Origin: Candidatus Shapirobacteria bacterium
Lineage (GTDB): Bacteria; Patescibacteriota; Microgenomatia; UBA12405
Direction of reading: 5' to 3'
Assembly (NCBI GenBank): GCA_022837635.1
Contig: JALHFY010000002.1
Coordinates: forward strand, 69,055 to 133,054
Length of the DNA stretch: 64,000 nucleotides
The first letter of the stretch is position 1, and each line of letters begins with the position of its first letter. A program made the translations under genes and the position numbers. The notes beneath the pieces were generated by a model. The model was not told where the DNA came from and did not search any database. It saw only the letters and a program-made list of their open reading frames with translations. Shown one piece after another: positions 1 through 64,000 of this stretch.

Positions 1-281
1 TTTAGGTTTTCTATAAATAAACCTGAATCCATGGCTATAAGAGGTTTTTTAATCTGCTGATAACATTTTTTAACTTTATCAATGATTAAATCTTCTGGAG
101 TATCGGCTTGGATTTCATCTACAGTTACTTCGGTGCCTATAACTTTAATTTTGTATTTGTTCAAGACTAACTGTGCGGATTCAATTTTGTTTTTGTTGGT
201 GGTGGTGAAAATGATTTGCATATACTGTTTATTAATAATTATACTGGGCTGAATTTTGACTTTCCAACTTGTTAAAATAAG

Positions 282-704
282 TTGATGGAGTTTTTACCAA
301 TATTGGCTGAGTTTTTGGTAAGTGATATGGATAAAAGTTTAAGATTTTATGTGGATATAATCGGTTTTAAGGTGGAATATGGCCGAGATAATCCTAGGTT
401 TGCTTTTTTATCTTTTAACGGCAGTCAAATTATGCTGCAAGAATTAAAACCGGGTGAAAAAGAGGTGGAAAAACTAGAATACCCCTTTGGCAGAGGGATT
501 AATTTTCAGATTGATACTCCCAGTGTGCAAAAAATTATGGATAATTTGAAAAAAAATAATTATCCACTAAAAAGAGGGGTAAAAGATAGTTGGTATCGAG
601 CGGGAAAGGTGGAGTATGGTTGCCGGGAAATTTTAGTGATGGATCCGGATGGGTATTTACTCAGATTTTCGGAAGGGTTAAAAAAACGACAATGTGATAC
701 CTAA
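282..704 (+). CDS. Glyoxalase/bleomycin-resistance (VOC) family protein
   Basis: 140 aa; N-terminal beta-alpha-beta-beta-beta VOC-like pattern (FYVDIIGF... ILVMDPDGYLLRF). The 3' end is repeated at 5909-5970. Confidence 0.55.
   Translation: MMEFLPILAEFLVSDMDKSLRFYVDIIGFKVEYGRDNPRFAFLSFNGSQIMLQELKPGEKEVEKLEYPFGRGINFQIDTPSVQKIMDNLKKNNYPLKRGVKDSWYRAGKVEYGCREILVMDPDGYLLRFSEGLKKRQCDT
615..676. repeat. 62-bp direct repeat copy 1 (3' end of glyoxalase gene); left boundary of island
   Basis: tatggttgccgggaaattttagtgatggatccggatgggtatttactcagattttcggaagg; 60/62 identical to 5909-5970. Confidence 0.9.
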
Positions 705-728
705 TTAATGAATCAATGGTTAATCTCT

Positions 729-1175
729 TTAGGGTTCTAAATATTGTAAAGATTTTAATAATTGTCCAATAGTACCTGTAGGACTATTGAGTCCGATGGT
801 TTTTAGTTTTTTGGCTTCATCTAAGGAATACCATCCAAAATCATCAAGTTCTTCACATAGTTTTATTTTTAATTCTTTAATTTGCTGTGGCATTTTAATC
901 AGAAAAATTAACCCTAATTTGGTTGGTGAATGAAAATCCTTTGTCCAAGAATAACTATGTAGAAAGATGGGAGTTGAACTGGATTTTAAACCAACTTCCT
1001 CTACCATCTCTCGATAAATTGCTTGTTCTACAGTCTCCCCAACTTCAACCTTACCACCCATATTTTGCCAATATCCTGGAAAAATGTCGTCTGTTTTGGA
1101 TCTTTTTACCAATAAAAATTTGTTTTCTGCCCTGATAACCAGAATGATTGATATGACTTGAAGAGGATGGTTCAT
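729..1175 (-). CDS. NUDIX hydrolase
   Basis: Canonical Nudix box GKVEVGETVEQAIYREMVEEVGL (Gx5Ex7REUxEExGU). Confidence 0.85.
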   Translation of the reverse strand: MNHPLQVISIILVIRAENKFLLVKRSKTDDIFPGYWQNMGGKVEVGETVEQAIYREMVEEVGLKSSSTPIFLHSYSWTKDFHSPTKLGLIFLIKMPQQIKELKIKLCEELDDFGWYSLDEAKKLKTIGLNSPTGTIGQLLKSLQYLEP

Positions 1176-1186
1176 AATAATGAAGA

Positions 1187-2023
1187 TTATAATTTAAAAA
1201 TAACTTTAGTGCGAGATTCAATATCTTTACCTGTGCTGTTTACAATGAGATTATTGTATTTTTTAATCTTATCGTTAAACCATTTTTGACTTGGTCGATA
1301 TTTACTGTGTTTATGAATTTTTAAAATTTGAATATAGTCATTTTGCCAATCTTGGTAGTTTGCGTTAGCACACATACCATCTTTACCGTACCTAGAAAAG
1401 TATTTGACTAGTGATAAAGGAATATGTAAAAAACCATTAGGATATTTGTTAACAAGTTGCAATAAGAGTTCCCAATCATGCATATATTTAATTTCTTTTC
1501 TCCAAGAGATACCTGGTTCATTTATATGAAAGAGACCATTAGTGTCAAAGCGTTTTGTTCTATTAATTACATCAAAAATATTAATGTTGTCACCAAAAGA
1601 AGATGATTCTTCGGTGTATTTTAATAAAATACCATCTGTATTAAAAAGTTCCCATCTTACATTTTGATTGCAAAATCCAAACTTAATTAAATAATTGTCG
1701 TGTATATGTTGATTAAGATAATAAAGATAATCGTCTCTGTATTCATTATCGCTATCAAGATAGCATATCCATTTGCCTAAAACATGTGTTAATCCGTTAT
1801 TTCTAGCAATACAAGGACCTTGGTTTGGTTGAAAAAAATACTTAATTCGTTCATCATTGAATTCTGCAATTAATTTTTTTGTATCGTCGTTTGAACCATC
1901 ATCTACGATAATAAGTTCCCAGTAAGGATATCTTTGATTAACAACACTAAGAATTGATTTCCAAAGAATATAGGCCCTGTTATAGGTTGGTAATATGATT
2001 GAAAATTTAGGCTTAGGATTCAC
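1187..2023 (-). CDS. Family-2 glycosyltransferase (GT-A fold)
   Basis: FSIILPTYNR...ELIIVDDGSNDDT...YLDSDNE; typical GT2 DXD arrangement. Confidence 0.8.
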   Translation of the reverse strand: MNPKPKFSIILPTYNRAYILWKSILSVVNQRYPYWELIIVDDGSNDDTKKLIAEFNDERIKYFFQPNQGPCIARNNGLTHVLGKWICYLDSDNEYRDDYLYYLNQHIHDNYLIKFGFCNQNVRWELFNTDGILLKYTEESSSFGDNINIFDVINRTKRFDTNGLFHINEPGISWRKEIKYMHDWELLLQLVNKYPNGFLHIPLSLVKYFSRYGKDGMCANANYQDWQNDYIQILKIHKHSKYRPSQKWFNDKIKKYNNLIVNSTGKDIESRTKVIFKL

Positions 2024-2678
2024 CAGACAATAAATTATTAATAATTTTTAAGTCAGATTCTGTGTAAGTAATATTATCTCTAATTAACTGCCAGGTTTCA
2101 TTAAATTGATATTGGGGTCGTCTAGCGAGATTCCAATTCTTGGAGGGATGTAAAGACGCAATTAATGGAATTCGTTGATAATGTAAAATTTGGTTGACTC
2201 TATTACAAAGATTGTCTTTACCTAGTAAAAAATCAACTACTTTATTCCCCAGACAAATTATTAATTCTGGATTAATTATTTCAATTTCTTTCTTTAAATA
2301 AGTTTGTGCACAATAATTGTTTGGGTGTCCTTGGGCGTAGCATTTACAAAAATGAGTCCAATAAAAGTTTCTATTAAATATTTGTTGAAATTGAGAAAAT
2401 TCATGGCGTATTTTATTTACAGACTCTTCTTTGTCACTACCTGTAAAGATTAATGACATAAATCTTAATGCAAAATCAGAATGAGGTACTGTATCGTCGA
2501 GTTTTTTATTTGTATCACTGGATGGATCAGAACTTATAATAATAAAGCGTTGGGTGCTAGAAAAATAATTTAGTACAGGTTTAAATTTCTTAATTCTGCT
2601 GCAAGGAGGAGCTGCTTGTTTATAAAGTGGACATTGGCGAATATGAGAAAAAAATGTGTTGATTTGCACAGAACTCAT
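2013..2678 (-). CDS. Uracil-DNA-glycosylase superfamily protein (family-4-like, divergent motif A)
   Basis: N-terminal C-x-CPL (RQCPLY) as in family-4 UDG; C-terminal motif B HPSxxN (LHPSKNWN); extra Cys (FCKC...C) compatible with an Fe-S ligand set; motif A is SSDPS rather than GEAPG. Confidence 0.4.
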   Translation of the reverse strand: MSSVQINTFFSHIRQCPLYKQAAPPCSRIKKFKPVLNYFSSTQRFIIISSDPSSDTNKKLDDTVPHSDFALRFMSLIFTGSDKEESVNKIRHEFSQFQQIFNRNFYWTHFCKCYAQGHPNNYCAQTYLKKEIEIINPELIICLGNKVVDFLLGKDNLCNRVNQILHYQRIPLIASLHPSKNWNLARRPQYQFNETWQLIRDNITYTESDLKIINNLLSGES

Positions 2679-2679
2679 A

Positions 2680-3228
2680 TTAGTATAAAGACGCAGGTTT
2701 AAGATAAAAATGACTAGACCCCATAGTAATTTTGACTATTTTACGAGTAGTTTCTGGAAATCTACACTCTAGCAAGATTCGATTTAATAAATTGCAAGCA
2801 AAAAGTGCATCCCATGGTAAAAGTTTTACAACATCAGTACTTCGAATGTGCATGAATAATATGGCTGTTTTATGTCTGTAAATTATTTGGACATGAGAGA
2901 TACAATCGGTTGTAGAAAACACGAATCTACGTGAAGTGTAGTCTTGAGTCTTGTCAAAATAAAAAAGTTGTTCAATGGACTGTTTTAATCCTCTAAAAAT
3001 TAATTCATATAGATTGTGTTCTAGACTTCTAATTACTTGGGTTTTTATGCCCTTTGCTTCATAAGAATCTCGAATACTGTTTTCTTCCTCAAGTAAATTC
3101 ATTTTGGTGATATCTAGCTCAATTACTTCTCCTACTAATTCTTTAGTGCCGTTTATTTCTGTCCCCTTAGTTTCAATTTTGTTATAAAGATCAATAGTAT
3201 GTTGAATGATGATTGCGTTATTTTTCAT
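2680..3228 (-). CDS. Compact ThyA-family enzyme (thymidylate synthase / dNMP C5-hydroxymethylase-like)
   Basis: By-eye alignment to ThyA: SRRFVFS~SRRIIVSAW; DCISHVQIIY~PCHAFFQFYV (catalytic Cys retained); HIRSTDVVKLLPWDALFACNLL~[21 protein letters not shown]. Only 182 aa. Asp (PWD) replaces ThyA Asn (PFN). Confidence 0.55.
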   Translation of the reverse strand: MKNNAIIIQHTIDLYNKIETKGTEINGTKELVGEVIELDITKMNLLEEENSIRDSYEAKGIKTQVIRSLEHNLYELIFRGLKQSIEQLFYFDKTQDYTSRRFVFSTTDCISHVQIIYRHKTAILFMHIRSTDVVKLLPWDALFACNLLNRILLECRFPETTRKIVKITMGSSHFYLKPASLY

Positions 3229-3652
3229 ATTTTTGTATTTTAACTATTATTTCATCAACTGTGTCTTGAATAGACTTATTGGTTGTATCCACCACTTCGA
3301 TTGGTATTAAAGAAACTTGTTGATATTTTTGATAGGCTTTAATCGCTTTGTCGAGTAATAAAATCCTTTCATTAGGTGATTCATCCTCTTTTTTGATCCT
3401 TTCTATAAGAATATTTCTATCGCATTGTAAAAGAATTGTAATTACTGGTGTTGATTTTATTGATGCTAATTCTTTCTCGATTTTTAATAACTCTTTAAAT
3501 CTGTTTCTTCTCTGGGTAATAAGATCATATACAAAAGCGGAACCTAAACACCTATCAATACAAAAGTGTTGATAATTAGTGGCTTGATCAACAGCTTTAA
3601 GAAGAGTTGATTTTCCGGTTTTGTCTACACCTTCAAAGAAGATAAAAGCCAT
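3218..3652 (-). CDS. P-loop nucleotide/nucleoside monophosphate kinase-like (Tmk/dNK-like, mini)
   Basis: FIFFEGVDKTGKSTL Walker A typical of dTMP/dNMP kinases; 144 aa, shorter than canonical Tmk. Confidence 0.5.
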   Translation of the reverse strand: MAFIFFEGVDKTGKSTLLKAVDQATNYQHFCIDRCLGSAFVYDLITQRRNRFKELLKIEKELASIKSTPVITILLQCDRNILIERIKKEDESPNERILLLDKAIKAYQKYQQVSLIPIEVVDTTNKSIQDTVDEIIVKIQKYEK

Positions 3653-4560
3653 TAAATTTTTTTAAAACCTATATATTTTTCTGTCCTTACGGGTGGTAAG
3701 TCGTACACCATTTCAAATACTGTTTTATTATAAATAAAGTTTTTCTTGTTATAGTCAAAATCATGAATACTATCAGGAATAAACATTGATGTACCAGTTA
3801 AACGATCAGATTTCGTGTAAAAACAATTACCACTTTGACACTTGTTTTCTAAAAGTTTTTTCAAAAAGGGAAAACGTTTCAGTATAACTTTTCTCATTTT
3901 TCTGGCTACAATAACCATTTCTGGTTCTTGTGTTTGGGTACAATCTCTTTTTTGTATAAAACTTATTAAAGTAACCAGATTAAATTTGACATAAATAAAT
4001 GTCTCTAAACAGTGTGGAAGTATTCGTCTGGCATCTAAGATGGGTATATCCATCGTATCTAACATATCAGCATATATTTTTTTTGATGTTAATACATTGT
4101 GCTGGAATTGCTTATACAGAGGCTTGTTTTTATACAGACTTCTTGGAACTAAGACATCATGATGTCTCCAATCCTTATCTCCTGAGCATTGCTGAGAATA
4201 AGTAGCACCTATTCTATTTCTAACGATTTGGTGGGTGACAATACGAGTAATTCCTGATATTGAAAACACAAAATCATAGAGTTCTAATGAAAGAGGCAGA
4301 CCATTACCCTGAAATGCTGCTATATTGAGATTTGATAATAGTTTGTGGTCTTTTTTGGGATTAACACCGGGTACATAAGGATTATTGGCCCACGTTGCTT
4401 GTTGAAAGGCATAGGAAGATAAGTGTATGCTTTCATCCGGCCAATGTATTAAATCAACCTTGATTGAAGTTAATCCGTCTTTAAACTTAGTTTTAGGAAT
4501 TTCGCCTTTAAGCACGTAAGATGGTTTTTTCCTAACCGGAATGGTGTTTTTATGTGGCAT
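3652..4560 (-). CDS. thyX: Flavin-dependent thymidylate synthase family protein (ThyX-like)
   Basis: ThyX signature region FVFSISGITRIVTHQIVRNRIGATYSQQCSG aligns to [30 protein letters not shown] (RHR motif present as RNR). ARRILPHCLETFIYVKFNLVTLISFIQKR aligns to [29 protein letters not shown]. Confidence 0.6.
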   Translation of the reverse strand: MPHKNTIPVRKKPSYVLKGEIPKTKFKDGLTSIKVDLIHWPDESIHLSSYAFQQATWANNPYVPGVNPKKDHKLLSNLNIAAFQGNGLPLSLELYDFVFSISGITRIVTHQIVRNRIGATYSQQCSGDKDWRHHDVLVPRSLYKNKPLYKQFQHNVLTSKKIYADMLDTMDIPILDARRILPHCLETFIYVKFNLVTLISFIQKRDCTQTQEPEMVIVARKMRKVILKRFPFLKKLLENKCQSGNCFYTKSDRLTGTSMFIPDSIHDFDYNKKNFIYNKTVFEMVYDLPPVRTEKYIGFKKI

Positions 4561-5812
4561 CGGCTTGTTTTTTGGGTTTTATAAATTTTTTGTAACGATT
4601 GTCAATAATTTTTGATTTTCTCCAAAATTCTGTAAAAAAATCTTCGATACTGAATCCCCAGACGTTTCCAATCCCTAACCAATATTTAAACACATCAATC
4701 CACTCTTCAAGGATTTGTGATTTATCTATTTGAACAGTTTTGTATTCTTCAGTTTTCCAGTTAATTTTACTTAGTAATTCGTGGACTTCATCAGTAAGTC
4801 TTAAAGCAAAATCTTTAGTTAATACCTGTTGTTTATCAATATCTTGAACATTAAAGTCAAAAAAATTAAGGTTGAAGTCTTTCTGTTTATTCCAGACTGA
4901 TACAAAATCAAACTGTGTAATAGATTGTTTAATAACCTCTTGAATTTTTACTCTATGATCCCATGTGGCAAACCTACCTAAAAACCTGACTTTGGGGGGC
5001 GGAATATTGTTTAGATTACTCTTAACAATACCATAGTGATCATACCAGTGATTAATAATTTTTAGACCAGGTACTAGTTTCTTTATTTCATTTTTTTCGT
5101 ATTTTCCTGTAAACTCATATAGAAAGATACCATTTTTCATGCTGTTTACTCTGGTATAAGGAATTTTTTTGTCACCAAAATATACCAAGTCCCATATTAT
5201 TTTTTGGTCTGGCAATGGGTTTGTCCTAGAGACTACAAAGGTAATAGGAAGAGCTTCTAATTTTTTTTCTTGTTGATAAAGTTTCCAAAAAACTGGAGCG
5301 GGAATAGTTGAAATGAGTTGAGTATACGGAAATCGACCTGTTTCGCATATTATCTCATCACTGGTAATACGTATAGCTTTGTCTTTTATAATATGGATTC
5401 TTTTTTCTAATTTAGAAATTAATGTTTGATAGTTGATATCAAGAATTGGAATATAATTATCCTGATACGAAAGAGTCTTATCTTTATTTAGATTATTGTT
5501 GGGAGCACAGTTCATTTTCTTTGAGATAATCCTGTCTGTTTCTTGAAGGTTGACAGCATCTTTTAATTTGCCGTCAATAAAATATTTGATTACATGTGTT
5601 TTAAGTCTTAATGGAATATCAAGATCTGATAATAATTTCCTAGTCTCTAAAGAATCATGAATTAACACAGTACCAGCAATGTGTTCATTAGATAATTTAC
5701 CTCCAATTTCTGGCGAAATTACAATGTAATCTGGATTGTAAAAAGCAAATAATAGGCCAGAAATACCACCTCCAAGGATATATTTACAATTAGAATTCGT
5801 TTTAGAATTCAT
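4550..5812 (-). CDS. FAD-binding protein, UDP-galactopyranose mutase (Glf)-like
   Basis: N-terminal Rossmann GGGISG; PYTRV and GRFATWDHR resemble Glf PYTRITEHK and GRLGTYRYLD. Confidence 0.45.
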   Translation of the reverse strand: MNSKTNSNCKYILGGGISGLLFAFYNPDYIVISPEIGGKLSNEHIAGTVLIHDSLETRKLLSDLDIPLRLKTHVIKYFIDGKLKDAVNLQETDRIISKKMNCAPNNNLNKDKTLSYQDNYIPILDINYQTLISKLEKRIHIIKDKAIRITSDEIICETGRFPYTQLISTIPAPVFWKLYQQEKKLEALPITFVVSRTNPLPDQKIIWDLVYFGDKKIPYTRVNSMKNGIFLYEFTGKYEKNEIKKLVPGLKIINHWYDHYGIVKSNLNNIPPPKVRFLGRFATWDHRVKIQEVIKQSITQFDFVSVWNKQKDFNLNFFDFNVQDIDKQQVLTKDFALRLTDEVHELLSKINWKTEEYKTVQIDKSQILEEWIDVFKYWLGIGNVWGFSIEDFFTEFWRKSKIIDNRYKKFIKPKKQADAT

Positions 5813-5908
5813 TGTGTGTAATTGTACCGTAAAATGTGGAAAAAAACAATGGTTATTCCCGGTACAAAAGAATATGGAACATAGACTCTAATTTTTTAAC
5901 TAATTGAA

Positions 5909-5970
5909 TATGGTTGTCGGGAAATTTTGGTGATGGATCCGGATGGGTATTTACTCAGATTTTCGGAAGG
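5909..5970. repeat. 62-bp direct repeat copy 2 (orphan glyoxalase 3' fragment); right boundary of island
   Basis: In frame this reads YGCREILVMDPDGYLLRFSEGLGGEEIK*, a gene remnant. It overlaps the last codons of the P-loop gene 5955-6437. Confidence 0.9.
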
Positions 5971-6437
5971 CTTGGGGGGTGAAGAGATAAAATAAATTTA
6001 TCTAATTCTTTAGTGTGCTTAAAAATCAGAATGCGGGCTTGAGGTGAATGGGTTTTAATTAGTCTCATAATCTTGGGACGACTGGTAAAGCGCCAGGTAA
6101 TTAACCACCACCAAAAATCAAACCTTTCTTTGTCTCTCTTAATAGCTCGACTAAGACAGCACAGGAGAGGGAAATCCAAAATGATAATGGTGTCAGCAGC
6201 TTTGAGTCTAACCTCAAGAGCATCGTATTTACCTAAGTCACCGTCGATAATCCATGCTTTATCAACAACTAGTTTTTTCTGAATTTTTTTCCATTGATTA
6301 ATAGGAGTAGGAATCAGGCCGGGTTGCCAAAAATATTTATCTAACTCCAGGTGAGGAATGTTTAGTATTTGGCTAAGTTTTTTGGCGAGAGTAGTTTTAC
6401 CGGATGCTCCAGGTCCGAGAATGATAATTTTTTTCAT
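5955..6437 (-). CDS. P-loop NTPase (adenylate-kinase/topology-modulation-like AAA family)
   Basis: IIILGPGASGKTTLAKKL Walker A; 160 aa. Confidence 0.6.
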   Translation of the reverse strand: MKKIIILGPGASGKTTLAKKLSQILNIPHLELDKYFWQPGLIPTPINQWKKIQKKLVVDKAWIIDGDLGKYDALEVRLKAADTIIILDFPLLCCLSRAIKRDKERFDFWWWLITWRFTSRPKIMRLIKTHSPQARILIFKHTKELDKFILSLHPPSLPKI

Positions 6438-6449
6438 AGTTGATTTGAA

Positions 6450-7430
6450 TTAACAAAATTTAGAGAGAATGCTTAATAATTTTTGACTGCTTTCCTGAAT
6501 TCCTTTTTTGTAATCTTGTGAACAATACCAAGATAAGGTATCCAAGCCCATGTCTAATTGAATTAGATAAAACAAATCTTCGTAAGATGAAGATTTTAAG
6601 AGACTTTTGTTTTGGTAGCCTTCTATCAGATATTTATATAAATTATTATCTCCGTAAAAAAATTCCCAACGCGCTAAATCAAAAACAGGACTATGCCCCA
6701 AAACATCTTCAAAGTCAATAATACCAGTAATTTTATTATCTTCACAAACAATATGTTTCGGACCAAAATCTCCATGAACCATAAAAGAATTTATGTTTGG
6801 AAATGTCCTGGCAGTTTTGTTAATTATAGAAATGATAGTTTGAATTTTTTGTCTAGATAAGAGGGATTTTTGAGATAATTTAAGATAATTCATAGAGTCT
6901 TTGTTTTTTTGAGTCATAAGTTCAATAAAACTAGAATATATGCCTTGACCAGATGGTTTTAAATGTCCAAAACCTGATATAGAGATACTATGAATTTTGG
7001 AAAGAATATTGCCAGCTTCAATTAAAATTTTCTTAAGATTTGAAGGGGATATTTGTTTTATTTGTGTACCAATACCAAGTGTATGTCCAGGAAGTTTGTT
7101 TTCGAAACAAAGTAGTAACTTACGACCTTGTAATTCAATTTCTTGAATAGCAATAACTTCGGGACAAGGAATATTTAATAGACGACATTGTTGGAACGCC
7201 CACTTCTCTTGATAAAAACCACCTTTAGAACGATTATGACTAATTCGTAAAATGATTTCTTTGTTATTTTTTAATTTAATTTCGTAAACTTCATTAATTT
7301 CACCAGCAACTATCCTTTTTTTGAATATAGGTTTACTTTTAGTAATTTTATAAATACACGCATCGAGAAAAGCGCTGTCTGTATTTTTTTGAAGGTGTAA
7401 CTTGTCGAGATATGTTTGATAATTAGACAC
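6450..7430 (-). CDS. Aminoglycoside/choline-kinase-like phosphotransferase (APH family)
   Basis: Brenner motif HGDFGPKHI and IDFEDV (DFG-like). Confidence 0.65.
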   Translation of the reverse strand: MSNYQTYLDKLHLQKNTDSAFLDACIYKITKSKPIFKKRIVAGEINEVYEIKLKNNKEIILRISHNRSKGGFYQEKWAFQQCRLLNIPCPEVIAIQEIELQGRKLLLCFENKLPGHTLGIGTQIKQISPSNLKKILIEAGNILSKIHSISISGFGHLKPSGQGIYSSFIELMTQKNKDSMNYLKLSQKSLLSRQKIQTIISIINKTARTFPNINSFMVHGDFGPKHIVCEDNKITGIIDFEDVLGHSPVFDLARWEFFYGDNNLYKYLIEGYQNKSLLKSSSYEDLFYLIQLDMGLDTLSWYCSQDYKKGIQESSQKLLSILSKFC

Positions 7431-8676
7431 GCTGTTTCAGTAAAGATAAAGAGTGTTTGTAGGCGATAAGAACATCCTCAATACAATTACTCCAATTTCT
7501 TTCTTTGGAAACATATTTACGAGCTGAAACTGAAAGTCGAGTGACTAGAGAAGTATCATTATAAAGTGTTTCAATAGCATTTGGGTACTTAGAAAAATCA
7601 TTTTCAACAATCATGTATTTTTTAATATCAAGCTCTAAACCTTCAACAGATAAGTCAGTCCCAATAACAGGAATCCCAGCGGCCATATAGTCTAAAATTT
7701 TCAGTCTAGTACCAGAACCGGTTATTAAGGGAGCTAAAGCAATATCTACTTGATTAAATAAGTGATTCAAGTCGTCAACCCATCCTAAAAACTTAATGTT
7801 TGGAGAAGAATATTTGCGTTGTAAAAAAGGCGAGCCTTTACCAGCTATTAGAAAATTTTTATTTACTTTGGGAGAAATTTGTGTGGCAATAATATCGACA
7901 GCCTGTTGATTAGGGGTATAGTTTAAGTGCCCTAAAAATAGGACATTATTATTGGTAAGATGGTGACGTTTTTTAAATTTTATATTGTCGACAGTAATGC
8001 CACCTCTATATATGAAAAGTTTATCCTTGGAACATCCTAAGTTTAGGATGGAATCATAATTTTCTTTAGAACGAACAATAACAGTGTCAGAGTTTTGAAT
8101 AGCTTGTTTTTCTTCTTCTTTAATACGCTCAATCTCTTGGGGATGGGCACCTAATTGTTTAATTAATTCGTTTTCTACATTATGAACTTCAAAAAGGAGT
8201 TTACAAGAGCTAGGTAATAATTGATGTTGAATATTGATTGCTTCGGCTGAATCAAAATGACATATCTGAATACCTAAGGAATTAATAGCCGTAGATATAA
8301 GTTTTTTGTTGGTGTAAAAATCTTTAGGATCAATAAAAACGGTGTGAAAATTTTGTTCTTTATAAAGATTAAAATCTGACCAACCTCGATAACAATAAAA
8401 TAAATAAACTTCAATATTTTTTTTAGAAAGAGCGTTAATCATTCCAAGAATTGAAGTAACAGCGCCAGTAGAAACCGGAAGAAAGGGACCGTCACGAAAA
8501 AAGGCTACTTTTATTTTTTGATTATTTTGTTTAGTTTGATCTAAATTTCCAAAAAATATTTTTCGAGAATTTTTAGGTATAACAACAATTTGTCCAGGAG
8601 TGGTTAAATCAAATTCTTTCTTATTTGAATCGTTTTGAAGAATTTCTTCTATCCAGAGAGGAAGTTTCTTGGTCAT
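7423..8676 (-). CDS. Family-1 (GT-B, GT4-like) glycosyltransferase
   Basis: C-terminal GT-B nucleotide-sugar-binding half (FLGWVDD...APLITGSGTRLKILDYMAAGIPVI). Confidence 0.7.
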   Translation of the reverse strand: MTKKLPLWIEEILQNDSNKKEFDLTTPGQIVVIPKNSRKIFFGNLDQTKQNNQKIKVAFFRDGPFLPVSTGAVTSILGMINALSKKNIEVYLFYCYRGWSDFNLYKEQNFHTVFIDPKDFYTNKKLISTAINSLGIQICHFDSAEAINIQHQLLPSSCKLLFEVHNVENELIKQLGAHPQEIERIKEEEKQAIQNSDTVIVRSKENYDSILNLGCSKDKLFIYRGGITVDNIKFKKRHHLTNNNVLFLGHLNYTPNQQAVDIIATQISPKVNKNFLIAGKGSPFLQRKYSSPNIKFLGWVDDLNHLFNQVDIALAPLITGSGTRLKILDYMAAGIPVIGTDLSVEGLELDIKKYMIVENDFSKYPNAIETLYNDTSLVTRLSVSARKYVSKERNWSNCIEDVLIAYKHSLSLLKQRV

Positions 8677-8736
8677 GTATTAAAAATTTGGGTTATTTTA
8701 ACATAAAAATCATTTTTATGGTATTATTCGCCCAAG

Positions 8737-9225
8737 ATGAAAACTGAACAAGCAATTTCTTTAATTAAACCAATAGGAATGGCTATGAATTTAGGAGAGA
8801 TGGTTACAGATTATTTAGCAAAAAACCAAATATTAACAATTAAACATATCTTAATTGGAGGGTTTTCTGAAGAAAATGTGATAGAAATATATAGAAATGA
8901 TTTTGATAAACTGAGTCAAATATCAATTTTATATCCAAGTGCAGTCATAAAAACAATGACTTCTGAGCCAGTAGAGGTAATTGTAGCTGAAGGGAAAAAT
9001 GCTAAACATTTATTAAGAGAAACAATAGGTTCTGTTCAAGACCCGGCGGATACAATTAGGTGGAATTTTGTGCAACGAATTCGTAATGATAAAGAATTAA
9101 CAAATAAAATAATACAACAAACAGGGCTTCCATTAGATAGAGCTGTTTTAATTGCCAATGGAATACATGGGACCAGGGATTTGGCAGAATTAAGTGTAAT
9201 GCAGAAATTAATCGCTAATTTGTAA
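8737..9225 (+). CDS. ndk: Nucleoside diphosphate kinase
   Basis: IKP...; NGIHGT (catalytic His loop); size 162 aa. Confidence 0.65.
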   Translation: MKTEQAISLIKPIGMAMNLGEMVTDYLAKNQILTIKHILIGGFSEENVIEIYRNDFDKLSQISILYPSAVIKTMTSEPVEVIVAEGKNAKHLLRETIGSVQDPADTIRWNFVQRIRNDKELTNKIIQQTGLPLDRAVLIANGIHGTRDLAELSVMQKLIANL

Positions 9226-9231
9226 AAAGGT

Positions 9232-10080
9232 TTAAGTAAAAATATTTTGGAGATATATTCGTGACATAAAAATATTGACTGGCGTTTGTTTAATACTGTT
9301 GATTAAAAAAGGATTTAGCTTATTTTGTTTTATTGTTTCTTTAATGAATGGGATTTGCTCTTTAATTTCTTGATCTGTGTTAGCTCTAATTCTAATGTTG
9401 TTTTTAGCTAAAGAATCACCAAGGTACATAATACCTATCTCTAGTTTATAGTCAGGATGATTTTCATGTATTTCTACTAAGTCTGCTCTAGTAGAAGGAC
9501 GTCGAACAAAATCTATAGTAAAGTCATGTTGAGTTTCCTTAGCTTTATCTCGAAGTTTTCCAAGTGTGTAATGAAAATTAACACAGTTAGCCACATAATC
9601 GATTTGTCGATCACTAAAACCATACCTCGATATTAAGAGATTGTGTTGATTACGGACAATTTGACTAGATAACAATTCATGATCTTTGAATGAAAAACTA
9701 GTTCTTGGTTCAGAATTTCGTATTTGTCTACAAGCAAACTTACCTATATCATGAAAAACGATGGCAGCTTGAAGTAGAGTGTGTTTAGTAACACCATCAA
9801 TTTGAACAGACAACTCTTTGTTTACAAAATTGTCAATGTTCCATTCTCTTAAAAACACTGGTAGCTCTGTTTGGATTGCTCTAGTGAACATTCTACTGTG
9901 AGTGATAATTCCCCACTGGTGCCATTTAGGTGAATGAGCGTCCACAGAATCTGGGTTATTGAGAAAATACCTATTAAGAGGATTCGAGAGATTAAGGTAG
10001 TTACTAATGAGTGTTCTGGCAAAAATTGGTAGTTGTTGATCAAGTGAATGGATTGATTTTTCTATATTTGTTTGTGACAT
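9232..10080 (-). CDS. HD-domain phosphohydrolase
   Basis: H...HD (IVFHDIGKF)...H...H...D pattern. Confidence 0.5.
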   Translation of the reverse strand: MSQTNIEKSIHSLDQQLPIFARTLISNYLNLSNPLNRYFLNNPDSVDAHSPKWHQWGIITHSRMFTRAIQTELPVFLREWNIDNFVNKELSVQIDGVTKHTLLQAAIVFHDIGKFACRQIRNSEPRTSFSFKDHELLSSQIVRNQHNLLISRYGFSDRQIDYVANCVNFHYTLGKLRDKAKETQHDFTIDFVRRPSTRADLVEIHENHPDYKLEIGIMYLGDSLAKNNIRIRANTDQEIKEQIPFIKETIKQNKLNPFLINSIKQTPVNIFMSRIYLQNIFT

Positions 10081-10110
10081 GGTGCAAAAATGAATTGAAA
10101 CAATGTTTGT

Positions 10111-10119
10111 GGGGGGGGG
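10111..10119. repeat. Homopolymeric G9 tract in divergent promoter region
   Basis: ggggggggg in an otherwise AT-rich intergenic region, 31 bp upstream of the HD gene start. Confidence 0.9.
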
Positions 10120-10178
10120 AAGGTCAGAGTTTTTCTTACCGCTCTATTTTATCAAATTTTTATATTTAATAAACCTAT

Positions 10179-10445
10179 GTGAATAAGAGAAAAGAGATTT
10201 CAATTCCTATTTTAGAATCAACAGAAAAATACATTGAATTTTTATTATTAATTGGAATGAATCGACGTGATTCTAAATCAAAAATTCGTCATGTTTTCAA
10301 AGTGGGTGAACTGGATGTAACTGTGAATGAATGGGATGTAGAGGAACTTGGAGATAGATTAGAAATTGAAGGTGAGGATAAATCTAAAGTGAAAGAGTTG
10401 GCATCTAAACTGAGTCAATATTGTGAACCAACACCATTAAAATAG
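10179..10445 (+). CDS. Hypothetical protein
   Basis: ORF only; 88 aa, acidic. Confidence 0.3.
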   Translation: MNKRKEISIPILESTEKYIEFLLLIGMNRRDSKSKIRHVFKVGELDVTVNEWDVEELGDRLEIEGEDKSKVKELASKLSQYCEPTPLK

Positions 10446-10476
10446 ACTTCGTACTGGGAAAGTTTTTTTTGCTAAT

Positions 10477-11442
10477 TTATAAACACATAGTGCCGTCGTC
10501 AGAGGAGCTTGATTTTTCATTTGTGTCATCAATCCCCGGTATGGGTTCATAATCTTCCATAGGCTTGGCAGGTTTAGGCTGGACATATTTGACTTCCTTG
10601 TTCATTGGAATCTCGGCGTTGGGCAAAGTAACAATTTCCTGATTTTGAAGCCAATTATCAAAATTATTCCACACAATTTTGTCGGAAGTTAAGGCCTTTT
10701 CATACTCTATCCACCATTCAAGTCGAGTACCACCTAAATAGGCATGGGAAACTAAAATCATATTAGTGGGTTTTTTGGCAATACTCTCATCAAGTATTTG
10801 CCCAAATTCTACGGCATCGGCGCCTCTGGACCATAGACTATAATCGCAAAGCGACCCTCTGCCCATGGGTTCACCGACATCCACATTGGTGACTGAAATT
10901 ACCCGTACCTTATATTCTTTTGGTTGATAAACAGTGGCCTCTACATCATTCACTCCACGACCTAAAATATATTCAATCCCTAGGGCGTCAGCTGCTTTGA
11001 GAGTGGTTTCATCATAAGCAAAATAGCGACTACCAAAGACTCGCATTTTTTTGCCGGTAATTTTTTCCACCAAGTCTTTGGATTCTTTCAAATATTTATA
11101 TTGCTCGTCATAAGACATATCCCAAAAAGGGGCTTTGTCGTAACCTCCGGCGATTTCGTAACCTTTGTCGGCCAATCTTTTGAAAACTGTGGGGTATTCT
11201 TCTAAAACATTATCTTGTACCTTAACTAAGGCGGTTAGTCCCCTGCTGTCCAACTCTTTTTCCCATTGTTCAATACCTTCAATTCTTTCAAATTCGATTA
11301 ACATGAGCATGGTGTTGATTCGCGAGGCGAAGATTGGGTTTGATTTCGAAGATTTAGAAATCAAAAATATTACCGAAATGGCGATGATGAGAAATGATCC
11401 CAATATTAACCAAGATATTTTATTGTTTTGATTTTTTTTCAT
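10477..11442 (-). CDS. Membrane-anchored hypothetical protein
   Basis: N-terminal TM helix (ISWLILGSFLIIAISVIFLI), 321 aa. Confidence 0.4.
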   Translation of the reverse strand: MKKNQNNKISWLILGSFLIIAISVIFLISKSSKSNPIFASRINTMLMLIEFERIEGIEQWEKELDSRGLTALVKVQDNVLEEYPTVFKRLADKGYEIAGGYDKAPFWDMSYDEQYKYLKESKDLVEKITGKKMRVFGSRYFAYDETTLKAADALGIEYILGRGVNDVEATVYQPKEYKVRVISVTNVDVGEPMGRGSLCDYSLWSRGADAVEFGQILDESIAKKPTNMILVSHAYLGGTRLEWWIEYEKALTSDKIVWNNFDNWLQNQEIVTLPNAEIPMNKEVKYVQPKPAKPMEDYEPIPGIDDTNEKSSSSDDGTMCL

Positions 11443-11722
11443 GGTCTTTTTGATTAATTTTTATAGCCTTACCTTTAATTATAGCAATGGCTAGTTTTTT
11501 GTAGGCTTTATCCAAAATCCGGCCAAAAGTAGGTTGTGAAACATTCATGTTTTTGGCAGCAGTAACCTGATCCAATTCGTCGACATCATGTAGCTTCAAA
11601 GCCTCCAGTTCATCTGGGAACAATTCAACTTCTTCAAGCATAAATAAAGGTACGCCTTGTGGCTTGAAATAAAGCACCTGTGGCTTAAATCTTAAGCGCC
11701 TGGGGTTCTTTGGTCTGGGCAT
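11420..11722 (-). CDS. DUF134-family predicted DNA-binding protein
   Basis: MPRPKNPRRLRFKPQVLYFKPQGVP... followed by an HTH-like segment; pattern typical of DUF134/UPF0251. Confidence 0.5.
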   Translation of the reverse strand: MPRPKNPRRLRFKPQVLYFKPQGVPLFMLEEVELFPDELEALKLHDVDELDQVTAAKNMNVSQPTFGRILDKAYKKLAIAIIKGKAIKINQKDHEKKSKQ

Positions 11723-11733
11723 AGTTGATATGA

Positions 11734-11895
11734 CTACTTTTCTTGATTTTGAGATCGATTTTGACCTGAAAAGCGACGACCTCGACGACCCATACCTAAA
11801 CCTTTACCTGTACCCTTGCCACTACCGCAAGGACCAAGGCCTCGACCTGTAGCCGAACCTTGACCGGTAGGACCTGTTCCATCTCTATTTGGCAT
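11734..11895 (-). CDS. Small Gly-rich protein, DUF5320-like (missed by the >=60 aa ORF track)
   Basis: Manual translation gives MPNRDGTGPTGQGSATGRGLGPCGSGKGTGKGLGMGRRGRRFSGQNRSQNQEK*; the MP(R/G)xDGTGPxGxGPxTGRGxGxC pattern is classically paired with DUF134. Confidence 0.5.
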   Translation of the reverse strand: MPNRDGTGPTGQGSATGRGLGPCGSGKGTGKGLGMGRRGRRFSGQNRSQNQEK

Positions 11896-11975
11896 ATTGC
11901 CTCCTGATTGAATAAATTAATAATGAATATATATTCATTATATATGATGGATAAGGTTTGTCAAGATTGAGGGTG

Positions 11976-12060
11976 CGGAAGAGGGGGGAGTCGAACCCCC
12001 ATGCCCCTTGCGGGACGCGGGTTTAGCAAACCCGGGCCTTACCATTCGGCACACCCTTCC
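11976..12060 (-). tRNA. tRNA-Ser (anticodon GCU), type II with long variable arm
   Basis: Hand-folded. Acceptor GGAAGGG/CTCTTCC; anticodon stem CGGGT/ACCCG with loop TTGCTAA; T-arm GGGGGTTCGACTCCCCC; discriminator G. Confidence 0.8.
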
Positions 12061-12095
12061 TTTGGGTACCTGCTATTTTAGCATTTAAGGTCAAA

Positions 12096-12644
12096 ATGCT
12101 TTATGATATTTTTATGGCTGAAAAGAAACCGATACCGGTCGAAGTAGTTGACCTAAATGAAGAGAAGGTTTTGTTTGAATGGACGGCAGTCGAAAGAGCT
12201 TACCAGAAAAGAAATAAGGACTTCTGGGTAACGGCTATTGCTATTTTGGTTTTAGTTTCGGTAATTTTGATTTTTTTAAAAGAATTCTTTTTGGTAATGG
12301 CCTTAGTTTCGGTGCTTTTTTTGTATTATGCACTTTCGTCGGTGCCACCGGGAGAGGTTGACAACAAGATTACAAACCGAGGAGTTTACTTTGGGGAATT
12401 ACATTACTCGTGGGATGTTTTGGAAAAATTTTGGTTTAAGAAAAGCTTGTCGACAACGACTGTTAATTTTGGGACATTGTTGAAATTTCCTAGAATGGTG
12501 GCGATGGTAATTGACGAGAAAGATGAAGGTAAAATTAAGGAGATTGTGGTTAAAAGGATTCCCCTCTTGGAAAACTCACCAACCTTTGTGGATAAGTTAA
12601 CCAAATGGTTTGCCGACAGATTGCCGCTAGAAGACCGTAAATAA
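12096..12644 (+). CDS. Hypothetical membrane protein
   Basis: Two predicted TM helices (VTAIAILVLVSVILIFL / LVMALVSVLFLYYAL). Confidence 0.45.
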   Translation: MLYDIFMAEKKPIPVEVVDLNEEKVLFEWTAVERAYQKRNKDFWVTAIAILVLVSVILIFLKEFFLVMALVSVLFLYYALSSVPPGEVDNKITNRGVYFGELHYSWDVLEKFWFKKSLSTTTVNFGTLLKFPRMVAMVIDEKDEGKIKEIVVKRIPLLENSPTFVDKLTKWFADRLPLEDRK

Positions 12645-12665
12645 GGTATAATTGCATGTTATTGA

Positions 12666-12737
12666 GCGCCCATAGTTTAATGGATAGAATAGCGGTTTGC
12701 GGAACCGTTGATCCAGGTTCAATTCCTGGTGGGCGCA
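12666..12737 (+). tRNA. tRNA-Arg (anticodon GCG)
   Basis: GCGCCCATAGTTTAATGGATAGAAT start typical of tRNA-Arg; anticodon stem GCGGT/ACCGT with loop TTGCGGA; T-arm CCAGGTTCAATTCCTGG. Confidence 0.7.
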
Positions 12738-12745
12738 CTTTCCTG

Positions 12746-12829
12746 GGAGGGTTGGCCGAGTGGTTTATGGCGCTCGCCTCGAAAGCGAGTGGGTGCAAAT
12801 CCGCAGAGGTTCGAATCCTCTACCCTCCG
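12746..12829 (+). tRNA. tRNA-Ser (anticodon CGA), type II
   Basis: Acceptor GGAGGGT/ACCCTCC; anticodon stem CTCGC/GCGAG with loop CTCGAAA; long variable arm; T-arm AGAGGTTCGAATCCTCT. Confidence 0.8.
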
Positions 12830-12905
12830 CAATTAAAGAAAAAAAGGGGGTTTTGGTATCATATTGATTGTAGCTAAAATATATTGAAGACTTAATGGGA
12901 TAAAT

Positions 12906-13859
12906 ATGGAAATAAAATCTAAAGGTAGAGCACCAAGAAACAGGACAATCACAATAGATAATAACGAAATTTCTCGATTAAAAAGGAAACTCATCAAAAT
13001 TAATAATCCTGTTTCTGTTTCGGATATTGAAAACAAAACAATTAATCAAGATGTTTTTCAAGTTTTAGATTTATTGCCGGATAAATTTGTTGATTTAGTT
13101 TTTGTTGACCCTCCATATAATTTAAGCAAAACTTTTAACCTTAGAAGTTTTAAGGCAATGGAATCTGAAAAATATGAAGAATGGTTGGATTCTTGGGTTG
13201 AAAAGATAATTCGTTTATTAAAACCTCATGCCTCGGTTTATATCTGTGGAGACTGGAAATCATCTGGTGCAATTTTTAATGTAACTAAAAAATATTTTCA
13301 AATTCAAAACAGAATTACTTTTGAAAGAGAAAAAGGGCGGGGGGCAAAATCTAATTGGAAAAATTGTTCAGAAGATATTTGGTTTTGCACTCTGTCTGAT
13401 AAATATAATTTTGATGTTGAAGCAGTAAAAATGAAAAGAAAGGTTATCGCTCCTTATAAAGACGAAAATGGAAATCCCAAGGATTGGGAGAAAACAAAGG
13501 AAGGAAACTATCGAATAACCTATCCTTCTAATATTTGGACAGATATAACAATTCCATTTTGGTCAATGCCAGAGAATACAGATCACCCCACACAAAAACC
13601 GGAAAAATTAGTTGCAAAGATTATCTTGGCCAGCTCAAAACCGAATGATATAGTTTTTGATCCCTTTCTCGGCTCCGGAACGACATCTGTGGTTGCTAAA
13701 AAATTAGGTCGAAGATATGTTGGAATTGATATAGACGAATTATATTGCTGTTTAGCAGAGAAACGACTGGAAATGGCAGAAAAGGATAAAACAATTCAGG
13801 GTTATTCTGATGGTATCTTTTGGGAAAGGAACACATTAAGCGAGCAAAAAAAATTATAA
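12906..13859 (+). CDS. DNA methyltransferase (N6-adenine/N4-cytosine, beta-class; DPPY precedes FxGxG)
   Basis: VFVDPPYNL (motif IV), then FDPFLGSGTT (motif I). Confidence 0.85.
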   Translation: MEIKSKGRAPRNRTITIDNNEISRLKRKLIKINNPVSVSDIENKTINQDVFQVLDLLPDKFVDLVFVDPPYNLSKTFNLRSFKAMESEKYEEWLDSWVEKIIRLLKPHASVYICGDWKSSGAIFNVTKKYFQIQNRITFEREKGRGAKSNWKNCSEDIWFCTLSDKYNFDVEAVKMKRKVIAPYKDENGNPKDWEKTKEGNYRITYPSNIWTDITIPFWSMPENTDHPTQKPEKLVAKIILASSKPNDIVFDPFLGSGTTSVVAKKLGRRYVGIDIDELYCCLAEKRLEMAEKDKTIQGYSDGIFWERNTLSEQKKL

Positions 13860-13861
13860 CT

Positions 13862-14521
13862 ATGAAAAGTCAAATATTTTATACAGATGAATATAAAAAA
13901 ATAGAAAAGAAAATCCAGAATTTTCTTAATTCTCAGACTGATTTCTTGTCACCCCGAACGATTAATAGTCCTCGTGCTGTTGGTGACGCGATACAAGATT
14001 TGTTGGCGGAGAATTTTGATGAGATTTTGGGCGATTTAAGTTTAAATTATTCTTCGGATTTTGCTCGTAGGGCAATGGCAGATTTGGCTTTTAATGATAA
14101 GGATGGAAATTATTATGTTGTTGATGTAAAAACGCATAGGTTAGATTCAAGTTTTAATATGCCAAACCTTACTTCTGTGGAAAGATTGGCAAGGTTTTAT
14201 GAAGATGATAAAAATTATTTTGTAGTACTAAAAACTGATTACAAGGTTCAGAAAACTAAAATAGTTATAGACAAAGTGAATTTCGTTCCTATTGAATTTT
14301 TAGATTGGGATTGTTTAACACTAGATGCTCTTGGGTGGGGGCAAATACAGATAGCTAATTCAAATAATGTTAGTGTGATTGCAAATAACAGCAGAAAAAA
14401 ATGGATGCTTGAATTATGTGATTCTCTTTTTGAATTTTATCCGAGAGAGATTGAAAAGATAAATGAAAGGATTTCTTATTTTGATCGTGTTAGAAAGTAC
14501 TGGAGAAATAAAAAAAACTAA
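13862..14521 (+). CDS. Candidate type II restriction endonuclease (PD-(D/E)xK)
   Basis: Immediately downstream of the MTase; DLAFNDKDGNYYVVDVKTH contains a D...(D/E)VK arrangement. Start taken at internal Met (MKSQIF) to avoid overlap. Confidence 0.4.
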   Translation: MKSQIFYTDEYKKIEKKIQNFLNSQTDFLSPRTINSPRAVGDAIQDLLAENFDEILGDLSLNYSSDFARRAMADLAFNDKDGNYYVVDVKTHRLDSSFNMPNLTSVERLARFYEDDKNYFVVLKTDYKVQKTKIVIDKVNFVPIEFLDWDCLTLDALGWGQIQIANSNNVSVIANNSRKKWMLELCDSLFEFYPREIEKINERISYFDRVRKYWRNKKN

Positions 14522-14560
14522 AAAATTTGCCACTAAACCAAATGGAAGGTTGAAGTTTCT

Positions 14561-15142
14561 CTAAAAAGAAGTTTTGAGTATTTTCTCGATGAGTTGACGC
14601 GAATAGAGACAATGGATATTTTGATTTTCCCAGTCGATGGCTGCTTTGTATTCACCGGGATTATAAGGGAAAATATTGAGGTCGTGGGCAAGCATGTTGA
14701 CATCACCGCCATTAGAACTCTCGATTTCAAAAACAGCATAATCAAGATTATATTTGGAGAGTTTGACTTCAAATTCACGATAAATATATTCCCAACTTTC
14801 CCAAAAATAAATCATGCCACTGTTGTAACCTAAGCTTTCTAAGAAATCTAAGGCGGATAAAAATTGTCCCGGTTGGAGTTTGATTTCAATTTCAGTGCGC
14901 TCTAGATTAGAAGGATTGCCTGTTTTTAGAGTTATTTTTTCTTCATCATCACTTTTTTTAAGACGGATATCAGTGCCACTGGGTTGAGGCCAGGAACGAG
15001 TGGCTGGATCAAAACCGGGTGAAAGGTCAACAGAGAGGCGGCGATAGTGATCTTTAAGCTCGGCAGTTTTTTCGAAGAGAAAAAAGAGTTTGTCTAAACG
15101 CTCTCGGTCTAAACGACCGCGAATTTCAACTTCTTGAGGCAT
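14561..15142 (-). CDS. CYTH-like (triphosphate-tunnel) domain protein
   Basis: N-terminal EVEIRGRL (ExExK/R) and C-terminal acidic strands EFEV / FEIES; 193 aa. Confidence 0.4.
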   Translation of the reverse strand: MPQEVEIRGRLDRERLDKLFFLFEKTAELKDHYRRLSVDLSPGFDPATRSWPQPSGTDIRLKKSDDEEKITLKTGNPSNLERTEIEIKLQPGQFLSALDFLESLGYNSGMIYFWESWEYIYREFEVKLSKYNLDYAVFEIESSNGGDVNMLAHDLNIFPYNPGEYKAAIDWENQNIHCLYSRQLIEKILKTSF

Positions 15143-15154
15143 ACTTTATTATAA

Positions 15155-15451
15155 TTATACTGAAGGTTTTGAAGAGGCTTTTTTTTGAAAAAAATAGAAG
15201 ACAGAAACTAATAATGAGAGTCCGGAAGCGATCAGAAAAAAAATCATGATTTTTTGAAAATAAGGACGGGTAGTCTCAAACCAAGGTAGACAATTAGGAC
15301 TAGGAATGGTGGCACAGGTCCAGTCAAATTCAGCCTTGGTTTGGGGAGAAATTTTGACGTAGGCGAGAAGTGCAGCAAATAGGAATAAGAAAAAAAGACC
15401 GAGACTGCCAAGGAAATAATCCTGATGACTAAAATTTAATTTAGCTTTCAT
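15155..15451 (-). CDS. Small two-TM membrane protein
   Basis: 98 aa; TM1 LGLFFLFLFAALLAYV and TM2 IMIFFLIASGLSLLVSVFYFF. Confidence 0.4.
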   Translation of the reverse strand: MKAKLNFSHQDYFLGSLGLFFLFLFAALLAYVKISPQTKAEFDWTCATIPSPNCLPWFETTRPYFQKIMIFFLIASGLSLLVSVFYFFQKKASSKPSV

Positions 15452-15459
15452 AGGAATGA

Positions 15460-16347
15460 TTATAGCTTACGTGGGGGTGCTTTAAAGCTGGGTTTTTGGG
15501 CCCAAGCTTCCATTTCGCCAGTATATAGACTAAAAGCCGTGTCTTTCAAGTTAATTTTTCTAACCAGTTTAAGTAAAAAGCCAAAAATGGTGGGTGAATA
15601 ATACAGACAACGATTAAGGATATATTCGAGAGACATAACATGATAAGTAGGATAAATTTGAATATTTGAAAATCCGGTTTTTTCTAGAGTTTTTTTTAAG
15701 TTTGATTTTGAAAAATAGGAAACATGTTCTCCTGGTTTATAGTGATACCAGCCAGAACGAAGAAATTTATGCCAATAACCACCAATGTCAGGGGTAACTA
15801 AATATAACCACCCGTTTGGTTTTAAAATGTGGTTAACCAACTTTAAATGTGAAACTGGGTCGGTAATATGTTCCAAAACATCCTGAGAGGTAATGATATT
15901 AAAAGCATTGTTTTTGAAAGAGTTTTTGTTGAGAACACCATTGGTGATTTTTAAACCGCGCTGACGGGCGAAGTTGGTAGCATAAACCGATGGTTCTATG
16001 CCGTAAACATTGGTCCATTTCAACTTTTTGGCTTCGATTAGACAATCTCCGAGAGCAGAACCGATATCTAGGTAATCTGACTTAAATCCGGTTTTACGAA
16101 AAATTTTTTTGAGACGGTCAGTAAAAGTACGGCGATTGATGCGCATACCTTCGAAATAATTAGCATAGCCACCTTTAGGGTTATCGTTAATATAATAATT
16201 TTTTTCGTATTGAGAAAGAATGTTGTCTTGAGGAAAGAGGTCCCAGATAAAAGAACAATTGGAGCATTTGGCCAAGCGATATCCTTTGAGGGCCCAATAT
16301 TTGGTATTTTTGGAGGAGTCGCAAAGAGGGCAAGTAGTTTTTTTCAT
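15460..16347 (-). CDS. Class I SAM-dependent methyltransferase with N-terminal zinc ribbon
   Basis: CPLC...CSNC ribbon; motif I DIGSALGDCL; NGWLYLVTPD. Confidence 0.7.
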   Translation of the reverse strand: MKKTTCPLCDSSKNTKYWALKGYRLAKCSNCSFIWDLFPQDNILSQYEKNYYINDNPKGGYANYFEGMRINRRTFTDRLKKIFRKTGFKSDYLDIGSALGDCLIEAKKLKWTNVYGIEPSVYATNFARQRGLKITNGVLNKNSFKNNAFNIITSQDVLEHITDPVSHLKLVNHILKPNGWLYLVTPDIGGYWHKFLRSGWYHYKPGEHVSYFSKSNLKKTLEKTGFSNIQIYPTYHVMSLEYILNRCLYYSPTIFGFLLKLVRKINLKDTAFSLYTGEMEAWAQKPSFKAPPRKL

Positions 16348-16368
16348 TTATGGTTTACAATAGCTTTA

Positions 16369-18108
16369 GTGGCTATTATACATAAATATTCCTGGTTCAT
16401 AATATTAACAATTGGTCTGCTTTTAAGACTGGTGGGATTAAACCTAAATCCGATAGGGCTGGCACACGACGAGATACACGACATTATCAATGCTAAATCA
16501 ATTTCTTTAACTGGTTATGGCTCTCCCGGGACTGTAGCTGGAATTTTACCTTCAAGCGGATACTGTGATGGAAATTGTGTTTTCGGAGAATTGGGAACAA
16601 TTATCATGACACCTTGGATGTTAGTATCACCGATGAATTTGGTGATGGTTAAGATTCCGTTTTTGGTGGCTTCAATGTTGGTAGTCTGGTTGGGCGGTAG
16701 GTTGTTTGAAAATCTTACTGAAAACAAGACTATCGGCAAATTAACAGCTTTGTTTATAGCCATATCTCCCTGGGCGATACATTTTGGAAGAACGGCATAT
16801 GAAAATTTATTCGCTTATGCCCTGTTTTTAGCTGCCCTGTGTTTATTGACTAAAAAGAGGGCTAAAAACAAAGAGGTGTTTTGGGCAACAGTCTCGGGGT
16901 TTTTAGCATCATTGGCTTATTTTGGAGCTAAAGCGGTGTGGCCGCCGTTAATGATAACGGGGATTTTTTATTGGAAAATAAACAATAAAAGAAAATGGCG
17001 GGAAATGTTTGGGTGGTGGATAATTACTATTTTGTTGTTAATTGGATATTGGCTATGTTTGGGTAAATCTACAGCTGGTGTTAGAAGTAAAGAATTGGTT
17101 TTGAACAATAACGAAATTTCCCAGATAGTAAATGAAGAGAGAAGAATGTCCCTTGCAATACCTTGGGGGCTGGAAAAAGTAATTAGTAATAAAATGGTTT
17201 CTAAAATAAGGATGGTCGGACAGAAATATCTTAATCCGTTTTCAATGAAATATTATCTTTCCGATAGTGAAAGTGCTTATGATAACTTTTCAATTCCAGG
17301 ACACGGGTATGTCTATCTTCTGGAAATTGTGTTGGCAGTTTTTGGTTTTACATGTTTGTATAAAATTTCTAGTAAGGCGTGGTGGTTTGTGTGTCTGCTG
17401 TTGATGATAGTGCCTATTCCTGGGGCAATAAATACTTATGCGGTGACCTATGCTCTCAGATCAGGGATGATTTTTCCTCTAATATCAGGGTTAGGGGCTA
17501 TAGGTATTTATAAACTGAACGAAACTGTTGGGAGAAAAGGTGTGGTCTATTGGGTAGTTGGTTTTGGGTTAGTAATTTCATTAATTTATTTTGAGATTCT
17601 ATACTGGTACCGAATGCCATTTGAAAAATCAGCCGGTTACGTATTTCATGAGAGGGCAATAATAAATTATGTTTTTTTACTTAAAAATAAAACCAATAAG
17701 CCGATCTTTTGGGTGGTAAATGAGCCAGTAGACATAATGTACAATTATGGTTTTTATACCGGAAAATATAAGGATAAAGAGTGGGCAATAAAAATGAATA
17801 AATCGATTTTATCAGGAAACTATGAAATTGAAGGTATAAATATTTCTAAAAAATGTCCCATAAAGATGGACTCGGGTGTAATTTATATATTTGAAAGAGA
17901 AAGGGGCTGTGTTGAAGAACCAAATGGGTTAACCCGAATTTCAGAACCAAGAGATGGTGGAGCCAGATTTTTTATAACAGAGGACGTGGTATGTGAAACG
18001 GAAAATTTGCAGAGTTATCCGAATCCCAGAAAAATAAGTGATTTTGATCTGGGAAAAATGGATAAAACTGTTTTTTGTAAGACGTGGGTCAGTAGACCAA
18101 GTAGATGA
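16369..18108 (+). CDS. GT-C-fold membrane glycosyltransferase (ArnT/PMT-like)
   Basis: Over 10 predicted TM helices; first-loop acidic motif GLAHDEIHD. The ATG at 16210 would overlap the divergent upstream gene by 138 bp, so GTG 16369 is proposed. Confidence 0.45.
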   Translation: MAIIHKYSWFIILTIGLLLRLVGLNLNPIGLAHDEIHDIINAKSISLTGYGSPGTVAGILPSSGYCDGNCVFGELGTIIMTPWMLVSPMNLVMVKIPFLVASMLVVWLGGRLFENLTENKTIGKLTALFIAISPWAIHFGRTAYENLFAYALFLAALCLLTKKRAKNKEVFWATVSGFLASLAYFGAKAVWPPLMITGIFYWKINNKRKWREMFGWWIITILLLIGYWLCLGKSTAGVRSKELVLNNNEISQIVNEERRMSLAIPWGLEKVISNKMVSKIRMVGQKYLNPFSMKYYLSDSESAYDNFSIPGHGYVYLLEIVLAVFGFTCLYKISSKAWWFVCLLLMIVPIPGAINTYAVTYALRSGMIFPLISGLGAIGIYKLNETVGRKGVVYWVVGFGLVISLIYFEILYWYRMPFEKSAGYVFHERAIINYVFLLKNKTNKPIFWVVNEPVDIMYNYGFYTGKYKDKEWAIKMNKSILSGNYEIEGINISKKCPIKMDSGVIYIFERERGCVEEPNGLTRISEPRDGGARFFITEDVVCETENLQSYPNPRKISDFDLGKMDKTVFCKTWVSRPSR

Positions 18109-18680
18109 TGGACAGAGAGGAAAAAATAAAAAAAGTAATTAAAAACCGACAGGAAGGAATAATAGTTTTGGAAAATATTGCTGATCCGCATAATGCTGGA
18201 GCGGTGTGGCGGACAGCGGAGGGATTGGGTTTTCAAAAAATATATTTAGTCTATTCACAGGAAAAAATGATTAATCCAAAACGAGTAGGCAAAGCGAGCT
18301 CTAGTAGTGCCAATAAATGGCTAAGTTTTAAAATTTTTAAAAGTATAAAAGATTGTTATAAAGAATTAAAAAAAGAGGATTTCAAAATTTTTGCGACAAC
18401 TCTCGATAAGGATTCAAAAAATCTTCGATCTTCAGACTTCAGTCTTCAGAAAATTGCTATAGTACTGGGAAATGAGCATCGGGGCTTATCGGCAGAAGCA
18501 ATAGCAGGGGCGGATGAAAAAATTTATATCCCAATGAAGGGAATGGTGCAGAGTTTTAATATATCGGTAGCTGCGGCAATAGTGATGTATGAGGTAATAA
18601 GGCAGAGAGATCAAAAAAACTACTCTTTGGGCATAGAAGAAAAGAAACAATTATTGAAAGAGTGGGTCCGCCTTCGTTGA
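18105..18680 (+). CDS. SpoU/TrmH-family RNA 2'-O-methyltransferase
   Basis: IVLENIADPHNAGAVWRTAEGLG...LGNEHRGLS. Confidence 0.8.
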   Translation: MMDREEKIKKVIKNRQEGIIVLENIADPHNAGAVWRTAEGLGFQKIYLVYSQEKMINPKRVGKASSSSANKWLSFKIFKSIKDCYKELKKEDFKIFATTLDKDSKNLRSSDFSLQKIAIVLGNEHRGLSAEAIAGADEKIYIPMKGMVQSFNISVAAAIVMYEVIRQRDQKNYSLGIEEKKQLLKEWVRLR

Positions 18681-18707
18681 CTCCGACGAGTCGAGGTACA
18701 ATAGGCT

Positions 18708-20444
18708 ATGAAATGGAACTTGGAAGATATTTTAAAGGTCAAGGATTTTGAGAAGTTATCTAAAGAAGTTGAGAGGGACCTGGAAAAACTTAAACTCTTG
18801 GTAAAAAAACTGTCGCCAAAAATGAGTCAGAAAGAATTTAAAAAATTGCTTTTATTTGAAGAGGAAATGGGAATAAAACTGTCAAGATTGGCATATCTGC
18901 CACACTTGATGGAAGCGGTGGACCAAAAAGATCAACGGGCCAAAGTGTTGACCAGAAAGGCTGAGGATTTGGGTTTAAAAATAAGTGAAGTGAGTACTAA
19001 AATTGGCTTATGGATACAAGGGAAAATAGAACCACAATTGGATAATAAAAACGCAAAAAGACTCTTTGGAGTGATTAAAGATTTAGAGTATTCTCTTTTA
19101 AGGAGTCGAGAGGGAGCTAAATTTTCCTTAAACGAGAAAGAAGAAGAAATTATTAGACATAAAGACAGTAACGGAGTGGGAGTGATTGGCGACCTGCGCC
19201 GCATGATAGAAACTGAATTTGAATATAAATTAGGGAAGAAAAAAATTAAGAGTCAGGCGGAATTGTTGAGTTTGGTTCACAGTCCTGAGAGCAAAGTTCG
19301 AGAAGATGCCTATAGAGCTTTGTTAGAGACCCAGAAAAAGAATATTGATAAGTTTTTTGCAATGTACCAGGCAATTGTCAGGGATTGGGCTTATGAGGCA
19401 AAATTAAGGGGTTATCAGAGCCCAATTAGTGTGCGAAATTGGGGAAACGATGTTCCGGATAAGGCGGTAGAGAGTTTGTTGTTGGTGTGTACAGAAGAAA
19501 AAGAAGTGTTTTGGGATTATTTTAAGTGGAAGGCAAAAAGTTTGGGGGTTAAGCAATTAAAACGTTTTGATATTTATGCCCCGGTGGTCAAAAAAGATAA
19601 AAAGATAAGCTATGGGGAGGCGATAGCAGTGGTTTTAGAGAGTTTTAAGGAGTTTTCGAGTGAATTTTGGGAAGCAGCTAGAGAGATAGTAGAAAAGAAG
19701 CATATTGATGTTTATCCTTCACCGGTAAAAATAGGCGGAGCCTTTTGTGCCACAGTGGAACCTAAAATCAATCCTTATATTATGCTAAATTTTACCGGAA
19801 AAACGCGTGATATCAGTACTTTAGCTCACGAATTGGGGCATGGAGTACATTCAATTTTGGCTAATAAACATCTGGCCTCGGTACAACAATCCGGATTACC
19901 ACTGGCGGAGACAGCCTCAACTTTAGCTGAGTTAGTGGTGTTTGAAAAAATGATGGCTCAAGAAAAAGACAAGGAGTTGAAAAAAGCCTGGCTTTCCGAA
20001 AAAATTGCCGATGCCTATGCCAGCGTTTGTCGACAGAATTATTTTGTCAAATTTGAAATTGAAGCTCATGAGAAGATGAGTCAAGGATTGTCGCCAGAAG
20101 ATTTATCGGCAATGTATTTAAGGAATTTAACAGATCAGTTCGGAGACAGTGTGGTGATTGATCCCCTCTTTGCTTATGAGTGGTCGTATGTATCGCATTT
20201 ATTTGAGAGTCCTTTTTATTGCTATGCTTACAATTTTGGAGAGTTGTTGTCTTATAATCTATATCGAAAATATCAGAAAGATAAGGGGTTTTTGAAAAAA
20301 ATCATTAAAATATTGGCTACAGGGGGAAGTGAAAAACCGAGCAAAATTTTGGCCACAGTGGGAGTGGATATAGAAAAAAAGGAATTTTGGCGGGAAAGTT
20401 TTGAAGTAATTAAGTACTGGCAAAAAGAATTGGAAGAGTTGTGA
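18708..20444 (+). CDS. pepF: Oligoendopeptidase F (M3B metallopeptidase)
   Basis: HELGHGVHS zinc site plus a downstream Glu; 578 aa. Confidence 0.8.
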   Translation: MKWNLEDILKVKDFEKLSKEVERDLEKLKLLVKKLSPKMSQKEFKKLLLFEEEMGIKLSRLAYLPHLMEAVDQKDQRAKVLTRKAEDLGLKISEVSTKIGLWIQGKIEPQLDNKNAKRLFGVIKDLEYSLLRSREGAKFSLNEKEEEIIRHKDSNGVGVIGDLRRMIETEFEYKLGKKKIKSQAELLSLVHSPESKVREDAYRALLETQKKNIDKFFAMYQAIVRDWAYEAKLRGYQSPISVRNWGNDVPDKAVESLLLVCTEEKEVFWDYFKWKAKSLGVKQLKRFDIYAPVVKKDKKISYGEAIAVVLESFKEFSSEFWEAAREIVEKKHIDVYPSPVKIGGAFCATVEPKINPYIMLNFTGKTRDISTLAHELGHGVHSILANKHLASVQQSGLPLAETASTLAELVVFEKMMAQEKDKELKKAWLSEKIADAYASVCRQNYFVKFEIEAHEKMSQGLSPEDLSAMYLRNLTDQFGDSVVIDPLFAYEWSYVSHLFESPFYCYAYNFGELLSYNLYRKYQKDKGFLKKIIKILATGGSEKPSKILATVGVDIEKKEFWRESFEVIKYWQKELEEL

Positions 20445-20462
20445 TAGAATAAGTTAAGCAGG

Positions 20463-21110
20463 ATGAAAGAAGAAATAAAGAAGAGGCTGTCGGCTTTCTT
20501 TGACAGCTATCCAATTAAGAAGTACAAGAAAGGGCAAGTGTTATTTGAGGCCGGTCAAAGCTTTGATTCCGTTTATTGGGTGAAAAGTGGTTATTTGTGG
20601 GCTTACGACTTAAATAAAGAAGAAAAAGAAATCGGAATTCAAGTGTTTCAACCCTTATATTATTTTCCATTAATTGCCCTAAAAACAGGTGGAAAATGTC
20701 AACATAGGATTGAGAGTTTGACGCCGGTAGAGATATTGGTAGCACCAAAAACAGATTTTGAAAAATTTTTAGTTAAAAATCCCCGAATTGACGAGGCTAT
20801 TAACTTGTCAATTATGGAAAAATTTACGGATTTGACGGCTTATATGTCGCAATTGGTGGGTGGAGATGCTTATGCTAAGGTGGCAGGGTTAATTTACAAT
20901 CTGGCTAAAGAGTTTGGAGTGAGTCGTAGTGGTAAGGTTAATACAAAGTTTAAGATTACTCATAAATTTATTGCCTCATTAACCGGTTTGACCAGGGAGA
21001 CAGTGACTTTACAGATGTTGAAACTGGAGAAAAACAAGGTAATTGACAATGAGCGACGTCAGGTCACAATTTTGGATAATAAGGAACTAAAAAGAATTTT
21101 GGGCTACTAA
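20463..21110 (+). CDS. Crp/Fnr-family transcriptional regulator
   Basis: cNMP-binding-like beta-barrel followed by C-terminal HTH (IASLTGLTRETVTLQMLKLEK). Confidence 0.65.
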   Translation: MKEEIKKRLSAFFDSYPIKKYKKGQVLFEAGQSFDSVYWVKSGYLWAYDLNKEEKEIGIQVFQPLYYFPLIALKTGGKCQHRIESLTPVEILVAPKTDFEKFLVKNPRIDEAINLSIMEKFTDLTAYMSQLVGGDAYAKVAGLIYNLAKEFGVSRSGKVNTKFKITHKFIASLTGLTRETVTLQMLKLEKNKVIDNERRQVTILDNKELKRILGY

Positions 21111-21111
21111 A

Positions 21112-21669
21112 TTACTCGCGACAACAGTCAAGAATTTTGCCGATGATGTTACTGACTTTGCCTAGAAAATCGGATTTTTTGTAGGTGATGGGGGTATCAA
21201 AACCCTTCCCCATCCCTTCCCTTGACAGGGCAGGGAGATTTTTATTTTTTATTAAACCTAAATTAAGGCCCCAGAAGAGATTGTAGAGGTGGTAGGATTT
21301 CTCAAAAAATTTATGAGCCGATTTATGATCACCTTTGGTTTGGGCCTTGGTGCCAACTTCAAAAAGTCGCATGGAAGCGGCCAAAAGATGTTTACTGGTA
21401 CACCAAAGCTCCCCTTCTGGATTCTTGACAATCAATTTCATTAATTCTTTACGCATTTCTCGAGCTTCGTTGAGGATATTGAAATATTTGATTTTGCCGG
21501 TTTTGTTGCCGGTAAAAAACAAATGCTCTTCGATACTGATGAGATTCATAATAGCCAAAGACAAATCTTCATCGGAACTGAGATCTAATTTATGACCGGC
21601 TTCGGCAGTTTTAACCTTATCCATAAAATTTTTAAGATTAAGATTGGAGAGATGTTGATTTTTTTTCAT
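21112..21669 (-). CDS. Hypothetical protein
   Basis: ORF only. Confidence 0.3.
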   Translation of the reverse strand: MKKNQHLSNLNLKNFMDKVKTAEAGHKLDLSSDEDLSLAIMNLISIEEHLFFTGNKTGKIKYFNILNEAREMRKELMKLIVKNPEGELWCTSKHLLAASMRLFEVGTKAQTKGDHKSAHKFFEKSYHLYNLFWGLNLGLIKNKNLPALSREGMGKGFDTPITYKKSDFLGKVSNIIGKILDCCRE

Positions 21670-22163
21670 AGCTTAAAAGCCAACTTAAAAAACAAGGTAA
21701 TTAGTAAAAGTGAAGCTAAAGGAATGGCCACTTTAGCATAAGGAAAAGGAGTTTTGTTGCCATTTTTAGCCTTAATGTAGGGATAAAACCAATTGGCGAA
21801 AAACAAGGTCAAGAGACCGATGGTGGTACCAAAAACGAGTTTGTCGATACCCAAAAGAGTGTTGCCGGGAGCGCCGATTTGATCGGTAATTTTGAAATAA
21901 ATCAACACTGTGAGGTATAAGAGAAGAGAGACAAGGTAGGGATTTTGAAAAATTTTGGGAGTGGCTTTGGTGGCTAACCAATAGGCAATGGCAGTACTCA
22001 GGGCGGAAAGCCACAAGGAAGCAAGAAAATCGTCGATACCTAATTTTTGGGCCAAAAGCATACCGCCGCCGACAGTGACAATACAGACGGGACATTGGGC
22101 CTGGACGGGAGAAGTCAGTAACCAGAAACTAAAAACTAGAATAAAAGCAGAAAGAAAAAGCAT
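21666..22163 (-). CDS. Hypothetical integral membrane protein
   Basis: Multiple TM helices. Confidence 0.35.
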   Translation of the reverse strand: MLFLSAFILVFSFWLLTSPVQAQCPVCIVTVGGGMLLAQKLGIDDFLASLWLSALSTAIAYWLATKATPKIFQNPYLVSLLLYLTVLIYFKITDQIGAPGNTLLGIDKLVFGTTIGLLTLFFANWFYPYIKAKNGNKTPFPYAKVAIPLASLLLITLFFKLAFKL

Positions 22164-22166
22164 GCT

Positions 22167-22517
22167 TTATTTTACACGAGAGGGAATTTTTTTGGCTTTT
22201 TTGATGACTTTGTTTTCTTTTTTATCGTCGTTTTTTTTATCAAGACCGAGAAGACGGATAAGGAAATAAACAACGACAGCTATGACTAAAAAGTCGATGA
22301 GGGTAGAAATAAAATGGCCGTAGAGAACTTCGATGGGGCCAATTTTAAAGGTAGCGTCTTTGAGACCTCCGGCCATACCGATAACAACACTTAAAAAGGG
22401 GTTGATGATGTCGCTTACTAAAGCGCTAACTAGCTTGGAAACAGCACCACCCAAAATAAAACCGGTGGCCAAACCGACAATACCTTGTTTTTTGATGAAA
22501 TCGAAAAAATCTTGCAT
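22167..22517 (-). CDS. mscL: Large-conductance mechanosensitive channel
   Basis: GNVVDLAVG-like IVGLATGFILGGAVSKLVSALVSDIINP; two TM helices; 116 aa. Confidence 0.85.
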   Translation of the reverse strand: MQDFFDFIKKQGIVGLATGFILGGAVSKLVSALVSDIINPFLSVVIGMAGGLKDATFKIGPIEVLYGHFISTLIDFLVIAVVVYFLIRLLGLDKKNDDKKENKVIKKAKKIPSRVK

Positions 22518-22544
22518 AAGGAAATTATAGCAAAGTTGTGGGTA

Positions 22545-23384
22545 TTATTGTTGGCATTTTGGACAGTAAAAGGTACCGCGGCCACCAAGTTTTTGATATT
22601 TAATTTTAGTTCTACATTTAAGACAAGGCTCCCCTTTTCTTTCGTAAACCCGGAAAAAAAACTGGTTTTTGCCCTTGGTGCCATCGGGGCGGAGATATTT
22701 ATTGTCCCGAGCAGTGGAACCGCCGGAAAGAACTGACTGGCGCATAATAGAAAGTAGAGAATTATGGAGCTTAAGGGATTTAGATTTTGAAACTCGGTTG
22801 GCGGGAGTAGTGGGGAGTATATGAGCCAAAAAAAGAGCGTCATTGGCATAAATATTGCCAATGCCAGCAAAATAATGCTGGTCTAAGAGAACTATTTTGA
22901 CGGGCCGGCGGGATTTTTGAAGTTGGGAGTGGAAGTATTCCAGAGTAAAAAGAGGATCAAAAATATCGTGACCCAAATTAGATTGGAAGAGTTTTAATGC
23001 TTTAGAACTAAAGAGACGGACCCAGCCGAATTTACGCTGGTCATTGAAATAAAGCCGAGAGCGGTCACTAAAAGTAAAAATTAGGCGGGTGGATTTTACC
23101 GGCATGGGGAGAGAAGCTTCTTTGGTGGGGTGACCGAGAGTAAAGCCCTCGTAAATAAGCTGACCGGTCATTTTAAGATGAACCAAGAGAACGAGACGGT
23201 TGGATAAATGAACGGAAAGTTGCTTGCCAATGCGGGAAAATTTGACAATTTTTTGACCTTCGACAAAACGGAGGTTGCCAACAAAAGATTTGGGGCTAAG
23301 AATTTTGATTTTACTAATGGTTTTACCAAGAAGATGATCTTCTAAAAAGAGTCTAACTACTTCAACTTCGGGAAGCTCAGGCAT
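22545..23384 (-). CDS. mutM: Formamidopyrimidine-DNA glycosylase (Fpg/Nei family)
   Basis: N-terminal MPELPEVE (catalytic Pro2); C-terminal zinc finger CLKC...CPKCQ. Start set at the internal Met. Confidence 0.85.
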   Translation of the reverse strand: MPELPEVEVVRLFLEDHLLGKTISKIKILSPKSFVGNLRFVEGQKIVKFSRIGKQLSVHLSNRLVLLVHLKMTGQLIYEGFTLGHPTKEASLPMPVKSTRLIFTFSDRSRLYFNDQRKFGWVRLFSSKALKLFQSNLGHDIFDPLFTLEYFHSQLQKSRRPVKIVLLDQHYFAGIGNIYANDALFLAHILPTTPANRVSKSKSLKLHNSLLSIMRQSVLSGGSTARDNKYLRPDGTKGKNQFFFRVYERKGEPCLKCRTKIKYQKLGGRGTFYCPKCQQ

Positions 23385-23437
23385 GAATGAATTATAAAGA
23401 AACCAGAAACCAGAAACTAGAAACAAGAATTAAGATG

Positions 23438-24358
23438 TTAAGTAAGGTCGTCGATGTCGATTGCAGAAATGGTTTTGTTATCAGCCAGATGTCGCAGACC
23501 AATATTCATGTCGGTAAAACTATCTTTGATGTTGGAAAAAGCATTTAGATAAGTTTGGGTTTGGGTAACATAACCCATAACTAAAACCAAATCAGAAATA
23601 TCTTTTTCACCCTGAAGAACGGCAAAAACTAGATAGACCAGGATAAAAAAGTAGAAAATGACAGAAGCACCCTGTAGGAAATTCCATTCCTTAAAAGACC
23701 AGTTGGTAATCCGTCGGAAATGACGATTGTAGGAAGTTTGCTCTAAGTCAAAGTCATTATCTGCCTGCATTTTGGCGTAATAAGCCTCAGTTTTAGAGTT
23801 TTGAATATCGCGCAGATGTGAATAGCGCTGGGTAGTGAAATAATCAATAAAGTAATAAATGAGAATATAGGCAAAATTGATAACAAAGGCAGGAAAATCA
23901 ATGACAAATAAAATTAAAGGAATGAAAATCAATGAGACTAAACTGTCAATACCGGGTTGTTTGATGAGGTTGAGAGTGGTGGCAGCAGCATCAGAGAAGT
24001 TGCGAACAGCTTGGATGGTAACTGAACGTTCAGTTTTGGTAGCAGGATGGTGATCTAAAAGAAAGAAATTGTGAATATCCAAACTGAGTTTACTGATGAG
24101 ATATTCCAATTTGGAAATAGACAAAAGACGAAGATAATTATCAACCAAGCGAGACAGGAGAATCAGAAATAAGGTGATTGAAACTAAAGAAAAAGAAGCT
24201 TTAATTTCCAACAATCTAATAATCCTAGAATAAAGGTAAATGGTAATTAGTGGAAAAATAGCGGAAATAAAGCGAACAAGTGCCCAAAAAGCGAGAGCGG
24301 AGCGGTCATGAACAATTTTAAGTAAAAACTTAAAAGCTTTACGAGTAGCAGAGTGCAT
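23438..24358 (-). CDS. ABC-exporter transmembrane domain protein without nucleotide-binding domain
   Basis: Six-TM ABC type-I exporter-like topology; ORF ends where an NBD would begin. Confidence 0.4.
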   Translation of the reverse strand: MHSATRKAFKFLLKIVHDRSALAFWALVRFISAIFPLITIYLYSRIIRLLEIKASFSLVSITLFLILLSRLVDNYLRLLSISKLEYLISKLSLDIHNFFLLDHHPATKTERSVTIQAVRNFSDAAATTLNLIKQPGIDSLVSLIFIPLILFVIDFPAFVINFAYILIYYFIDYFTTQRYSHLRDIQNSKTEAYYAKMQADNDFDLEQTSYNRHFRRITNWSFKEWNFLQGASVIFYFFILVYLVFAVLQGEKDISDLVLVMGYVTQTQTYLNAFSNIKDSFTDMNIGLRHLADNKTISAIDIDDLT

Positions 24359-24426
24359 GAATTCATTATAGATAAAGAAAACAGAAACTAGAAACTAGAG
24401 ACTAGAATTGAGTTAAAATAAAAGTT

Positions 24427-25413
24427 ATGGAAGAAAATATTTATGACTCTGTGGTCATCGGTTCGGGACCGGGAGGGCTGACCGCCGCGATTTATAATGC
24501 CCGAGCTGATTTGAAAACAGTGGTGATAGCCGGCGATATCCCTGGTGGACAATTGACAATTACTACAGTAGTCGACAACTGGCCAGGTTTTCCTAAAGGA
24601 ACCGGTGGAGTGAAGTTGATGATGGACATGCAGGAGCAAGTAAAAAATTTGGGAGTGGAAATTTGGATAGATACAGTCAAGACAATAACCAAAAAACCTG
24701 CCTCATCGGCAGGCAATTTCCAAATAGAGTTGGAGTCGGGTAAAACAATTCAAACTAGATCGGTGATTATAGCCACTGGAGCCAGAGCCAGGTGGTTAGG
24801 ATTGAAAAATGAAAAAGAGTTAATTGGTCGAGGAATTTCGGGGTGTGCCACCTGTGACGGAATGTTTTTTAAGGACAAGGTGGTAGCGGTGGTCGGTGGA
24901 GGGAATGTGGCCTGTGAGGATGCGGCATTTTTATCTAAAATTGCTAAAAAAGTTTATCTGATTCACCGTCGAGATCAGTTGAGGGCGATTTCAGCTGAGG
25001 CTAAAAAAGTTTTAGATAACGAAAAAATAGAAAAAGTTTGGAATAGTGAGGTGGTGGAAATAAATTCCAATAACCAAAAAACAAGTGTTCCAAACAATGT
25101 CCAATTACACAATATAAGGATTAAAAATAATCAAACAGGAAAAGAAGAAATTTTGCCGGTAGATGGGTTGTTTGTAGCCATAGGTCGAGTGCCGTCAACT
25201 GATTTTATCAAAGAGATGGTTAATCTAAACGAAAATGGTTATATAATCACCGGTCAGGATACAATGTATAGCAGTATGACCTCAACACCGGGAATATTTG
25301 CGGCTGGGGATTGTATGGATGAATGGTATCGACAAGCAATTGTGGCGGCTGGAGCTGGAGCTAAAGCTTCAATTGATTGTCACAGATGGTTATCGACTGA
25401 AACGAGTCACTAA
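24427..25413 (+). CDS. trxB: Thioredoxin reductase
   Basis: GSGPGG FAD site; redox-active CATC; GGGN NADPH site. Confidence 0.9.
   Translation: MEENIYDSVVIGSGPGGLTAAIYNARADLKTVVIAGDIPGGQLTITTVVDNWPGFPKGTGGVKLMMDMQEQVKNLGVEIWIDTVKTITKKPASSAGNFQIELESGKTIQTRSVIIATGARARWLGLKNEKELIGRGISGCATCDGMFFKDKVVAVVGGGNVACEDAAFLSKIAKKVYLIHRRDQLRAISAEAKKVLDNEKIEKVWNSEVVEINSNNQKTSVPNNVQLHNIRIKNNQTGKEEILPVDGLFVAIGRVPSTDFIKEMVNLNENGYIITGQDTMYSSMTSTPGIFAAGDCMDEWYRQAIVAAGAGAKASIDCHRWLSTETSH
24689..24728. repeat. Intragenic hairpin repeat inside trxB (same family as 41044-41080)
   Basis: aaccaaaaaacctgcctcatcggcaggcaatttccaaata versus aaccaaaaaacctgcctcgccggcaggcagg at 41044; in frame (TKKPASSAGNFQ). Confidence 0.7.
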
Positions 25414-26577
25414 ATTGCGGATTTTTTTGAGAAAAACTGGTCGGGAAAATTTGAGAGCGTTTCGATAACAATCTTGTGGATTCAGGTGGCTTTGATTAAG
25501 TTTTTGGATGGCGGTAGCACAAGAATCAGGGGTTAGTTTATCAAAAAGAAAGCCAGTTTTGCCGTGGATAACAGTTTCTCTAATACCGCCACTATTGTAG
25601 CCAATAACAGGACAACCTAGAGCCTGGGCTTCAACAGAGACCATGCCAAAATCTTCATTATCGGAACAGAAAAGATAGGCCTTGGCAGTCTTAAAAAGAG
25701 TTTCTTTTTGGGATTGAGTAACTTCACCTAAAAATTCAGTCTTGGGGCCAGCCAATTTTCTTAATTCTGCTTCAAATCCGGCAAAATCACGGCCAAAAAT
25801 TTTAAGAGGTAAATTAAGTTTTTTGCAGGCTAAAATGGCGATATCATAGCGTTTGGCCCTGGCTAAACGACCACCGGTGAGATAAAAGCACTCATCTGGT
25901 TTTTGGCGGTCCTCGCTACCTTCGGGCTGTCCTCCGACTGCGTCGGAGTCACGCGTTCGCTGCGGTCCTGAAAAACCAGATTTCGTTAACTTTAATGGAA
26001 CTTCGATGGGGGGGTTGATGACGATAGCAGAACGGCGGTAGAACTTTTTAATACGAGCAGCGGTAGTTTGAGAATTGGCGATATATTGGTCGACGTTTTG
26101 GGAAAACTTAAAATCGGCTAGACGTAAAAAATGGTTGGCAATGTTGGCCAAAAATTTTAAGAGAGGATATTTTTGAAAATTACGAGCGGTAGGAAGACCA
26201 TAAAGATAGCGAGGTGGAGTATGGCAATAACAAATAAGCTTGGCAGATTTTTTGTTGACAGCATTGGGGAAATAAGCTCCAGTGGCAGAACTAATAATCA
26301 AATCATAACCAGAAAAATCAAAGAACTTAAAAGCCAAAGGGGATAAAAGACGGAGAGGGCTGATAATTTTGTGAGCAAAGGGAATATATTTAAAAAAAGA
26401 TTGATGAACCCGATGGTCCCATTTTTTTTGCAAACGACTTCGGTGAGGACCGAAATAAGATGGGGCGTAAAAGGAAGTGAAAATATCAGCTTTAGGGTAA
26501 AGATCGGTTAAAGTTTCAAAAACCGCTTCAGCGCCACCGTATTCTTTGAGATAGTCATGAACCAAGGCAATACGCAT
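25390..26577 (-). CDS. Family-1 (GT4-like) glycosyltransferase carrying an in-frame GC-rich insertion
   Basis: MRIALVHDY...YGGAE start; GT-B C-terminal half. The 25897-25975 GC-rich palindrome encodes RTRDSDAVGGQPEGSEDRQ. Confidence 0.7.
   Translation of the reverse strand: MRIALVHDYLKEYGGAEAVFETLTDLYPKADIFTSFYAPSYFGPHRSRLQKKWDHRVHQSFFKYIPFAHKIISPLRLLSPLAFKFFDFSGYDLIISSATGAYFPNAVNKKSAKLICYCHTPPRYLYGLPTARNFQKYPLLKFLANIANHFLRLADFKFSQNVDQYIANSQTTAARIKKFYRRSAIVINPPIEVPLKLTKSGFSGPQRTRDSDAVGGQPEGSEDRQKPDECFYLTGGRLARAKRYDIAILACKKLNLPLKIFGRDFAGFEAELRKLAGPKTEFLGEVTQSQKETLFKTAKAYLFCSDNEDFGMVSVEAQALGCPVIGYNSGGIRETVIHGKTGFLFDKLTPDSCATAIQKLNQSHLNPQDCYRNALKFSRPVFLKKIRNLVTRFSR
25897..25975. repeat. GC-rich palindromic element (family with 46739-46806), intragenic
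   Basis: ggtttttggcgg...ccgactgcgtcgg...gaaaaaccagatttcg; compare ...gaaaaacaacatttcg at 46806. Confidence 0.65.
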
Positions 26578-26594
26578 GGCATATAATAGCAAAA

Positions 26595-27500
26595 TTAAAA
26601 TAAGGAGGTTTGTTGTGAAGGAGCGGCGGTTGGTGTCTTGATATTTAGTTTACGCTTAAGACGGGAAGAGAGGGATTTGAAGTGATATTGATCAAAAAGA
26701 GAGAGAAGACTAAGATATTTATCTGGAGTGAGTTTGGCGGATTTAAATTTATATTTAAGTGGGATATTGGTCACAATAGTGGCCAGTTTTTGCGACAAAT
26801 AAGCATTGTCGCGATCTTTTTCTAGTTTTTGTCTAATAGTGGGTTTAATTTCTGATAAATGATGGTAAATATTGTCTAAGCTTTGGTACTTTTCCAAAAG
26901 TTCAGTGGCAGTTTTAGGACCGATACCGGCGACTCCAGGATAATTGTCGGACATATCCCCCATTAGAGCTTTGAGGTCGATCACTTGATTGGGGAAAACA
27001 CCTAAACGATCTTTAACCTCGTTAATACCATAAGTTTTAGTTTCGGAGAGACCGCGAACAGGGACGAAGAGAAAAGTTTTAGAGTCGACCAACTGCATTA
27101 AATCTTTGTCACCGGTGATAATGGTGATTTTTTTTAGTTTTTTAGCACGTCGAGCCAGAGTACCAATGAGATCGTCGGCTTCAAAACCACCTAGAGATAA
27201 GGCGGAAAGTCCGGCGTTTTCAAGAGTTTGGGGTAAAAGAGGTAGTTGAGAAACGAGATCTCTGTCAGCGGGTTGGCGTTTGGCTCGATAACCAATAAAT
27301 TCTTGTTGACGGAAGGTGGGGCCAGGGGAATCAAGACAGACTAGAAGATGGCTTGGTTGGAGGATGTCGATAGAGGACAAAAGCATGGAATAAAAACCAT
27401 ATAGGGCATTAACAGGCTGACCGTCGAGACTGAGAGGAGGAATAGAGTGATAGGCGCGATGAGCAATGGCATGACCATCAATGATGACTAAATGAGACAT
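26595..27500 (-). CDS. 5'-3' exonuclease (Pol I N-terminal/FEN-like domain, stand-alone)
   Basis: LVIIDGHAIAHRAYHS...; GIGPKTA helix-hairpin-helix. Confidence 0.8.
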   Translation of the reverse strand: MSHLVIIDGHAIAHRAYHSIPPLSLDGQPVNALYGFYSMLLSSIDILQPSHLLVCLDSPGPTFRQQEFIGYRAKRQPADRDLVSQLPLLPQTLENAGLSALSLGGFEADDLIGTLARRAKKLKKITIITGDKDLMQLVDSKTFLFVPVRGLSETKTYGINEVKDRLGVFPNQVIDLKALMGDMSDNYPGVAGIGPKTATELLEKYQSLDNIYHHLSEIKPTIRQKLEKDRDNAYLSQKLATIVTNIPLKYKFKSAKLTPDKYLSLLSLFDQYHFKSLSSRLKRKLNIKTPTAAPSQQTSLF

Positions 27501-27564
27501 AGGATATTATAAAAGATACCAGAAACAAGATACTAGAAATTAGAAATTAAGGTAGAATTTAATA

Positions 27565-28500
27565 ATGGAACAGCATCCGATTCCACAGCAAATCAGTTCC
27601 TACGAGTTCAAATTGGTAGGAGACATGACGCTGAAACAATTTGGAAAGGCGGCCGGGGGAATAATTTTGGCGGTGCTAATAAACACGACAGTTTTGCCTT
27701 TTTTTATAAAATGGCCACTAATGTTGATATCAGCAGTGGGAGGATTAGCACTGGCGTTTTTACCTTATCAAGATAGACCACTAGAAACTTGGATTGGAGC
27801 TTTTTTGAAGTCAATATATTCACCAACCGTATTTATTTATAAAAAGAAAAAGCCGGAAAACTGGTTGGATATTGACTTGACAAAAAAAATTGAAAATAAA
27901 GAGGAGGAAAAAATTGAAGTACCACAGAAGGAAGAAAGAAAAGTAAAAGAATTTATCGAGTCACTGCCGTCAGTAGAACGAGAGAGACGAGTTAAAGAGG
28001 ATTTGAAAACAGAAGAAGTGGAAAAAATTGCGGAAAAAATGGAGGAGAAGGTAAAAGAGAAACTAGAAACGAGAAAACAGAAACCAGAAATAAAACAAGA
28101 GGAGGAAACGGGGGACAAGACAAAGGGTATGGGAGTGGAGAGTCGACCCGTGGGACCTAAATTAGACTTAAAAACTCAAAAATTAGAGGCGACAGGAGAT
28201 GCGGTTTTTGGCAGTATTCCCATGCCTAGTATTCCAGAAACGCCTAATGTCTTGGTGGGAATGGTTTTGAGCACTGATAATAAAATTGTGGAAGGGGCAA
28301 TTGTGGATTTGCAAGATAAAAGTGGTAATTCAGCTAGGGTCTTAAAAACCAATCAGTTAGGTCAATTCAAAACGCTAACACCATTAAGTCCAGGAAAATA
28401 CTTAGTAGTCACGGAAAAAGAGGGCTTAAAGTTTGATCGAGTCGAAATAGAATTAGATGGAAAAATCGTGCAACCCTTAAAAATTATCGCCAAAGCTTAA
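27565..28500 (+). CDS. Membrane protein with KE-rich linker (T4SS-cluster associated)
   Basis: Two TM helices, then a charged low-complexity segment containing a heptad minisatellite. Confidence 0.35.
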   Translation: MEQHPIPQQISSYEFKLVGDMTLKQFGKAAGGIILAVLINTTVLPFFIKWPLMLISAVGGLALAFLPYQDRPLETWIGAFLKSIYSPTVFIYKKKKPENWLDIDLTKKIENKEEEKIEVPQKEERKVKEFIESLPSVERERRVKEDLKTEEVEKIAEKMEEKVKEKLETRKQKPEIKQEEETGDKTKGMGVESRPVGPKLDLKTQKLEATGDAVFGSIPMPSIPETPNVLVGMVLSTDNKIVEGAIVDLQDKSGNSARVLKTNQLGQFKTLTPLSPGKYLVVTEKEGLKFDRVEIELDGKIVQPLKIIAKA

Positions 28501-28523
28501 TTAAATAAGTTATGATTGTATAA

Positions 28524-29225
28524 ATGAGTAATGATGCTTTAAGGTACGCCATTAAAGGTAGTACTCAGGATAATTTACCAATTGAGGATATAATTGACGG
28601 AATCGTCATCTTAAAAGATGGTTCAGCTTGTCAGGTTTTACAATTATCTTCAGTTAATTTTGATCTTTTGTCAGAAAGGGAGCAAAAAGCGTTGGTGTTT
28701 GCTTATGGAGGAATTTTGAACTCCTTAAATTTTAATATCCAAATTATTATCAACTCGACCTCTAAAGATATCGGTAATTATATGTCAAACTTGGATGCAG
28801 CCTTGCGAAGACAACCTAATCCAAAACTGAAAGAAAGAATAATTTCTTATCGTAAATTTATTGAAGAAACAGTAAAAAGAAACGATGTGTTGTCTAAAAC
28901 TTTTTACATTGCCATTCCTTTTACCAGCGCTGAAATGGGAATCAAAGGGGCACAAAAACAAATAATGGGGTCACTTAATCCAATTAAAAAGAATACTTCT
29001 CTACCCTTTTCTAAAGAATATATTTTAGAAAAAGCCAAGGCAGCTTTAGGACCAAGACAAGACCATGTGGTCAGGCTTTTTTCTAGATTGGGATTGGAGG
29101 TAAGAGCTTTGGAAACTAAAGAATTGATTGAAATGTTTTATAAACATTACAATGAAGATGATTTTTCTAGTCAAAAATTAAAAAATGTTGATTATACGGC
29201 ACCAGTGGTGACTTCAAAAACATAA
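28524..29225 (+). CDS. Hypothetical protein immediately upstream of VirB4-like ATPase
   Basis: ORF; 3-bp spacing to the next gene. Confidence 0.3.
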   Translation: MSNDALRYAIKGSTQDNLPIEDIIDGIVILKDGSACQVLQLSSVNFDLLSEREQKALVFAYGGILNSLNFNIQIIINSTSKDIGNYMSNLDAALRRQPNPKLKERIISYRKFIEETVKRNDVLSKTFYIAIPFTSAEMGIKGAQKQIMGSLNPIKKNTSLPFSKEYILEKAKAALGPRQDHVVRLFSRLGLEVRALETKELIEMFYKHYNEDDFSSQKLKNVDYTAPVVTSKT

Positions 29226-29227
29226 AT

Positions 29228-31579
29228 ATGGGAATATTAGATCAATTTAAGAAGAAACAAGAGGAGGCGAAACCCGTCTCCGCCCCGCCGGAGCGAGATT
29301 TTGGTGTGGCGAAAGAATTTGTGGAAGGACTGGTGTCTATAAAAGATTTGATAGCCCCTTCAGCGATTGAAGTTGATTTTAATCATATTCGAATTGATAA
29401 CAAGTATTACCGAACTTGTTTTGTAGCTGGATATCCGCGAACAGTGGGAATGAACTGGTTATCAACTTTGATTAATTTTGATGCCTCAATGAGAGTGGCG
29501 ATGTATATCTATCCGACCGACGGAAAAGCAGTGTTAGATGACCTGAGAAGGAAAATTACCGAAATGGAGGCGGAAATTAGCACTGATGTACAAAGAGGAC
29601 GACTAATTAATCCTTCAACACAAGCAAAGCTGGAGGATGCTTTGAATTTACAATCAGATTTAGTTAAGGGTGAGGAGAGGTTTTTTCAACTTGGTTTATA
29701 TATGACTATTTCAACCGATACTAAAGAAGAATTAGACAGAGTGACTAAAAATTTGGAGTCAGCGCTGGGAGCGTTGATGATAATTGCTAAAAATACCACT
29801 TTGCAAATGAACGAGGGTTTTGCCACTACCCTACCTTTGTGCTCAGATAGTATAGAAGTCACCAGAAATATGGACACCACATCATTGGCGTCAACCTTTC
29901 CTTTTGTTTCTTCTGATTTATCTGATGACAAAGGAATAATGTATGGAATTAATGAGCATAACGGTTCCTTGGTTATCTTCGATAGATTTTCAATGCAAAA
30001 CTACAACTCGGTAGTATTTGCTTCGGCGGGGGCGGGTAAATCTTACATGATCAAGTTGGAGGCGATGAGGTCGTTGATGATGGGAATAGATATTATTGTG
30101 ATTGATCCGGAAAACGAATACAGAAGTCTAGCTGATTCAGTAGGAGGTCAATATATTGCCTTTGGATATGGTGAAGAGTCGAAGATTAACCCTTTTGACT
30201 TATCACTGGTAGTAGAGGAAGGAGAAAATGCTCTTAATGACAAGGTGTTGACGCTTCATAAGATGTTTAAGATTATGATTGGTGAAATGGACCCGATTGA
30301 AGAGTCGATTTTGGATAAGGCGGTCATGGAAGCTTATCGAGCCAAAGGAATTACCCCGGATTCTGAAACTCAGAATAAAGAAGCACCTTTGATTGAAGAT
30401 TTATACAAAGCTTTGATTGGAATGGAAGAGGAAAAAGCAAAGAGCTTGGCGGCAAGATTGGAAAAATATATTAAAGGTTCTTTTGCGGGAATTTTTAACC
30501 AGAAAACAACAGTTAATTTAACTAACCAGTTTGTAGTCTTTGGAATTAGAAATTTGGAGGAAAGTTTAAGGCCAGTAGCGATGCATATTATTTTGGACTA
30601 TATTTGGACGGTAGTTAAAAAAGAATTAAAAAAGCGGATTTTGGTGGTGGATGAGGCTTGGTATTTAATGCAATATGAAGATTCGGCGGCTTTCTTGAGA
30701 GGAATTGTAAAAAGAGGTCGAAAGTATTATCTGGGAGTAACGACAATTACCCAGGATGTAGATGACTTTCTACAAACAGCTTATGGTAAAGAAATTGTGA
30801 CCAATAGCGCCATTCAAATATTGCTTAAACAACATAGTGCCGCCATAGAATTGATTGGCAAAACTTTTTATTTGTCTGAAGGAGAAAAACAACTACTATT
30901 GTCAGCTGATAAAGGTGAGGGAATATTCTTTGCGGGACAAAACCATGTAGCAATACAGGTAATCGCCTCAAAAGAAGAACATGATTTAATAACTTCAAAT
31001 CCTGAGGATTTATTGAGAAAGAAAATTGCCCAAAAACAGGCGGATTTGGTAAAAGAAAAGTTGCCAATAAACGAAGAAGAGGTAAATCCACCCCCAACCC
31101 CTCCTTTGGAGAAAGGAGGGGAGAGGCCTGACTCCACTAGCTCCGACGTGGCAAGGCCCGCCTCCGTTCAACAAAATAAAAACTTCGGCGTGGCGAAGCC
31201 TGAAGAACAGAAGCCTTTCGTGGTGGAGGTTGAGGAGACCCCAGAACAGAAATTAAAAAAGAGAATTGAGGAAATGGAGGCACAGGAAAAAACAGAGGAG
31301 GCGAAACCCGTCTCCGCCCCGCCGCTGCGGGACTCCGATGTGGCAAGGCCCGCCTCCGAAATGCCGAAATCTCAAGAATTGTTTAAGGCTGGGACATCAA
31401 CAGCTAAAAAACCGGTGTTTTTAATCAACCAACAAGAAGAGGTAAAAATTCCTCAACCACCACAGTTGGTAAAGAAACCCGTCTCCGCCCCGCCGGAGCG
31501 GGGCTCCGATGTGGCAAGGCCTGAAGATAAGAATAAATTAACCTACGAAGAATTGTTCGGAAATGATAAACAAGTTTAG
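29228..31579 (+). CDS. VirB4/TraC/TrbE-like type IV secretion ATPase with repeat-built C-terminal tail
   Basis: Walker A FASAGAGKSY; Walker B ILVVDEAWYLM; 783 aa; residues ~620-783 consist of GC-rich repeat units. Confidence 0.7.
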   Translation: MGILDQFKKKQEEAKPVSAPPERDFGVAKEFVEGLVSIKDLIAPSAIEVDFNHIRIDNKYYRTCFVAGYPRTVGMNWLSTLINFDASMRVAMYIYPTDGKAVLDDLRRKITEMEAEISTDVQRGRLINPSTQAKLEDALNLQSDLVKGEERFFQLGLYMTISTDTKEELDRVTKNLESALGALMIIAKNTTLQMNEGFATTLPLCSDSIEVTRNMDTTSLASTFPFVSSDLSDDKGIMYGINEHNGSLVIFDRFSMQNYNSVVFASAGAGKSYMIKLEAMRSLMMGIDIIVIDPENEYRSLADSVGGQYIAFGYGEESKINPFDLSLVVEEGENALNDKVLTLHKMFKIMIGEMDPIEESILDKAVMEAYRAKGITPDSETQNKEAPLIEDLYKALIGMEEEKAKSLAARLEKYIKGSFAGIFNQKTTVNLTNQFVVFGIRNLEESLRPVAMHIILDYIWTVVKKELKKRILVVDEAWYLMQYEDSAAFLRGIVKRGRKYYLGVTTITQDVDDFLQTAYGKEIVTNSAIQILLKQHSAAIELIGKTFYLSEGEKQLLLSADKGEGIFFAGQNHVAIQVIASKEEHDLITSNPEDLLRKKIAQKQADLVKEKLPINEEEVNPPPTPPLEKGGERPDSTSSDVARPASVQQNKNFGVAKPEEQKPFVVEVEETPEQKLKKRIEEMEAQEKTEEAKPVSAPPLRDSDVARPASEMPKSQELFKAGTSTAKKPVFLINQQEEVKIPQPPQLVKKPVSAPPERGSDVARPEDKNKLTYEELFGNDKQV
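29276..29323. repeat. GC-rich hairpin repeat family B copy (intragenic)
   Basis: gcgaaacccgtctccgccccgccggagcg... (GCCCCGC nnnn GCGGGGC palindrome). Confidence 0.7.
31085..31126. repeat. GC-rich hairpin repeat family A copy (intragenic)
   Basis: aatccacccccaacccctcctttggagaaaggaggggagagg. Confidence 0.75.
31301..31350. repeat. Repeat family B copy (intragenic)
   Basis: gcgaaacccgtctccgccccgccgctgcgggactccgatgtggcaaggcccgcctccg. Confidence 0.75.
31474..31522. repeat. Repeat family B copy (intragenic)
   Basis: gaaacccgtctccgccccgccggagcggggctccgatgtggcaaggcc. Confidence 0.75.
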
Positions 31580-31593
31580 GATATAATTTTCCT

Positions 31594-34500
31594 ATGGCTG
31601 AGTTGTTTTTGAATATTAATACCCTGGTTTTGGCACTAAAAGGATTAAAAGAGAAGAGTTTGTTAGAAGATAGAGATTTGTATGATGAAACCCGAGAAGT
31701 TTTTAGAAAATTAAACTTATTAAGTGATTTTAACGAGAAAGATCTTCAAAAGATTATTCAAAAATTGGAGGCTTTACCTCCAGAAATAAAAGAAAAAGAT
31801 TTAAGGGAATTAGAGGGCGGGCAAGAAAAGAAGTTGGAAAGTGATCTTAGTCAAAAGAAACTGGAAGAGTTGATTGAAACTTACGAAAAATCTCAAGATA
31901 GCAAAGAAAAGGAGAAGATATCTCGTGAGATTTATTTGAGAACTGGCGAAAAAGATGTGGCTCTGTTTATAGAGAAGCAAAGAGAGTTGGCGGCAGAAAA
32001 ACTCAGCTCTGTCTCAACAGAAAAGGATTTTGAGATGGTAAAGCGAACCTATAGACAGGAAGGAACAATAGAAATTCAAGTAAAACTTGAAAAAGAAATA
32101 AAAACTGAAAGTGAAGAATTAGAAGCAAGAATAAAAGAGGAAAAAACTAAACAGGTAGTGAAAGAGGCAACAAAAAGTGAGAATTTTAATGAAAAAATAT
32201 TAGTAGAAACACTAAAGAGAAATTTAATAGATCCAAAAGAAATAAAAAAAGTAGTGGCGGAGGTTAAGAAAATCAGAAAAGAAAAAGAGAAAACTGAAAA
32301 AATAAACACAGAAATAAAAAAAGCGATTTATGAAGAAAAAAATGATTTAAGGAAAAAATTAGAAGAAAAATACGAGAAAAACAGTAATGAAATACAAGAA
32401 ATTTTAAGAAAAGTAGATCAAGTTAAGGCGGAAATAAAAGTAGAAGCCGAAGCAAAGAAAATTGTAGAAAAAGTTTTTGAAAAATTAAAAGAAGAATCTC
32501 TGCCTATAAACGAGAATTCTCAACTGGAATTAAAACAGGCAATTTTGAATTCCTGGGAAAACAACGAAAAATTGGTATTACCAAAAGAAATAGAGGGATT
32601 GACTAATAAAACAACAGTAGTAAGGGAGTTGTTGGTATCAGTGGATAAGTTCAAAAAAGAGGAACTAGTAACAATAATAAATTTCAGGGCTAGTAAACTT
32701 GAAGAAAAAGTAACTAGATCTTTAAGGGAATCAGGAGTTCAAAACGAAGAGTTGATTGCAGAATATACGGCTGTTTTAAGTGAATTCTATAACGACTCTA
32801 ATAGTTTGGTCGCAGAAATTAATATAGACGAATCTGTTAATTTTGTAAGATCGATGGTACCTCAAGCCAGTTTATGGCAAGCAGAAGAAAGTGTTCGAGA
32901 AGCTCAGTTTTTAGCAAAAAATTTAGTTAAGTCTCCAAAAAGATTTAATACACTTCTAAACAGATATAACTTGGTTCGTGACAAAATTGGAATAGAAAAT
33001 TTACCTAAAGTGGAAGAAGCTAGAGTAACAGAAAAAATCACTAATTTTTTATCTAAGAGTCCTCAAACATTAAAGCTTTTAGGTCGTGCTCAAAGGATTG
33101 GGAGCGTGGTAGCTCAAATACAAGGTTTTCCAAAAACCTTGTTCTTAAAAGGAACAGAAAAAGTGTCGGGCTTTGTTTTTGAAAAAATAGGTAATCAAGC
33201 AATGGCCTCTTTTGTCCAAAATTCGGCGGCAGTAATTGCCAAAGAAGGAAGCACAAAAGGAATTACTTTGATTTTAAAATCGGTTTTAAGTAAAGGGGCA
33301 GTGGTGGCTGGAGAAACTGCAGCTGGAGGCGCGGCTGGTGGTGGAGCTTTAGCAGGAGCAGTAGCTGCTTTTCAGGCGTTACCAGTAGTAGGTCAAGTAA
33401 TTGCTGTAGTAACTTTGGTGGTAACAGCAGTAGTTGTAGTAGCGAAGTCGGTTATTAAAACATTAAAGGGTTTGGTAGAAAAAATTCTGGGGACAAAACT
33501 AAATCAGATTCAGAGGTTTCTGTCGGAAGATTTAGGTTTAGGAAAGTTTGCTGGAAAAGTAGGTCAATTTCTTTTTGATCTCTGGGTGTTTTTGGTGGGA
33601 ATACCAAAAATGCTAAGACTATTAAAAACTGGTGCAGTTGTATCTCCAGTAATCGGTTTTTTCTTTATTGGTACTTTTGCGTATACTTTGTTTCAACACC
33701 AACAGGTTTCATCAATAGTACCACCAACTGATTTAAGTGGATGTATCTTGAAGAGAGGAAGTGGTCCCGGAGGGACGGCTCAAATTGGAGAGGTAAACTG
33801 TGATCCTAATGCTCCAGAAAATGAAGTGCCTGGTTTAAGAGGAGGTAAAGCTAATTATGTCCGAATTGCTAATCAATGGTGGTCGGGAAAGAATTATGCA
33901 GAGGAATGTTTTAATGATGTAGTTAACAGATCTTTGTGTGCCGGTATTAATCCTTTGTATTCTCTGTGGGCTTGGGTCCATGAGTCAGGAGCAAGTAATT
34001 ATGACCATGGTAATGTTCAGGATTTTGGGATAAACGACAGTTCAATTGAAAATAATTTTGATGCTCAAATTAAAATTTTTTTGAACCTAGATCCAGCTAG
34101 TGCTTGTGATTTAAGCGACCCTAAATTAAGTGGTCCGGATGGTTATTGGTTGGCCTGGGCATCTCGTTATTTAACAGGTCAATGTGATCCGGATGTAGGT
34201 CAAGCACAGACCGGGAATACAGGAAGAGAGTATTTTAATGATATGAAAAACAAAACCTGGGATTGGATAGCTAGTGTGCCAATTCCAAAAGATATTTATG
34301 TGGAAAAAGGTGGAAAAAATTGTGAACAGGCGGGAGCACCTTTGGCTCTAACTGGACCAACTAAAGAAATTATTGGAGACGATGGTCAAGTCTATATATG
34401 TAGTACTGGTGGAAGCGGAGGACCATCAATGATTAGTCCAGGAGGAGCGCCAGTAGCCGGTTCTATTACTCAATGCCCCTTTGACTCTTTTAGTCACGGG

Positions 34501-34851
34501 AATTCTTGGGCAATTGACTGGGGAGCACCCTTTGGAACACCGATTTATTCAACCTTTTCCGGTATAGCGCGATTGGGAGAAGGAAATGGTTACGGATTTT
34601 ATGTGGATATACACAGTAACTATAATGGGGATGATTTTTTTATCCGTTATGCGCATATGCCTCCAGGTGGATACACTGTTGGAGACGGTGAAGCGGTGGC
34701 GGCAGGTCAACAGATTGGAATAGTGGATAATACCGGTTTTTCTACAGGGAATCATTTGCATTATCAAGTATTTGGGGCCAATATTGATTGGGATAATGCT
34801 GGACCTTATTTTGGTTTAACCCAAGAGGAATTTAACAGTGCCTGTCGATAA
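31594..34851 (+). CDS. Large coiled-coil/TM protein with C-terminal cell-wall hydrolase region (M23 peptidase; possible lysozyme-like part)
   Basis: K/E-rich coiled coil; TM segments; M23 motifs HGNSWAIDW and GNHLHYQV. Confidence 0.6.
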   Translation: MAELFLNINTLVLALKGLKEKSLLEDRDLYDETREVFRKLNLLSDFNEKDLQKIIQKLEALPPEIKEKDLRELEGGQEKKLESDLSQKKLEELIETYEKSQDSKEKEKISREIYLRTGEKDVALFIEKQRELAAEKLSSVSTEKDFEMVKRTYRQEGTIEIQVKLEKEIKTESEELEARIKEEKTKQVVKEATKSENFNEKILVETLKRNLIDPKEIKKVVAEVKKIRKEKEKTEKINTEIKKAIYEEKNDLRKKLEEKYEKNSNEIQEILRKVDQVKAEIKVEAEAKKIVEKVFEKLKEESLPINENSQLELKQAILNSWENNEKLVLPKEIEGLTNKTTVVRELLVSVDKFKKEELVTIINFRASKLEEKVTRSLRESGVQNEELIAEYTAVLSEFYNDSNSLVAEINIDESVNFVRSMVPQASLWQAEESVREAQFLAKNLVKSPKRFNTLLNRYNLVRDKIGIENLPKVEEARVTEKITNFLSKSPQTLKLLGRAQRIGSVVAQIQGFPKTLFLKGTEKVSGFVFEKIGNQAMASFVQNSAAVIAKEGSTKGITLILKSVLSKGAVVAGETAAGGAAGGGALAGAVAAFQALPVVGQVIAVVTLVVTAVVVVAKSVIKTLKGLVEKILGTKLNQIQRFLSEDLGLGKFAGKVGQFLFDLWVFLVGIPKMLRLLKTGAVVSPVIGFFFIGTFAYTLFQHQQVSSIVPPTDLSGCILKRGSGPGGTAQIGEVNCDPNAPENEVPGLRGGKANYVRIANQWWSGKNYAEECFNDVVNRSLCAGINPLYSLWAWVHESGASNYDHGNVQDFGINDSSIENNFDAQIKIFLNLDPASACDLSDPKLSGPDGYWLAWASRYLTGQCDPDVGQAQTGNTGREYFNDMKNKTWDWIASVPIPKDIYVEKGGKNCEQAGAPLALTGPTKEIIGDDGQVYICSTGGSGGPSMISPGGAPVAGSITQCPFDSFSHGNSWAIDWGAPFGTPIYSTFSGIARLGEGNGYGFYVDIHSNYNGDDFFIRYAHMPPGGYTVGDGEAVAAGQQIGIVDNTGFSTGNHLHYQVFGANIDWDNAGPYFGLTQEEFNSACR

Positions 34852-34867
34852 CAGGTTAAAATAAATT

Positions 34868-35779
34868 ATGATTAAAAAATATTGGTGGATATTTTTAATA
34901 ATTTTATTTTCAGGAATTTTTTTAACTTTAACTAAACCTAAAAAAAAGGAAGAAAGTGTAAAAACAACCACACTTATATCTGACTTTCGTAAAGTTGATG
35001 AGATATATCCAGAGACTTTAAGACAGGTTGGAGGAGTTAACTGGAATCCAGAGATCAAAGATGCTTTTCCTAGAGAAATAAAAAAAGTAACTATCAGAAA
35101 AAAAATAATTGATGAAGAAAGAGAAAAAGAAATAATAAATTATTTAGGAATTAGTCCACAAAATGGTTATGTACAAAAAGATTTTAACTATGTTCAATTT
35201 ACAAATATGCCGGAAAATGTGGCATCTTTACCAGTAGCAATTACTTGGGATATAAATGGAAACCAAAATAAAGTGAGAAAAATTATTGGAGATTTGAATC
35301 AAGAAAAAGATATAGAAATAAATTGGGCTAAGCCAGTGTACCGAAAATATACACAACCCTACATGACAGAAACACTCCAAGATCAGGCTCAATTTTTAGA
35401 GATTAGTGGTGATTATGTGTTGAATGGGAGGAAATTAACCACTTTTCACGGGGAGAGTTTTAATGCTTATTTTGATGATCGAGGGAATTTATTGAAATTA
35501 TCGGTGTATTTAAAACCAGAAATAATTGAAAAAGATGAGTTATGGTCAATTTTAAGTTTAGAAGAAGCTAAAAGAAGTCCAGCTAGAAATTATCGGGCTG
35601 GAGTTAATGACTTGTTTGAAGATATAAATAAAGTTAATGTGACTCAAACTGAACTGGTGGTAATTTTTGACAACACTAGAGAAAGTATCGCTCCCTTTTT
35701 TTTATTGGAAGGCAACACTATCTCTCAACACGAACAGAAACCGGTTAATATAACAGTTCTTTTAGGGGCGGAAAAATGA
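34868..35779 (+). CDS. N-terminally anchored hypothetical protein
   Basis: Signal anchor WWIFLIILFSGIFLTL. Confidence 0.35.
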   Translation: MIKKYWWIFLIILFSGIFLTLTKPKKKEESVKTTTLISDFRKVDEIYPETLRQVGGVNWNPEIKDAFPREIKKVTIRKKIIDEEREKEIINYLGISPQNGYVQKDFNYVQFTNMPENVASLPVAITWDINGNQNKVRKIIGDLNQEKDIEINWAKPVYRKYTQPYMTETLQDQAQFLEISGDYVLNGRKLTTFHGESFNAYFDDRGNLLKLSVYLKPEIIEKDELWSILSLEEAKRSPARNYRAGVNDLFEDINKVNVTQTELVVIFDNTRESIAPFFLLEGNTISQHEQKPVNITVLLGAEK

Positions 35780-36138
35780 AAAAGAAAAATTTTTTTGAAT
35801 ACCCTTTAATAATTTTTTTAATAGTTTTAGGAATACTAATGGCAATAGTGAAATGGCAATATAGAAATGTGGTTTGGGAAGATGTTAGACCGACAGTAAT
35901 AGTGACTCCTAGCCCAACCATTGCCCCGCAAATCAACGAGGAATACCCTTTGTGGGAGAAACTACCATATCGAGGTGAGGGTTATGTTGTAGAGCGTTAT
36001 ACGGAGCCTGGGACTCTAATGGTGAGAATAAACAAAAAAACAGATACAGAGATTATTACTCAAGCAATTTATGAATGGATGAGAGAGTATCAAGTAGCAA
36101 CAGAAAGTCAGAAATTGATTTTTGAAAAATCAGACTAA
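35776..36138 (+). CDS. N-terminally anchored hypothetical protein
   Basis: Signal anchor; 4-bp overlap with the upstream gene. Confidence 0.35.
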   Translation: MKKKNFFEYPLIIFLIVLGILMAIVKWQYRNVVWEDVRPTVIVTPSPTIAPQINEEYPLWEKLPYRGEGYVVERYTEPGTLMVRINKKTDTEIITQAIYEWMREYQVATESQKLIFEKSD

Positions 36139-37253
36139 TCTTGAATTCGGACAGGCATGATAATATGGGTCAGATCAGGATCGGTTTGGTCACGAAAAAT
36201 TCCAGGAGAGAGAGCTTCGTTTAATTCGATAATAATTTCTTCACCCTGACAAATAGTTAAAAAATCAGAAACAAAACGGTAATTAAAGGCAATTTCTAGA
36301 GTTTCACCTTCAACTTTAGCTTCCAAAGAGACTCGGTTTTGGCCAATTTGAGGAGCATTAGCGGAGAGTTCAAGAGAATCTTTTTTAACAGTAAATTTAA
36401 CTACATTAGCTGATTCTCGAGCAAATACAGAACTTTGACGAATAGCTTGGGCAAATTCTTCTTTGTTAAGATAAATTTTAGTAACTGACTCTTGAGGAAT
36501 AATTCTTTCAAAATCAGGGAACTCACCATCAATTAAACGAGAAACAATTTCCGAATTTTCAAGAACAAAAACTACTTGATGCGAATCTTTAGTTAGACCA
36601 ATTTTAATCTTGCCATTACCTTTGGCTAATTTAACCACTTCTGAAAGAGATCGGGCGGGAATAAGTAAATTAACAGCTTCACTATCTAGGTTTAAGGGGG
36701 TAGTTAATTTAATGGTTTTCAAAGAAAGTCTAAAACCGTCAGTGGCCACTAAACGGAGTTCATTGGTAGTAAAAGTACATAAAATAGCAGTAAGGATTGG
36801 ACGAGAATCGTCGGTAGCAGCAGCAAAGGCGACTTCATTAATAGCTTGAGTTAATAGAGAAAGATCGATTTCTAAGGCAGTTTTTTCATCAAGACTGGGA
36901 ATGACAGGAAAATCAGTGGCCGGTAGACAAGCAAAATTAGACTCGGTTTTGTCTGAAGTTAAAGTTAAAAGAGTTTTGTCTTTTAAGGTAAAGTCTAATT
37001 TACCAGCAGGTAAATAGGAAACAAATTCAGTAATTTCTTTGGCTGGTAGACAAAAAGAACCTTCAGTTTCGATTTTGGCACCTAACCAATAATTGATACC
37101 TAATTCTAAATTAGTAGCAGAAAGTTTAAGTCGACCTTGGTCAGTGGTAAATAAAATATGACTAAGAACAGGTAATTGAATTTTAGAAGCTACGAAACGA
37201 GAGGTATCAGACAGAGCTTGAGAAAGATTTTCACTTAAAAGGGATAACTTCAT
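36135..37253 (-). CDS. dnaN: DNA polymerase III beta sliding clamp
   Basis: 372 aa with three-domain beta-clamp pattern; adjacent to dnaA. Confidence 0.85.
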   Translation of the reverse strand: MKLSLLSENLSQALSDTSRFVASKIQLPVLSHILFTTDQGRLKLSATNLELGINYWLGAKIETEGSFCLPAKEITEFVSYLPAGKLDFTLKDKTLLTLTSDKTESNFACLPATDFPVIPSLDEKTALEIDLSLLTQAINEVAFAAATDDSRPILTAILCTFTTNELRLVATDGFRLSLKTIKLTTPLNLDSEAVNLLIPARSLSEVVKLAKGNGKIKIGLTKDSHQVVFVLENSEIVSRLIDGEFPDFERIIPQESVTKIYLNKEEFAQAIRQSSVFARESANVVKFTVKKDSLELSANAPQIGQNRVSLEAKVEGETLEIAFNYRFVSDFLTICQGEEIIIELNEALSPGIFRDQTDPDLTHIIMPVRIQD

Positions 37254-37460
37254 TGACCTATATCTTAACAGATTTTAGGTATAGAAAACAGTAGTTTTAG
37301 TATTAGGTAAAGTGGAATAGTGGAATAAAGGAGAAGATTAGTAGATAAATAGATAAATAGTGAGTAAAAGAAATTGTGGATTGATAGATATAGGCGGGAG
37401 GTTATTGTAAAGATAGTTTTTATGACCTATAAAAAGTAGTTGTTTTTTGGGTTTGTTTCG

Positions 37461-37524
37461 GTGGAAAAGTGAGAGGAAAAATGTGGAAAAGAAAGTGGAA
37501 AAGTGAGAGGAAAAATGTGGAAAA
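37461..37524. promoter_or_regulatory. DnaA-box-like cluster between dnaA and dnaN (candidate oriC part)
   Basis: Two 31-bp direct repeats gtggaaaagtgagaggaaaaatgtggaaaag; TGTGGAAAA (1 mismatch to TGTGGATAA) at 37482 and 37516; ttgtggatt at 37377. Confidence 0.45.
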
Positions 37525-37526
37525 AA

Positions 37527-38888
37527 TTAGAGTGAATTTTTGATTTGGTTGATAACTTGAGAAAGTTGTGGAAAAGTTTGAAGGTCGGCAGTAATTTTAT
37601 CTCGAGCATGCATAATACTAGTATGATCTCGACCACCTAAGAGATTACCAACTTCTTTTAAGGGAAGGTTGAGTTCGGTTAAAAGCAGGTAAGCGGTGAT
37701 ATGGCGAGCGTTAGCAATGTCTTTTTTACGAGAAGGACCGGTTAATTCTCCAGTTTTTAGATTAAAAAATTTAGCACAAACAGAAATGAGGTGGCGAGCA
37801 TTAACTTTGGAAGAAGGAGAAGAAAAGGCGGCACTAGTGGGACTACCTGGGTTACCTAAAAAATGACTAACAAAATCAACATCGACTAGTTTATGGTTTT
37901 GAGCTAAGCTGATAACAGAAATGTCTTGAATTTTGCCTTCAATATCACGAATATTGGAATTGAGATTATCGGCTAAAAATTGAACTGCTTCAAAAGTGAG
38001 GTCTATCCCCCGCTCTTGAGCCTTTTGTTGAATAATAGCCGAGCGCATTTCCAAATCAGGGGGTTGAATATCAACAGTTAAACCACCCATAAAACGAGAG
38101 ACTAGACGGTCTTCAAGATCTTTAATATCACTGGGTTTGCGATCAGAGGTAAGAATGATTTGTTTGCCAGCTAAATGCAAAGCGTTAAAAGTATGGAAAA
38201 ATTCTTCTTGAATATATTCTTTACCAGCTAAGAATTGGACATCATCGACTAAGATACAATCAAGTTGACGGTATTTATTTTTAAATTGAGCGATAGATTT
38301 ACTTTTAAGGGAGGTAATTAATTCATTACCAAAGGTTTCAGCAGGAAAATACTTAATTTTGAATTCAGGATTATTTTTTAAGAGTTCGTGGCCGACGGCT
38401 TGCATGAGATGGGTTTTGCCAACACCAACTCCACCCCAAAGAAAGAAAGGGTTATAGGAAAGACCGGGATTTTTAAGAATACCTTGGGCAGCAGCATAGG
38501 CAAAATTATTACTGTTACCAACAATAAGATTGTCAAAAGTATAACGAGGGTGAAGACCAGCATTACTAAAAGAAATAGTAGAAACTTTAGGTTGATAGGA
38601 AAAAAGAGGAGTAGAGGCAGTAGAAGGAGTATCTGGGTTGATGATATCTTGAACCACAAAATGAAGAGAGTTACTGCTTTTAGTTTGATTATCAAGGGCG
38701 TTTTTGAAAAGCTGATAATAACGTTTTTGATTAAGATCGCAAAGATAGGAGCTGGTACAGGCGATGGTGGCTTGATGATCAACTAAAGAAATTAACTGGG
38801 TTTTGACGACAAAGGTTTGATAAACAGCGGGAGCCAAGACAATCCGAAGTTCTTCTTGAGTGTTTTTCCAAAGTTGAGCTAAATCCAT
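37527..38888 (-). CDS. dnaA: Chromosomal replication initiator DnaA
   Basis: AAA+ Walker A GGVGVGKTHLMQA; C-terminal domain IV; 453 aa. Confidence 0.95.
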   Translation of the reverse strand: MDLAQLWKNTQEELRIVLAPAVYQTFVVKTQLISLVDHQATIACTSSYLCDLNQKRYYQLFKNALDNQTKSSNSLHFVVQDIINPDTPSTASTPLFSYQPKVSTISFSNAGLHPRYTFDNLIVGNSNNFAYAAAQGILKNPGLSYNPFFLWGGVGVGKTHLMQAVGHELLKNNPEFKIKYFPAETFGNELITSLKSKSIAQFKNKYRQLDCILVDDVQFLAGKEYIQEEFFHTFNALHLAGKQIILTSDRKPSDIKDLEDRLVSRFMGGLTVDIQPPDLEMRSAIIQQKAQERGIDLTFEAVQFLADNLNSNIRDIEGKIQDISVISLAQNHKLVDVDFVSHFLGNPGSPTSAAFSSPSSKVNARHLISVCAKFFNLKTGELTGPSRKKDIANARHITAYLLLTELNLPLKEVGNLLGGRDHTSIMHARDKITADLQTFPQLSQVINQIKNSL

Positions 38889-39012
38889 AAGAACTCTCCT
38901 TCAACCTCGCTTTTAACAAGAAAGGGTATAGAAAATTTTATTAAGGTTTTTTCTGTCATTTTTACCTAAAATTAGGCAAGAATAATATCCGGCAGGAAAA
39001 AGTGAGGCGGGC

Positions 39013-39044
39013 TTATCCACATAATGATAAAGTAGTTTTCCACA
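39013..39044. promoter_or_regulatory. DnaA boxes upstream of dnaA
   Basis: Perfect TTATCCACA at 39013-39021; TTTTCCACA at 39036-39044. Confidence 0.55.
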
Positions 39045-39092
39045 ATTTGGAATGGGTCAAATAATTAAAGGTAGGTGTGGTAAAATTTCTAC

Positions 39093-39242
39093 ATGAAACA
39101 AAAGAGAACTTATCAACCAAAAACAAAAAAGAGAGCCAGAGTTCATGGTTTTTTGAAAAGAATGAGTACGGCTTTGGGTCGAAAAGTGATTAAAAAAAGA
39201 CGAGCTAAGGGCAGAAGAAGATTGACGGTGGAATCAAAATAG
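39093..39242 (+). CDS. rpmH: 50S ribosomal protein L34
   Basis: [46 protein letters not shown]; not in the ORF track (49 aa). Confidence 0.9.
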
Positions 39243-39251
39243 AAACTAGTT

Positions 39252-39581
39252 ATGCTTAAAAAAGAATTTAGATTAAACAAAAGAAAGGATTTTGAGGAAA
39301 TTAAGACCAAAGGGAAACTTAAAAACGGGGAATTGTTTAGTGTTTTAGAATTAAAAAAGGAGCAAAGAGGGTTGTTGAATGTAAAGGTAGCAGTAATAGT
39401 GTCTAAGAAGATTTCTAAAAAGGCGGTGGAGAGAAATAAAATTCGTCGAAAAATGTACCTAATGATAGGTAAAAATATGAACATTTTTCCAGAAGGTACC
39501 CGAGTTTTATTTTTAGTGAAAAAAAATATTTTAGATAAGAGTGAAGTGGAGATGGAAAAATGTTTAAGAAAATTGTTTTGA
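39252..39581 (+). CDS. rnpA: RNase P protein component
   Basis: Position after rpmH; basic 109 aa protein with RNR-like KIRRKM. Confidence 0.8.
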   Translation: MLKKEFRLNKRKDFEEIKTKGKLKNGELFSVLELKKEQRGLLNVKVAVIVSKKISKKAVERNKIRRKMYLMIGKNMNIFPEGTRVLFLVKKNILDKSEVEMEKCLRKLF

Positions 39582-39766
39582 AATTATTAGTTTTTTACAA
39601 AAAATATTTGTCTATAGGGGAAAACTGTCGTTTTGTGCCCAGTTGCAGTGAATACACTTATCAGGCGGTGGATAAGTACGGAATAATTAAGGGTTTGTTT
39701 TTAGGATTAAAAAGAATTAGTCGATGTAATAGGTGGCATCAAGGCGGAATAGATTTGCTAAAATAG
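39560..39766 (+). CDS. yidD: Membrane protein insertion efficiency factor YidD
   Basis: CRFVPSCSEYTYQAV...GLKRISRCNRWHQGGID. Confidence 0.8.
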   Translation: MFKKIVLKLLVFYKKYLSIGENCRFVPSCSEYTYQAVDKYGIIKGLFLGLKRISRCNRWHQGGIDLLK

Positions 39767-39770
39767 CCTC

Positions 39771-40553
39771 ATGAATCCTTTGGTAGCTCTCTTTGTTAAC
39801 GCGCTTTTTGGTTTTTATTATTTATTAGGTAACCTAGGATTATCGATTATTGTAGTGACTTTGTTAATTCGTTTAGCTTTGCTGCCTTTGATTTTGCCGA
39901 GTTTAAGGTCAGGTCGAAAAATGCAGGAGCTACAACCAGAACTGCAAAGACTACAAGACAAATATGGGAAAAATAAGACCGCTTTAGCTACGGCTCAGAT
40001 GGAGTTATATAAGAAGAAAGGAGTTAATCCCCTATCAGGTTGTTTACCGAATATTTTACAAATAGTGGTACTAATGCTGTTTTTTTCAGCCTTCAATATG
40101 GTGTCAGGATATGTAGATGGGAGAGTGAATGCGGAAACTATTAACAGGCAGTTAATAGCTCCATTTAAGATTCAAGAAGATTTTCGTTTTAGTGATCATT
40201 TTTTGGGGGTAAAATTATCAGAAACACCGACAAAAATGGTGAAAAATGGGGTGTCGGTGAGCTTATTATTACCATTGGTATTGCTCTTGGGCTCAGCTTA
40301 TTTGCAACATTGGACGGCTAAAAGAATGTTGCCAGCTTCAGCTCCAAAAGATACTGTTTATACCAAACAAACTCCGGGAGAAGGTGATGATATGATGGCA
40401 GCAATGAGAACCCAATCAACTTATATGATGCCGATGATGACTTTGTTTATCGGTTTGAATTTTTCGATGGGAATTTTGATTTATTGGTTTGTAAACAGTT
40501 TGACTATAGCCGGGCAACAGTTAATTATGGCTAAAAGTGAGGCAAAAAAGTAA
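39771..40553 (+). CDS. yidC: Membrane protein insertase YidC (short form)
   Basis: Gene order; conserved LLPLI and NPLSGCLPNILQIVVL motifs. Confidence 0.8.
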   Translation: MNPLVALFVNALFGFYYLLGNLGLSIIVVTLLIRLALLPLILPSLRSGRKMQELQPELQRLQDKYGKNKTALATAQMELYKKKGVNPLSGCLPNILQIVVLMLFFSAFNMVSGYVDGRVNAETINRQLIAPFKIQEDFRFSDHFLGVKLSETPTKMVKNGVSVSLLLPLVLLLGSAYLQHWTAKRMLPASAPKDTVYTKQTPGEGDDMMAAMRTQSTYMMPMMTLFIGLNFSMGILIYWFVNSLTIAGQQLIMAKSEAKK

Positions 40554-40575
40554 ATTATTGTGTTAAAATCGCCAC

Positions 40576-41052
40576 ATGGATAATAAAGCTAGAAACGAAA
40601 AAATCTTGAATTTGACCTGCGAAATGTTGGGGAAAATTAATTATGAAGTGGAAAATGCGTTTGTAGAAGATATTCCTGGAGAGGCAGAAGAAAACCAAGT
40701 TTTGGTGAGTGTAACTGTCCCCCAACCCGGTGGATTAATTGGGTTTCGAGGTCGAAACATGTCGGCACTACAACTAGTGTTGTCGTTGGCGGTTAAGAAA
40801 AAGTTGGGTGAGTGGGTAAGAGTGGTTTTAGATATAAATAATTATCGAGAAGAGCAAAAAGTAAGATTAGAAAAAATGTCTAGAGATTTGGCACAAAAAG
40901 TGTTGGAAACCGGCAAAGAGGTACATATGGCCAACATGAGTTCTTACGAGAGAAGAATTTGTCATATGGTGTTGACGGAAATTGAGGGAATAACTTCGGA
41001 TTCTGAAGGTGAGGGTGAAGAAAGACATATTGTGATAAAAAAATTACAATAA
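40576..41052 (+). CDS. jag: Jag/KhpB-like RNA-binding protein (KH + R3H)
   Basis: C-terminal R3H (YERRICHMVL); gene order after yidC. Confidence 0.7.
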   Translation: MDNKARNEKILNLTCEMLGKINYEVENAFVEDIPGEAEENQVLVSVTVPQPGGLIGFRGRNMSALQLVLSLAVKKKLGEWVRVVLDINNYREEQKVRLEKMSRDLAQKVLETGKEVHMANMSSYERRICHMVLTEIEGITSDSEGEGEERHIVIKKLQ

Positions 41053-41196
41053 CCAAAAAACCTGCCTCGCCGGCAGGCAGGCAAATCTCAAACTCTTTGT
41101 AATTTGAATAATTGGACATTGTTTGTTTCTTGTAGATTTGGTTATTGGAGCTTGTTTGTATCTTGTGATTTTGGTTATTGGAATTTTAAGTGTGGT
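41044..41196. repeat. Composite intergenic repeat (hairpin head plus two ~37-bp tandem units), related to 62143-62262
   Basis: Shares caaatctcaaactct..gtaatttg and ttgtttgtatcttgtgattttggttattggaattt with 62183-62262. Confidence 0.8.
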
Positions 41197-41206
41197 AGCA
41201 TAGGGC

Positions 41207-42400
41207 GTGGAGAGATTTTGGACATTTTTATGGTTGTTGTTGGTGCCCACACAGTTGGGAAAACATTTTTGGTTAACCGAGAGTTATGTAGCAGGGATTA
41301 AGGTTGACTATTTGTCGATTATTTTATATTTGACAGATATGGTGTGGTTGGGGTGGGTGTTTAGCTTAAAAAAAGAAAGGAAGAAAAATAAGATTGGGAA
41401 AATTTTGGCGATATTATTGGTTATTTTGGTAAACGTGTGGATGGCTGAAGCGAGATGGGTGGCAGTGTATAGGTGGTTGAGAATAGGGCAATGGGTAGTT
41501 ACAGTCTGGTTGGTGGCTGAAAATAAAGAGAAAATTAAGGAAGTTTTACTAAAAGTGGTGCCGATATGGATATTGATAGAGGTGTTTTTGGCAGCATCTC
41601 AGGTGGCTAAAGGTGGCAGTTTAGAGGGTATTTGGTACTGGCTAGGCGAACGACGTTTTAGTTTTGGGAGTGTGGGAATTGCGCAAATGCGCTGGGGTAA
41701 TGAGGCGGCAATACGAGCTTACGGAACTTTTTCACACCCTAATTCATTGGCGGGATTTTTGTTATTGGTGTGGGTGTGGTGGAAAGAAGAAACCCGCCTA
41801 CCGGCGGGTAAACGAGAAACAAGAATATGGTATTGGGTGGTGAATTGGTCGGCAATATTGGGAATAATTTTAACGGGGAGTAGAACAGTGTGGGTGTTGG
41901 CATTATTGACATGGATATTAGAAACAAGAAACAAGAAACTAGAAACAAGAAGAATTTTGGGCAGAATATTAGTAGTATTAGGAGTGGGGGCAATGGTGTT
42001 GGGATTGCTGGGACGGGAATATGAGTTAAAGAGTTTTTTGGGTGGCTGGGATAGTCAAAGTTGGCAAAAAAGAATGAGTTTGAACATGTCAGCTTTAGAG
42101 ATGATGGCCGACTCCCCTATTTTCGGAGTGGGAGCAGGAAATTTTACTAAGAGATTGGGAGAATACCAGAAAGGAAGTTTTTACTGGTTGCAGCCAGTTC
42201 ATAATATTTTGTTGTTGGCTTTAAGTGAGACAGGAATAGTGGGAGCAATGATGTTTTGGAAGTTTTTTAAGAGGTACTGGAAAAAGATTGACTGGTGGAT
42301 GGGGATGATAATAATGGTAACAGGGTTGGTGGATCATTATTGGCTAACACTACCACAAAATACTTGGCTTCTGGCCATAATTTTAGGGATTTTGGGGTAG
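41207..42400 (+). CDS. O-antigen ligase/polymerase-like membrane protein
   Basis: Polytopic membrane protein with loop motif GSRTVWV; contains an in-frame heptad minisatellite at 41918-41955. Confidence 0.45.
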   Translation: MERFWTFLWLLLVPTQLGKHFWLTESYVAGIKVDYLSIILYLTDMVWLGWVFSLKKERKKNKIGKILAILLVILVNVWMAEARWVAVYRWLRIGQWVVTVWLVAENKEKIKEVLLKVVPIWILIEVFLAASQVAKGGSLEGIWYWLGERRFSFGSVGIAQMRWGNEAAIRAYGTFSHPNSLAGFLLLVWVWWKEETRLPAGKRETRIWYWVVNWSAILGIILTGSRTVWVLALLTWILETRNKKLETRRILGRILVVLGVGAMVLGLLGREYELKSFLGGWDSQSWQKRMSLNMSALEMMADSPIFGVGAGNFTKRLGEYQKGSFYWLQPVHNILLLALSETGIVGAMMFWKFFKRYWKKIDWWMGMIIMVTGLVDHYWLTLPQNTWLLAIILGILG

Positions 42401-42409
42401 AATTGTTTT

Positions 42410-43624
42410 ATGTTCAAAAGATTAGCCTTAAATACGGCAGTGCAGACTTTGGGGCGGGCAATAATGGTGGGAGTATCGTTATTAACGACTGGAATATTAA
42501 CGAGAAAACTGGGAGTAACTGGGTATGGAAATTTTTTACTGATAGGTTCTTTGGGAGTGTTTTTTGATACCTTGGCGGACTTTGGAACAACTATCATGGG
42601 TGTTAGAGAAGCTTCTAAGGAGGAAAGTGAAGTTGGAAAGAAAAAAGTTTGGTCAAATACAGCTATTTTGAGAATAAAAATGGCTTTAGTTAGTTTTTGT
42701 CTGGCAATAATAGTAACTTTTGTATGGCCGGATTTTAAGGAAATTAGAATGGAGGCAATTTTGGCTTGGGTGATGCTGTTGTTTACTTCAATTGCTGGAA
42801 GTTTTAGCATAATTTGGCAAACAAGATTGAGAATGGAAAAGAAGGTAGTAGCAGAGGTTATGTTTCCTAGTTTGTTTTTAGTGGCTTTATGGTTACATCA
42901 AGGAGAAATAAGTTTATTGTGGGTGTTTGGGATATATTTGTTGGCTCGAATTATAAGTTTGAGTTATGCCTGGTATGTAGCTCGTGGATCGATTTCTTTT
43001 AGGAAAAAAGATAAAGAATTGATTAAAAAAATCTTAAGGTTGAGTTGGCCAATGGGAGTTTATTTACTGATTTTTTCAGCTTATGATCGGGCGGCAGATT
43101 CGTTGATGATTAGGCGAATGTTAGGGGAAAATGAAGTGGCTTGGTATGGGTTGGCGTATAAAATTTATGCAGTATTGGTACAACCAGCATATTTTTTAGT
43201 AAGTGGAGTTTTTCCGACCTTATCGGCAAGAAAAGAGACTAAAAAGGTGTTTGGATTAACGGCTGGCTTGTTATTAATTGCGGCAGGATTGGTGATTAGC
43301 CTGAGTTGGGTATTGGCGCCATGGATGATTAAAGTATTGGCGGGAGAAGGTTATGAAAGAGCAGTGGAGGTATTACGGATTTTAGTTTTTGCCTTATTAT
43401 TCTCATATTTGGGTCATTTGGTAGGCTTTACTTTAATTGCTAAAGAAGGGCAAAAGGAAATGTCAAAATTAAGTTTGTTGGTATTGTTTTTTAATTTGAT
43501 AGCTAATTTGATATTTATTCCTATACTTGGGTTAAAAGGAGCGGCGGGAGTGACAGTAACTACGGAAGCTTTATCACTGGGTTTCATGAGTTGGAAACTG
43601 AGACAAAAAACGAGTCTTAAGTAA
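42410..43624 (+). CDS. Polysaccharide flippase (Wzx/MOP family)
   Basis: 12-TM pattern; N-terminal LGRAIMVGVSLLTTGILTRKLGVTGYG. Confidence 0.6.
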   Translation: MFKRLALNTAVQTLGRAIMVGVSLLTTGILTRKLGVTGYGNFLLIGSLGVFFDTLADFGTTIMGVREASKEESEVGKKKVWSNTAILRIKMALVSFCLAIIVTFVWPDFKEIRMEAILAWVMLLFTSIAGSFSIIWQTRLRMEKKVVAEVMFPSLFLVALWLHQGEISLLWVFGIYLLARIISLSYAWYVARGSISFRKKDKELIKKILRLSWPMGVYLLIFSAYDRAADSLMIRRMLGENEVAWYGLAYKIYAVLVQPAYFLVSGVFPTLSARKETKKVFGLTAGLLLIAAGLVISLSWVLAPWMIKVLAGEGYERAVEVLRILVFALLFSYLGHLVGFTLIAKEGQKEMSKLSLLVLFFNLIANLIFIPILGLKGAAGVTVTTEALSLGFMSWKLRQKTSLK

Positions 43625-43783
43625 AGAGTAATCAGTAGAAAGATATAGTTCCCTATCTATTGTTCTAACGTTTTTTCACGTAATAACTAAGGAGTTTGAC
43701 AAGTTATGACATATTTTGACAATTATTTACCGCAGAATAACCGAAAGATTTCCGCAAAGATATTTTTGCTTTAGAATGGAAGT

Positions 43784-46732
43784 ATGGAAGGGCAATTTAA
43801 TGGAGCAATGATAATTGGAGATAATTTTGTGGCCCAAAAATTGCGGGAGAGGTTGCAGCAGGATGAAATCAGAGTCTGGTGGGACAACGAAGAAATGGTG
43901 GAAAATGCGGCTTATATTTTTGATTTTGAAGGGAAGGAGTTGGTGTGGGAGAGTTTGAACAAGAAACAGAAATTAGTGCTGGTATTGGTAGATGATTTTT
44001 CAAAATTACCTGAGATTAGGGGAAAATTACAGAAAAGTGAGTTAAATTGGCGAATATTGTTGGCGGAAAATGTTTATGGAGAGGGAATGAGTGAAGAGGG
44101 TTTTATCGGGGAAGCCTTGGCATTGGCAGCGAGAAATAAAAACTTAATTTTGCCTGATTTAGGGAGAAATTTTTCCTTGGTTGCAGCAGGTGATGTGGTG
44201 GAAGCGGCTTTACGGGCTTGTTTTGTGTCGGGAACTCAGGGAAAAATTTTGAAAATATCGGGAAAAGAAACTGATTCTTTGGTGGTAGCCAAGGTACTTT
44301 TTGATGAGGCTAAAATGACCAAAGAGGAGGTAATTCAAGATCAGGAAATAGTGGTGTCGAAGCTGGTGGAACTGGATTTGGAGGGAGTGGAGGAAGCGGA
44401 AAGTTGGTTAAGATGGCAACCAAGTATAGAGTTTAGGGAGGGGGTAAAAGGAGTAATTCAAGAATTTGTGGCGAGAGTGGACGAAGAGAGTCGGAATAAA
44501 AAAAGAGAGAAGGTGAAGAAACCCGCCTCCGCCCCGCCGCTGCGGGGCTACGGCGTGGTAAAACAAAAACGAGAGAGGATGTATGAAGTGGTGACAAATC
44601 CACCCCCATCCCCTCCTTTGAAGAAAGGAGGGGAGAAAGTTGTCTCCATGGACTCGATAAATCCACCCCCATCCCCTCCTTTGAAGAAAGGAGGGGAGAA
44701 AGCTAATTTTGAGGCGGAAGAACCAATGACCTTTGAGAGTTTGAGAAAAAAGTGGGTGGTTAATAAGGATATGCAGATTAAGCAGGAGGCGATGACTAAG
44801 GAGGATGAATCATTGATTGATAAATTTGATTTGTTGAATTTGAAGGAGAAAAATCCACCCCCATCCCCTCCTTTGAAGAAAGGAGGGGAGAGTGATCAAA
44901 AAACTAAAATTGGAAAGAAGCCAACAATAGGTAAATATGTGTGGTGGGGGGTGGGTGGAGTGGCGGTGTTGTTGGCGGGATGGTGGTTGGTGAATGCAGT
45001 GAGTTTACTATTATTACCCAAGAGGATTGTAGCGGCTCAAGAAATGGTGATTAAAGGTGAGTACAATCAGGCTCAGAAGGAAGCTGAAAAATTAAAAAAG
45101 AGAAGTGAAAATTTACGGCAAATATTTTCCGGAGGAGAGGTAGGAGCCTTGTTGAGAGCGGGAGAGGAAGGACTGAGCTTATTGGAACTATCGGCTGATT
45201 TAGCACAAAGTAGTGACCGAATTAGAGAAGGGGTGTTTACGGATAAAAAAATTGATTTAAGAGTAGAAATGGAAAAAGGTCAAAAATATGCCAGGGAGGC
45301 AGTGTCGAGAATGGGTTTATTGCAAGGTAGATTGTCGGGACAATGGGAAAAAATTCCCAAAACTATGAGAGGGAAAATAATTGAATTGAGAGATAAGTTG
45401 GCGGTGGAGAGACGAAAGGCGGAAATATTAGCAGAAGTTTTACCAAGTATGGGACAAGTTTTAGGGATAGATGGTCAGAGACGGGAATATTTAGTGTTGT
45501 TGCAAAATGAAAGTGAATTAAGGCCAGGTGGAGGCTTTATAGGCTCCTATGCGATTTTAAGTTTTGAAGATGGTAAATTTATTAATTTTGAAGTACAGGA
45601 CGTTTATGAGGCGGATGGGCAGCTTAAAGGCCATGTGGAGCCACCAGAGGAAATAAAAAAACATTTAGGAGAGGCGGGGTGGTTTATGAGAGATGCTAAT
45701 TGGCAAGCTAGTTTTCCAGCGGCGGCCAAAGATGTTGTTTGGTTTTTGGAAAAGGAAACCGGGCGTAAAGTGGATGGGGTGATTGGGATAAATTTAGCGA
45801 TGGTTAAGGCGATATTGAAGGTAAGCGGTGAGTTGTTTGTGCCCGATTTCAAGGAAAAAGTTAATACTGATAATTTATATGAAAAAGCGGAATATTACTC
45901 GGAAAATAACTTTTTTCCGGGTTCGGTACAGAAGGCCAGTTTTTTGGGAGGAGTGAGCAAGCAATTGATGGAAGAGATTAAAAACATGAAAGTGGAAAAA
46001 GGAGAGGCACTATTATCGGCAATATTGGAAGTGTTGGAAAAAAATGAGATGCAAATAGCTCTAAATGAAGCGCAATCGGCAGCAGTGATGCTAAATTTAG
46101 GTTGGGATGGATCGATTTATGATGGTAAGTGTAGTAGTGACAGATGTTTGGCTGATTATCTTTATTTAGTAGAGGCGAATTTTGGGGTAAACAAGGCCAA
46201 TTATTTTATAAACCGAAGGATAAACCGAAGCGTGGAAATATTGCCAAATGAAGTTAAAAACAATTTAAGAATTAGTTATGAAAATACGGCTAAAAGTAAT
46301 TCTTTTCCGGGAGGAGATTATAAGAATTATTTAAGAGTATATATGCCAAAAGAAGCTCAATTAACGGAGGTGGCAGTGACTGAAGAAGGAAAAGGGAGGC
46401 GGGTGGTTGGAGGTACAGATTTGGTAATCAAGGAAATTTTAGGTAAAAAGGAAGTAGGTTTTTTGGTGACGACAGAGGTAAGTAAAAAGGCGGAAGTTGA
46501 GGTGAAATATAAGCAAACTATTAATTTGGCTCAAGGAGATAAGTTTTCTTATTTAAGTTATTGGCAAAAACAAAGTGGTTATGGGAGAACGGGTGTAAAA
46601 ATGACAGTGAATGTACCTGCGGGTTGGGTGGTGAGTGGAGTGGAACCAGCGGCGGAGGTGTGGAATAATCAGATTATATTTGAAGGAGAATTGGAAAAAG
46701 ATTTGAGAATGGGGGTGGAGATATCTCAATGA
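43784..46732 (+). CDS. Large DUF4012-type surface/envelope protein with in-frame GC-rich repeats
   Basis: Central TM (WWGVGGVAVLLAGWWLV); C-terminal DUF4012-like region (LRPGGGFIGSYAILSFEDGKF...); three NPPPSPPLKKGGE units. Confidence 0.5.
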   Translation: MEGQFNGAMIIGDNFVAQKLRERLQQDEIRVWWDNEEMVENAAYIFDFEGKELVWESLNKKQKLVLVLVDDFSKLPEIRGKLQKSELNWRILLAENVYGEGMSEEGFIGEALALAARNKNLILPDLGRNFSLVAAGDVVEAALRACFVSGTQGKILKISGKETDSLVVAKVLFDEAKMTKEEVIQDQEIVVSKLVELDLEGVEEAESWLRWQPSIEFREGVKGVIQEFVARVDEESRNKKREKVKKPASAPPLRGYGVVKQKRERMYEVVTNPPPSPPLKKGGEKVVSMDSINPPPSPPLKKGGEKANFEAEEPMTFESLRKKWVVNKDMQIKQEAMTKEDESLIDKFDLLNLKEKNPPPSPPLKKGGESDQKTKIGKKPTIGKYVWWGVGGVAVLLAGWWLVNAVSLLLLPKRIVAAQEMVIKGEYNQAQKEAEKLKKRSENLRQIFSGGEVGALLRAGEEGLSLLELSADLAQSSDRIREGVFTDKKIDLRVEMEKGQKYAREAVSRMGLLQGRLSGQWEKIPKTMRGKIIELRDKLAVERRKAEILAEVLPSMGQVLGIDGQRREYLVLLQNESELRPGGGFIGSYAILSFEDGKFINFEVQDVYEADGQLKGHVEPPEEIKKHLGEAGWFMRDANWQASFPAAAKDVVWFLEKETGRKVDGVIGINLAMVKAILKVSGELFVPDFKEKVNTDNLYEKAEYYSENNFFPGSVQKASFLGGVSKQLMEEIKNMKVEKGEALLSAILEVLEKNEMQIALNEAQSAAVMLNLGWDGSIYDGKCSSDRCLADYLYLVEANFGVNKANYFINRRINRSVEILPNEVKNNLRISYENTAKSNSFPGGDYKNYLRVYMPKEAQLTEVAVTEEGKGRRVVGGTDLVIKEILGKKEVGFLVTTEVSKKAEVEVKYKQTINLAQGDKFSYLSYWQKQSGYGRTGVKMTVNVPAGWVVSGVEPAAEVWNNQIIFEGELEKDLRMGVEISQ
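44517..44558. repeat. Repeat family B copy (intragenic)
   Basis: gaaacccgcctccgccccgccgctgcggggctacggcgtgg. Confidence 0.75.
44597..44637. repeat. Repeat family A copy (intragenic)
   Basis: aatccacccccatcccctcctttgaagaaaggaggggagaa. Confidence 0.8.
44659..44700. repeat. Repeat family A copy (intragenic)
   Basis: Identical unit. Confidence 0.8.
44852..44892. repeat. Repeat family A copy (intragenic)
   Basis: Identical unit. Confidence 0.8.
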
Positions 46733-46738
46733 TCAGAC

Positions 46739-46806
46739 TCATGTTGTTTTTGCCGTGCTCACGCGCTGGCGGCTTCGCCTGGCATGATTGCGCGCGGAAA
46801 AACAAC
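46739..46806. repeat. GC-rich imperfect palindrome (MITE-like) downstream of the DUF4012 gene
   Basis: atgttgtttttgccg...cgcggaaaaacaacat terminal inverted repeats; 11-bp perfect arms. Confidence 0.7.
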
Positions 46807-46838
46807 ATTTCGTCTGATTATTGTGTAGAGTTGTGTAG

Positions 46839-47240
46839 ATGAAAAATTTTAAGAGGGTGAAGGAAGATTTTGTGTGCGAGAAGTGTGGTTGGGTGGTGCA
46901 AGGTGATGGTTATACGGATCACTGCCCCAAATGTTTGTGGGGTAAGCATGTAGATAAAAATATACCAGGAGATAGGCAATCTGACTGTCGGGCTTTGATG
47001 GAAGCAGTAGAGACCGAATATAAAAAAGGTGTTTTTCGGATTCATTATAAGTGTCAAGGTTGTGATCATGAATTCTGGGTAAGGGAAGGAGAAGAGGATG
47101 ATAGAGAAAAATTAATGGAGTTAAGTGGTATAATCAGAAACGATGTGGGAGAAAATAAAAAAACTGATTTTGCCCAAAAAACAGGTAAAAAAACAAGTAA
47201 AAAAGCAAGAAGAAAAAATTCCTCAAGAGATTTTAGATAA
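46839..47240 (+). CDS. Cys-rich zinc-ribbon protein
   Basis: CEKC...CPKC and CQGC pairs; 3' end may be shorter because it overlaps the alternative ftsH start. Confidence 0.4.
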   Translation: MKNFKRVKEDFVCEKCGWVVQGDGYTDHCPKCLWGKHVDKNIPGDRQSDCRALMEAVETEYKKGVFRIHYKCQGCDHEFWVREGEEDDREKLMELSGIIRNDVGENKKTDFAQKTGKKTSKKARRKNSSRDFR

Positions 47241-47283
47241 ATTGCCGCCGGGGGTAAAAATAAAGAAAATTGAAATCGGACCA

Positions 47284-49071
47284 ATGTCAGTGGTACGGAG
47301 CTTGTTTTACTTATTGTTGGTTTACATGTTGATTTCTGGTTTATTGTCTTTTTTGGTGGGTGATTCGATTAAAAAAGTGCCTTTGTCGGAGTTAGTAAAA
47401 GAAGTAAAAGAAGATAGAGTTGAAGAAATAACAGTGATGGATAATGAGATTTTGGCTAAGGTTAGGGGTGAAGAAAAAACTTTAGTGTCTTCTAAGGAAA
47501 GTGAAATTTCGATGACAGAGGTATTTCAAAGAGAAGGGGTGGATATCAGTAATTTGAATTTTGAGGTAGAAAATCGAAGTGGGTGGAAGGCAGCGGGGGA
47601 AATTGCGATGACTTTATTGTCAATTGGAATGCCAATTTTGTTTATTATGTGGTTATTTAATCGTCAAGGCGGTGGTGGACAAGGCGGAGGGATTTTTGGT
47701 TTTGGTAAATCGACAGCAAAATTGTTTATTAAGGGTAAACAAAATGTGCGATTTAAGGATGTGGCCGGGGTGGAGGAAGCCAAAAAAGATTTAGAGGAAG
47801 TGGTGGATTTTTTGAAACATCCGGAAAAATATCAAAAAATGGGAGCCAGGGCACCACGAGGAGTGTTGTTAGTGGGACCGGCAGGAGTGGGGAAAACACT
47901 CTTAGCTAAGGCGGTGGCGGGAGAGGCGAATGTACCTTTTTATTCAATGGCGGGCAGTGAATTTATGGAAATGTTGGTGGGGGTAGGAGCATCTAGAGTC
48001 AGAGATTTGTTTGCCACGGCAAAAAGAGCAGGTAAGGCCATAATTTTTATTGATGAGATTGATGCCATTGGTCGGATGAGAGGCGGATTTGATGGTGGGC
48101 ATGGCGAAAGAGAGCAAACTTTGAATCAAATTTTAGTAGAAATGGATGGTTTTGAAACCAATACGGCGGTGGTGGTTTTGGCGGCGACAAATAGAGGTGA
48201 TTTGTTAGATCCGGCGCTGTTGAGGCCGGGACGTTTTGATAGAAGAGTGGTTTTAGAAATGCCTGATTTGGAAGCCAGGGAAAATATTATTAAGATTCAC
48301 GCTCAAGGAAAACCAGTGGACTCTAAGGTAAATTGGAAAACTGTGGCCAAGAGAACAGTGGGTTTTTCGGGAGCGGATATTGAAAATATGCTGAATGAAG
48401 CGGCAATTAAGGCGGCCAGGGAAAATAAGGTTAAAATTGATATGAGTGATATTGAAGAGGCGGCATTGAAGGTAAAATTAGGTTCGGAAAAGAAAAGGAA
48501 TCAGACCGAAGATGATCGAAAAATGACGGCTTATCATGAGGCTGGACACGCCTTGGTGAATTATTATGAAGATTTGGATCCGGTACACAGAGTCTCGATT
48601 GTATCGCGAGGATTGGCGCTGGGTTATACCTTGGTGCCACCAAAAATGGATCGAGTACATGAAACTAAATCAAGACTGGTGAAACAGATGGCGATGGCGA
48701 TGGGTGGTCGAGCGGCGGAGGAATTGGTGTTTGGAGATATTACTACCGGAGCTAGCAGTGATATTAGTCACGTAACTAATATTGCCAGAAAAATGGTGGA
48801 AGAATGGGGGATGTCTGAGTTGGGACCGATTAATTGGGGACCACAAATTGATCCGAGTGATTTTGGCAGAAGTTGGATAGAGCCGGCCAATATATCGCCG
48901 GAGATGCGGGCAAAAATTGATATGGAGGTGAAAAAACTAGTAGAAGGGGCGAAAAAGAGAGCGGTGACTATTTTGAAAACTCATCGGAAAAAATTAGATG
49001 AAGTAGCCGAGGTGTTGGTAGAAAAAGAGAGTTTGGATAGTGAGGAGTTTGAAGAGTTGATGAAAAAGTAA
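47284..49071 (+). CDS. ftsH: ATP-dependent zinc metalloprotease FtsH
   Basis: Walker A GPAGVGKT; Walker B IIFIDEID; SRH; HEAGHAL zinc site. Start chosen so TM1 is near the N-terminus; the alternative ATG at 47143 adds a K-rich extension. Confidence 0.9.
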   Translation: MSVVRSLFYLLLVYMLISGLLSFLVGDSIKKVPLSELVKEVKEDRVEEITVMDNEILAKVRGEEKTLVSSKESEISMTEVFQREGVDISNLNFEVENRSGWKAAGEIAMTLLSIGMPILFIMWLFNRQGGGGQGGGIFGFGKSTAKLFIKGKQNVRFKDVAGVEEAKKDLEEVVDFLKHPEKYQKMGARAPRGVLLVGPAGVGKTLLAKAVAGEANVPFYSMAGSEFMEMLVGVGASRVRDLFATAKRAGKAIIFIDEIDAIGRMRGGFDGGHGEREQTLNQILVEMDGFETNTAVVVLAATNRGDLLDPALLRPGRFDRRVVLEMPDLEARENIIKIHAQGKPVDSKVNWKTVAKRTVGFSGADIENMLNEAAIKAARENKVKIDMSDIEEAALKVKLGSEKKRNQTEDDRKMTAYHEAGHALVNYYEDLDPVHRVSIVSRGLALGYTLVPPKMDRVHETKSRLVKQMAMAMGGRAAEELVFGDITTGASSDISHVTNIARKMVEEWGMSELGPINWGPQIDPSDFGRSWIEPANISPEMRAKIDMEVKKLVEGAKKRAVTILKTHRKKLDEVAEVLVEKESLDSEEFEELMKK

Positions 49072-49178
49072 AATCACCCCTAACCCCTCTTTGAAGAAAG
49101 AGGGGAATTTTGTGTATACTATGTAATAATATTTACATTAATTTTCCCCTCCTTTGGTCAAAGGAGGGGATGGAGGGG
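49071..49178. repeat. Two family-A-related hairpin repeats in the ftsH 3' intergenic
   Basis: cccctctttgaagaaagagggg (49085-49106) and cccctcctttggtcaaaggagggg (49147-49170). Confidence 0.75.
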
Positions 49179-49191
49179 TAGATTTTTAAGA

Positions 49192-49605
49192 ATGAAATAT
49201 CAGTGTCCGGTGGAAATTAGAATGAGAAATGGAGCCATCAAATATTTAGAAGAATTAAAGAGATTAGCTAGGAATAATAGAAATAACCCAACTGCAGCAG
49301 AGAAAATGTTTTGGCAGGTATTGAGAAAATATCCATATACATTTTTGAGACAAAAACCTTTAGGTCGATTTATTGCTGATTTTTACTGTTCAAAATTATT
49401 ATTGATAATTGAGATAGATGGAGATTCTCATGATTTGAGAAAATATATGGACAAAGAAAGAGATGAATATTTTCAAATTAGGGGTATAAAAACAATCAGG
49501 ATTACAAATAAGCAGGTGTTAACTGGTGAAGCAGAGGGATTGATGAAAGATATTTTAAGGAGAAGGGAAAAAGAAGCGGAAAAATGGTTAAATACTTTCT
49601 TCTAA
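49192..49605 (+). CDS. DUF559/Vsr-like endonuclease-fold protein
   Basis: IADFYC...IIEIDGDSH motif typical of DUF559. Confidence 0.65.
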   Translation: MKYQCPVEIRMRNGAIKYLEELKRLARNNRNNPTAAEKMFWQVLRKYPYTFLRQKPLGRFIADFYCSKLLLIIEIDGDSHDLRKYMDKERDEYFQIRGIKTIRITNKQVLTGEAEGLMKDILRRREKEAEKWLNTFF

Positions 49606-51237
49606 TTCAATTATTCTCTGTAAGATGGCTAGGGAGCCGAGGTAGACGGGTTCGACGCCGGAGAGGGCTAGAGAGCCGGCGCCTAGGTTTTTGGCTTGGG
49701 AATAAGGCGTGTCTGAAGTGTAATTAATGATACCAATTTCAAAAGGAGCGGAATTGAGATCGACTAGGGTTGATTTGGGAGTTTGACAATCATAACTGGC
49801 TTCGGTAATAGCGGAAAGATAGGGACCACTTTCCATTTCAATAACAGTGAGGTCATTTTCGGAATATTTTCTTAAAAGCGATTCGTTTTCTAGAAAAGTA
49901 CCTAGAACCGTGACTGATTTTTGGTTGGTAAGAATAGAGCCTTGGCGATTGTTAAAAGGAAAAAAAGTATTGAAAACATTTTTGAAAATATAGGAATTTT
50001 GAGAGTGTTCATCAAAAACCAGGCGGGGAATTTGGATATCACCAATTTCGGAATTGAGAACAGCGGCTTTACCGAGGATGTAGACACCAGCGAGGTGGTT
50101 GACGTTTTCCAGGATTTTACTAAGGATATGGTAAGCGGCAAAGCCGAGAGGGTAGTCAATATTAAAAATGAGAGATTGGCTTTGAGAAATTTTTTTAGGC
50201 TTATTAATTTTGAGACGTGAATCAAACAGAGAGGAGCGAGTAAAACTATTAATAGGAATAATTTGAGCGTTAACATCCATAAAATGGTTGTTTTTAGGAG
50301 TGAGGATACCGAGGTGTTTTTGGTAGCGGTCAAATTCTTGCAGATAACGAGAGTCTTTGGTAAAAAGGCGGGAGAGATAATAAAGAAAGTCTTGGTGAGA
50401 GAGATAAGGATTGGTAGCTTGATAGTTTTTAGGAGCGTATTGAAGAAGTTGTTTTTCGTATTTAAGAGGGAAACCGGTAACTAAATTTCTGAGAGAATGG
50501 GAGTTGCTACTGACAAAATAAACTTTAGTTTTAGTAAAGTTGTATTTTTTTAGATGTTGTTGGGTGAGACCGGTCCACCATTGTTGGGTACTTTTGGCAT
50601 AATCAACCCAACTACCGGCTAAAAGACGAAGACGGAGATCGCGGGGAGATTTATAGATTCTTTGCAGACGTAGTCGCCAACGACGACCAAGAGCGGTGAT
50701 GATTTTATCCCAATCAGCAGAAGAGAGTTGGGTTAATTTTAGAAGTTCACTAGGGTTGTTGTTTAAGGCAGTTTTGAAATCACTGTATTTAGGGTAGGTG
50801 GAAGTGATGAGATGGTGAAATTTATTCCATTCGATTTGATAGGCGATAGCCAAATTAACCAAGTCATCAACGTCAGTAACGGAACTGATAAAGGCAGCTA
50901 ATTGACCGGTTTTGCGGTTAAAATAGTGACTACGACGGCGGGCTCGAGAGGGGCAACGATGCCAGGAGAGAATGTCAATAAAACCAGCTTTAGTGAAGGT
51001 TTGGGGATCTTGGCCCATGATGATAGTATTGACGTGGTCGATACTTTTAGGAAGACGGAGAAGAGAATAGACAACAGCAGAAGGGTCAACACGAGTGGAA
51101 TCAGTAGCAAAAGGATGTAAAATTGTGCCCATTTTTAGGTAAGAATTGGTGAGGGAATGGACAGTGACTTCGAGGTTAGATTTAAGGGCGGAGCGGTAAG
51201 TGCGGAGGTGGAGGGCAATGGCTTCGATTGAGGGCAT
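49588..51237 (-). CDS. Hypothetical protein with possible C-terminal nucleoside-phosphorylase-like (PNP/MTAN-fold) region
   Basis: C-terminal LGKAAVL..EIGDIQIP..VFDEH...TVLGTF...LTVIEMESGPYLSAI resembles the PNP_UDP_1 pattern; weak, by eye. Confidence 0.3.
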   Translation of the reverse strand: MPSIEAIALHLRTYRSALKSNLEVTVHSLTNSYLKMGTILHPFATDSTRVDPSAVVYSLLRLPKSIDHVNTIIMGQDPQTFTKAGFIDILSWHRCPSRARRRSHYFNRKTGQLAAFISSVTDVDDLVNLAIAYQIEWNKFHHLITSTYPKYSDFKTALNNNPSELLKLTQLSSADWDKIITALGRRWRLRLQRIYKSPRDLRLRLLAGSWVDYAKSTQQWWTGLTQQHLKKYNFTKTKVYFVSSNSHSLRNLVTGFPLKYEKQLLQYAPKNYQATNPYLSHQDFLYYLSRLFTKDSRYLQEFDRYQKHLGILTPKNNHFMDVNAQIIPINSFTRSSLFDSRLKINKPKKISQSQSLIFNIDYPLGFAAYHILSKILENVNHLAGVYILGKAAVLNSEIGDIQIPRLVFDEHSQNSYIFKNVFNTFFPFNNRQGSILTNQKSVTVLGTFLENESLLRKYSENDLTVIEMESGPYLSAITEASYDCQTPKSTLVDLNSAPFEIGIINYTSDTPYSQAKNLGAGSLALSGVEPVYLGSLAILQRIIELEESI

Positions 51238-51250
51238 GGATACATTATAG

Positions 51251-51327
51251 AGAAACTGGATACAAGAAACTAGAAACGAGAAAACAGAAACTAGATATAA
51301 GAAACAAAAAATTAGAAATAAGAATCA
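51251..51327. repeat. 7-bp minisatellite (AGAAACW)x11 in divergent promoter region
   Basis: agaaact ggataca agaaact agaaacg agaaaac agaaact agatata agaaaca aaaaatt agaaata agaatca. Confidence 0.85.
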
Positions 51328-51356
51328 AAAAGAGGGATTTTTGATATAATTGAGGC

Positions 51357-53405
51357 ATGAAAAGTGGTGAGTCTGTTGGAGTTAATCCTGAAAATAAAAG
51401 TAGGGTACCGGCTCTACTGCAACAAAAAGTAGATCAGATGTCTAAGAAAGTGTCTCAATTAATGAGTATGTCTGAGAGAGCAGTAGACAGAGAAAGTGTC
51501 TTCAATGGTATGAAGAGTATTGGGGGATATGGATTTGATAATAATATTGAGAACTTAATGTTGGTAGCCAACGATCCGAATAAAACACAGGATCAGAAAG
51601 AAAAGGCTGCTGAAGCGGAACAAATATTTGCTTTAGGAACAGCCAGAGCTTTAATAAATGGGGGGGTGGATGATAAAAAAGCTATTGGAGTGGGAAGTGT
51701 ATTAAAAATCGAAGAAAGATTACCACAGGAATTAAAAGGGCTTGGAAGAAATGTTAGAGATGCGATAATAGATGAACCTAAAATTACCGATATAGTTGAT
51801 TCCTTGGATGTGGTGCGGAAGAGAACATTAAAAGGTGGTGAATCCGGGCAAACAGTGTTGAGAAATCAAATAAAGGATGCACATGAAAAACTAATTTTGT
51901 TAAAGGTTGATAACACCAAAGAAGATCAGTTGGGAATGGTAATAGAATGGTTGGGGGATGAGATTGGTGAAGTAGACACTGAAAGAGGTGAACTAAAAGA
52001 ACTAATAACAAGTTTAATAAATCAAAAAGAACAAGGTATGCCTGCAGGTGAAGGGCTGAGTTTAGAGGAAAAGAAGCAAGAGCAATTAGCTTACGTAAGA
52101 GGAATTTTAGAAAAAATAGAAAGCTCAGAAAAAACAACTAGAGATATATATTTGGGACAATTTGCGGTTCAACTTGAAGAAGAGATCAGGTCTTTAGAGA
52201 CTCATCCCGAGGTAGCAGTAGAAGTCAGGTCTCGTTTAAAGCTCCATGATTGTTATGTGTTAATGAGAAAGGCAAGTGGATATATAGAACCACCTAAGAG
52301 CGGAGGAGATCCTGAATGTCCTACTGTAGGTGCAGCAGCTAACTTAGCAGCTGGATTGAACCATGCGTTAGACAGTGAGACAGTGGGTTTTTTCTTAAAA
52401 GGAGATTCTAATGGTATTCCTGTAGCTCAAGCATGGGATTTATATCAAAAAGTAAATATAGAATATTTTTCAATACTTAATGAAATGGGAATACCAACAA
52501 ACACCGAGGATTTAAAAGTTCTAGTGGATAACGATAGAGATTTGGGTACCATAGAGGCGAATTACTTGAGTGATGGAAGTTTATCAAGGAAACGGAAAGT
52601 AGATGAGTATATTATCAATAAGTTAACAGTTGAGGTTGGTTGTAATAAAGTAGATGCGAGCAAAGCATGGTCATTGGCTAAAAAATTGTCATTAGCAACA
52701 GGAGAAGATTCTGTGTTTAATGAATCTTTGGAGGGCAACGACGAAATGGCAGAAGATATGTATTTAAGAATTTATCGAGGTAAGCGTGATAAGGCAGGTC
52801 GACCACGTGGACCCCAAATAAATTTACCGCACATTATTGGTATTGGCAATTCCTTTTTAAGAAGATTATCGGGAGTACCTCTTTATGACAGAAATAACCC
52901 TCCGTATTTATTGAGTAAGGATGTGGTAGTAGAACCTGACCCAGAAAAAAAATTAGGGATCGAGGAAGGAAGTTATGTGTATCATTTTGGAGTATGGTGG
53001 TCTGGCAAAATTCATCCTTTAAGAAATTTATTATTGGATAGGCAACCTGATCCAAAGAAAATTACTAATATTGATTTTATGCAAACAGCCCAAGATTTTT
53101 TTGACAAAGCGGACCCAGATGGCAGTAAGTATTTAAGGTATTGGTGGGTGATGGGTGTTCTAGATATGGCTACGTCGGTTGGTGAATTAGGTTGGACACA
53201 GGCTGATATTTCTCGGTTTAGACAGTTTTTAACAGAAGTACCACTGTCTGATAACATGAAGCCTGGTAAATCAAAAACATTTTTAGAAAAAGCACATTGG
53301 GATCATGGAATAAAACAAGGCAGGTTTGTGAATAAAATGTTAATATTAGATCTGAAGAGGATAAGGAGAAATATGGTGTCAGGGGTAACTGGTGGACAAC
53401 AGTAA
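51357..53405 (+). CDS. Hypothetical large soluble protein
   Basis: ORF of 682 aa; no recognisable motif. Confidence 0.35.
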   Translation: MKSGESVGVNPENKSRVPALLQQKVDQMSKKVSQLMSMSERAVDRESVFNGMKSIGGYGFDNNIENLMLVANDPNKTQDQKEKAAEAEQIFALGTARALINGGVDDKKAIGVGSVLKIEERLPQELKGLGRNVRDAIIDEPKITDIVDSLDVVRKRTLKGGESGQTVLRNQIKDAHEKLILLKVDNTKEDQLGMVIEWLGDEIGEVDTERGELKELITSLINQKEQGMPAGEGLSLEEKKQEQLAYVRGILEKIESSEKTTRDIYLGQFAVQLEEEIRSLETHPEVAVEVRSRLKLHDCYVLMRKASGYIEPPKSGGDPECPTVGAAANLAAGLNHALDSETVGFFLKGDSNGIPVAQAWDLYQKVNIEYFSILNEMGIPTNTEDLKVLVDNDRDLGTIEANYLSDGSLSRKRKVDEYIINKLTVEVGCNKVDASKAWSLAKKLSLATGEDSVFNESLEGNDEMAEDMYLRIYRGKRDKAGRPRGPQINLPHIIGIGNSFLRRLSGVPLYDRNNPPYLLSKDVVVEPDPEKKLGIEEGSYVYHFGVWWSGKIHPLRNLLLDRQPDPKKITNIDFMQTAQDFFDKADPDGSKYLRYWWVMGVLDMATSVGELGWTQADISRFRQFLTEVPLSDNMKPGKSKTFLEKAHWDHGIKQGRFVNKMLILDLKRIRRNMVSGVTGGQQ

Positions 53406-53410
53406 AGTTA

Positions 53411-55141
53411 TTAGGTTGTGGGTGGTGGGTCGATGTTAGCACCTGAGTTTTCTGGAATAACCACTGCTTTATCTCCTTTACCGAATCGCTGAAGAACTGC
53501 TTGTCCAGTTTTGGTGCCAATTTGGACAACAGTATCTCCAAATTTCTTACCTGCAGACTCAGAAACACTTCTTCCCATTTTGGCAAACATAGTGTTGTTA
53601 AGACTTTCTCCAATGGCCTTACCAAAATCTGGAGCTTTCATGCTTTTAATTGTATCAGGAACTAATTCAGGAAGTTTGGATAAAAGAGCGAGGCCGGCCA
53701 TACCGATAGCGGCGGAAATGACTAGGGTAGGGGTGCCTAAAAGTTGGGAAACAGTACCGGTAGTAAGTGGTCCAGGTGTCCAGGCAGTAGCACTTCCACT
53801 ACTAATGACACCCCAGGTGAGAGAGTCGATAATTAGATTAAGAAGAACCAAGAAAATGCCAACTACCGGAAAAACGGCTATATTGGAAACAAGATCTAGA
53901 ATCCAGGTGTTAAAACCCATTTTAGAATTAGGAAAGGCGCCGGTGGCGATTTCTAAAGGGGCGAGAACAATTTTGAAGATGATAGTGACATAGTTCTTAA
54001 CTAGACCAAAAAAGAGTTTGATTAGCCAAATAACAACTAAAATAGTGAGAATCAAAGGAATGAGCATTCCGCCGACAAGACCACCACCAATAGCTCCAAC
54101 AGCTTGAGTGGCATTTCTTATGCCGATTTTGCTTAAAAAATTAATAAAAGTATTACCTGAGGTTAGGCTAGTACCGATAACACTACCGATGATATTGCCT
54201 AAAGTACCTCCAAGGAGCATTAACGAAAAGCCTCCAGGAACGGCTCGTTGAGTCAGATGTTGAATGGTGGGAATGTTGGGATTACTAAGATCGTCAAAAT
54301 TATAACTATAGCCACCAACATAAGAAGTGACGGAGGAGATAACTTGCTTAATAAAATCAATAATTTTGGTGATACCGTCACTATTGGCTCCTAGTTGAGA
54401 AATTAAATTAATTGCCCAAGAGTCGGAGAATAAAGCGCTGTCTAAACTGACACCTTTAACGGAAAAAAGCATCGCTACAACGATAGCCTGAATGATATTG
54501 GCTAAGTCGATAACAAGACCAGCAATAGCGTAGGAAAAGGTAACTAGAATTAAGGTGGTAATGATTTGAGGAACAGCACTTTGAATGGTAATAACTGCTT
54601 GTGGACTAACTTTGACCCTAAGAATAATCATAATTCCAATAATTAGGAAAATGATGGTGGAAAAAACGTAGACCATGTTTCTAAAACCCCTCCATAGAGG
54701 TAGGAGGAATTGAAGTCCTTGAAAACCAATACCTTGGGCATATGCTGGTTTACCTAAAAAATTATCTTTAACTTGGGCAATATATTCGATGCCTGAAGCT
54801 GGGGGAGTGTGTAATGAAGCTATCATAGTGTTGAGATTACCAACAGCACCTCCAGGAAAGTAATGAAAGGTGGTGGAGTTCTGGTCAGGTTCGAGCAATT
54901 CTTTTGGTATTTCGCCGATTAGACCGGTAAACAGAGAAATCATATTGCTGCTCATGGCTTCATTAGTCCAAGATTCTAGGCCAGTGTTATTTTTGATGGC
55001 GTCTTGTTTTTGAATAAAAAGTTGGCTGCTAGTGTTATCGGTGCTAGTGTCTGGTGATTGGGCTAAACTATTGACAGGGAAGAAAACGAAAAGAATGAAA
55101 AAAGTTGTGAGTAGAATTTTGGTAAAAAGGCTTTTTGCCAT
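53411..55141 (-). CDS. VirB6/TrbL-like polytopic membrane protein (T4SS channel component candidate)
   Basis: Signal peptide, then ~8 TM helices and a Gly-rich C-terminal region; adjacent to the pilin array. Confidence 0.4.
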   Translation of the reverse strand: MAKSLFTKILLTTFFILFVFFPVNSLAQSPDTSTDNTSSQLFIQKQDAIKNNTGLESWTNEAMSSNMISLFTGLIGEIPKELLEPDQNSTTFHYFPGGAVGNLNTMIASLHTPPASGIEYIAQVKDNFLGKPAYAQGIGFQGLQFLLPLWRGFRNMVYVFSTIIFLIIGIMIILRVKVSPQAVITIQSAVPQIITTLILVTFSYAIAGLVIDLANIIQAIVVAMLFSVKGVSLDSALFSDSWAINLISQLGANSDGITKIIDFIKQVISSVTSYVGGYSYNFDDLSNPNIPTIQHLTQRAVPGGFSLMLLGGTLGNIIGSVIGTSLTSGNTFINFLSKIGIRNATQAVGAIGGGLVGGMLIPLILTILVVIWLIKLFFGLVKNYVTIIFKIVLAPLEIATGAFPNSKMGFNTWILDLVSNIAVFPVVGIFLVLLNLIIDSLTWGVISSGSATAWTPGPLTTGTVSQLLGTPTLVISAAIGMAGLALLSKLPELVPDTIKSMKAPDFGKAIGESLNNTMFAKMGRSVSESAGKKFGDTVVQIGTKTGQAVLQRFGKGDKAVVIPENSGANIDPPPTT

Positions 55142-55160
55142 AGTTTATTGTAACAAAATA

Positions 55161-56609
55161 TTACCAAGATGCGGGGCGAAGTAAAGAGCGCATTTCTTGA
55201 TACAAAAGATCAGAACGGAAACCGGGATCAACGACATTAGCTTTATCGTTGGCAGGGGTTTTACTGGAAAAACTTTTAGTCAGTAATTGTTTTTTGTCTA
55301 GGGAATCTGAGGGAATCATATTGGAAAAGGCTTGTTCACTAATTTGAACATTTTCCACAATCTGATTATCGTAGGTACTAGTGGTAGGAATAGAGACGCT
55401 TTTACTAAAGTTTTCGCCAGCTAAAACTCGTTTAATTAAACCTTTAACGAAGGTGGCTAGATTTTTTCTTTGAGGTTTGTCTCGGGAAACGTATGGACTA
55501 ACTTTACTATCATTACAAATATCGGTATTATCAAGAGGTTTTTGTTGACTAGGGTTGACAAAACTGAGGGTGGTTGACTGAGGTGAATAGGCAGCGGCGG
55601 CATTGGGTAGGGTGCGGTTGTGAGTTTCGTCAACAGGATTGATAGGATGGTCATTGGCAGTGTCGTAACCATTATAATTAGTAACCACGACTCGACTATT
55701 GACGTTACCTTTGGGGATGTAATTGAGTTGTTTATAGAAAAGAAAATAATCCTCTTTTGGTAGAGGAACAAAGCTTTTGCCGCCAGAACGTTGTGAATAA
55801 CAGCCGTAGGTACCGCAAGAACCACTATAGTGACTGAGGACTGGGGTGAGAATTTTTTGAGGAAAGTTTTCGGGTGGAGAATCGGGGGTGGAATAGTAAA
55901 GCTTTTCATTTTGAAGTCCAAAAATAAGTTCACTGAGATAAACAGGTCGACAGGAGCTGGTTTTAGTTTCATCTTGAGTCATTTCCATACAAGTACCTTG
56001 GCAGTCCCAAGCGATTTGATAGTCTTGAGTGACAGTATCAAGTTGTTGACTGTTATTTAAGGACATGGCGGCTTGGGTAAGGAATTGACTGCGATAGTAA
56101 TTAATTTGGGTGGTGGGCAAGGAGCGCAAAGAAGCACTAGATCCAGTCATTTCGAGGCTAAGGAAGCTGTTTTTAGCCCTGGCTTCGGTACACTTGATGC
56201 TGCCTCTAGCAAAGAAAGATTGGAAGTTTCGGTAATATTCGTTGGAGAGGTTATTAAGATCAATTTGGCCATCTAAGTCTTGGGCATCGTAATCTTGGTA
56301 GATGTTTTCTGTGTATTTATTACCATTGACGTCAGTTTTTACAACTTCAGTTTTATGATCGTCGGCAGACCAACTTCTTCCGGCTTCACCATGACCACTA
56401 CAAGTGACTGTGTCTTCAGTCAAGGTGTTGGAATAAGAATCGTCGCTAGGGATTTCTGGGGCAATGGCTTGGTCGGGAGCTTTACGTTCAGTTTGATCTT
56501 TAATTTGTAGGGAAGGGAAGAGTTTTTGCCAAAAGCTAGCGGCATAAGCTGGAGAAGTAGTAAAAAAGAGAAAAAATAAAGTAGAAAATATAAAAATTAG
56601 TTTTTTCAC
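55161..56609 (-). CDS. Secreted Cys-rich protein (possible pilus-associated adhesin)
   Basis: Signal peptide MKKLIFIFSTLFFLFFTTSPAYA; about 12 Cys. Confidence 0.4.
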   Translation of the reverse strand: MKKLIFIFSTLFFLFFTTSPAYAASFWQKLFPSLQIKDQTERKAPDQAIAPEIPSDDSYSNTLTEDTVTCSGHGEAGRSWSADDHKTEVVKTDVNGNKYTENIYQDYDAQDLDGQIDLNNLSNEYYRNFQSFFARGSIKCTEARAKNSFLSLEMTGSSASLRSLPTTQINYYRSQFLTQAAMSLNNSQQLDTVTQDYQIAWDCQGTCMEMTQDETKTSSCRPVYLSELIFGLQNEKLYYSTPDSPPENFPQKILTPVLSHYSGSCGTYGCYSQRSGGKSFVPLPKEDYFLFYKQLNYIPKGNVNSRVVVTNYNGYDTANDHPINPVDETHNRTLPNAAAAYSPQSTTLSFVNPSQQKPLDNTDICNDSKVSPYVSRDKPQRKNLATFVKGLIKRVLAGENFSKSVSIPTTSTYDNQIVENVQISEQAFSNMIPSDSLDKKQLLTKSFSSKTPANDKANVVDPGFRSDLLYQEMRSLLRPASW

Positions 56610-56998
56610 GGATTCCCGGGGATTTGGAATATAGTAACGTTAACACCGGTAAATTTTTGAATGAAATTAAGAATTAGCCAGGAAGCAATGACACCAACTA
56701 GACCGATGATGGCCATAGTGAGGGTGGAAGAAGCGGAGGCTAGTTTTTTTTCATCACCACCACTAGTGAGGTATTTGAAACCACCGCTAATGAACATAAA
56801 GAAAAAAGCCAGACCGGCAATAACTACTATTATTTGGAGAATGTTGGCAAAAAGACATTCAAAACCTTGGATGGTAGCGACATCACCTTGGGTAACGCAG
56901 CGACCTGTCCAAGTGCCATCGGAAGCAACTTGAGCTAGAGCTGGATGCACAAATAAGAAACAAGAAACTAGAAACCAGAAACAAGAGAGTTTTTTCAT
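56606..56998 (-). CDS. VirB2/TrbC-like pilin paralogue 1
   Basis: Signal peptide; TM1; loop SGGDEKKLASASST; TM2 IIGLVGVIASWLIL. Start set at MKKLSCF. Confidence 0.55.
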   Translation of the reverse strand: MKKLSCFWFLVSCFLFVHPALAQVASDGTWTGRCVTQGDVATIQGFECLFANILQIIVVIAGLAFFFMFISGGFKYLTSGGDEKKLASASSTLTMAIIGLVGVIASWLILNFIQKFTGVNVTIFQIPGNP

Positions 56999-57021
56999 AA
57001 CTACATTATAGTATAAAGTCC

Positions 57022-57049
57022 AAAAAAAACCCCCTGCAGAGGCAGGGGG
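57022..57049 (-). terminator. Rho-independent terminator after pilin paralogue 2
   Basis: On the minus strand: CCCCCTGC-cucu-GCAGGGGG followed by U8. Confidence 0.8.
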
Positions 57050-57068
57050 TGTGAACTCTACCAAGAAT

Positions 57069-57410
57069 TTATTTGTTGAAGGTAGGAACAGAGATACCAC
57101 TTAAGAGAGTGATACCAAAGACGGTTTCAATCAATTTCATAATGGCAAAGGCGGCAAAAACGATAGCCAAGCCAATGAGAGCATTAGTGATCTGAGTACG
57201 GGCGGTAGCCACAGCTTTTTCATCACCACCGGCCATAACCCACTTGAGTCCGCCGAGAATTAACATAAAGAAGAATACCAGAGCCACAATTAACATAACT
57301 AAGGAAATGGCACCGGAAACGATACCACCGATAGTCATTTTAGTGACTTCTGAACCAAATTGATCTTTGGGGTTAAGTTCGATTACTTGTTTAGCAGCGA
57401 TAAGTTTCAT
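57069..57410 (-). CDS. VirB2/TrbC-like pilin paralogue 2 (followed by strong terminator; candidate major pilin)
   Basis: TM1 IGGIVSGAISLVMLIVALVFFFMLILGGL; loop GGDEKAVATARTQ; TM2 ALIGLAIVFAAFAI. Confidence 0.55.
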   Translation of the reverse strand: MKLIAAKQVIELNPKDQFGSEVTKMTIGGIVSGAISLVMLIVALVFFFMLILGGLKWVMAGGDEKAVATARTQITNALIGLAIVFAAFAIMKLIETVFGITLLSGISVPTFNK

Positions 57411-57461
57411 TTTTTTAGAGAATTAATAATTAATTAATGAAGTTTAACAATAAATTAAGAT

Positions 57462-57791
57462 TTAGGAAAGAGTGGGCCAGGTAAGTACTAATTTTTCTAG
57501 GTCTTGGATACCTAGAACGTAACCAATAAATTTAAGAATAGCAAAGACGGCAAAGACGATACCTAAGCCTAAAATAGCGTTAATCATTTCGGTTCGGGAG
57601 GTTTCGACGCGTTTAGGATCACCTTGGTTATTAATCATATGATAACCGGACATGATAAAGTGCCAAACGAACCAAATGACGGCAACAATAAAGAAAATAG
57701 AAAAAATTGCCTGAACGACACTGTTGGTATATCCAGTAGGATCATCTATTTGTTTTTCGCAGTTTGTGAGGATAGGGTTGCAGATAGCCAT
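57462..57791 (-). CDS. VirB2/TrbC-like pilin paralogue 3
   Basis: Same architecture (GDPKRVETSRTEMINAILGLGIVFAVFAIL). Confidence 0.5.
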   Translation of the reverse strand: MAICNPILTNCEKQIDDPTGYTNSVVQAIFSIFFIVAVIWFVWHFIMSGYHMINNQGDPKRVETSRTEMINAILGLGIVFAVFAILKFIGYVLGIQDLEKLVLTWPTLS

Positions 57792-57796
57792 TTTGG

Positions 57797-58144
57797 TTAA
57801 ATTTTAATACTTCTAAAGAAAGCTTCAAGATCAAAAGGATTGGAGAGACCAAGAAGTTTAGCCAAAAGAGCGGCTAAACCAGTAGCAATAACAACAATAA
57901 AAATACCTAAAATACCGTTAGTGAGTTTAGACCAACCTTCTTCGATTTTTTTAGGATCACCGTGGGCGGTCATCAAGCCATATCCAGCCAGGATTATTTG
58001 AATAGCAAACCAAATAACGGCAACAATGGTTAAAACTCCCATGACATTACTAATAAGTTTTTCTAGAGCGGTGGTGGCTTCAACACCATCACTTGGGTTG
58101 AGGCCGGGACCGTCTAATGAGAATTTTTCAGCAATAAGTTTCAT
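57797..58144 (-). CDS. VirB2/TrbC-like pilin paralogue 4
   Basis: Start set at MKLIAEKF (parallels paralogue 2 MKLIAAKQ); GDPKKIEEGWSKLTNGILGIFIVVIATG. Confidence 0.5.
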   Translation of the reverse strand: MKLIAEKFSLDGPGLNPSDGVEATTALEKLISNVMGVLTIVAVIWFAIQIILAGYGLMTAHGDPKKIEEGWSKLTNGILGIFIVVIATGLAALLAKLLGLSNPFDLEAFFRSIKI

Positions 58145-58145
58145 A

Positions 58146-58475
58146 TTATGGTTGAGTTTGTGGACCAGTAATCTCAGGATTAAGAATGTCAATGCCGAAG
58201 AGACGACCAACAACACCAGCGATAACCATAGCGGCGGAGACTATAAGGATGCCGACGAGACTTTGCCAAATTTTAGTCCAAGCAGCTTCGGCTTTTTTAG
58301 GATCGCCACTAGCATTGAGGTAGTCATAACCACCCATAATTAATTGAACGACAAGAATAATACCAGCGATAACACCAGCTAATTTTAAGAGGTTGCTGAA
58401 GAAGGTGAAGAAACCGCTACCAGCTACGCTGGGGTATTGAGTAGGGTTGTCGATGGTGCCAAAAATAGAAAGCAT
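58146..58475 (-). CDS. VirB2/TrbC-like pilin paralogue 5
   Basis: GDPKKAEAAWTKIWQSLVGILIVSAAMVIAG. Confidence 0.5.
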   Translation of the reverse strand: MLSIFGTIDNPTQYPSVAGSGFFTFFSNLLKLAGVIAGIILVVQLIMGGYDYLNASGDPKKAEAAWTKIWQSLVGILIVSAAMVIAGVVGRLFGIDILNPEITGPQTQP

Positions 58476-58478
58476 GGT

Positions 58479-58805
58479 TTATAGAATAGAGAGCCCGGTA
58501 AGGACTTCTATAATTTGAATTATAAAGTAACTAAGGAAAATTACCAAGAAGCCAATCAAGGAATTGGTAATCATGGATTTAGCAGTAGCAGCTTGTTTTT
58601 GGTCACTGGAACCAGCTGAGACTATCATCATAATTCCACCGGCAATAATAAGAATTAAAAAGATAATTCCGGCTAAGGTTAGGGAGTTTTTGACAATAAT
58701 GTTGACTAAAGTGGTTTCGTCGGGGTAGGTGTTGGAAATGGGTTTTCCGTTGTCGATAGGCAAATCACCGATGTTTACTTGGGAGATAAGTCGAGTTAAT
58801 TTCAT
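58479..58805 (-). CDS. VirB2/TrbC-like pilin paralogue 6
   Basis: Start set at MKLTRLI; SSDQKQAATAKSMITNSLIGFLVIFLSYFII. Confidence 0.5.
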   Translation of the reverse strand: MKLTRLISQVNIGDLPIDNGKPISNTYPDETTLVNIIVKNSLTLAGIIFLILIIAGGIMMIVSAGSSDQKQAATAKSMITNSLIGFLVIFLSYFIIQIIEVLTGLSIL

Positions 58806-58928
58806 ATTGATACCTAGATTATATAACAAAGATAGGAAATAATGGTGTTATAATACGCCACCTTATCAAGCTAGTGACTAGTTATTAGTAATTAGTTAAT
58901 AGTTTTATAATTAGATATTAAAACAGAA

Positions 58929-59750
58929 ATGAGAAAAGCTGCCATCTCTATTTTGTTGTTGGCATTGATGTTGATGTCCAACAGAGCAACTTTAGCTAGA
59001 AATAGATTAATTAGTCCCAGTCCAGAACCAACAGTATTACCAACGGCTACACCAGTACCTGAGTCGGTGAATATAACGGAAGCATACGATAAAAAATCAG
59101 AAAATATCAGCCCGTTATTGTCACTAGCGGTAGAGAAGGGAGTACCGGAAAATACGATAGTACTATTGTTATTATTGCCATTGGTGGCGACTCTAGTATC
59201 TTTTTTGCATTATGTGGTAGGAGTATCCGGTTATGGGATTTTTATGCCGACGATGGTATCGGTGGCGATGTTGGCCACCGGTTTAAGAACAGGTTTAGCC
59301 TTGTTTGTGGTAATTTTAGGATCGGGACTGATGAGTAACAGGTTGTTGAAGAGATTAAAATTACATTTTTGGCCAGCTCGGACAATTACTTTATTGATGA
59401 TTGCTTTAACGACTTTGATAACTATGTCAATAGCGGCTAGTTTAGGTATATTAGAAGTGGGTAAAATTTCTATTTTTCCGATGTTATTTATGATTTTATT
59501 GACAGAAGAATTTATCAGAACTCAGTTGGCTAAAAGCAAAAAGGAAGCAATGAGATTGACTTGGGGAACTTTGTTGTTGGCAACTATTGGTACCTTGACG
59601 ATGAGGATTCAAATGCTTCAGGATTTTGTGTTGAGGTATCCAGGTTGGGTAATACTATTAGTAATAGTTATTAACGTGATGGTGGGAAGTTATAGTGGAA
59701 TTAGAATGACAGAGATAAAGAGGTTTAAGGGAGCAATTAGAAAAAAGTAA
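58929..59750 (+). CDS. Polytopic (about 7 TM) membrane protein, first gene of the ATP-grasp module
   Basis: Signal/anchor, then about 7 TM helices; precedes the ATP-grasp/retropepsin fusion by 32 bp. Confidence 0.4.
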   Translation: MRKAAISILLLALMLMSNRATLARNRLISPSPEPTVLPTATPVPESVNITEAYDKKSENISPLLSLAVEKGVPENTIVLLLLLPLVATLVSFLHYVVGVSGYGIFMPTMVSVAMLATGLRTGLALFVVILGSGLMSNRLLKRLKLHFWPARTITLLMIALTTLITMSIAASLGILEVGKISIFPMLFMILLTEEFIRTQLAKSKKEAMRLTWGTLLLATIGTLTMRIQMLQDFVLRYPGWVILLVIVINVMVGSYSGIRMTEIKRFKGAIRKK

Positions 59751-59782
59751 TTAGTTAATAGTAAATAGTTAGTAGTAAAATA

Positions 59783-61165
59783 ATGTTTAAGTTGAATCTA
59801 AGAGACTATCGGCAGTTTTTGACAAAAAACGAGAGGAATAAGGTGTATTTGCGTAAAAATAGTGCTGAAGGACGAGCAATTGCTGATAGTAAATTTAAGA
59901 CTAAAAATAGATTGATTAAGGCAGGAGTGGCGGTGCCGAAGTTGATAGCTAGGTTTAAGGATGATGAGGAGTTGATGGCTTTTAATTGGAAGCAAGTGAC
60001 AGCTAATTTTGTGATCAAACCGGTGACTGGTTATGGAGGAGAGGGAATTTTGATTTTTAGAAAAAAAGTGGGTGATGATAAATATCAACTAATGAACGGA
60101 AAGACAATGACTTTGGAAGAAATCATTCAGCATTGTCAGGAGATATTGCAAGGAAAATATAGTCTTCATAGTAGTCGTGATCATGTGATTATTGAAGAAA
60201 GGGTGAAGATTCATCCAATGTTTTTGGCGTTGACCAAGGCAGGAACGCCGGATGTGAGAGTGATAGTGGCCAATAAAGTACCGGTGATGGCCATGTTAAG
60301 AATTCCAACTGAAAGAAGTGGAGGCAAGGCTAATTTACAGCAGGGAGCATATGGGTTGGGAATAGATTTGGCAACTGGAATTACTACTTTTGGGATTGAA
60401 GGTAAGGGAGATGAGGTAAAAAGGATTTATGATTTTGGTAAGAAAAAAAATATCAAAGTTAATGGGATTAAGATTCCATTTTGGAAAGAAATATTGGAAA
60501 CTGCCGTAAAATCACAAGCGGCGATACCTGAGTTGGGGTTTTTGGGAGTGGATGTGGTTTTGGATAAAGATGAGGGACCAAAGGTGTTGGAAGTGAATGC
60601 TAGACCAGGATTGTCGATACAGATTTGTAATAAGGCAGGATTAAAAAGAAGAATTGAGAAAGTGGAGGATATTACAGTTAGAAGCGAAGAACATGCCATT
60701 TCTTTGGCTAAATATTTGTTTGGGGAAAAGTTTGCGGATAAGGTAGCAGAAAAAGAAAAGGTAAAAATGATTCAACCATTGGAAATTATCAAGGTTAAAA
60801 TCCCTAAGGGATTTGTGCCAGAGATAGATAAAGACAAGATTTTGAAGTTAAAGAAACATCGGGTGGTAGAAGTGAGGGCCAAGGTAGATACTGGAGCTTT
60901 CAGGAGTTCGATTGATAGAGATTTTGCTGTTAAAATAGGATTATTGTCAGCGGATAAAGTATTGTATTATCGGCATTATCGATCGAGTTTAGGACAAAAT
61001 AAAGACAGGCCGGTGATAGGAATTACTTTTTGGTTGCAAGGGAAAAAAGTAGTGACGGCGGTGAGTGTAGCTAATAGGCGAAAGTTGAGAACAAAATTTT
61101 TATTAGGTAGAAAAGACCTGGAAGGGTTTTTAATTTCAGCTAAAAAAGGAGGTAAAAATGACTAA
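59783..61165 (+). CDS. ATP-grasp (alpha-L-glutamate-ligase-like) fused to retropepsin-like aspartic protease domain (PF05618-like)
   Basis: ATP-grasp core (FVIKP..GYGGEGI ... LEVNARPG); C-terminal VRAKVDTGAFRSSID with a D-T-G signature. Confidence 0.55.
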   Translation: MFKLNLRDYRQFLTKNERNKVYLRKNSAEGRAIADSKFKTKNRLIKAGVAVPKLIARFKDDEELMAFNWKQVTANFVIKPVTGYGGEGILIFRKKVGDDKYQLMNGKTMTLEEIIQHCQEILQGKYSLHSSRDHVIIEERVKIHPMFLALTKAGTPDVRVIVANKVPVMAMLRIPTERSGGKANLQQGAYGLGIDLATGITTFGIEGKGDEVKRIYDFGKKKNIKVNGIKIPFWKEILETAVKSQAAIPELGFLGVDVVLDKDEGPKVLEVNARPGLSIQICNKAGLKRRIEKVEDITVRSEEHAISLAKYLFGEKFADKVAEKEKVKMIQPLEIIKVKIPKGFVPEIDKDKILKLKKHRVVEVRAKVDTGAFRSSIDRDFAVKIGLLSADKVLYYRHYRSSLGQNKDRPVIGITFWLQGKKVVTAVSVANRRKLRTKFLLGRKDLEGFLISAKKGGKND

Positions 61166-62141
61166 AATAGCAGTCTTTTTTGGAGGTAAAATCAGTCGAC
61201 ACTTAGTGTTGGTGCGAAAAGCGGCAAAAAAGTTAGGAGTAGAACTGGATTTAATTTCGTATAATAAGGTTTTTTTTGATACTAAAAGTGGGCGGGTAGA
61301 ACTAAAAGGCAAAGATGCTGCGGATTATGATGTACTTTTTTTTAGAACTACGGGTAAACATTGGGAAGAGGTAGATTTAATATTGGAGAGTATTAAAGAA
61401 ACTGGAAAAAGGCCAGTGATTGTAGATCCGATAGTAGAACATGGAAAACCGAGTTTTGCTAAAAAGGCGTGGCAAATGTTGAGATTGACGGAGGCGGGAA
61501 TAGAAGTACCGAGAACTATTTATGGATCATTGTGGACGTTGTATGAGTGTATGTTAAATTTAAACTCTCGAAATGATTTTTGTGCCTCCTGTGAATGTGT
61601 CACCACGTTCAACGGAGTCAAAAAATCATCTTCTTCGAGTTTAAATTTAAATTTCCCAGTTATAGTTAAGGGTAGTGGGGGGAATAGAGGCGAGAGGGTG
61701 TTTAAGGCTAATAATTTAGAGGAGTTGGAAAAGTTGGTGAGGGAGTTGCGAAAATCGGAGACTGAGGAGGGGAGGCGGTATATGCTCCAGGAGTATATTG
61801 AAAATGATGGTGATTATCGGGTTTTGGTGATAGGTGATAAGGCTCTGGGGGCGATGAAACGCAGTAGTCAGAGTCGAAATGAATTTAGAAACAATTATAG
61901 TGCTGGAGGTAAAGTAGAAGTGGCGCAATTACCTCAGGAGATTTATGATTTAGCAGTAAGGGCGGCTAAAAGTTGTGGAATAGCGATTGCTGGGGTGGAC
62001 GTGGCTTTTCGAGACAAGGAAAGAAAGAGACCGGTGGTGTGGGAGGTGAACAAAGGCCCACAATTCAAAGGTTTTATGAAAGCGACGGGGATAGATGCCC
62101 CGGCTGAAATTGTTAAATATTTAGTATCTATTAAAAAATAA
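61158..62141 (+). CDS. RimK-family ATP-grasp ligase
   Basis: YRVLVIGDKALGAMKRSS...RNNYSAGG...GVDVAF; typical RimK. Confidence 0.7.
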   Translation: MTKIAVFFGGKISRHLVLVRKAAKKLGVELDLISYNKVFFDTKSGRVELKGKDAADYDVLFFRTTGKHWEEVDLILESIKETGKRPVIVDPIVEHGKPSFAKKAWQMLRLTEAGIEVPRTIYGSLWTLYECMLNLNSRNDFCASCECVTTFNGVKKSSSSSLNLNFPVIVKGSGGNRGERVFKANNLEELEKLVRELRKSETEEGRRYMLQEYIENDGDYRVLVIGDKALGAMKRSSQSRNEFRNNYSAGGKVEVAQLPQEIYDLAVRAAKSCGIAIAGVDVAFRDKERKRPVVWEVNKGPQFKGFMKATGIDAPAEIVKYLVSIKK

Positions 62142-62142
62142 C

Positions 62143-62262
62143 CAATAACCAAAAAACAATTTCCAAACAAATTACAAATAACAAATCTCAAACTCTTGGT
62201 AATTTGGAATTTGAAAAATTGGAAATTGTTTGTATCTTGTGATTTTGGTTATTGGAATTTAT
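62143..62262. repeat. Intergenic repeat related to 41044-41196
   Basis: caaatctcaaactcttggtaatttgg ... ttgtttgtatcttgtgattttggttattggaattt. Confidence 0.8.
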
Positions 62263-63172
62263 AAAACACAATATGTCACATAAAAGAATAATTACTTTTA
62301 CAATGTCATTGAGACAGAGTCAGTTTGAAGTGAACAGATTGGTGACGGAAGCGGAGGCGATGGGGATTGAGGTTGATCGAGCTTTGTATAGAGAGTTGTC
62401 ATTTGATTTGAAAAATGGGGAAAGTAAGGTGTTTATTCGAGGTCAGGAGGTGCGACCGGAGGAGGTTTATGGATTATGGTTTAGGGTGGCGGGGACAAAA
62501 AGTGGTAAATATACTGAAGCTAGAAACTTAGCAATTCGGATTTTGGAAGCAAAGGGAGTGAAGTGTGTTAATAGTCGGACTTATTTGGCTTGGACTCGGA
62601 TGGGAAAAATTGCTCAACATGGGGTGTTTTTGCAAAACAGTATTCCTATAGTACCAACGAGAATTTTTTATACCAAAGATCAGATTTTAGAAGTGGACGA
62701 TTGGGAGTTTCCGGTAATTGCCAAGCATGAACGGGGTTTTCAAGGAAAATCGGTAAGGAAGTTTGAAAATAAGGAAGAGTTAGAAGTTTTTGTAGAGAGA
62801 ATTAATGAAAAGAATTTAGGTATGTTTTTGTGGCAAAAAACTTTACCGACTCGCTGGGATTTAAGAATTATTGTGGTTGATGGAGAGGCAATTGGGGCGA
62901 TGAAGAGGTCGGCAAATGATGGTGAATTTAGAAGCAATTTTTCTTTGGGAGGAGCGGTGGAACATTGGCAAATGGACAGTGAAGAAAAAGAATTAGCAGA
63001 AAAAGCGGCTAGAGTGTGTGGTTTGGATTATGGAGGGGTGGATATTATGAAAGACGGTGAGGGTAAAAATTATATTTTGGAAGTGAATCGTCAATGTCAG
63101 TTTCAAGGTTTTGAGAAAGCGACTGGTATTAATGTAGCTAAAAAAGTGGTGGAAATGATGATAAAAGATTAG
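62252..63172 (+). CDS. RimK-family ATP-grasp ligase (second paralogue)
   Basis: LRIIVVDGEAIGAMKRSANDGEFRSNFSLGG...GVDIM. Confidence 0.7.
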   Translation: MEFIKHNMSHKRIITFTMSLRQSQFEVNRLVTEAEAMGIEVDRALYRELSFDLKNGESKVFIRGQEVRPEEVYGLWFRVAGTKSGKYTEARNLAIRILEAKGVKCVNSRTYLAWTRMGKIAQHGVFLQNSIPIVPTRIFYTKDQILEVDDWEFPVIAKHERGFQGKSVRKFENKEELEVFVERINEKNLGMFLWQKTLPTRWDLRIIVVDGEAIGAMKRSANDGEFRSNFSLGGAVEHWQMDSEEKELAEKAARVCGLDYGGVDIMKDGEGKNYILEVNRQCQFQGFEKATGINVAKKVVEMMIKD

Positions 63173-63201
63173 TTTTCTGTGATATACTCTAAAGAACTTT
63201 A

Positions 63202-63275
63202 GGGTGATTAGCTCAGTTGGTTAGAGCACCGTCCTGATAAGACGGGGGTCAATAGTTCGAGTCTATTATCACCCA
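63202..63275 (+). tRNA. tRNA-Ile (anticodon GAU)
   Basis: GGGTGATTAGCTCAGTTGGTTAGAGC; anticodon stem-loop CCGTC-CTGATAA-GACGG; T-arm AATAGTTCGAGTCTATT; acceptor ATCACCC+A. Confidence 0.85.
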
Positions 63276-63427
63276 CACAGTGTAAAATAAGATATGCAAG
63301 AGAAACTAGAAAAGAGATGTAATTGGCTAAGGGTGGTGGGAGTAATTGGTGCTGGGATTTTGATTGTCTTTGGCAGTTTTGCCAATGCTTGGAGAACTCT
63401 GAAAATGACAATAGAGAAACTACGTAG

Positions 63428-64000
63428 TTAACTGTTGTCTTTAATCCATTTTTCTCTTTTAAGATAAAGGAAACCGAGGATTAAGACGGCCCCGATAACA
63501 GTCAGAAGACTTTCAATTTTATCGAGTCCGTGGGCTAAACCAGTAAAAGCTTCGCCCATTTGGTAACCGACAAAACCAAGAATAGTGGCTCGAATAAGCA
63601 GAGCCAGAAACATGACGGGATAGAATTTAGCGGGCTTAAAACGAAAAGCGCCACAAAAAGCAGAAATGAGGGAAACAGGAACCACGGGAATGGTGACGGC
63701 AATGAGCACAAAAAGTTCATCGGTAATGGTTTTTTGGAAATCAGCTTTGACTTTTTCAATTAATTTCCAGGAGATGCCGATATATTTACCAAATTTATCG
63801 ATTAAAGGTCGGCCGCCATAATAAGCTACTAGGAAAACTAAACTAGTACCGATGACGGCACCAATGGAATAGGGAATAGAAACTCGAGTGAATATCTGCC
63901 AAATGGCTTCAAAAATAGGTAGAGGGCGGTTGATGAGAAAGGCGCCGCCGGACATGGTGATGATGGGGGAAGGGATGGGAACGATGATTTGTTCAACAAC
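63428..64000 (-). CDS. DedA/VTT-family membrane protein (5'-partial, runs off window)
   Basis: ORF continues beyond 63955 to the window edge; DedA-like G(x)3-5FRF..F pattern (FCGAFRFKPAKF). Confidence 0.45.
   Translation of the reverse strand, partial: VVEQIIVPIPSPIITMSGGAFLINRPLPIFEAIWQIFTRVSIPYSIGAVIGTSLVFLVAYYGGRPLIDKFGKYIGISWKLIEKVKADFQKTITDELFVLIAVTIPVVPVSLISAFCGAFRFKPAKFYPVMFLALLIRATILGFVGYQMGEAFTGLAHGLDKIESLLTVIGAVLILGFLYLKREKWIKDNS

What the first reader, a model, noticed from the sequence alone, without database searches (positions are those of the whole stretch)
58929..63172. 7TM membrane protein, ATP-grasp-retropepsin fusion and two RimK ligases adjacent to the pilin array
A polytopic membrane protein is followed by a fusion of an alpha-L-glutamate-ligase-like ATP-grasp domain with a retropepsin-like (D-T-G) PF05618-type protease domain. 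Two RimK-family ligases follow. Neighbourhoods combining 7TM, ATP-grasp and retropepsin-like (putative zinc-protease) domains are a known but functionally uncharacterised peptide-ligation/processing system. Two extra RimK paralogues, placed directly beside six pilin genes, raise the possibility of peptide-tail (poly-Glu-type) modification of pilins or a secreted substrate.
Basis: partly seen in the sequence, partly recalled or inferred. Interest (0 to 1): 0.6.

Follow-up and report, generated by a model that had tools for sequence, protein, structure and literature searches.

The report
Rlo-like peptide ligase–protease membrane operon
This four-gene operon of an ultra-small (Shapirobacteria, CPR) bacterium pairs a seven-helix membrane protein with three ATP-dependent peptide ligases, one fused to a retrovirus-type protease; it is a compact variant of the recently described Pseudomonas Rlo/Rim systems, and its position beside the pilin genes is a habit of one lineage, not evidence that pilins are its target.

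Summary
Window 58929-63172 (+) holds a 7TM_transglut membrane protein, an ATPgrasp_ST ligase fused to a PF05618 (RimB/RloA-type) retropepsin with an intact K-V-D-T-G-A site, and two RimK-family ligases. Six T4SS_pilin genes lie divergently upstream.

The closest characterised systems are P. aeruginosa RloABC and RimB/RimK. This version differs in three ways: the membrane protein lacks the transglutaminase ectodomain, the protease is fused and cytoplasmic rather than secreted, and one to three RimK paralogues belong to the module.

Across 171 related loci, 7TM plus fusion is near-universal (139/140) and a RimK-like gene usually follows (131/142). Pilins are adjacent in 73/73 loci at ≥60% fusion identity, 2/4 at 50-60% and 0/31 below 50%. 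The module therefore stands alone, and the pilin link is clade-specific synteny in an origin-proximal T4SS region.

One new pattern emerged: where a MATCAP/DUF1704 metallopeptidase is present, the retropepsin has almost always lost its canonical DTG. This suggests the two peptidases substitute for each other.

The most likely mechanism is membrane-docked synthesis and trimming of an acidic (poly-Glu-like) peptide. I rate it a new variant of a known kind, of moderate interest.

The parts
58846..58862 (+). Conserved extended -10 promoter plus discriminator of the operon, TGnTATAATACG(C/G)CAC. TATAAT lies at 58849-58854.
   Evidence: The core TATAATAC is present in 56 of 67 orthologous pilin-7TM intergenic regions, 14-135 nt upstream of the annotated 7TM start in all but one locus. 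The motif occurs once in the 64-kb window, against 0.08 expected.
58872..58920 (+). 5' leader made of 7-nt tandem repeats (TAGTTAN; UAG-N4 array).
   Evidence: TRF finds period 7 with 6.3 copies. TAG-N4 x4 matches 3 times in the window, all in this operon, against 0.01 expected. No Rfam family matches. Function is unknown.
58929..59750 (+). RloB-like 7TM membrane protein without the transglutaminase ectodomain. It has a signal/anchor helix, a ~50-aa Pro/Thr-rich outside linker, 7 TM helices and a basic cytoplasmic tail.
   Evidence: PF14402 at 1.6e-31; RloB NF052267 matched over model positions 312-506 of 508 only. The AF2 model has pLDDT 76.5, TM helices from residue 74, and residues 17-45 disordered. 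No significant PDB fold neighbour was found. Topology is inferred from the positive-inside rule and from 7TM-ATP-grasp fusions such as P0235.
59738..59779 (+). Spacer between 7TM and the fusion gene, again made of 7-nt TAGTNAN repeats.
59783..61165 (+). Fusion protein. It combines an RloC-type ATP-grasp ligase (residues ~12-310, 59816-60712) with a RimB/RloA-type retropepsin domain (residues ~355-455, 60845-61147). The catalytic D369-T-G-A lies at 60887-60898.
   Evidence: PF14397 at 1.8e-59, TIGR02291 at 1e-75, PF05618 at 28.8 bits. Invariant residues include K79, D257, E270, N272, R274, D369-A372, R409, R432 and LLGRKDL 440-446. A profile of the C-terminal domain hits RloA structures 9G59 (5e-9) and 9G58 (2.6e-7), and 2PMA (1.2e-5). 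Foldseek places the ligase half nearest to ArgX/LysX, RimK and cyanophycin synthetase. It is the most conserved gene of the block, at median 70% identity.
61158..62141 (+). RimK-family ATP-grasp ligase 'RimKa'. It overlaps the fusion gene by 8 nt and carries a lineage-specific ~35-aa insertion.
   Evidence: PF08443 at 3.2e-30; TIGR00768 at 140.8 bits (cutoff 143.4). The motifs VKGSGG, EFRNN..GG, GVD and EVN are present.
62252..63172 (+). RimK-family ATP-grasp ligase 'RimKb' (probable start ATG 62273).
   Evidence: PF08443 at 1.8e-34; TIGR00768 at 152.6 bits, above the cutoff. It matches E. coli RimK structures 5ZCT/4IWX at 3e-21 with the FRSN..GG, GVD and EVN motifs aligned. It is 30% identical to RimKa.
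63202..63276 (+). tRNA-Ile(GAT), marking the right-hand end of the conserved block.
   Evidence: Genes to the right of RimKb differ between genomes.
56606..58829 (-). Context only: an array of six VirB2/TrbC-like T4SS pilin genes, transcribed divergently from the operon.
   Evidence: PF18895 hits for all six. Adjacency is clade-restricted. VirB2 arrays near dnaA are common in Microgenomatia (PMC12102498).

Best explanation
This is a self-contained, membrane-docked peptide ligation and trimming module. It is the CPR (Patescibacteria) version of the Rlo/Rim systems.

**How it most likely works:**
1. Three cytoplasmic ATP-grasp ligases build a short acidic alpha-peptide, most likely Glu-rich, either free or on an unidentified acceptor. 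They are the RloC-type domain of the fusion protein plus the RimKa and RimKb paralogues.
2. The retropepsin domain fused to the first ligase must dimerise to be active and has a strongly basic substrate channel. It trims or releases that chain, as RimB does for RimK products and RloA does for poly-Glu.
3. The 7TM protein holds the ligase at the inner face of the membrane. It hands the product to the envelope or couples the activity to it.

**What is shown:** domain identities, intact catalytic residues, the conserved operon, and independence from the pilin genes.

**What is inferred:** the nature of the product, the direction of transfer and the physiological role. The role is probably envelope or osmotic homeostasis, by analogy with Pseudomonas.

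The position next to the T4SS pilin array reflects conserved origin-proximal synteny in Shapirobacteria and close relatives.
For: **Domains and catalytic residues**
- Family assignments and invariant catalytic residues.
- The retropepsin domain is homologous to the RloA crystal structures. 9G58 and 9G59 are the RloA entries of PMC12239564.
- K367, two residues before D369, together with R409 and R432, is basic in 100% of 31 diverse sequences. Median net charge of the domain is +11.
- The equivalent RloA residues K46, R114 and R137 contact poly-Glu. The R114A and R137A mutants give the largest drop in poly-Glu cleavage in vitro and fail to rescue the rloA1-3 mutant.
- There is no signal peptide or TM segment in the fusion. 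The protease is therefore cytoplasmic, like RimB.

**Operon conservation**

| Fusion identity to window | 7TM directly upstream | RimK-like gene downstream |
|---|---|---|
| ≥60% | 93/93 | 80/80 |
| 50-60% | 5/5 | 7/9 |
| <50% | 41/42 | 44/53 |

**Fusions elsewhere that tie the parts together**
- 7TM + ATP-grasp (P0235).
- ATP-grasp + retropepsin + a second ATP-grasp (P0168, L179).
- ATP-grasp + retropepsin + MATCAP (P0132).

**A hydrolase appears to be required**
- Representatives: canonical D[TS]G is intact in 40/42 without MATCAP, but in only 4/26 with a fused or adjacent MATCAP (Fisher p = 9e-12).
- Loci: 137/137 intact without MATCAP versus 1/5 with it (p = 3e-7).

**Other support**
- In P. 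aeruginosa, deleting rloB or rloC suppresses the defects of the protease-less mutant. This fits a ligase and membrane protein that make a product the protease must remove.
- The fusion is the slowest-evolving gene in the block, at median 70% identity.
- The operon has its own conserved promoter.
- Pilins are absent from 31/31 distant loci.
Against: - No product or substrate is identified. Nothing in the sequence proves Glu specificity for any of the three ligases.
- The fusion scores below the curated TIGR02291 cutoff (254.7 vs 314.2). RimKa and RimKb score far below the S6-Glu ligase equivalog cutoff (67 and 72 vs 331).
- The 7TM fold has no solved relative, so an export or anchoring role is a guess.
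- The AF2 model of the retropepsin half has low confidence, pLDDT about 50-60.
- In Pseudomonas the protease acts outside the cytoplasm. The analogy with Rlo physiology may therefore not transfer.
- Some relatives carry sugar-related partners instead: a YdjC fusion, a GNAT gene, or PBP1A next door. These hint at a non-peptide acceptor.
- Within the Shapirobacteria-type clade the pilin junction is never broken (73/73). One relative has two pilin genes directly after RimK.
Confidence: 0.55

Rival explanations
1. Pilin or T4SS modification. The ligases add (poly)Glu or another peptide tail to the VirB2-like pilins or another T4SS component encoded next door, and the protease edits that tail.
For: - The divergent pilin array is adjacent in 73/73 loci of the ≥60% identity clade, while the right-hand junction varies.
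- The neighbourhood survives an inversion of the pilin block in L092 and L099.
- L092/L093 carry two further pilin genes 24 nt downstream of RimK on the same strand.
- The two promoters lie back to back within about 30 bp.
Against: - Pilins are adjacent in 0/31 loci below 50% identity and in only 2/4 at 50-60%, although 7TM, fusion and RimK persist there.
- The pilin C-termini (…SIL, …TQP, …IKI, …TLS, …FNK, …GNP) are neither acidic nor conserved.
- In VirB2-family pilins both termini are extracytoplasmic (family knowledge). Only the short GD(P/E)KK loop could meet a cytoplasmic ligase.
- VirB2 arrays near dnaA are a general Microgenomatia feature.
- The variable right flank sits next to a tRNA gene; tRNA genes are known integration hotspots (general knowledge, not tested here).
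Confidence: 0.1
2. Ribosomal protein S6 (RpsF) glutamylation, as in RimK/RimB. RimKa and RimKb extend the S6 C-terminus, and the fused retropepsin acts as RimB to tune translation.
For: - RimKa and RimKb fall in the RimK subfamily (TIGR00768). RimKb matches E. coli RimK structures at 3e-21.
- The protease is cytoplasmic, like RimB.
- rpsF lies 2-3 kb upstream in two related loci, L120 and L169.
Against: - The ligases are almost always encoded with a 7TM membrane protein (139/140 loci), which the Rim system lacks.
- Scores against the S6-Glu ligase equivalog are 67 and 72 bits, against a cutoff of 331.
- The two CPR S6 proteins found end in …LLISIT and …KNKRRGD, not in Glu-Glu.
- rpsF is absent from the other ~170 loci and from the window.
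Confidence: 0.12
3. Envelope glycan or peptidoglycan-linked peptide. The ligases attach amino acids to an amino sugar, cell-wall precursor or lipid-linked intermediate that the 7TM protein binds or flips, and the protease matures it.
For: - The Pfam family is named 'sugar-transfer associated'.
- Relatives show a YdjC deacetylase fusion (P0128), an adjacent GNAT (L178), and PBP1A next to the module in L088-L090.
- Rlo mutants have cell-shape and beta-lactam phenotypes.
Against: - These partners are sporadic: PBP1A appears in only 3 loci of two organisms among ~170, and none is in the window.
- The protease's invariant basic channel matches poly-Glu recognition in RloA.
- The nearest structural relatives of the ligase act on protein or peptide carboxylates.
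Confidence: 0.15

Closest known systems
Pseudomonas aeruginosa RloABC (Lormand et al. 2025, mBio, PMC12239564)
   Same: - It has the same three domain families: a 7TM of the RloB/PF14402 type, a RimK-related ATP-grasp (RloC), and a PF05618 retropepsin with DTG and a basic, poly-Glu-binding channel.
- The genes are co-transcribed.
- Genetics there place ligase and membrane protein upstream of the protease.
   Different: - The membrane protein here lacks the inactive transglutaminase ectodomain. A ~50-aa Pro/Thr linker takes its place.
- The protease is fused to the C-terminus of the ligase and has no signal peptide, so it is cytoplasmic rather than secreted.
- One to three extra RimK paralogues are part of the operon.
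- The host is a reduced-genome CPR bacterium; by family knowledge these have a single membrane and therefore no periplasm.
- According to that paper, RloB is 96% proteobacterial.
RimK/RimB (with RimA) ribosomal protein S6 glutamylation system of Pseudomonas and E. coli
   Same: RimKa and RimKb belong to the RimK subfamily. A cytoplasmic retropepsin is physically associated with an ATP-grasp ligase, just as RimB binds RimK and cleaves poly-Glu tails.
   Different: - The ligase fused to the protease is the RloC/TIGR02291 type, not RimK.
- A 7TM partner is always present.
- There is no RimA.
- There is no evidence for an S6 substrate.
- The equivalog score cutoffs are not met.
ATP-grasp + DUF1704/MATCAP + 7TM-transglutaminase neighbourhoods (TIGR02291/TIGR02421 association; Iyer, Abhiman, Burroughs & Aravind 2009, recalled from memory, paper not held)
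   Same: The ligase family and the 7TM partner are the same. Distant CPR relatives of this locus carry MATCAP, either fused or adjacent.
   Different: The window has no MATCAP and keeps an active-looking retropepsin. Here the two peptidases appear as alternatives to each other.
Tubulin tyrosination/glutamylation cycle (TTL/TTLL ligases versus MATCAP/VASH/CCP peptidases)
   Same: The logic matches: an ATP-grasp ligase adds C-terminal or branch amino acids and a dedicated peptidase removes them. The MATCAP family is shared with relatives of this locus.
   Different: This is an analogy only. TTL Pfam hits are faint (E 0.006), there is no tubulin-like substrate, and the system is membrane-associated.

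Membership tests
Rlo system (RloA/RloB/RloC) | RloB: 7TM domain of the PF14402 type | tested here: met
   PF14402 at E 1.6e-31; NF052267 RloB aligned over model positions 312-506 of 508.
Rlo system (RloA/RloB/RloC) | RloB: periplasmic inactive transglutaminase domain N-terminal to the 7TM | tested here: not met
   Only ~50 residues precede TM1, and they are Pro/Thr-rich and disordered. The NF052267 score is 76.7 bits against a cutoff of 900.
Rlo system (RloA/RloB/RloC) | RloC: cytoplasmic RimK-related ATP-grasp with intact ATP/Mg site | tested here: met
   PF14397 at 201.7 bits (gathering score 31.4). K79, D257, E270 and N272 are invariant. TIGR02291 scores 254.7, below its 314.2 cutoff. That RloC itself belongs to TIGR02291 is recalled from memory and was not tested.
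Rlo system (RloA/RloB/RloC) | RloA: stand-alone secreted retropepsin with an N-terminal signal peptide | tested here: not met
   The domain is fused to the C-terminus of the ligase, and no hydrophobic segment lies between them.
Rlo system (RloA/RloB/RloC) | Retropepsin active site (DTG) and basic residues that bind poly-Glu | tested here: met
   D369-T-G-A, K367, R409 and R432 are invariant. The domain profile matches 9G59 at 5e-9. Equivalence of R409 and R432 to RloA R114 and R137 is inferred from spacing.
Rlo system (RloA/RloB/RloC) | Role in hypo-osmotic tolerance and envelope integrity; poly-Glu cleavage activity | not testable with these tools
   Needs biochemistry or genetics.
RimK (S6--L-glutamate ligase) / RimB | Membership of the RimK subfamily (TIGR00768) | tested here: inconclusive
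   RimKb scores 152.6 bits, above the 143.4 cutoff. RimKa scores 140.8, just below it.
RimK (S6--L-glutamate ligase) / RimB | Equivalog of E. coli RimK (PRK10446) | tested here: not met
   66.9 and 72.3 bits against a cutoff of 331.
RimK (S6--L-glutamate ligase) / RimB | S6 substrate with a C-terminal Glu-Glu | tested here: inconclusive
   rpsF is not in the window. The two S6 proteins found in related loci lack a Glu tail.
VirB2/TrbC-like T4SS pilin array (context) | PF18895/PF04956 match with two TM helices and a GD(P/E)KK loop | tested here: met
   Five of six genes score above the 26.6 gathering cutoff and one scores 26.0. A VirB4-like ATPase, a PrgI/VirB3-like protein and an M23 hydrolase lie at 27.5-34.9 kb.
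ATP-grasp + MATCAP (DUF1704) variant | MATCAP metallopeptidase fused to or adjacent to the ligase | tested here: not met
   There is no MATCAP in the window operon. It is present only in relatives, mostly with a degenerate retropepsin.

The most novel reading that the evidence does not exclude
In the Shapirobacteria lineage the Rlo-like module has been recruited to the T4SS. The ligases would glutamylate the cytoplasmic loop, or a pre-insertion terminus, of the VirB2-like pilins or another secretion component, with the fused protease resetting the mark. That would be the first ATP-grasp 'peptide code' on a bacterial secretion pilus. The never-broken junction in that clade (73/73) and the two pilin genes placed directly behind RimK in L092/L093 are what keep this reading alive.
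Probability: 0.08. Interest if true: 0.8.

Novelty: new variant of a known kind. Interest (0 to 1): 0.4.

Why it matters
**Why the locus matters.** The Rlo system was only named in 2025, and neither its product nor the role of its membrane protein is known. That paper reports RloB as 96% proteobacterial.

This locus shows a streamlined version of the system. It has a bare 7TM, a ligase and protease in one polypeptide, and accessory RimK ligases. The fusion protein has thousands of detectable homologues (5,508 at E ≤ 1e-5). The close ones are named Microgenomates (Shapirobacteria, Woesebacteria), and one more distant fusion comes from a Parcubacteria-group organism (Jacksonbacteria).

The fusion protein evolves about as slowly as FtsH, although that comparison rests on a single FtsH orthologue. 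These are genomes that have discarded most non-essential functions, which argues for an important conserved role.

**Experimental handle.** All catalytic parts are cytoplasmic and fused, so the product could be reconstituted in vitro from two or three soluble proteins.

**New constraint on function.** Active retropepsin and MATCAP metallopeptidase behave as alternatives. Whatever the ligases make must also be cut.

**Correction.** The work removes an attractive but weakly founded idea, that of pilin poly-glutamylation.

Tried and rejected
- **PDB sequence search with the single fusion protein:** no hit. A profile of the whole protein gave only weak hits. Only a profile of the C-terminal domain from 31 diverse sequences reached the RloA structures.
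- **AF2 model of the fusion:** the ligase half is good and the retropepsin half poor. It was therefore used only for the ligase fold search.
- **Iyer et al. 2009 paper:** not held. Searches for '7TM_transglut', 'DUF1704', MATCAP + ATP-grasp, and RimK + Patescibacteria found nothing relevant.
- **rpsF search:** found near the module in only two loci.
- **Small substrate ORF or known RNA element in the operon's spacers:** none found.
- **p482, p576 and p682, the proteins encoded beyond the pilin array:** no Pfam or NCBIfam family. A VirB6 identity for p576 remains a guess.
- **First two scripted attempts to read the DTG column in the representatives:** both had mapping errors. Only one search is used.
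- **Test of whether 7-nt repeats prefer 5' regions:** no clear preference.

Full report
**1. What is there**

The + strand of window 58929-63172 carries four closely packed genes.

- **Gene 1** (58929-59750, 273 aa) is a PF14402 '7TM_transglut' protein (E 1.6e-31). Against NCBIfam it matches only the C-terminal 7TM part (model positions 312-506 of 508) of RloB, the 'osmotic stress tolerance membrane protein'.
- **Gene 2** (59783-61165, 460 aa) is a fusion.
  - Residues ~12-310 match PF14397 ATPgrasp_ST (1.8e-59) and TIGR02291 'alpha-L-glutamate ligase-like protein' (1e-75).
  - The C-terminal ~100 residues match PF05618 at 28.8 bits (gathering score 27) and RimB (NF052261, 3.5e-4). K-V-D-T-G-A lies at 60881-60898.
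- **Genes 3 and 4** (61158-62141, 327 aa; 62252-63172, 306 aa, probably starting at ATG 62273) are RimK-subfamily ATP-grasp ligases. They are 30% identical to each other.

Gene 3 overlaps gene 2 by 8 nt. tRNA-Ile at 63202-63276 follows gene 4.

Divergently upstream, six genes at 56606-58829 all match PF18895 T4SS_pilin, the VirB2/TrbC-like family.

**2. Organism and wider setting**

The closest genome record is a Candidatus Shapirobacteria MAG, with 97% identity for the fusion protein (L007). Named homologues are from Shapirobacteria, Woesebacteria and Microgenomates, all within the CPR/Patescibacteria.

The window spans the replication origin region. It holds dnaA, dnaN, yidC and jag at 36-41 kb and FtsH at 47-49 kb. 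It also holds the T4SS core at 27.5-34.9 kb: a PrgI/VirB3-like protein, a VirB4-like ATPase and a large M23 hydrolase.

A 2025 survey reports that Patescibacteria T4SS genes often sit near dnaA. It also reports that arrays of 2-11 VirB2-like pilin genes are especially common in Microgenomatia (PMC12102498). The pilin array is thus an expected feature of this genomic neighbourhood.

**3. Are the enzymes intact?**

*The fusion's ligase domain.* In an alignment of 20 fusion orthologues (69-95% identity), the ATP-grasp Lys in 'VIKP' (K79) is invariant. So are the Gly-rich loop, D257, E270, N272 and R274. A profile alignment places these on the Mg-ATP ligands of D-Ala-D-Ala ligase.

Foldseek with the AF2 model places the ligase half nearest to ArgX/LysX, RimK, cyanophycin synthetase and PsnB. 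These are ligases that act on protein or peptide carboxylates.

*The RimK paralogues.* RimKb aligns to E. coli RimK structures (3e-21) with the FRSN…GG, GVD and EVN motifs conserved. RimKa carries the same motifs.

*The retropepsin domain.*
- D369-T-G-A and the retropepsin-typical LLGR(K/R)DL are invariant. They remain so in 31 sequences down to ~32% domain identity.
- A profile of that domain hits 9G59 (5e-9), 9G58 (2.6e-7) and 2PMA (1.2e-5), then ApRick and Ddi1 retropepsins.
- 9G58 and 9G59 are the RloA crystal structures of Lormand et al. 2025.
- K367, R409 and R432 are basic in every sequence, and the domain has a median net charge of +11.
- In RloA, K46 (two residues before the catalytic D48), R114 and R137 contact poly-Glu. 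R114A and R137A give the largest drop in poly-Glu cleavage in vitro and fail to rescue the rloA1-3 mutant. The spacing supports R409 ≈ R114 and R432 ≈ R137. This equivalence is an inference.

The fusion has no signal peptide or hydrophobic segment. The protease must therefore work in the cytoplasm, as RimB does and unlike the secreted RloA.

**4. The membrane protein**

An AF2 model (pLDDT 76.5) shows an N-terminal signal/anchor helix and a disordered Pro/Thr-rich stretch (residues 17-45). Seven TM helices follow from residue 74, and the tail is basic.

Positive charges cluster in the TM3-4 and TM5-6 loops and in the tail. This gives an N-out, C-in topology, which is an inference. It agrees with natural fusions in which the ATP-grasp follows TM7 directly (P0235).

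The ~250-aa inactive transglutaminase ectodomain of RloB is absent. No solved structure resembles the 7TM bundle; the best Foldseek E-value was 0.55.

**5. Conservation and gene context**

The fusion has more than 5,500 detectable homologues and 361 cluster representatives at E < 1e-30. I collected 171 loci and annotated them with HMMs built from the window's proteins. The loci came from:
- 80 species genomes;
- 80 metagenome contigs seeded on a 55%-identity relative;
- individual look-ups.

Some genome and metagenome loci are the same contig.

| Fusion identity to window | 7TM directly upstream | RimK-like gene downstream | Pilin genes adjacent |
|---|---|---|---|
| ≥60% | 93/93 | 80/80 | 73/73 |
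| 50-60% | 5/5 | 7/9 | 2/4 |
| <50% | 41/42 | 44/53 | 0/31 |

The number of extra RimK-like genes is 1-2 in the close clade and 0-3 elsewhere.

Distant contexts differ widely:
- UvrC … 7TM, fusion, MATCAP, RimK, TruB (L087);
- YebC, RuvC, 7TM, fusion, PBP1A (L088);
- YebC, RuvC, PKD-7TM, fusion-MATCAP, three ATP-grasps and a second MATCAP (L090);
- RuvC, GalT, 7TM, fusion-ATP-grasp, two RimKs, RuvAB (L179);
- PKD-7TM, fusion, GNAT, in Jacksonbacteria, a Parcubacteria-group lineage (L178).

The functional unit is therefore 7TM + fusion + a variable set of RimK-like ligases. It is found well beyond the lineage that has pilins next door.

Within the block, the fusion is the most conserved protein. 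Median identity to the window is 70%, against 52% for the 7TM, 61% for the RimKs, 47-61% for the pilins and 41% for p576.

**6. The pilin question**

*In favour of a link:*
- The junction is never broken in the close clade, while the right flank varies.
- In L092 and L099 the whole pilin…p682 segment is inverted yet still adjacent.
- In L092/L093 two extra pilin genes follow RimK by 24 nt on the same strand.

*Against a link:*
- The association vanishes outside that clade, and in L100 at 55% identity.
- The operon has its own promoter. The core TATAATAC occurs in 56 of 67 orthologous intergenic regions, and the full TGnTATAATACG(C/G)CAC motif occurs once in the window.
- The variable right flank adjoins a tRNA gene; tRNA genes are known integration hotspots (general knowledge, not tested here).
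- The pilin C-termini are neither acidic nor conserved.
- In VirB2-family pilins both termini face outwards (family knowledge).

I conclude that adjacency is inherited synteny. Co-regulation through the back-to-back promoters is possible but undemonstrated. I give the pilin-modification idea about 0.1.

**7. The S6 question**

rpsF is not in the window. It lies near the module in only two loci, and those S6 proteins end in …LLISIT and …KNKRRGD rather than Glu-Glu. RimKa and RimKb score 67 and 72 bits against the S6-Glu ligase equivalog, whose cutoff is 331. An S6 role cannot be excluded for this genome, but it does not explain the obligatory 7TM partner.

**8. A new pattern: interchangeable peptidases**

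Among the loci, the five with a stand-alone MATCAP (DUF1704) gene after the fusion are L087, L097, L173, L174 and L177. These are exactly the five in which the retropepsin motif reads NTG or ATG.

I then examined the 84 of the 150 50%-identity representatives that carry a detectable retropepsin domain:

| Group | Canonical D[TS]G intact | Degenerate | Unalignable at motif | No retropepsin hit |
|---|---|---|---|---|
| No fused MATCAP | 40 | 6 (4 belong to the clade with an adjacent MATCAP) | 8 | 52 (outside the 84) |
| Fused MATCAP | 4 | 18 | 8 | 14 (outside the 84) |

Fisher tests give p = 9e-12 for the representatives and p = 3e-7 for the loci.

Counts are of clusters, not of independent events. 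Still, the pattern indicates that a hydrolase is a required partner of the ligase and that either peptidase can fill the role. The window belongs to the 'active retropepsin, no MATCAP' type.

**9. Mechanism**

The shown parts are three intact ATP-grasp ligases of peptide-forming subfamilies, an intact cytoplasmic retropepsin with a poly-anion-binding channel, and a constant 7TM partner.

Adding the Pseudomonas genetics gives the most economical model. Loss of rloB or rloC fully rescues growth of the protease-less mutant under hypo-osmotic stress and partially rescues its other defects. RloA and RimB cleave poly-Glu. So:
1. The ligases assemble a Glu-rich alpha-peptide at the membrane.
2. The dimeric protease domain limits or releases it.
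3. The 7TM protein couples this to the envelope.

The product's identity and the 7TM's role are inferred. Overall confidence is 0.55.

Sporadic sugar-related partners keep a glycan or cell-wall acceptor alive as a rival at 0.15. These are the YdjC fusion, the GNAT gene and the neighbouring PBP1A.

**10. Comparison and novelty**

By membership tests the locus shares with Rlo the 7TM family, the ligase type and the protease family with its poly-Glu residues. It fails on the transglutaminase domain and on a secreted, stand-alone protease. It shares RimB-like protease placement and the RimK subfamily with the Rim system, but not the equivalog scores or a demonstrated S6 substrate.

It is best filed as a new variant of a known kind: a hybrid of Rlo and Rim logic, widespread in CPR. 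Databases already annotate the domains, and the neighbourhood type was described bioinformatically (Iyer et al. 2009, recalled from memory). What this analysis adds:
- the CPR-wide distribution and strong conservation;
- the integral RimK paralogues;
- the retropepsin/MATCAP alternation;
- the demotion of the pilin link.

**11. Verdict**

The feature is real and correctly described. Interest is 0.4.

Noticed in passing
window 58846-58862 (+); orthologous positions in L007-L086: A highly conserved extended -10 promoter with a fixed downstream block, TGnTATAATACG(C/G)CAC, drives the 7TM operon. Its TATAATAC core is present in 56 of 67 orthologous intergenic regions whose surrounding sequence is otherwise unalignable, and the full motif occurs only once in the 64-kb window. 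A minus-strand -10-like element (58819-58828) facing the pilin array lies ~25 bp away, giving back-to-back promoters.
   Followed up: partly
window 58872-58920, 59738-59779, 62137-62186: The operon's leader and both intercistronic spacers consist of 7-nt tandem repeats. In the first two they form UAG-N4 arrays (TAG-N4 x4: 3 matches, all here, against 0.01 expected). Orthologous leaders in other species also carry 7-8-nt repeats, but with different units (CAATCTT, TAGATCG, AAAGTTT, TCGATNN). This is reminiscent of HutP/TRAP-type triplet-repeat RNA sites. No Rfam family matches, and the function is unknown.
   Followed up: partly
whole window and loci L009-L086 (e.g. window 51251-51328, AGAAAC[TA] x11; 24379-24407; 23398-23429; 56951-56986): Heptanucleotide tandem repeats are a genome-wide habit of this clade. 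Of 344 short tandem repeats with ≥3 copies in 1.07 Mb, 201 have period 7. Of 177 intergenic ones, 112 have period 7, roughly 7-10 times denser than in coding sequence. They show no clear preference for 5' over 3' intergenic regions.
   Followed up: partly
loci L087, L097, L173, L174, L177, L090; representatives P0121-P0270: The retropepsin domain of the fusion has lost its catalytic Asp (NTG, ATG, DTS, DPG and similar) almost exactly where a MATCAP/DUF1704 metallopeptidase is fused or adjacent. The inactive domain is nevertheless retained, perhaps as a dimerisation module.
   Followed up: yes
window 49588-56609: Beyond the pilin array lies a co-conserved set. It comprises a secreted, highly variable protein (55161-56609; 240-1093 aa in relatives), a conserved polytopic membrane protein (53411-55141; a VirB6 candidate, but with no family hit), a variable 682-aa protein (51357-53405) and a DUF6909 protein (49588-51237, PF21850 at E 4e-154).
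   Followed up: partly
window 27565-34851 and 36135-38888: The T4SS core lies beside dnaN/dnaA, about 22-29 kb (start to start) from the pilin array on the other side of the origin. It comprises a PrgI/VirB3-like protein, a VirB4-like ATPase (TraG P-loop/AAA_10) and a 1085-aa protein with an M23 peptidase domain. This split, origin-proximal layout matches that reported for Microgenomatia.
   Followed up: partly
L092 12246-12901 and L093 2644-3299: In one 55%-identity relative, two T4SS_pilin genes sit directly after RimK on the same strand with a 24-nt gap. In the same locus the main pilin block is inverted relative to the window.
   Followed up: partly
record titles of L008, L009, L012, L013, L016 and others: Many MAG records that carry this unmistakably Shapirobacteria-type synteny are titled 'uncultured Gammaproteobacteria bacterium' or 'Candidatus Methanoperedens sp.'. 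These labels are evidently wrong or placeholders.
   Followed up: no
window 61548-61652 (RimKa residues ~131-165): RimKa carries a lineage-specific ~35-residue insertion, Cys- and Ser-rich (…NDFCASCECVTTFNGVKKSSSSSLNLN…), just before the ATP-binding Lys strand. It is not conserved in orthologues.
   Followed up: partly
window 49192-49605: A DUF559 (Vsr-like endonuclease fold) gene is inserted between FtsH and DUF6909. In several relatives these two genes, or FtsH and p682, are direct neighbours.
   Followed up: no
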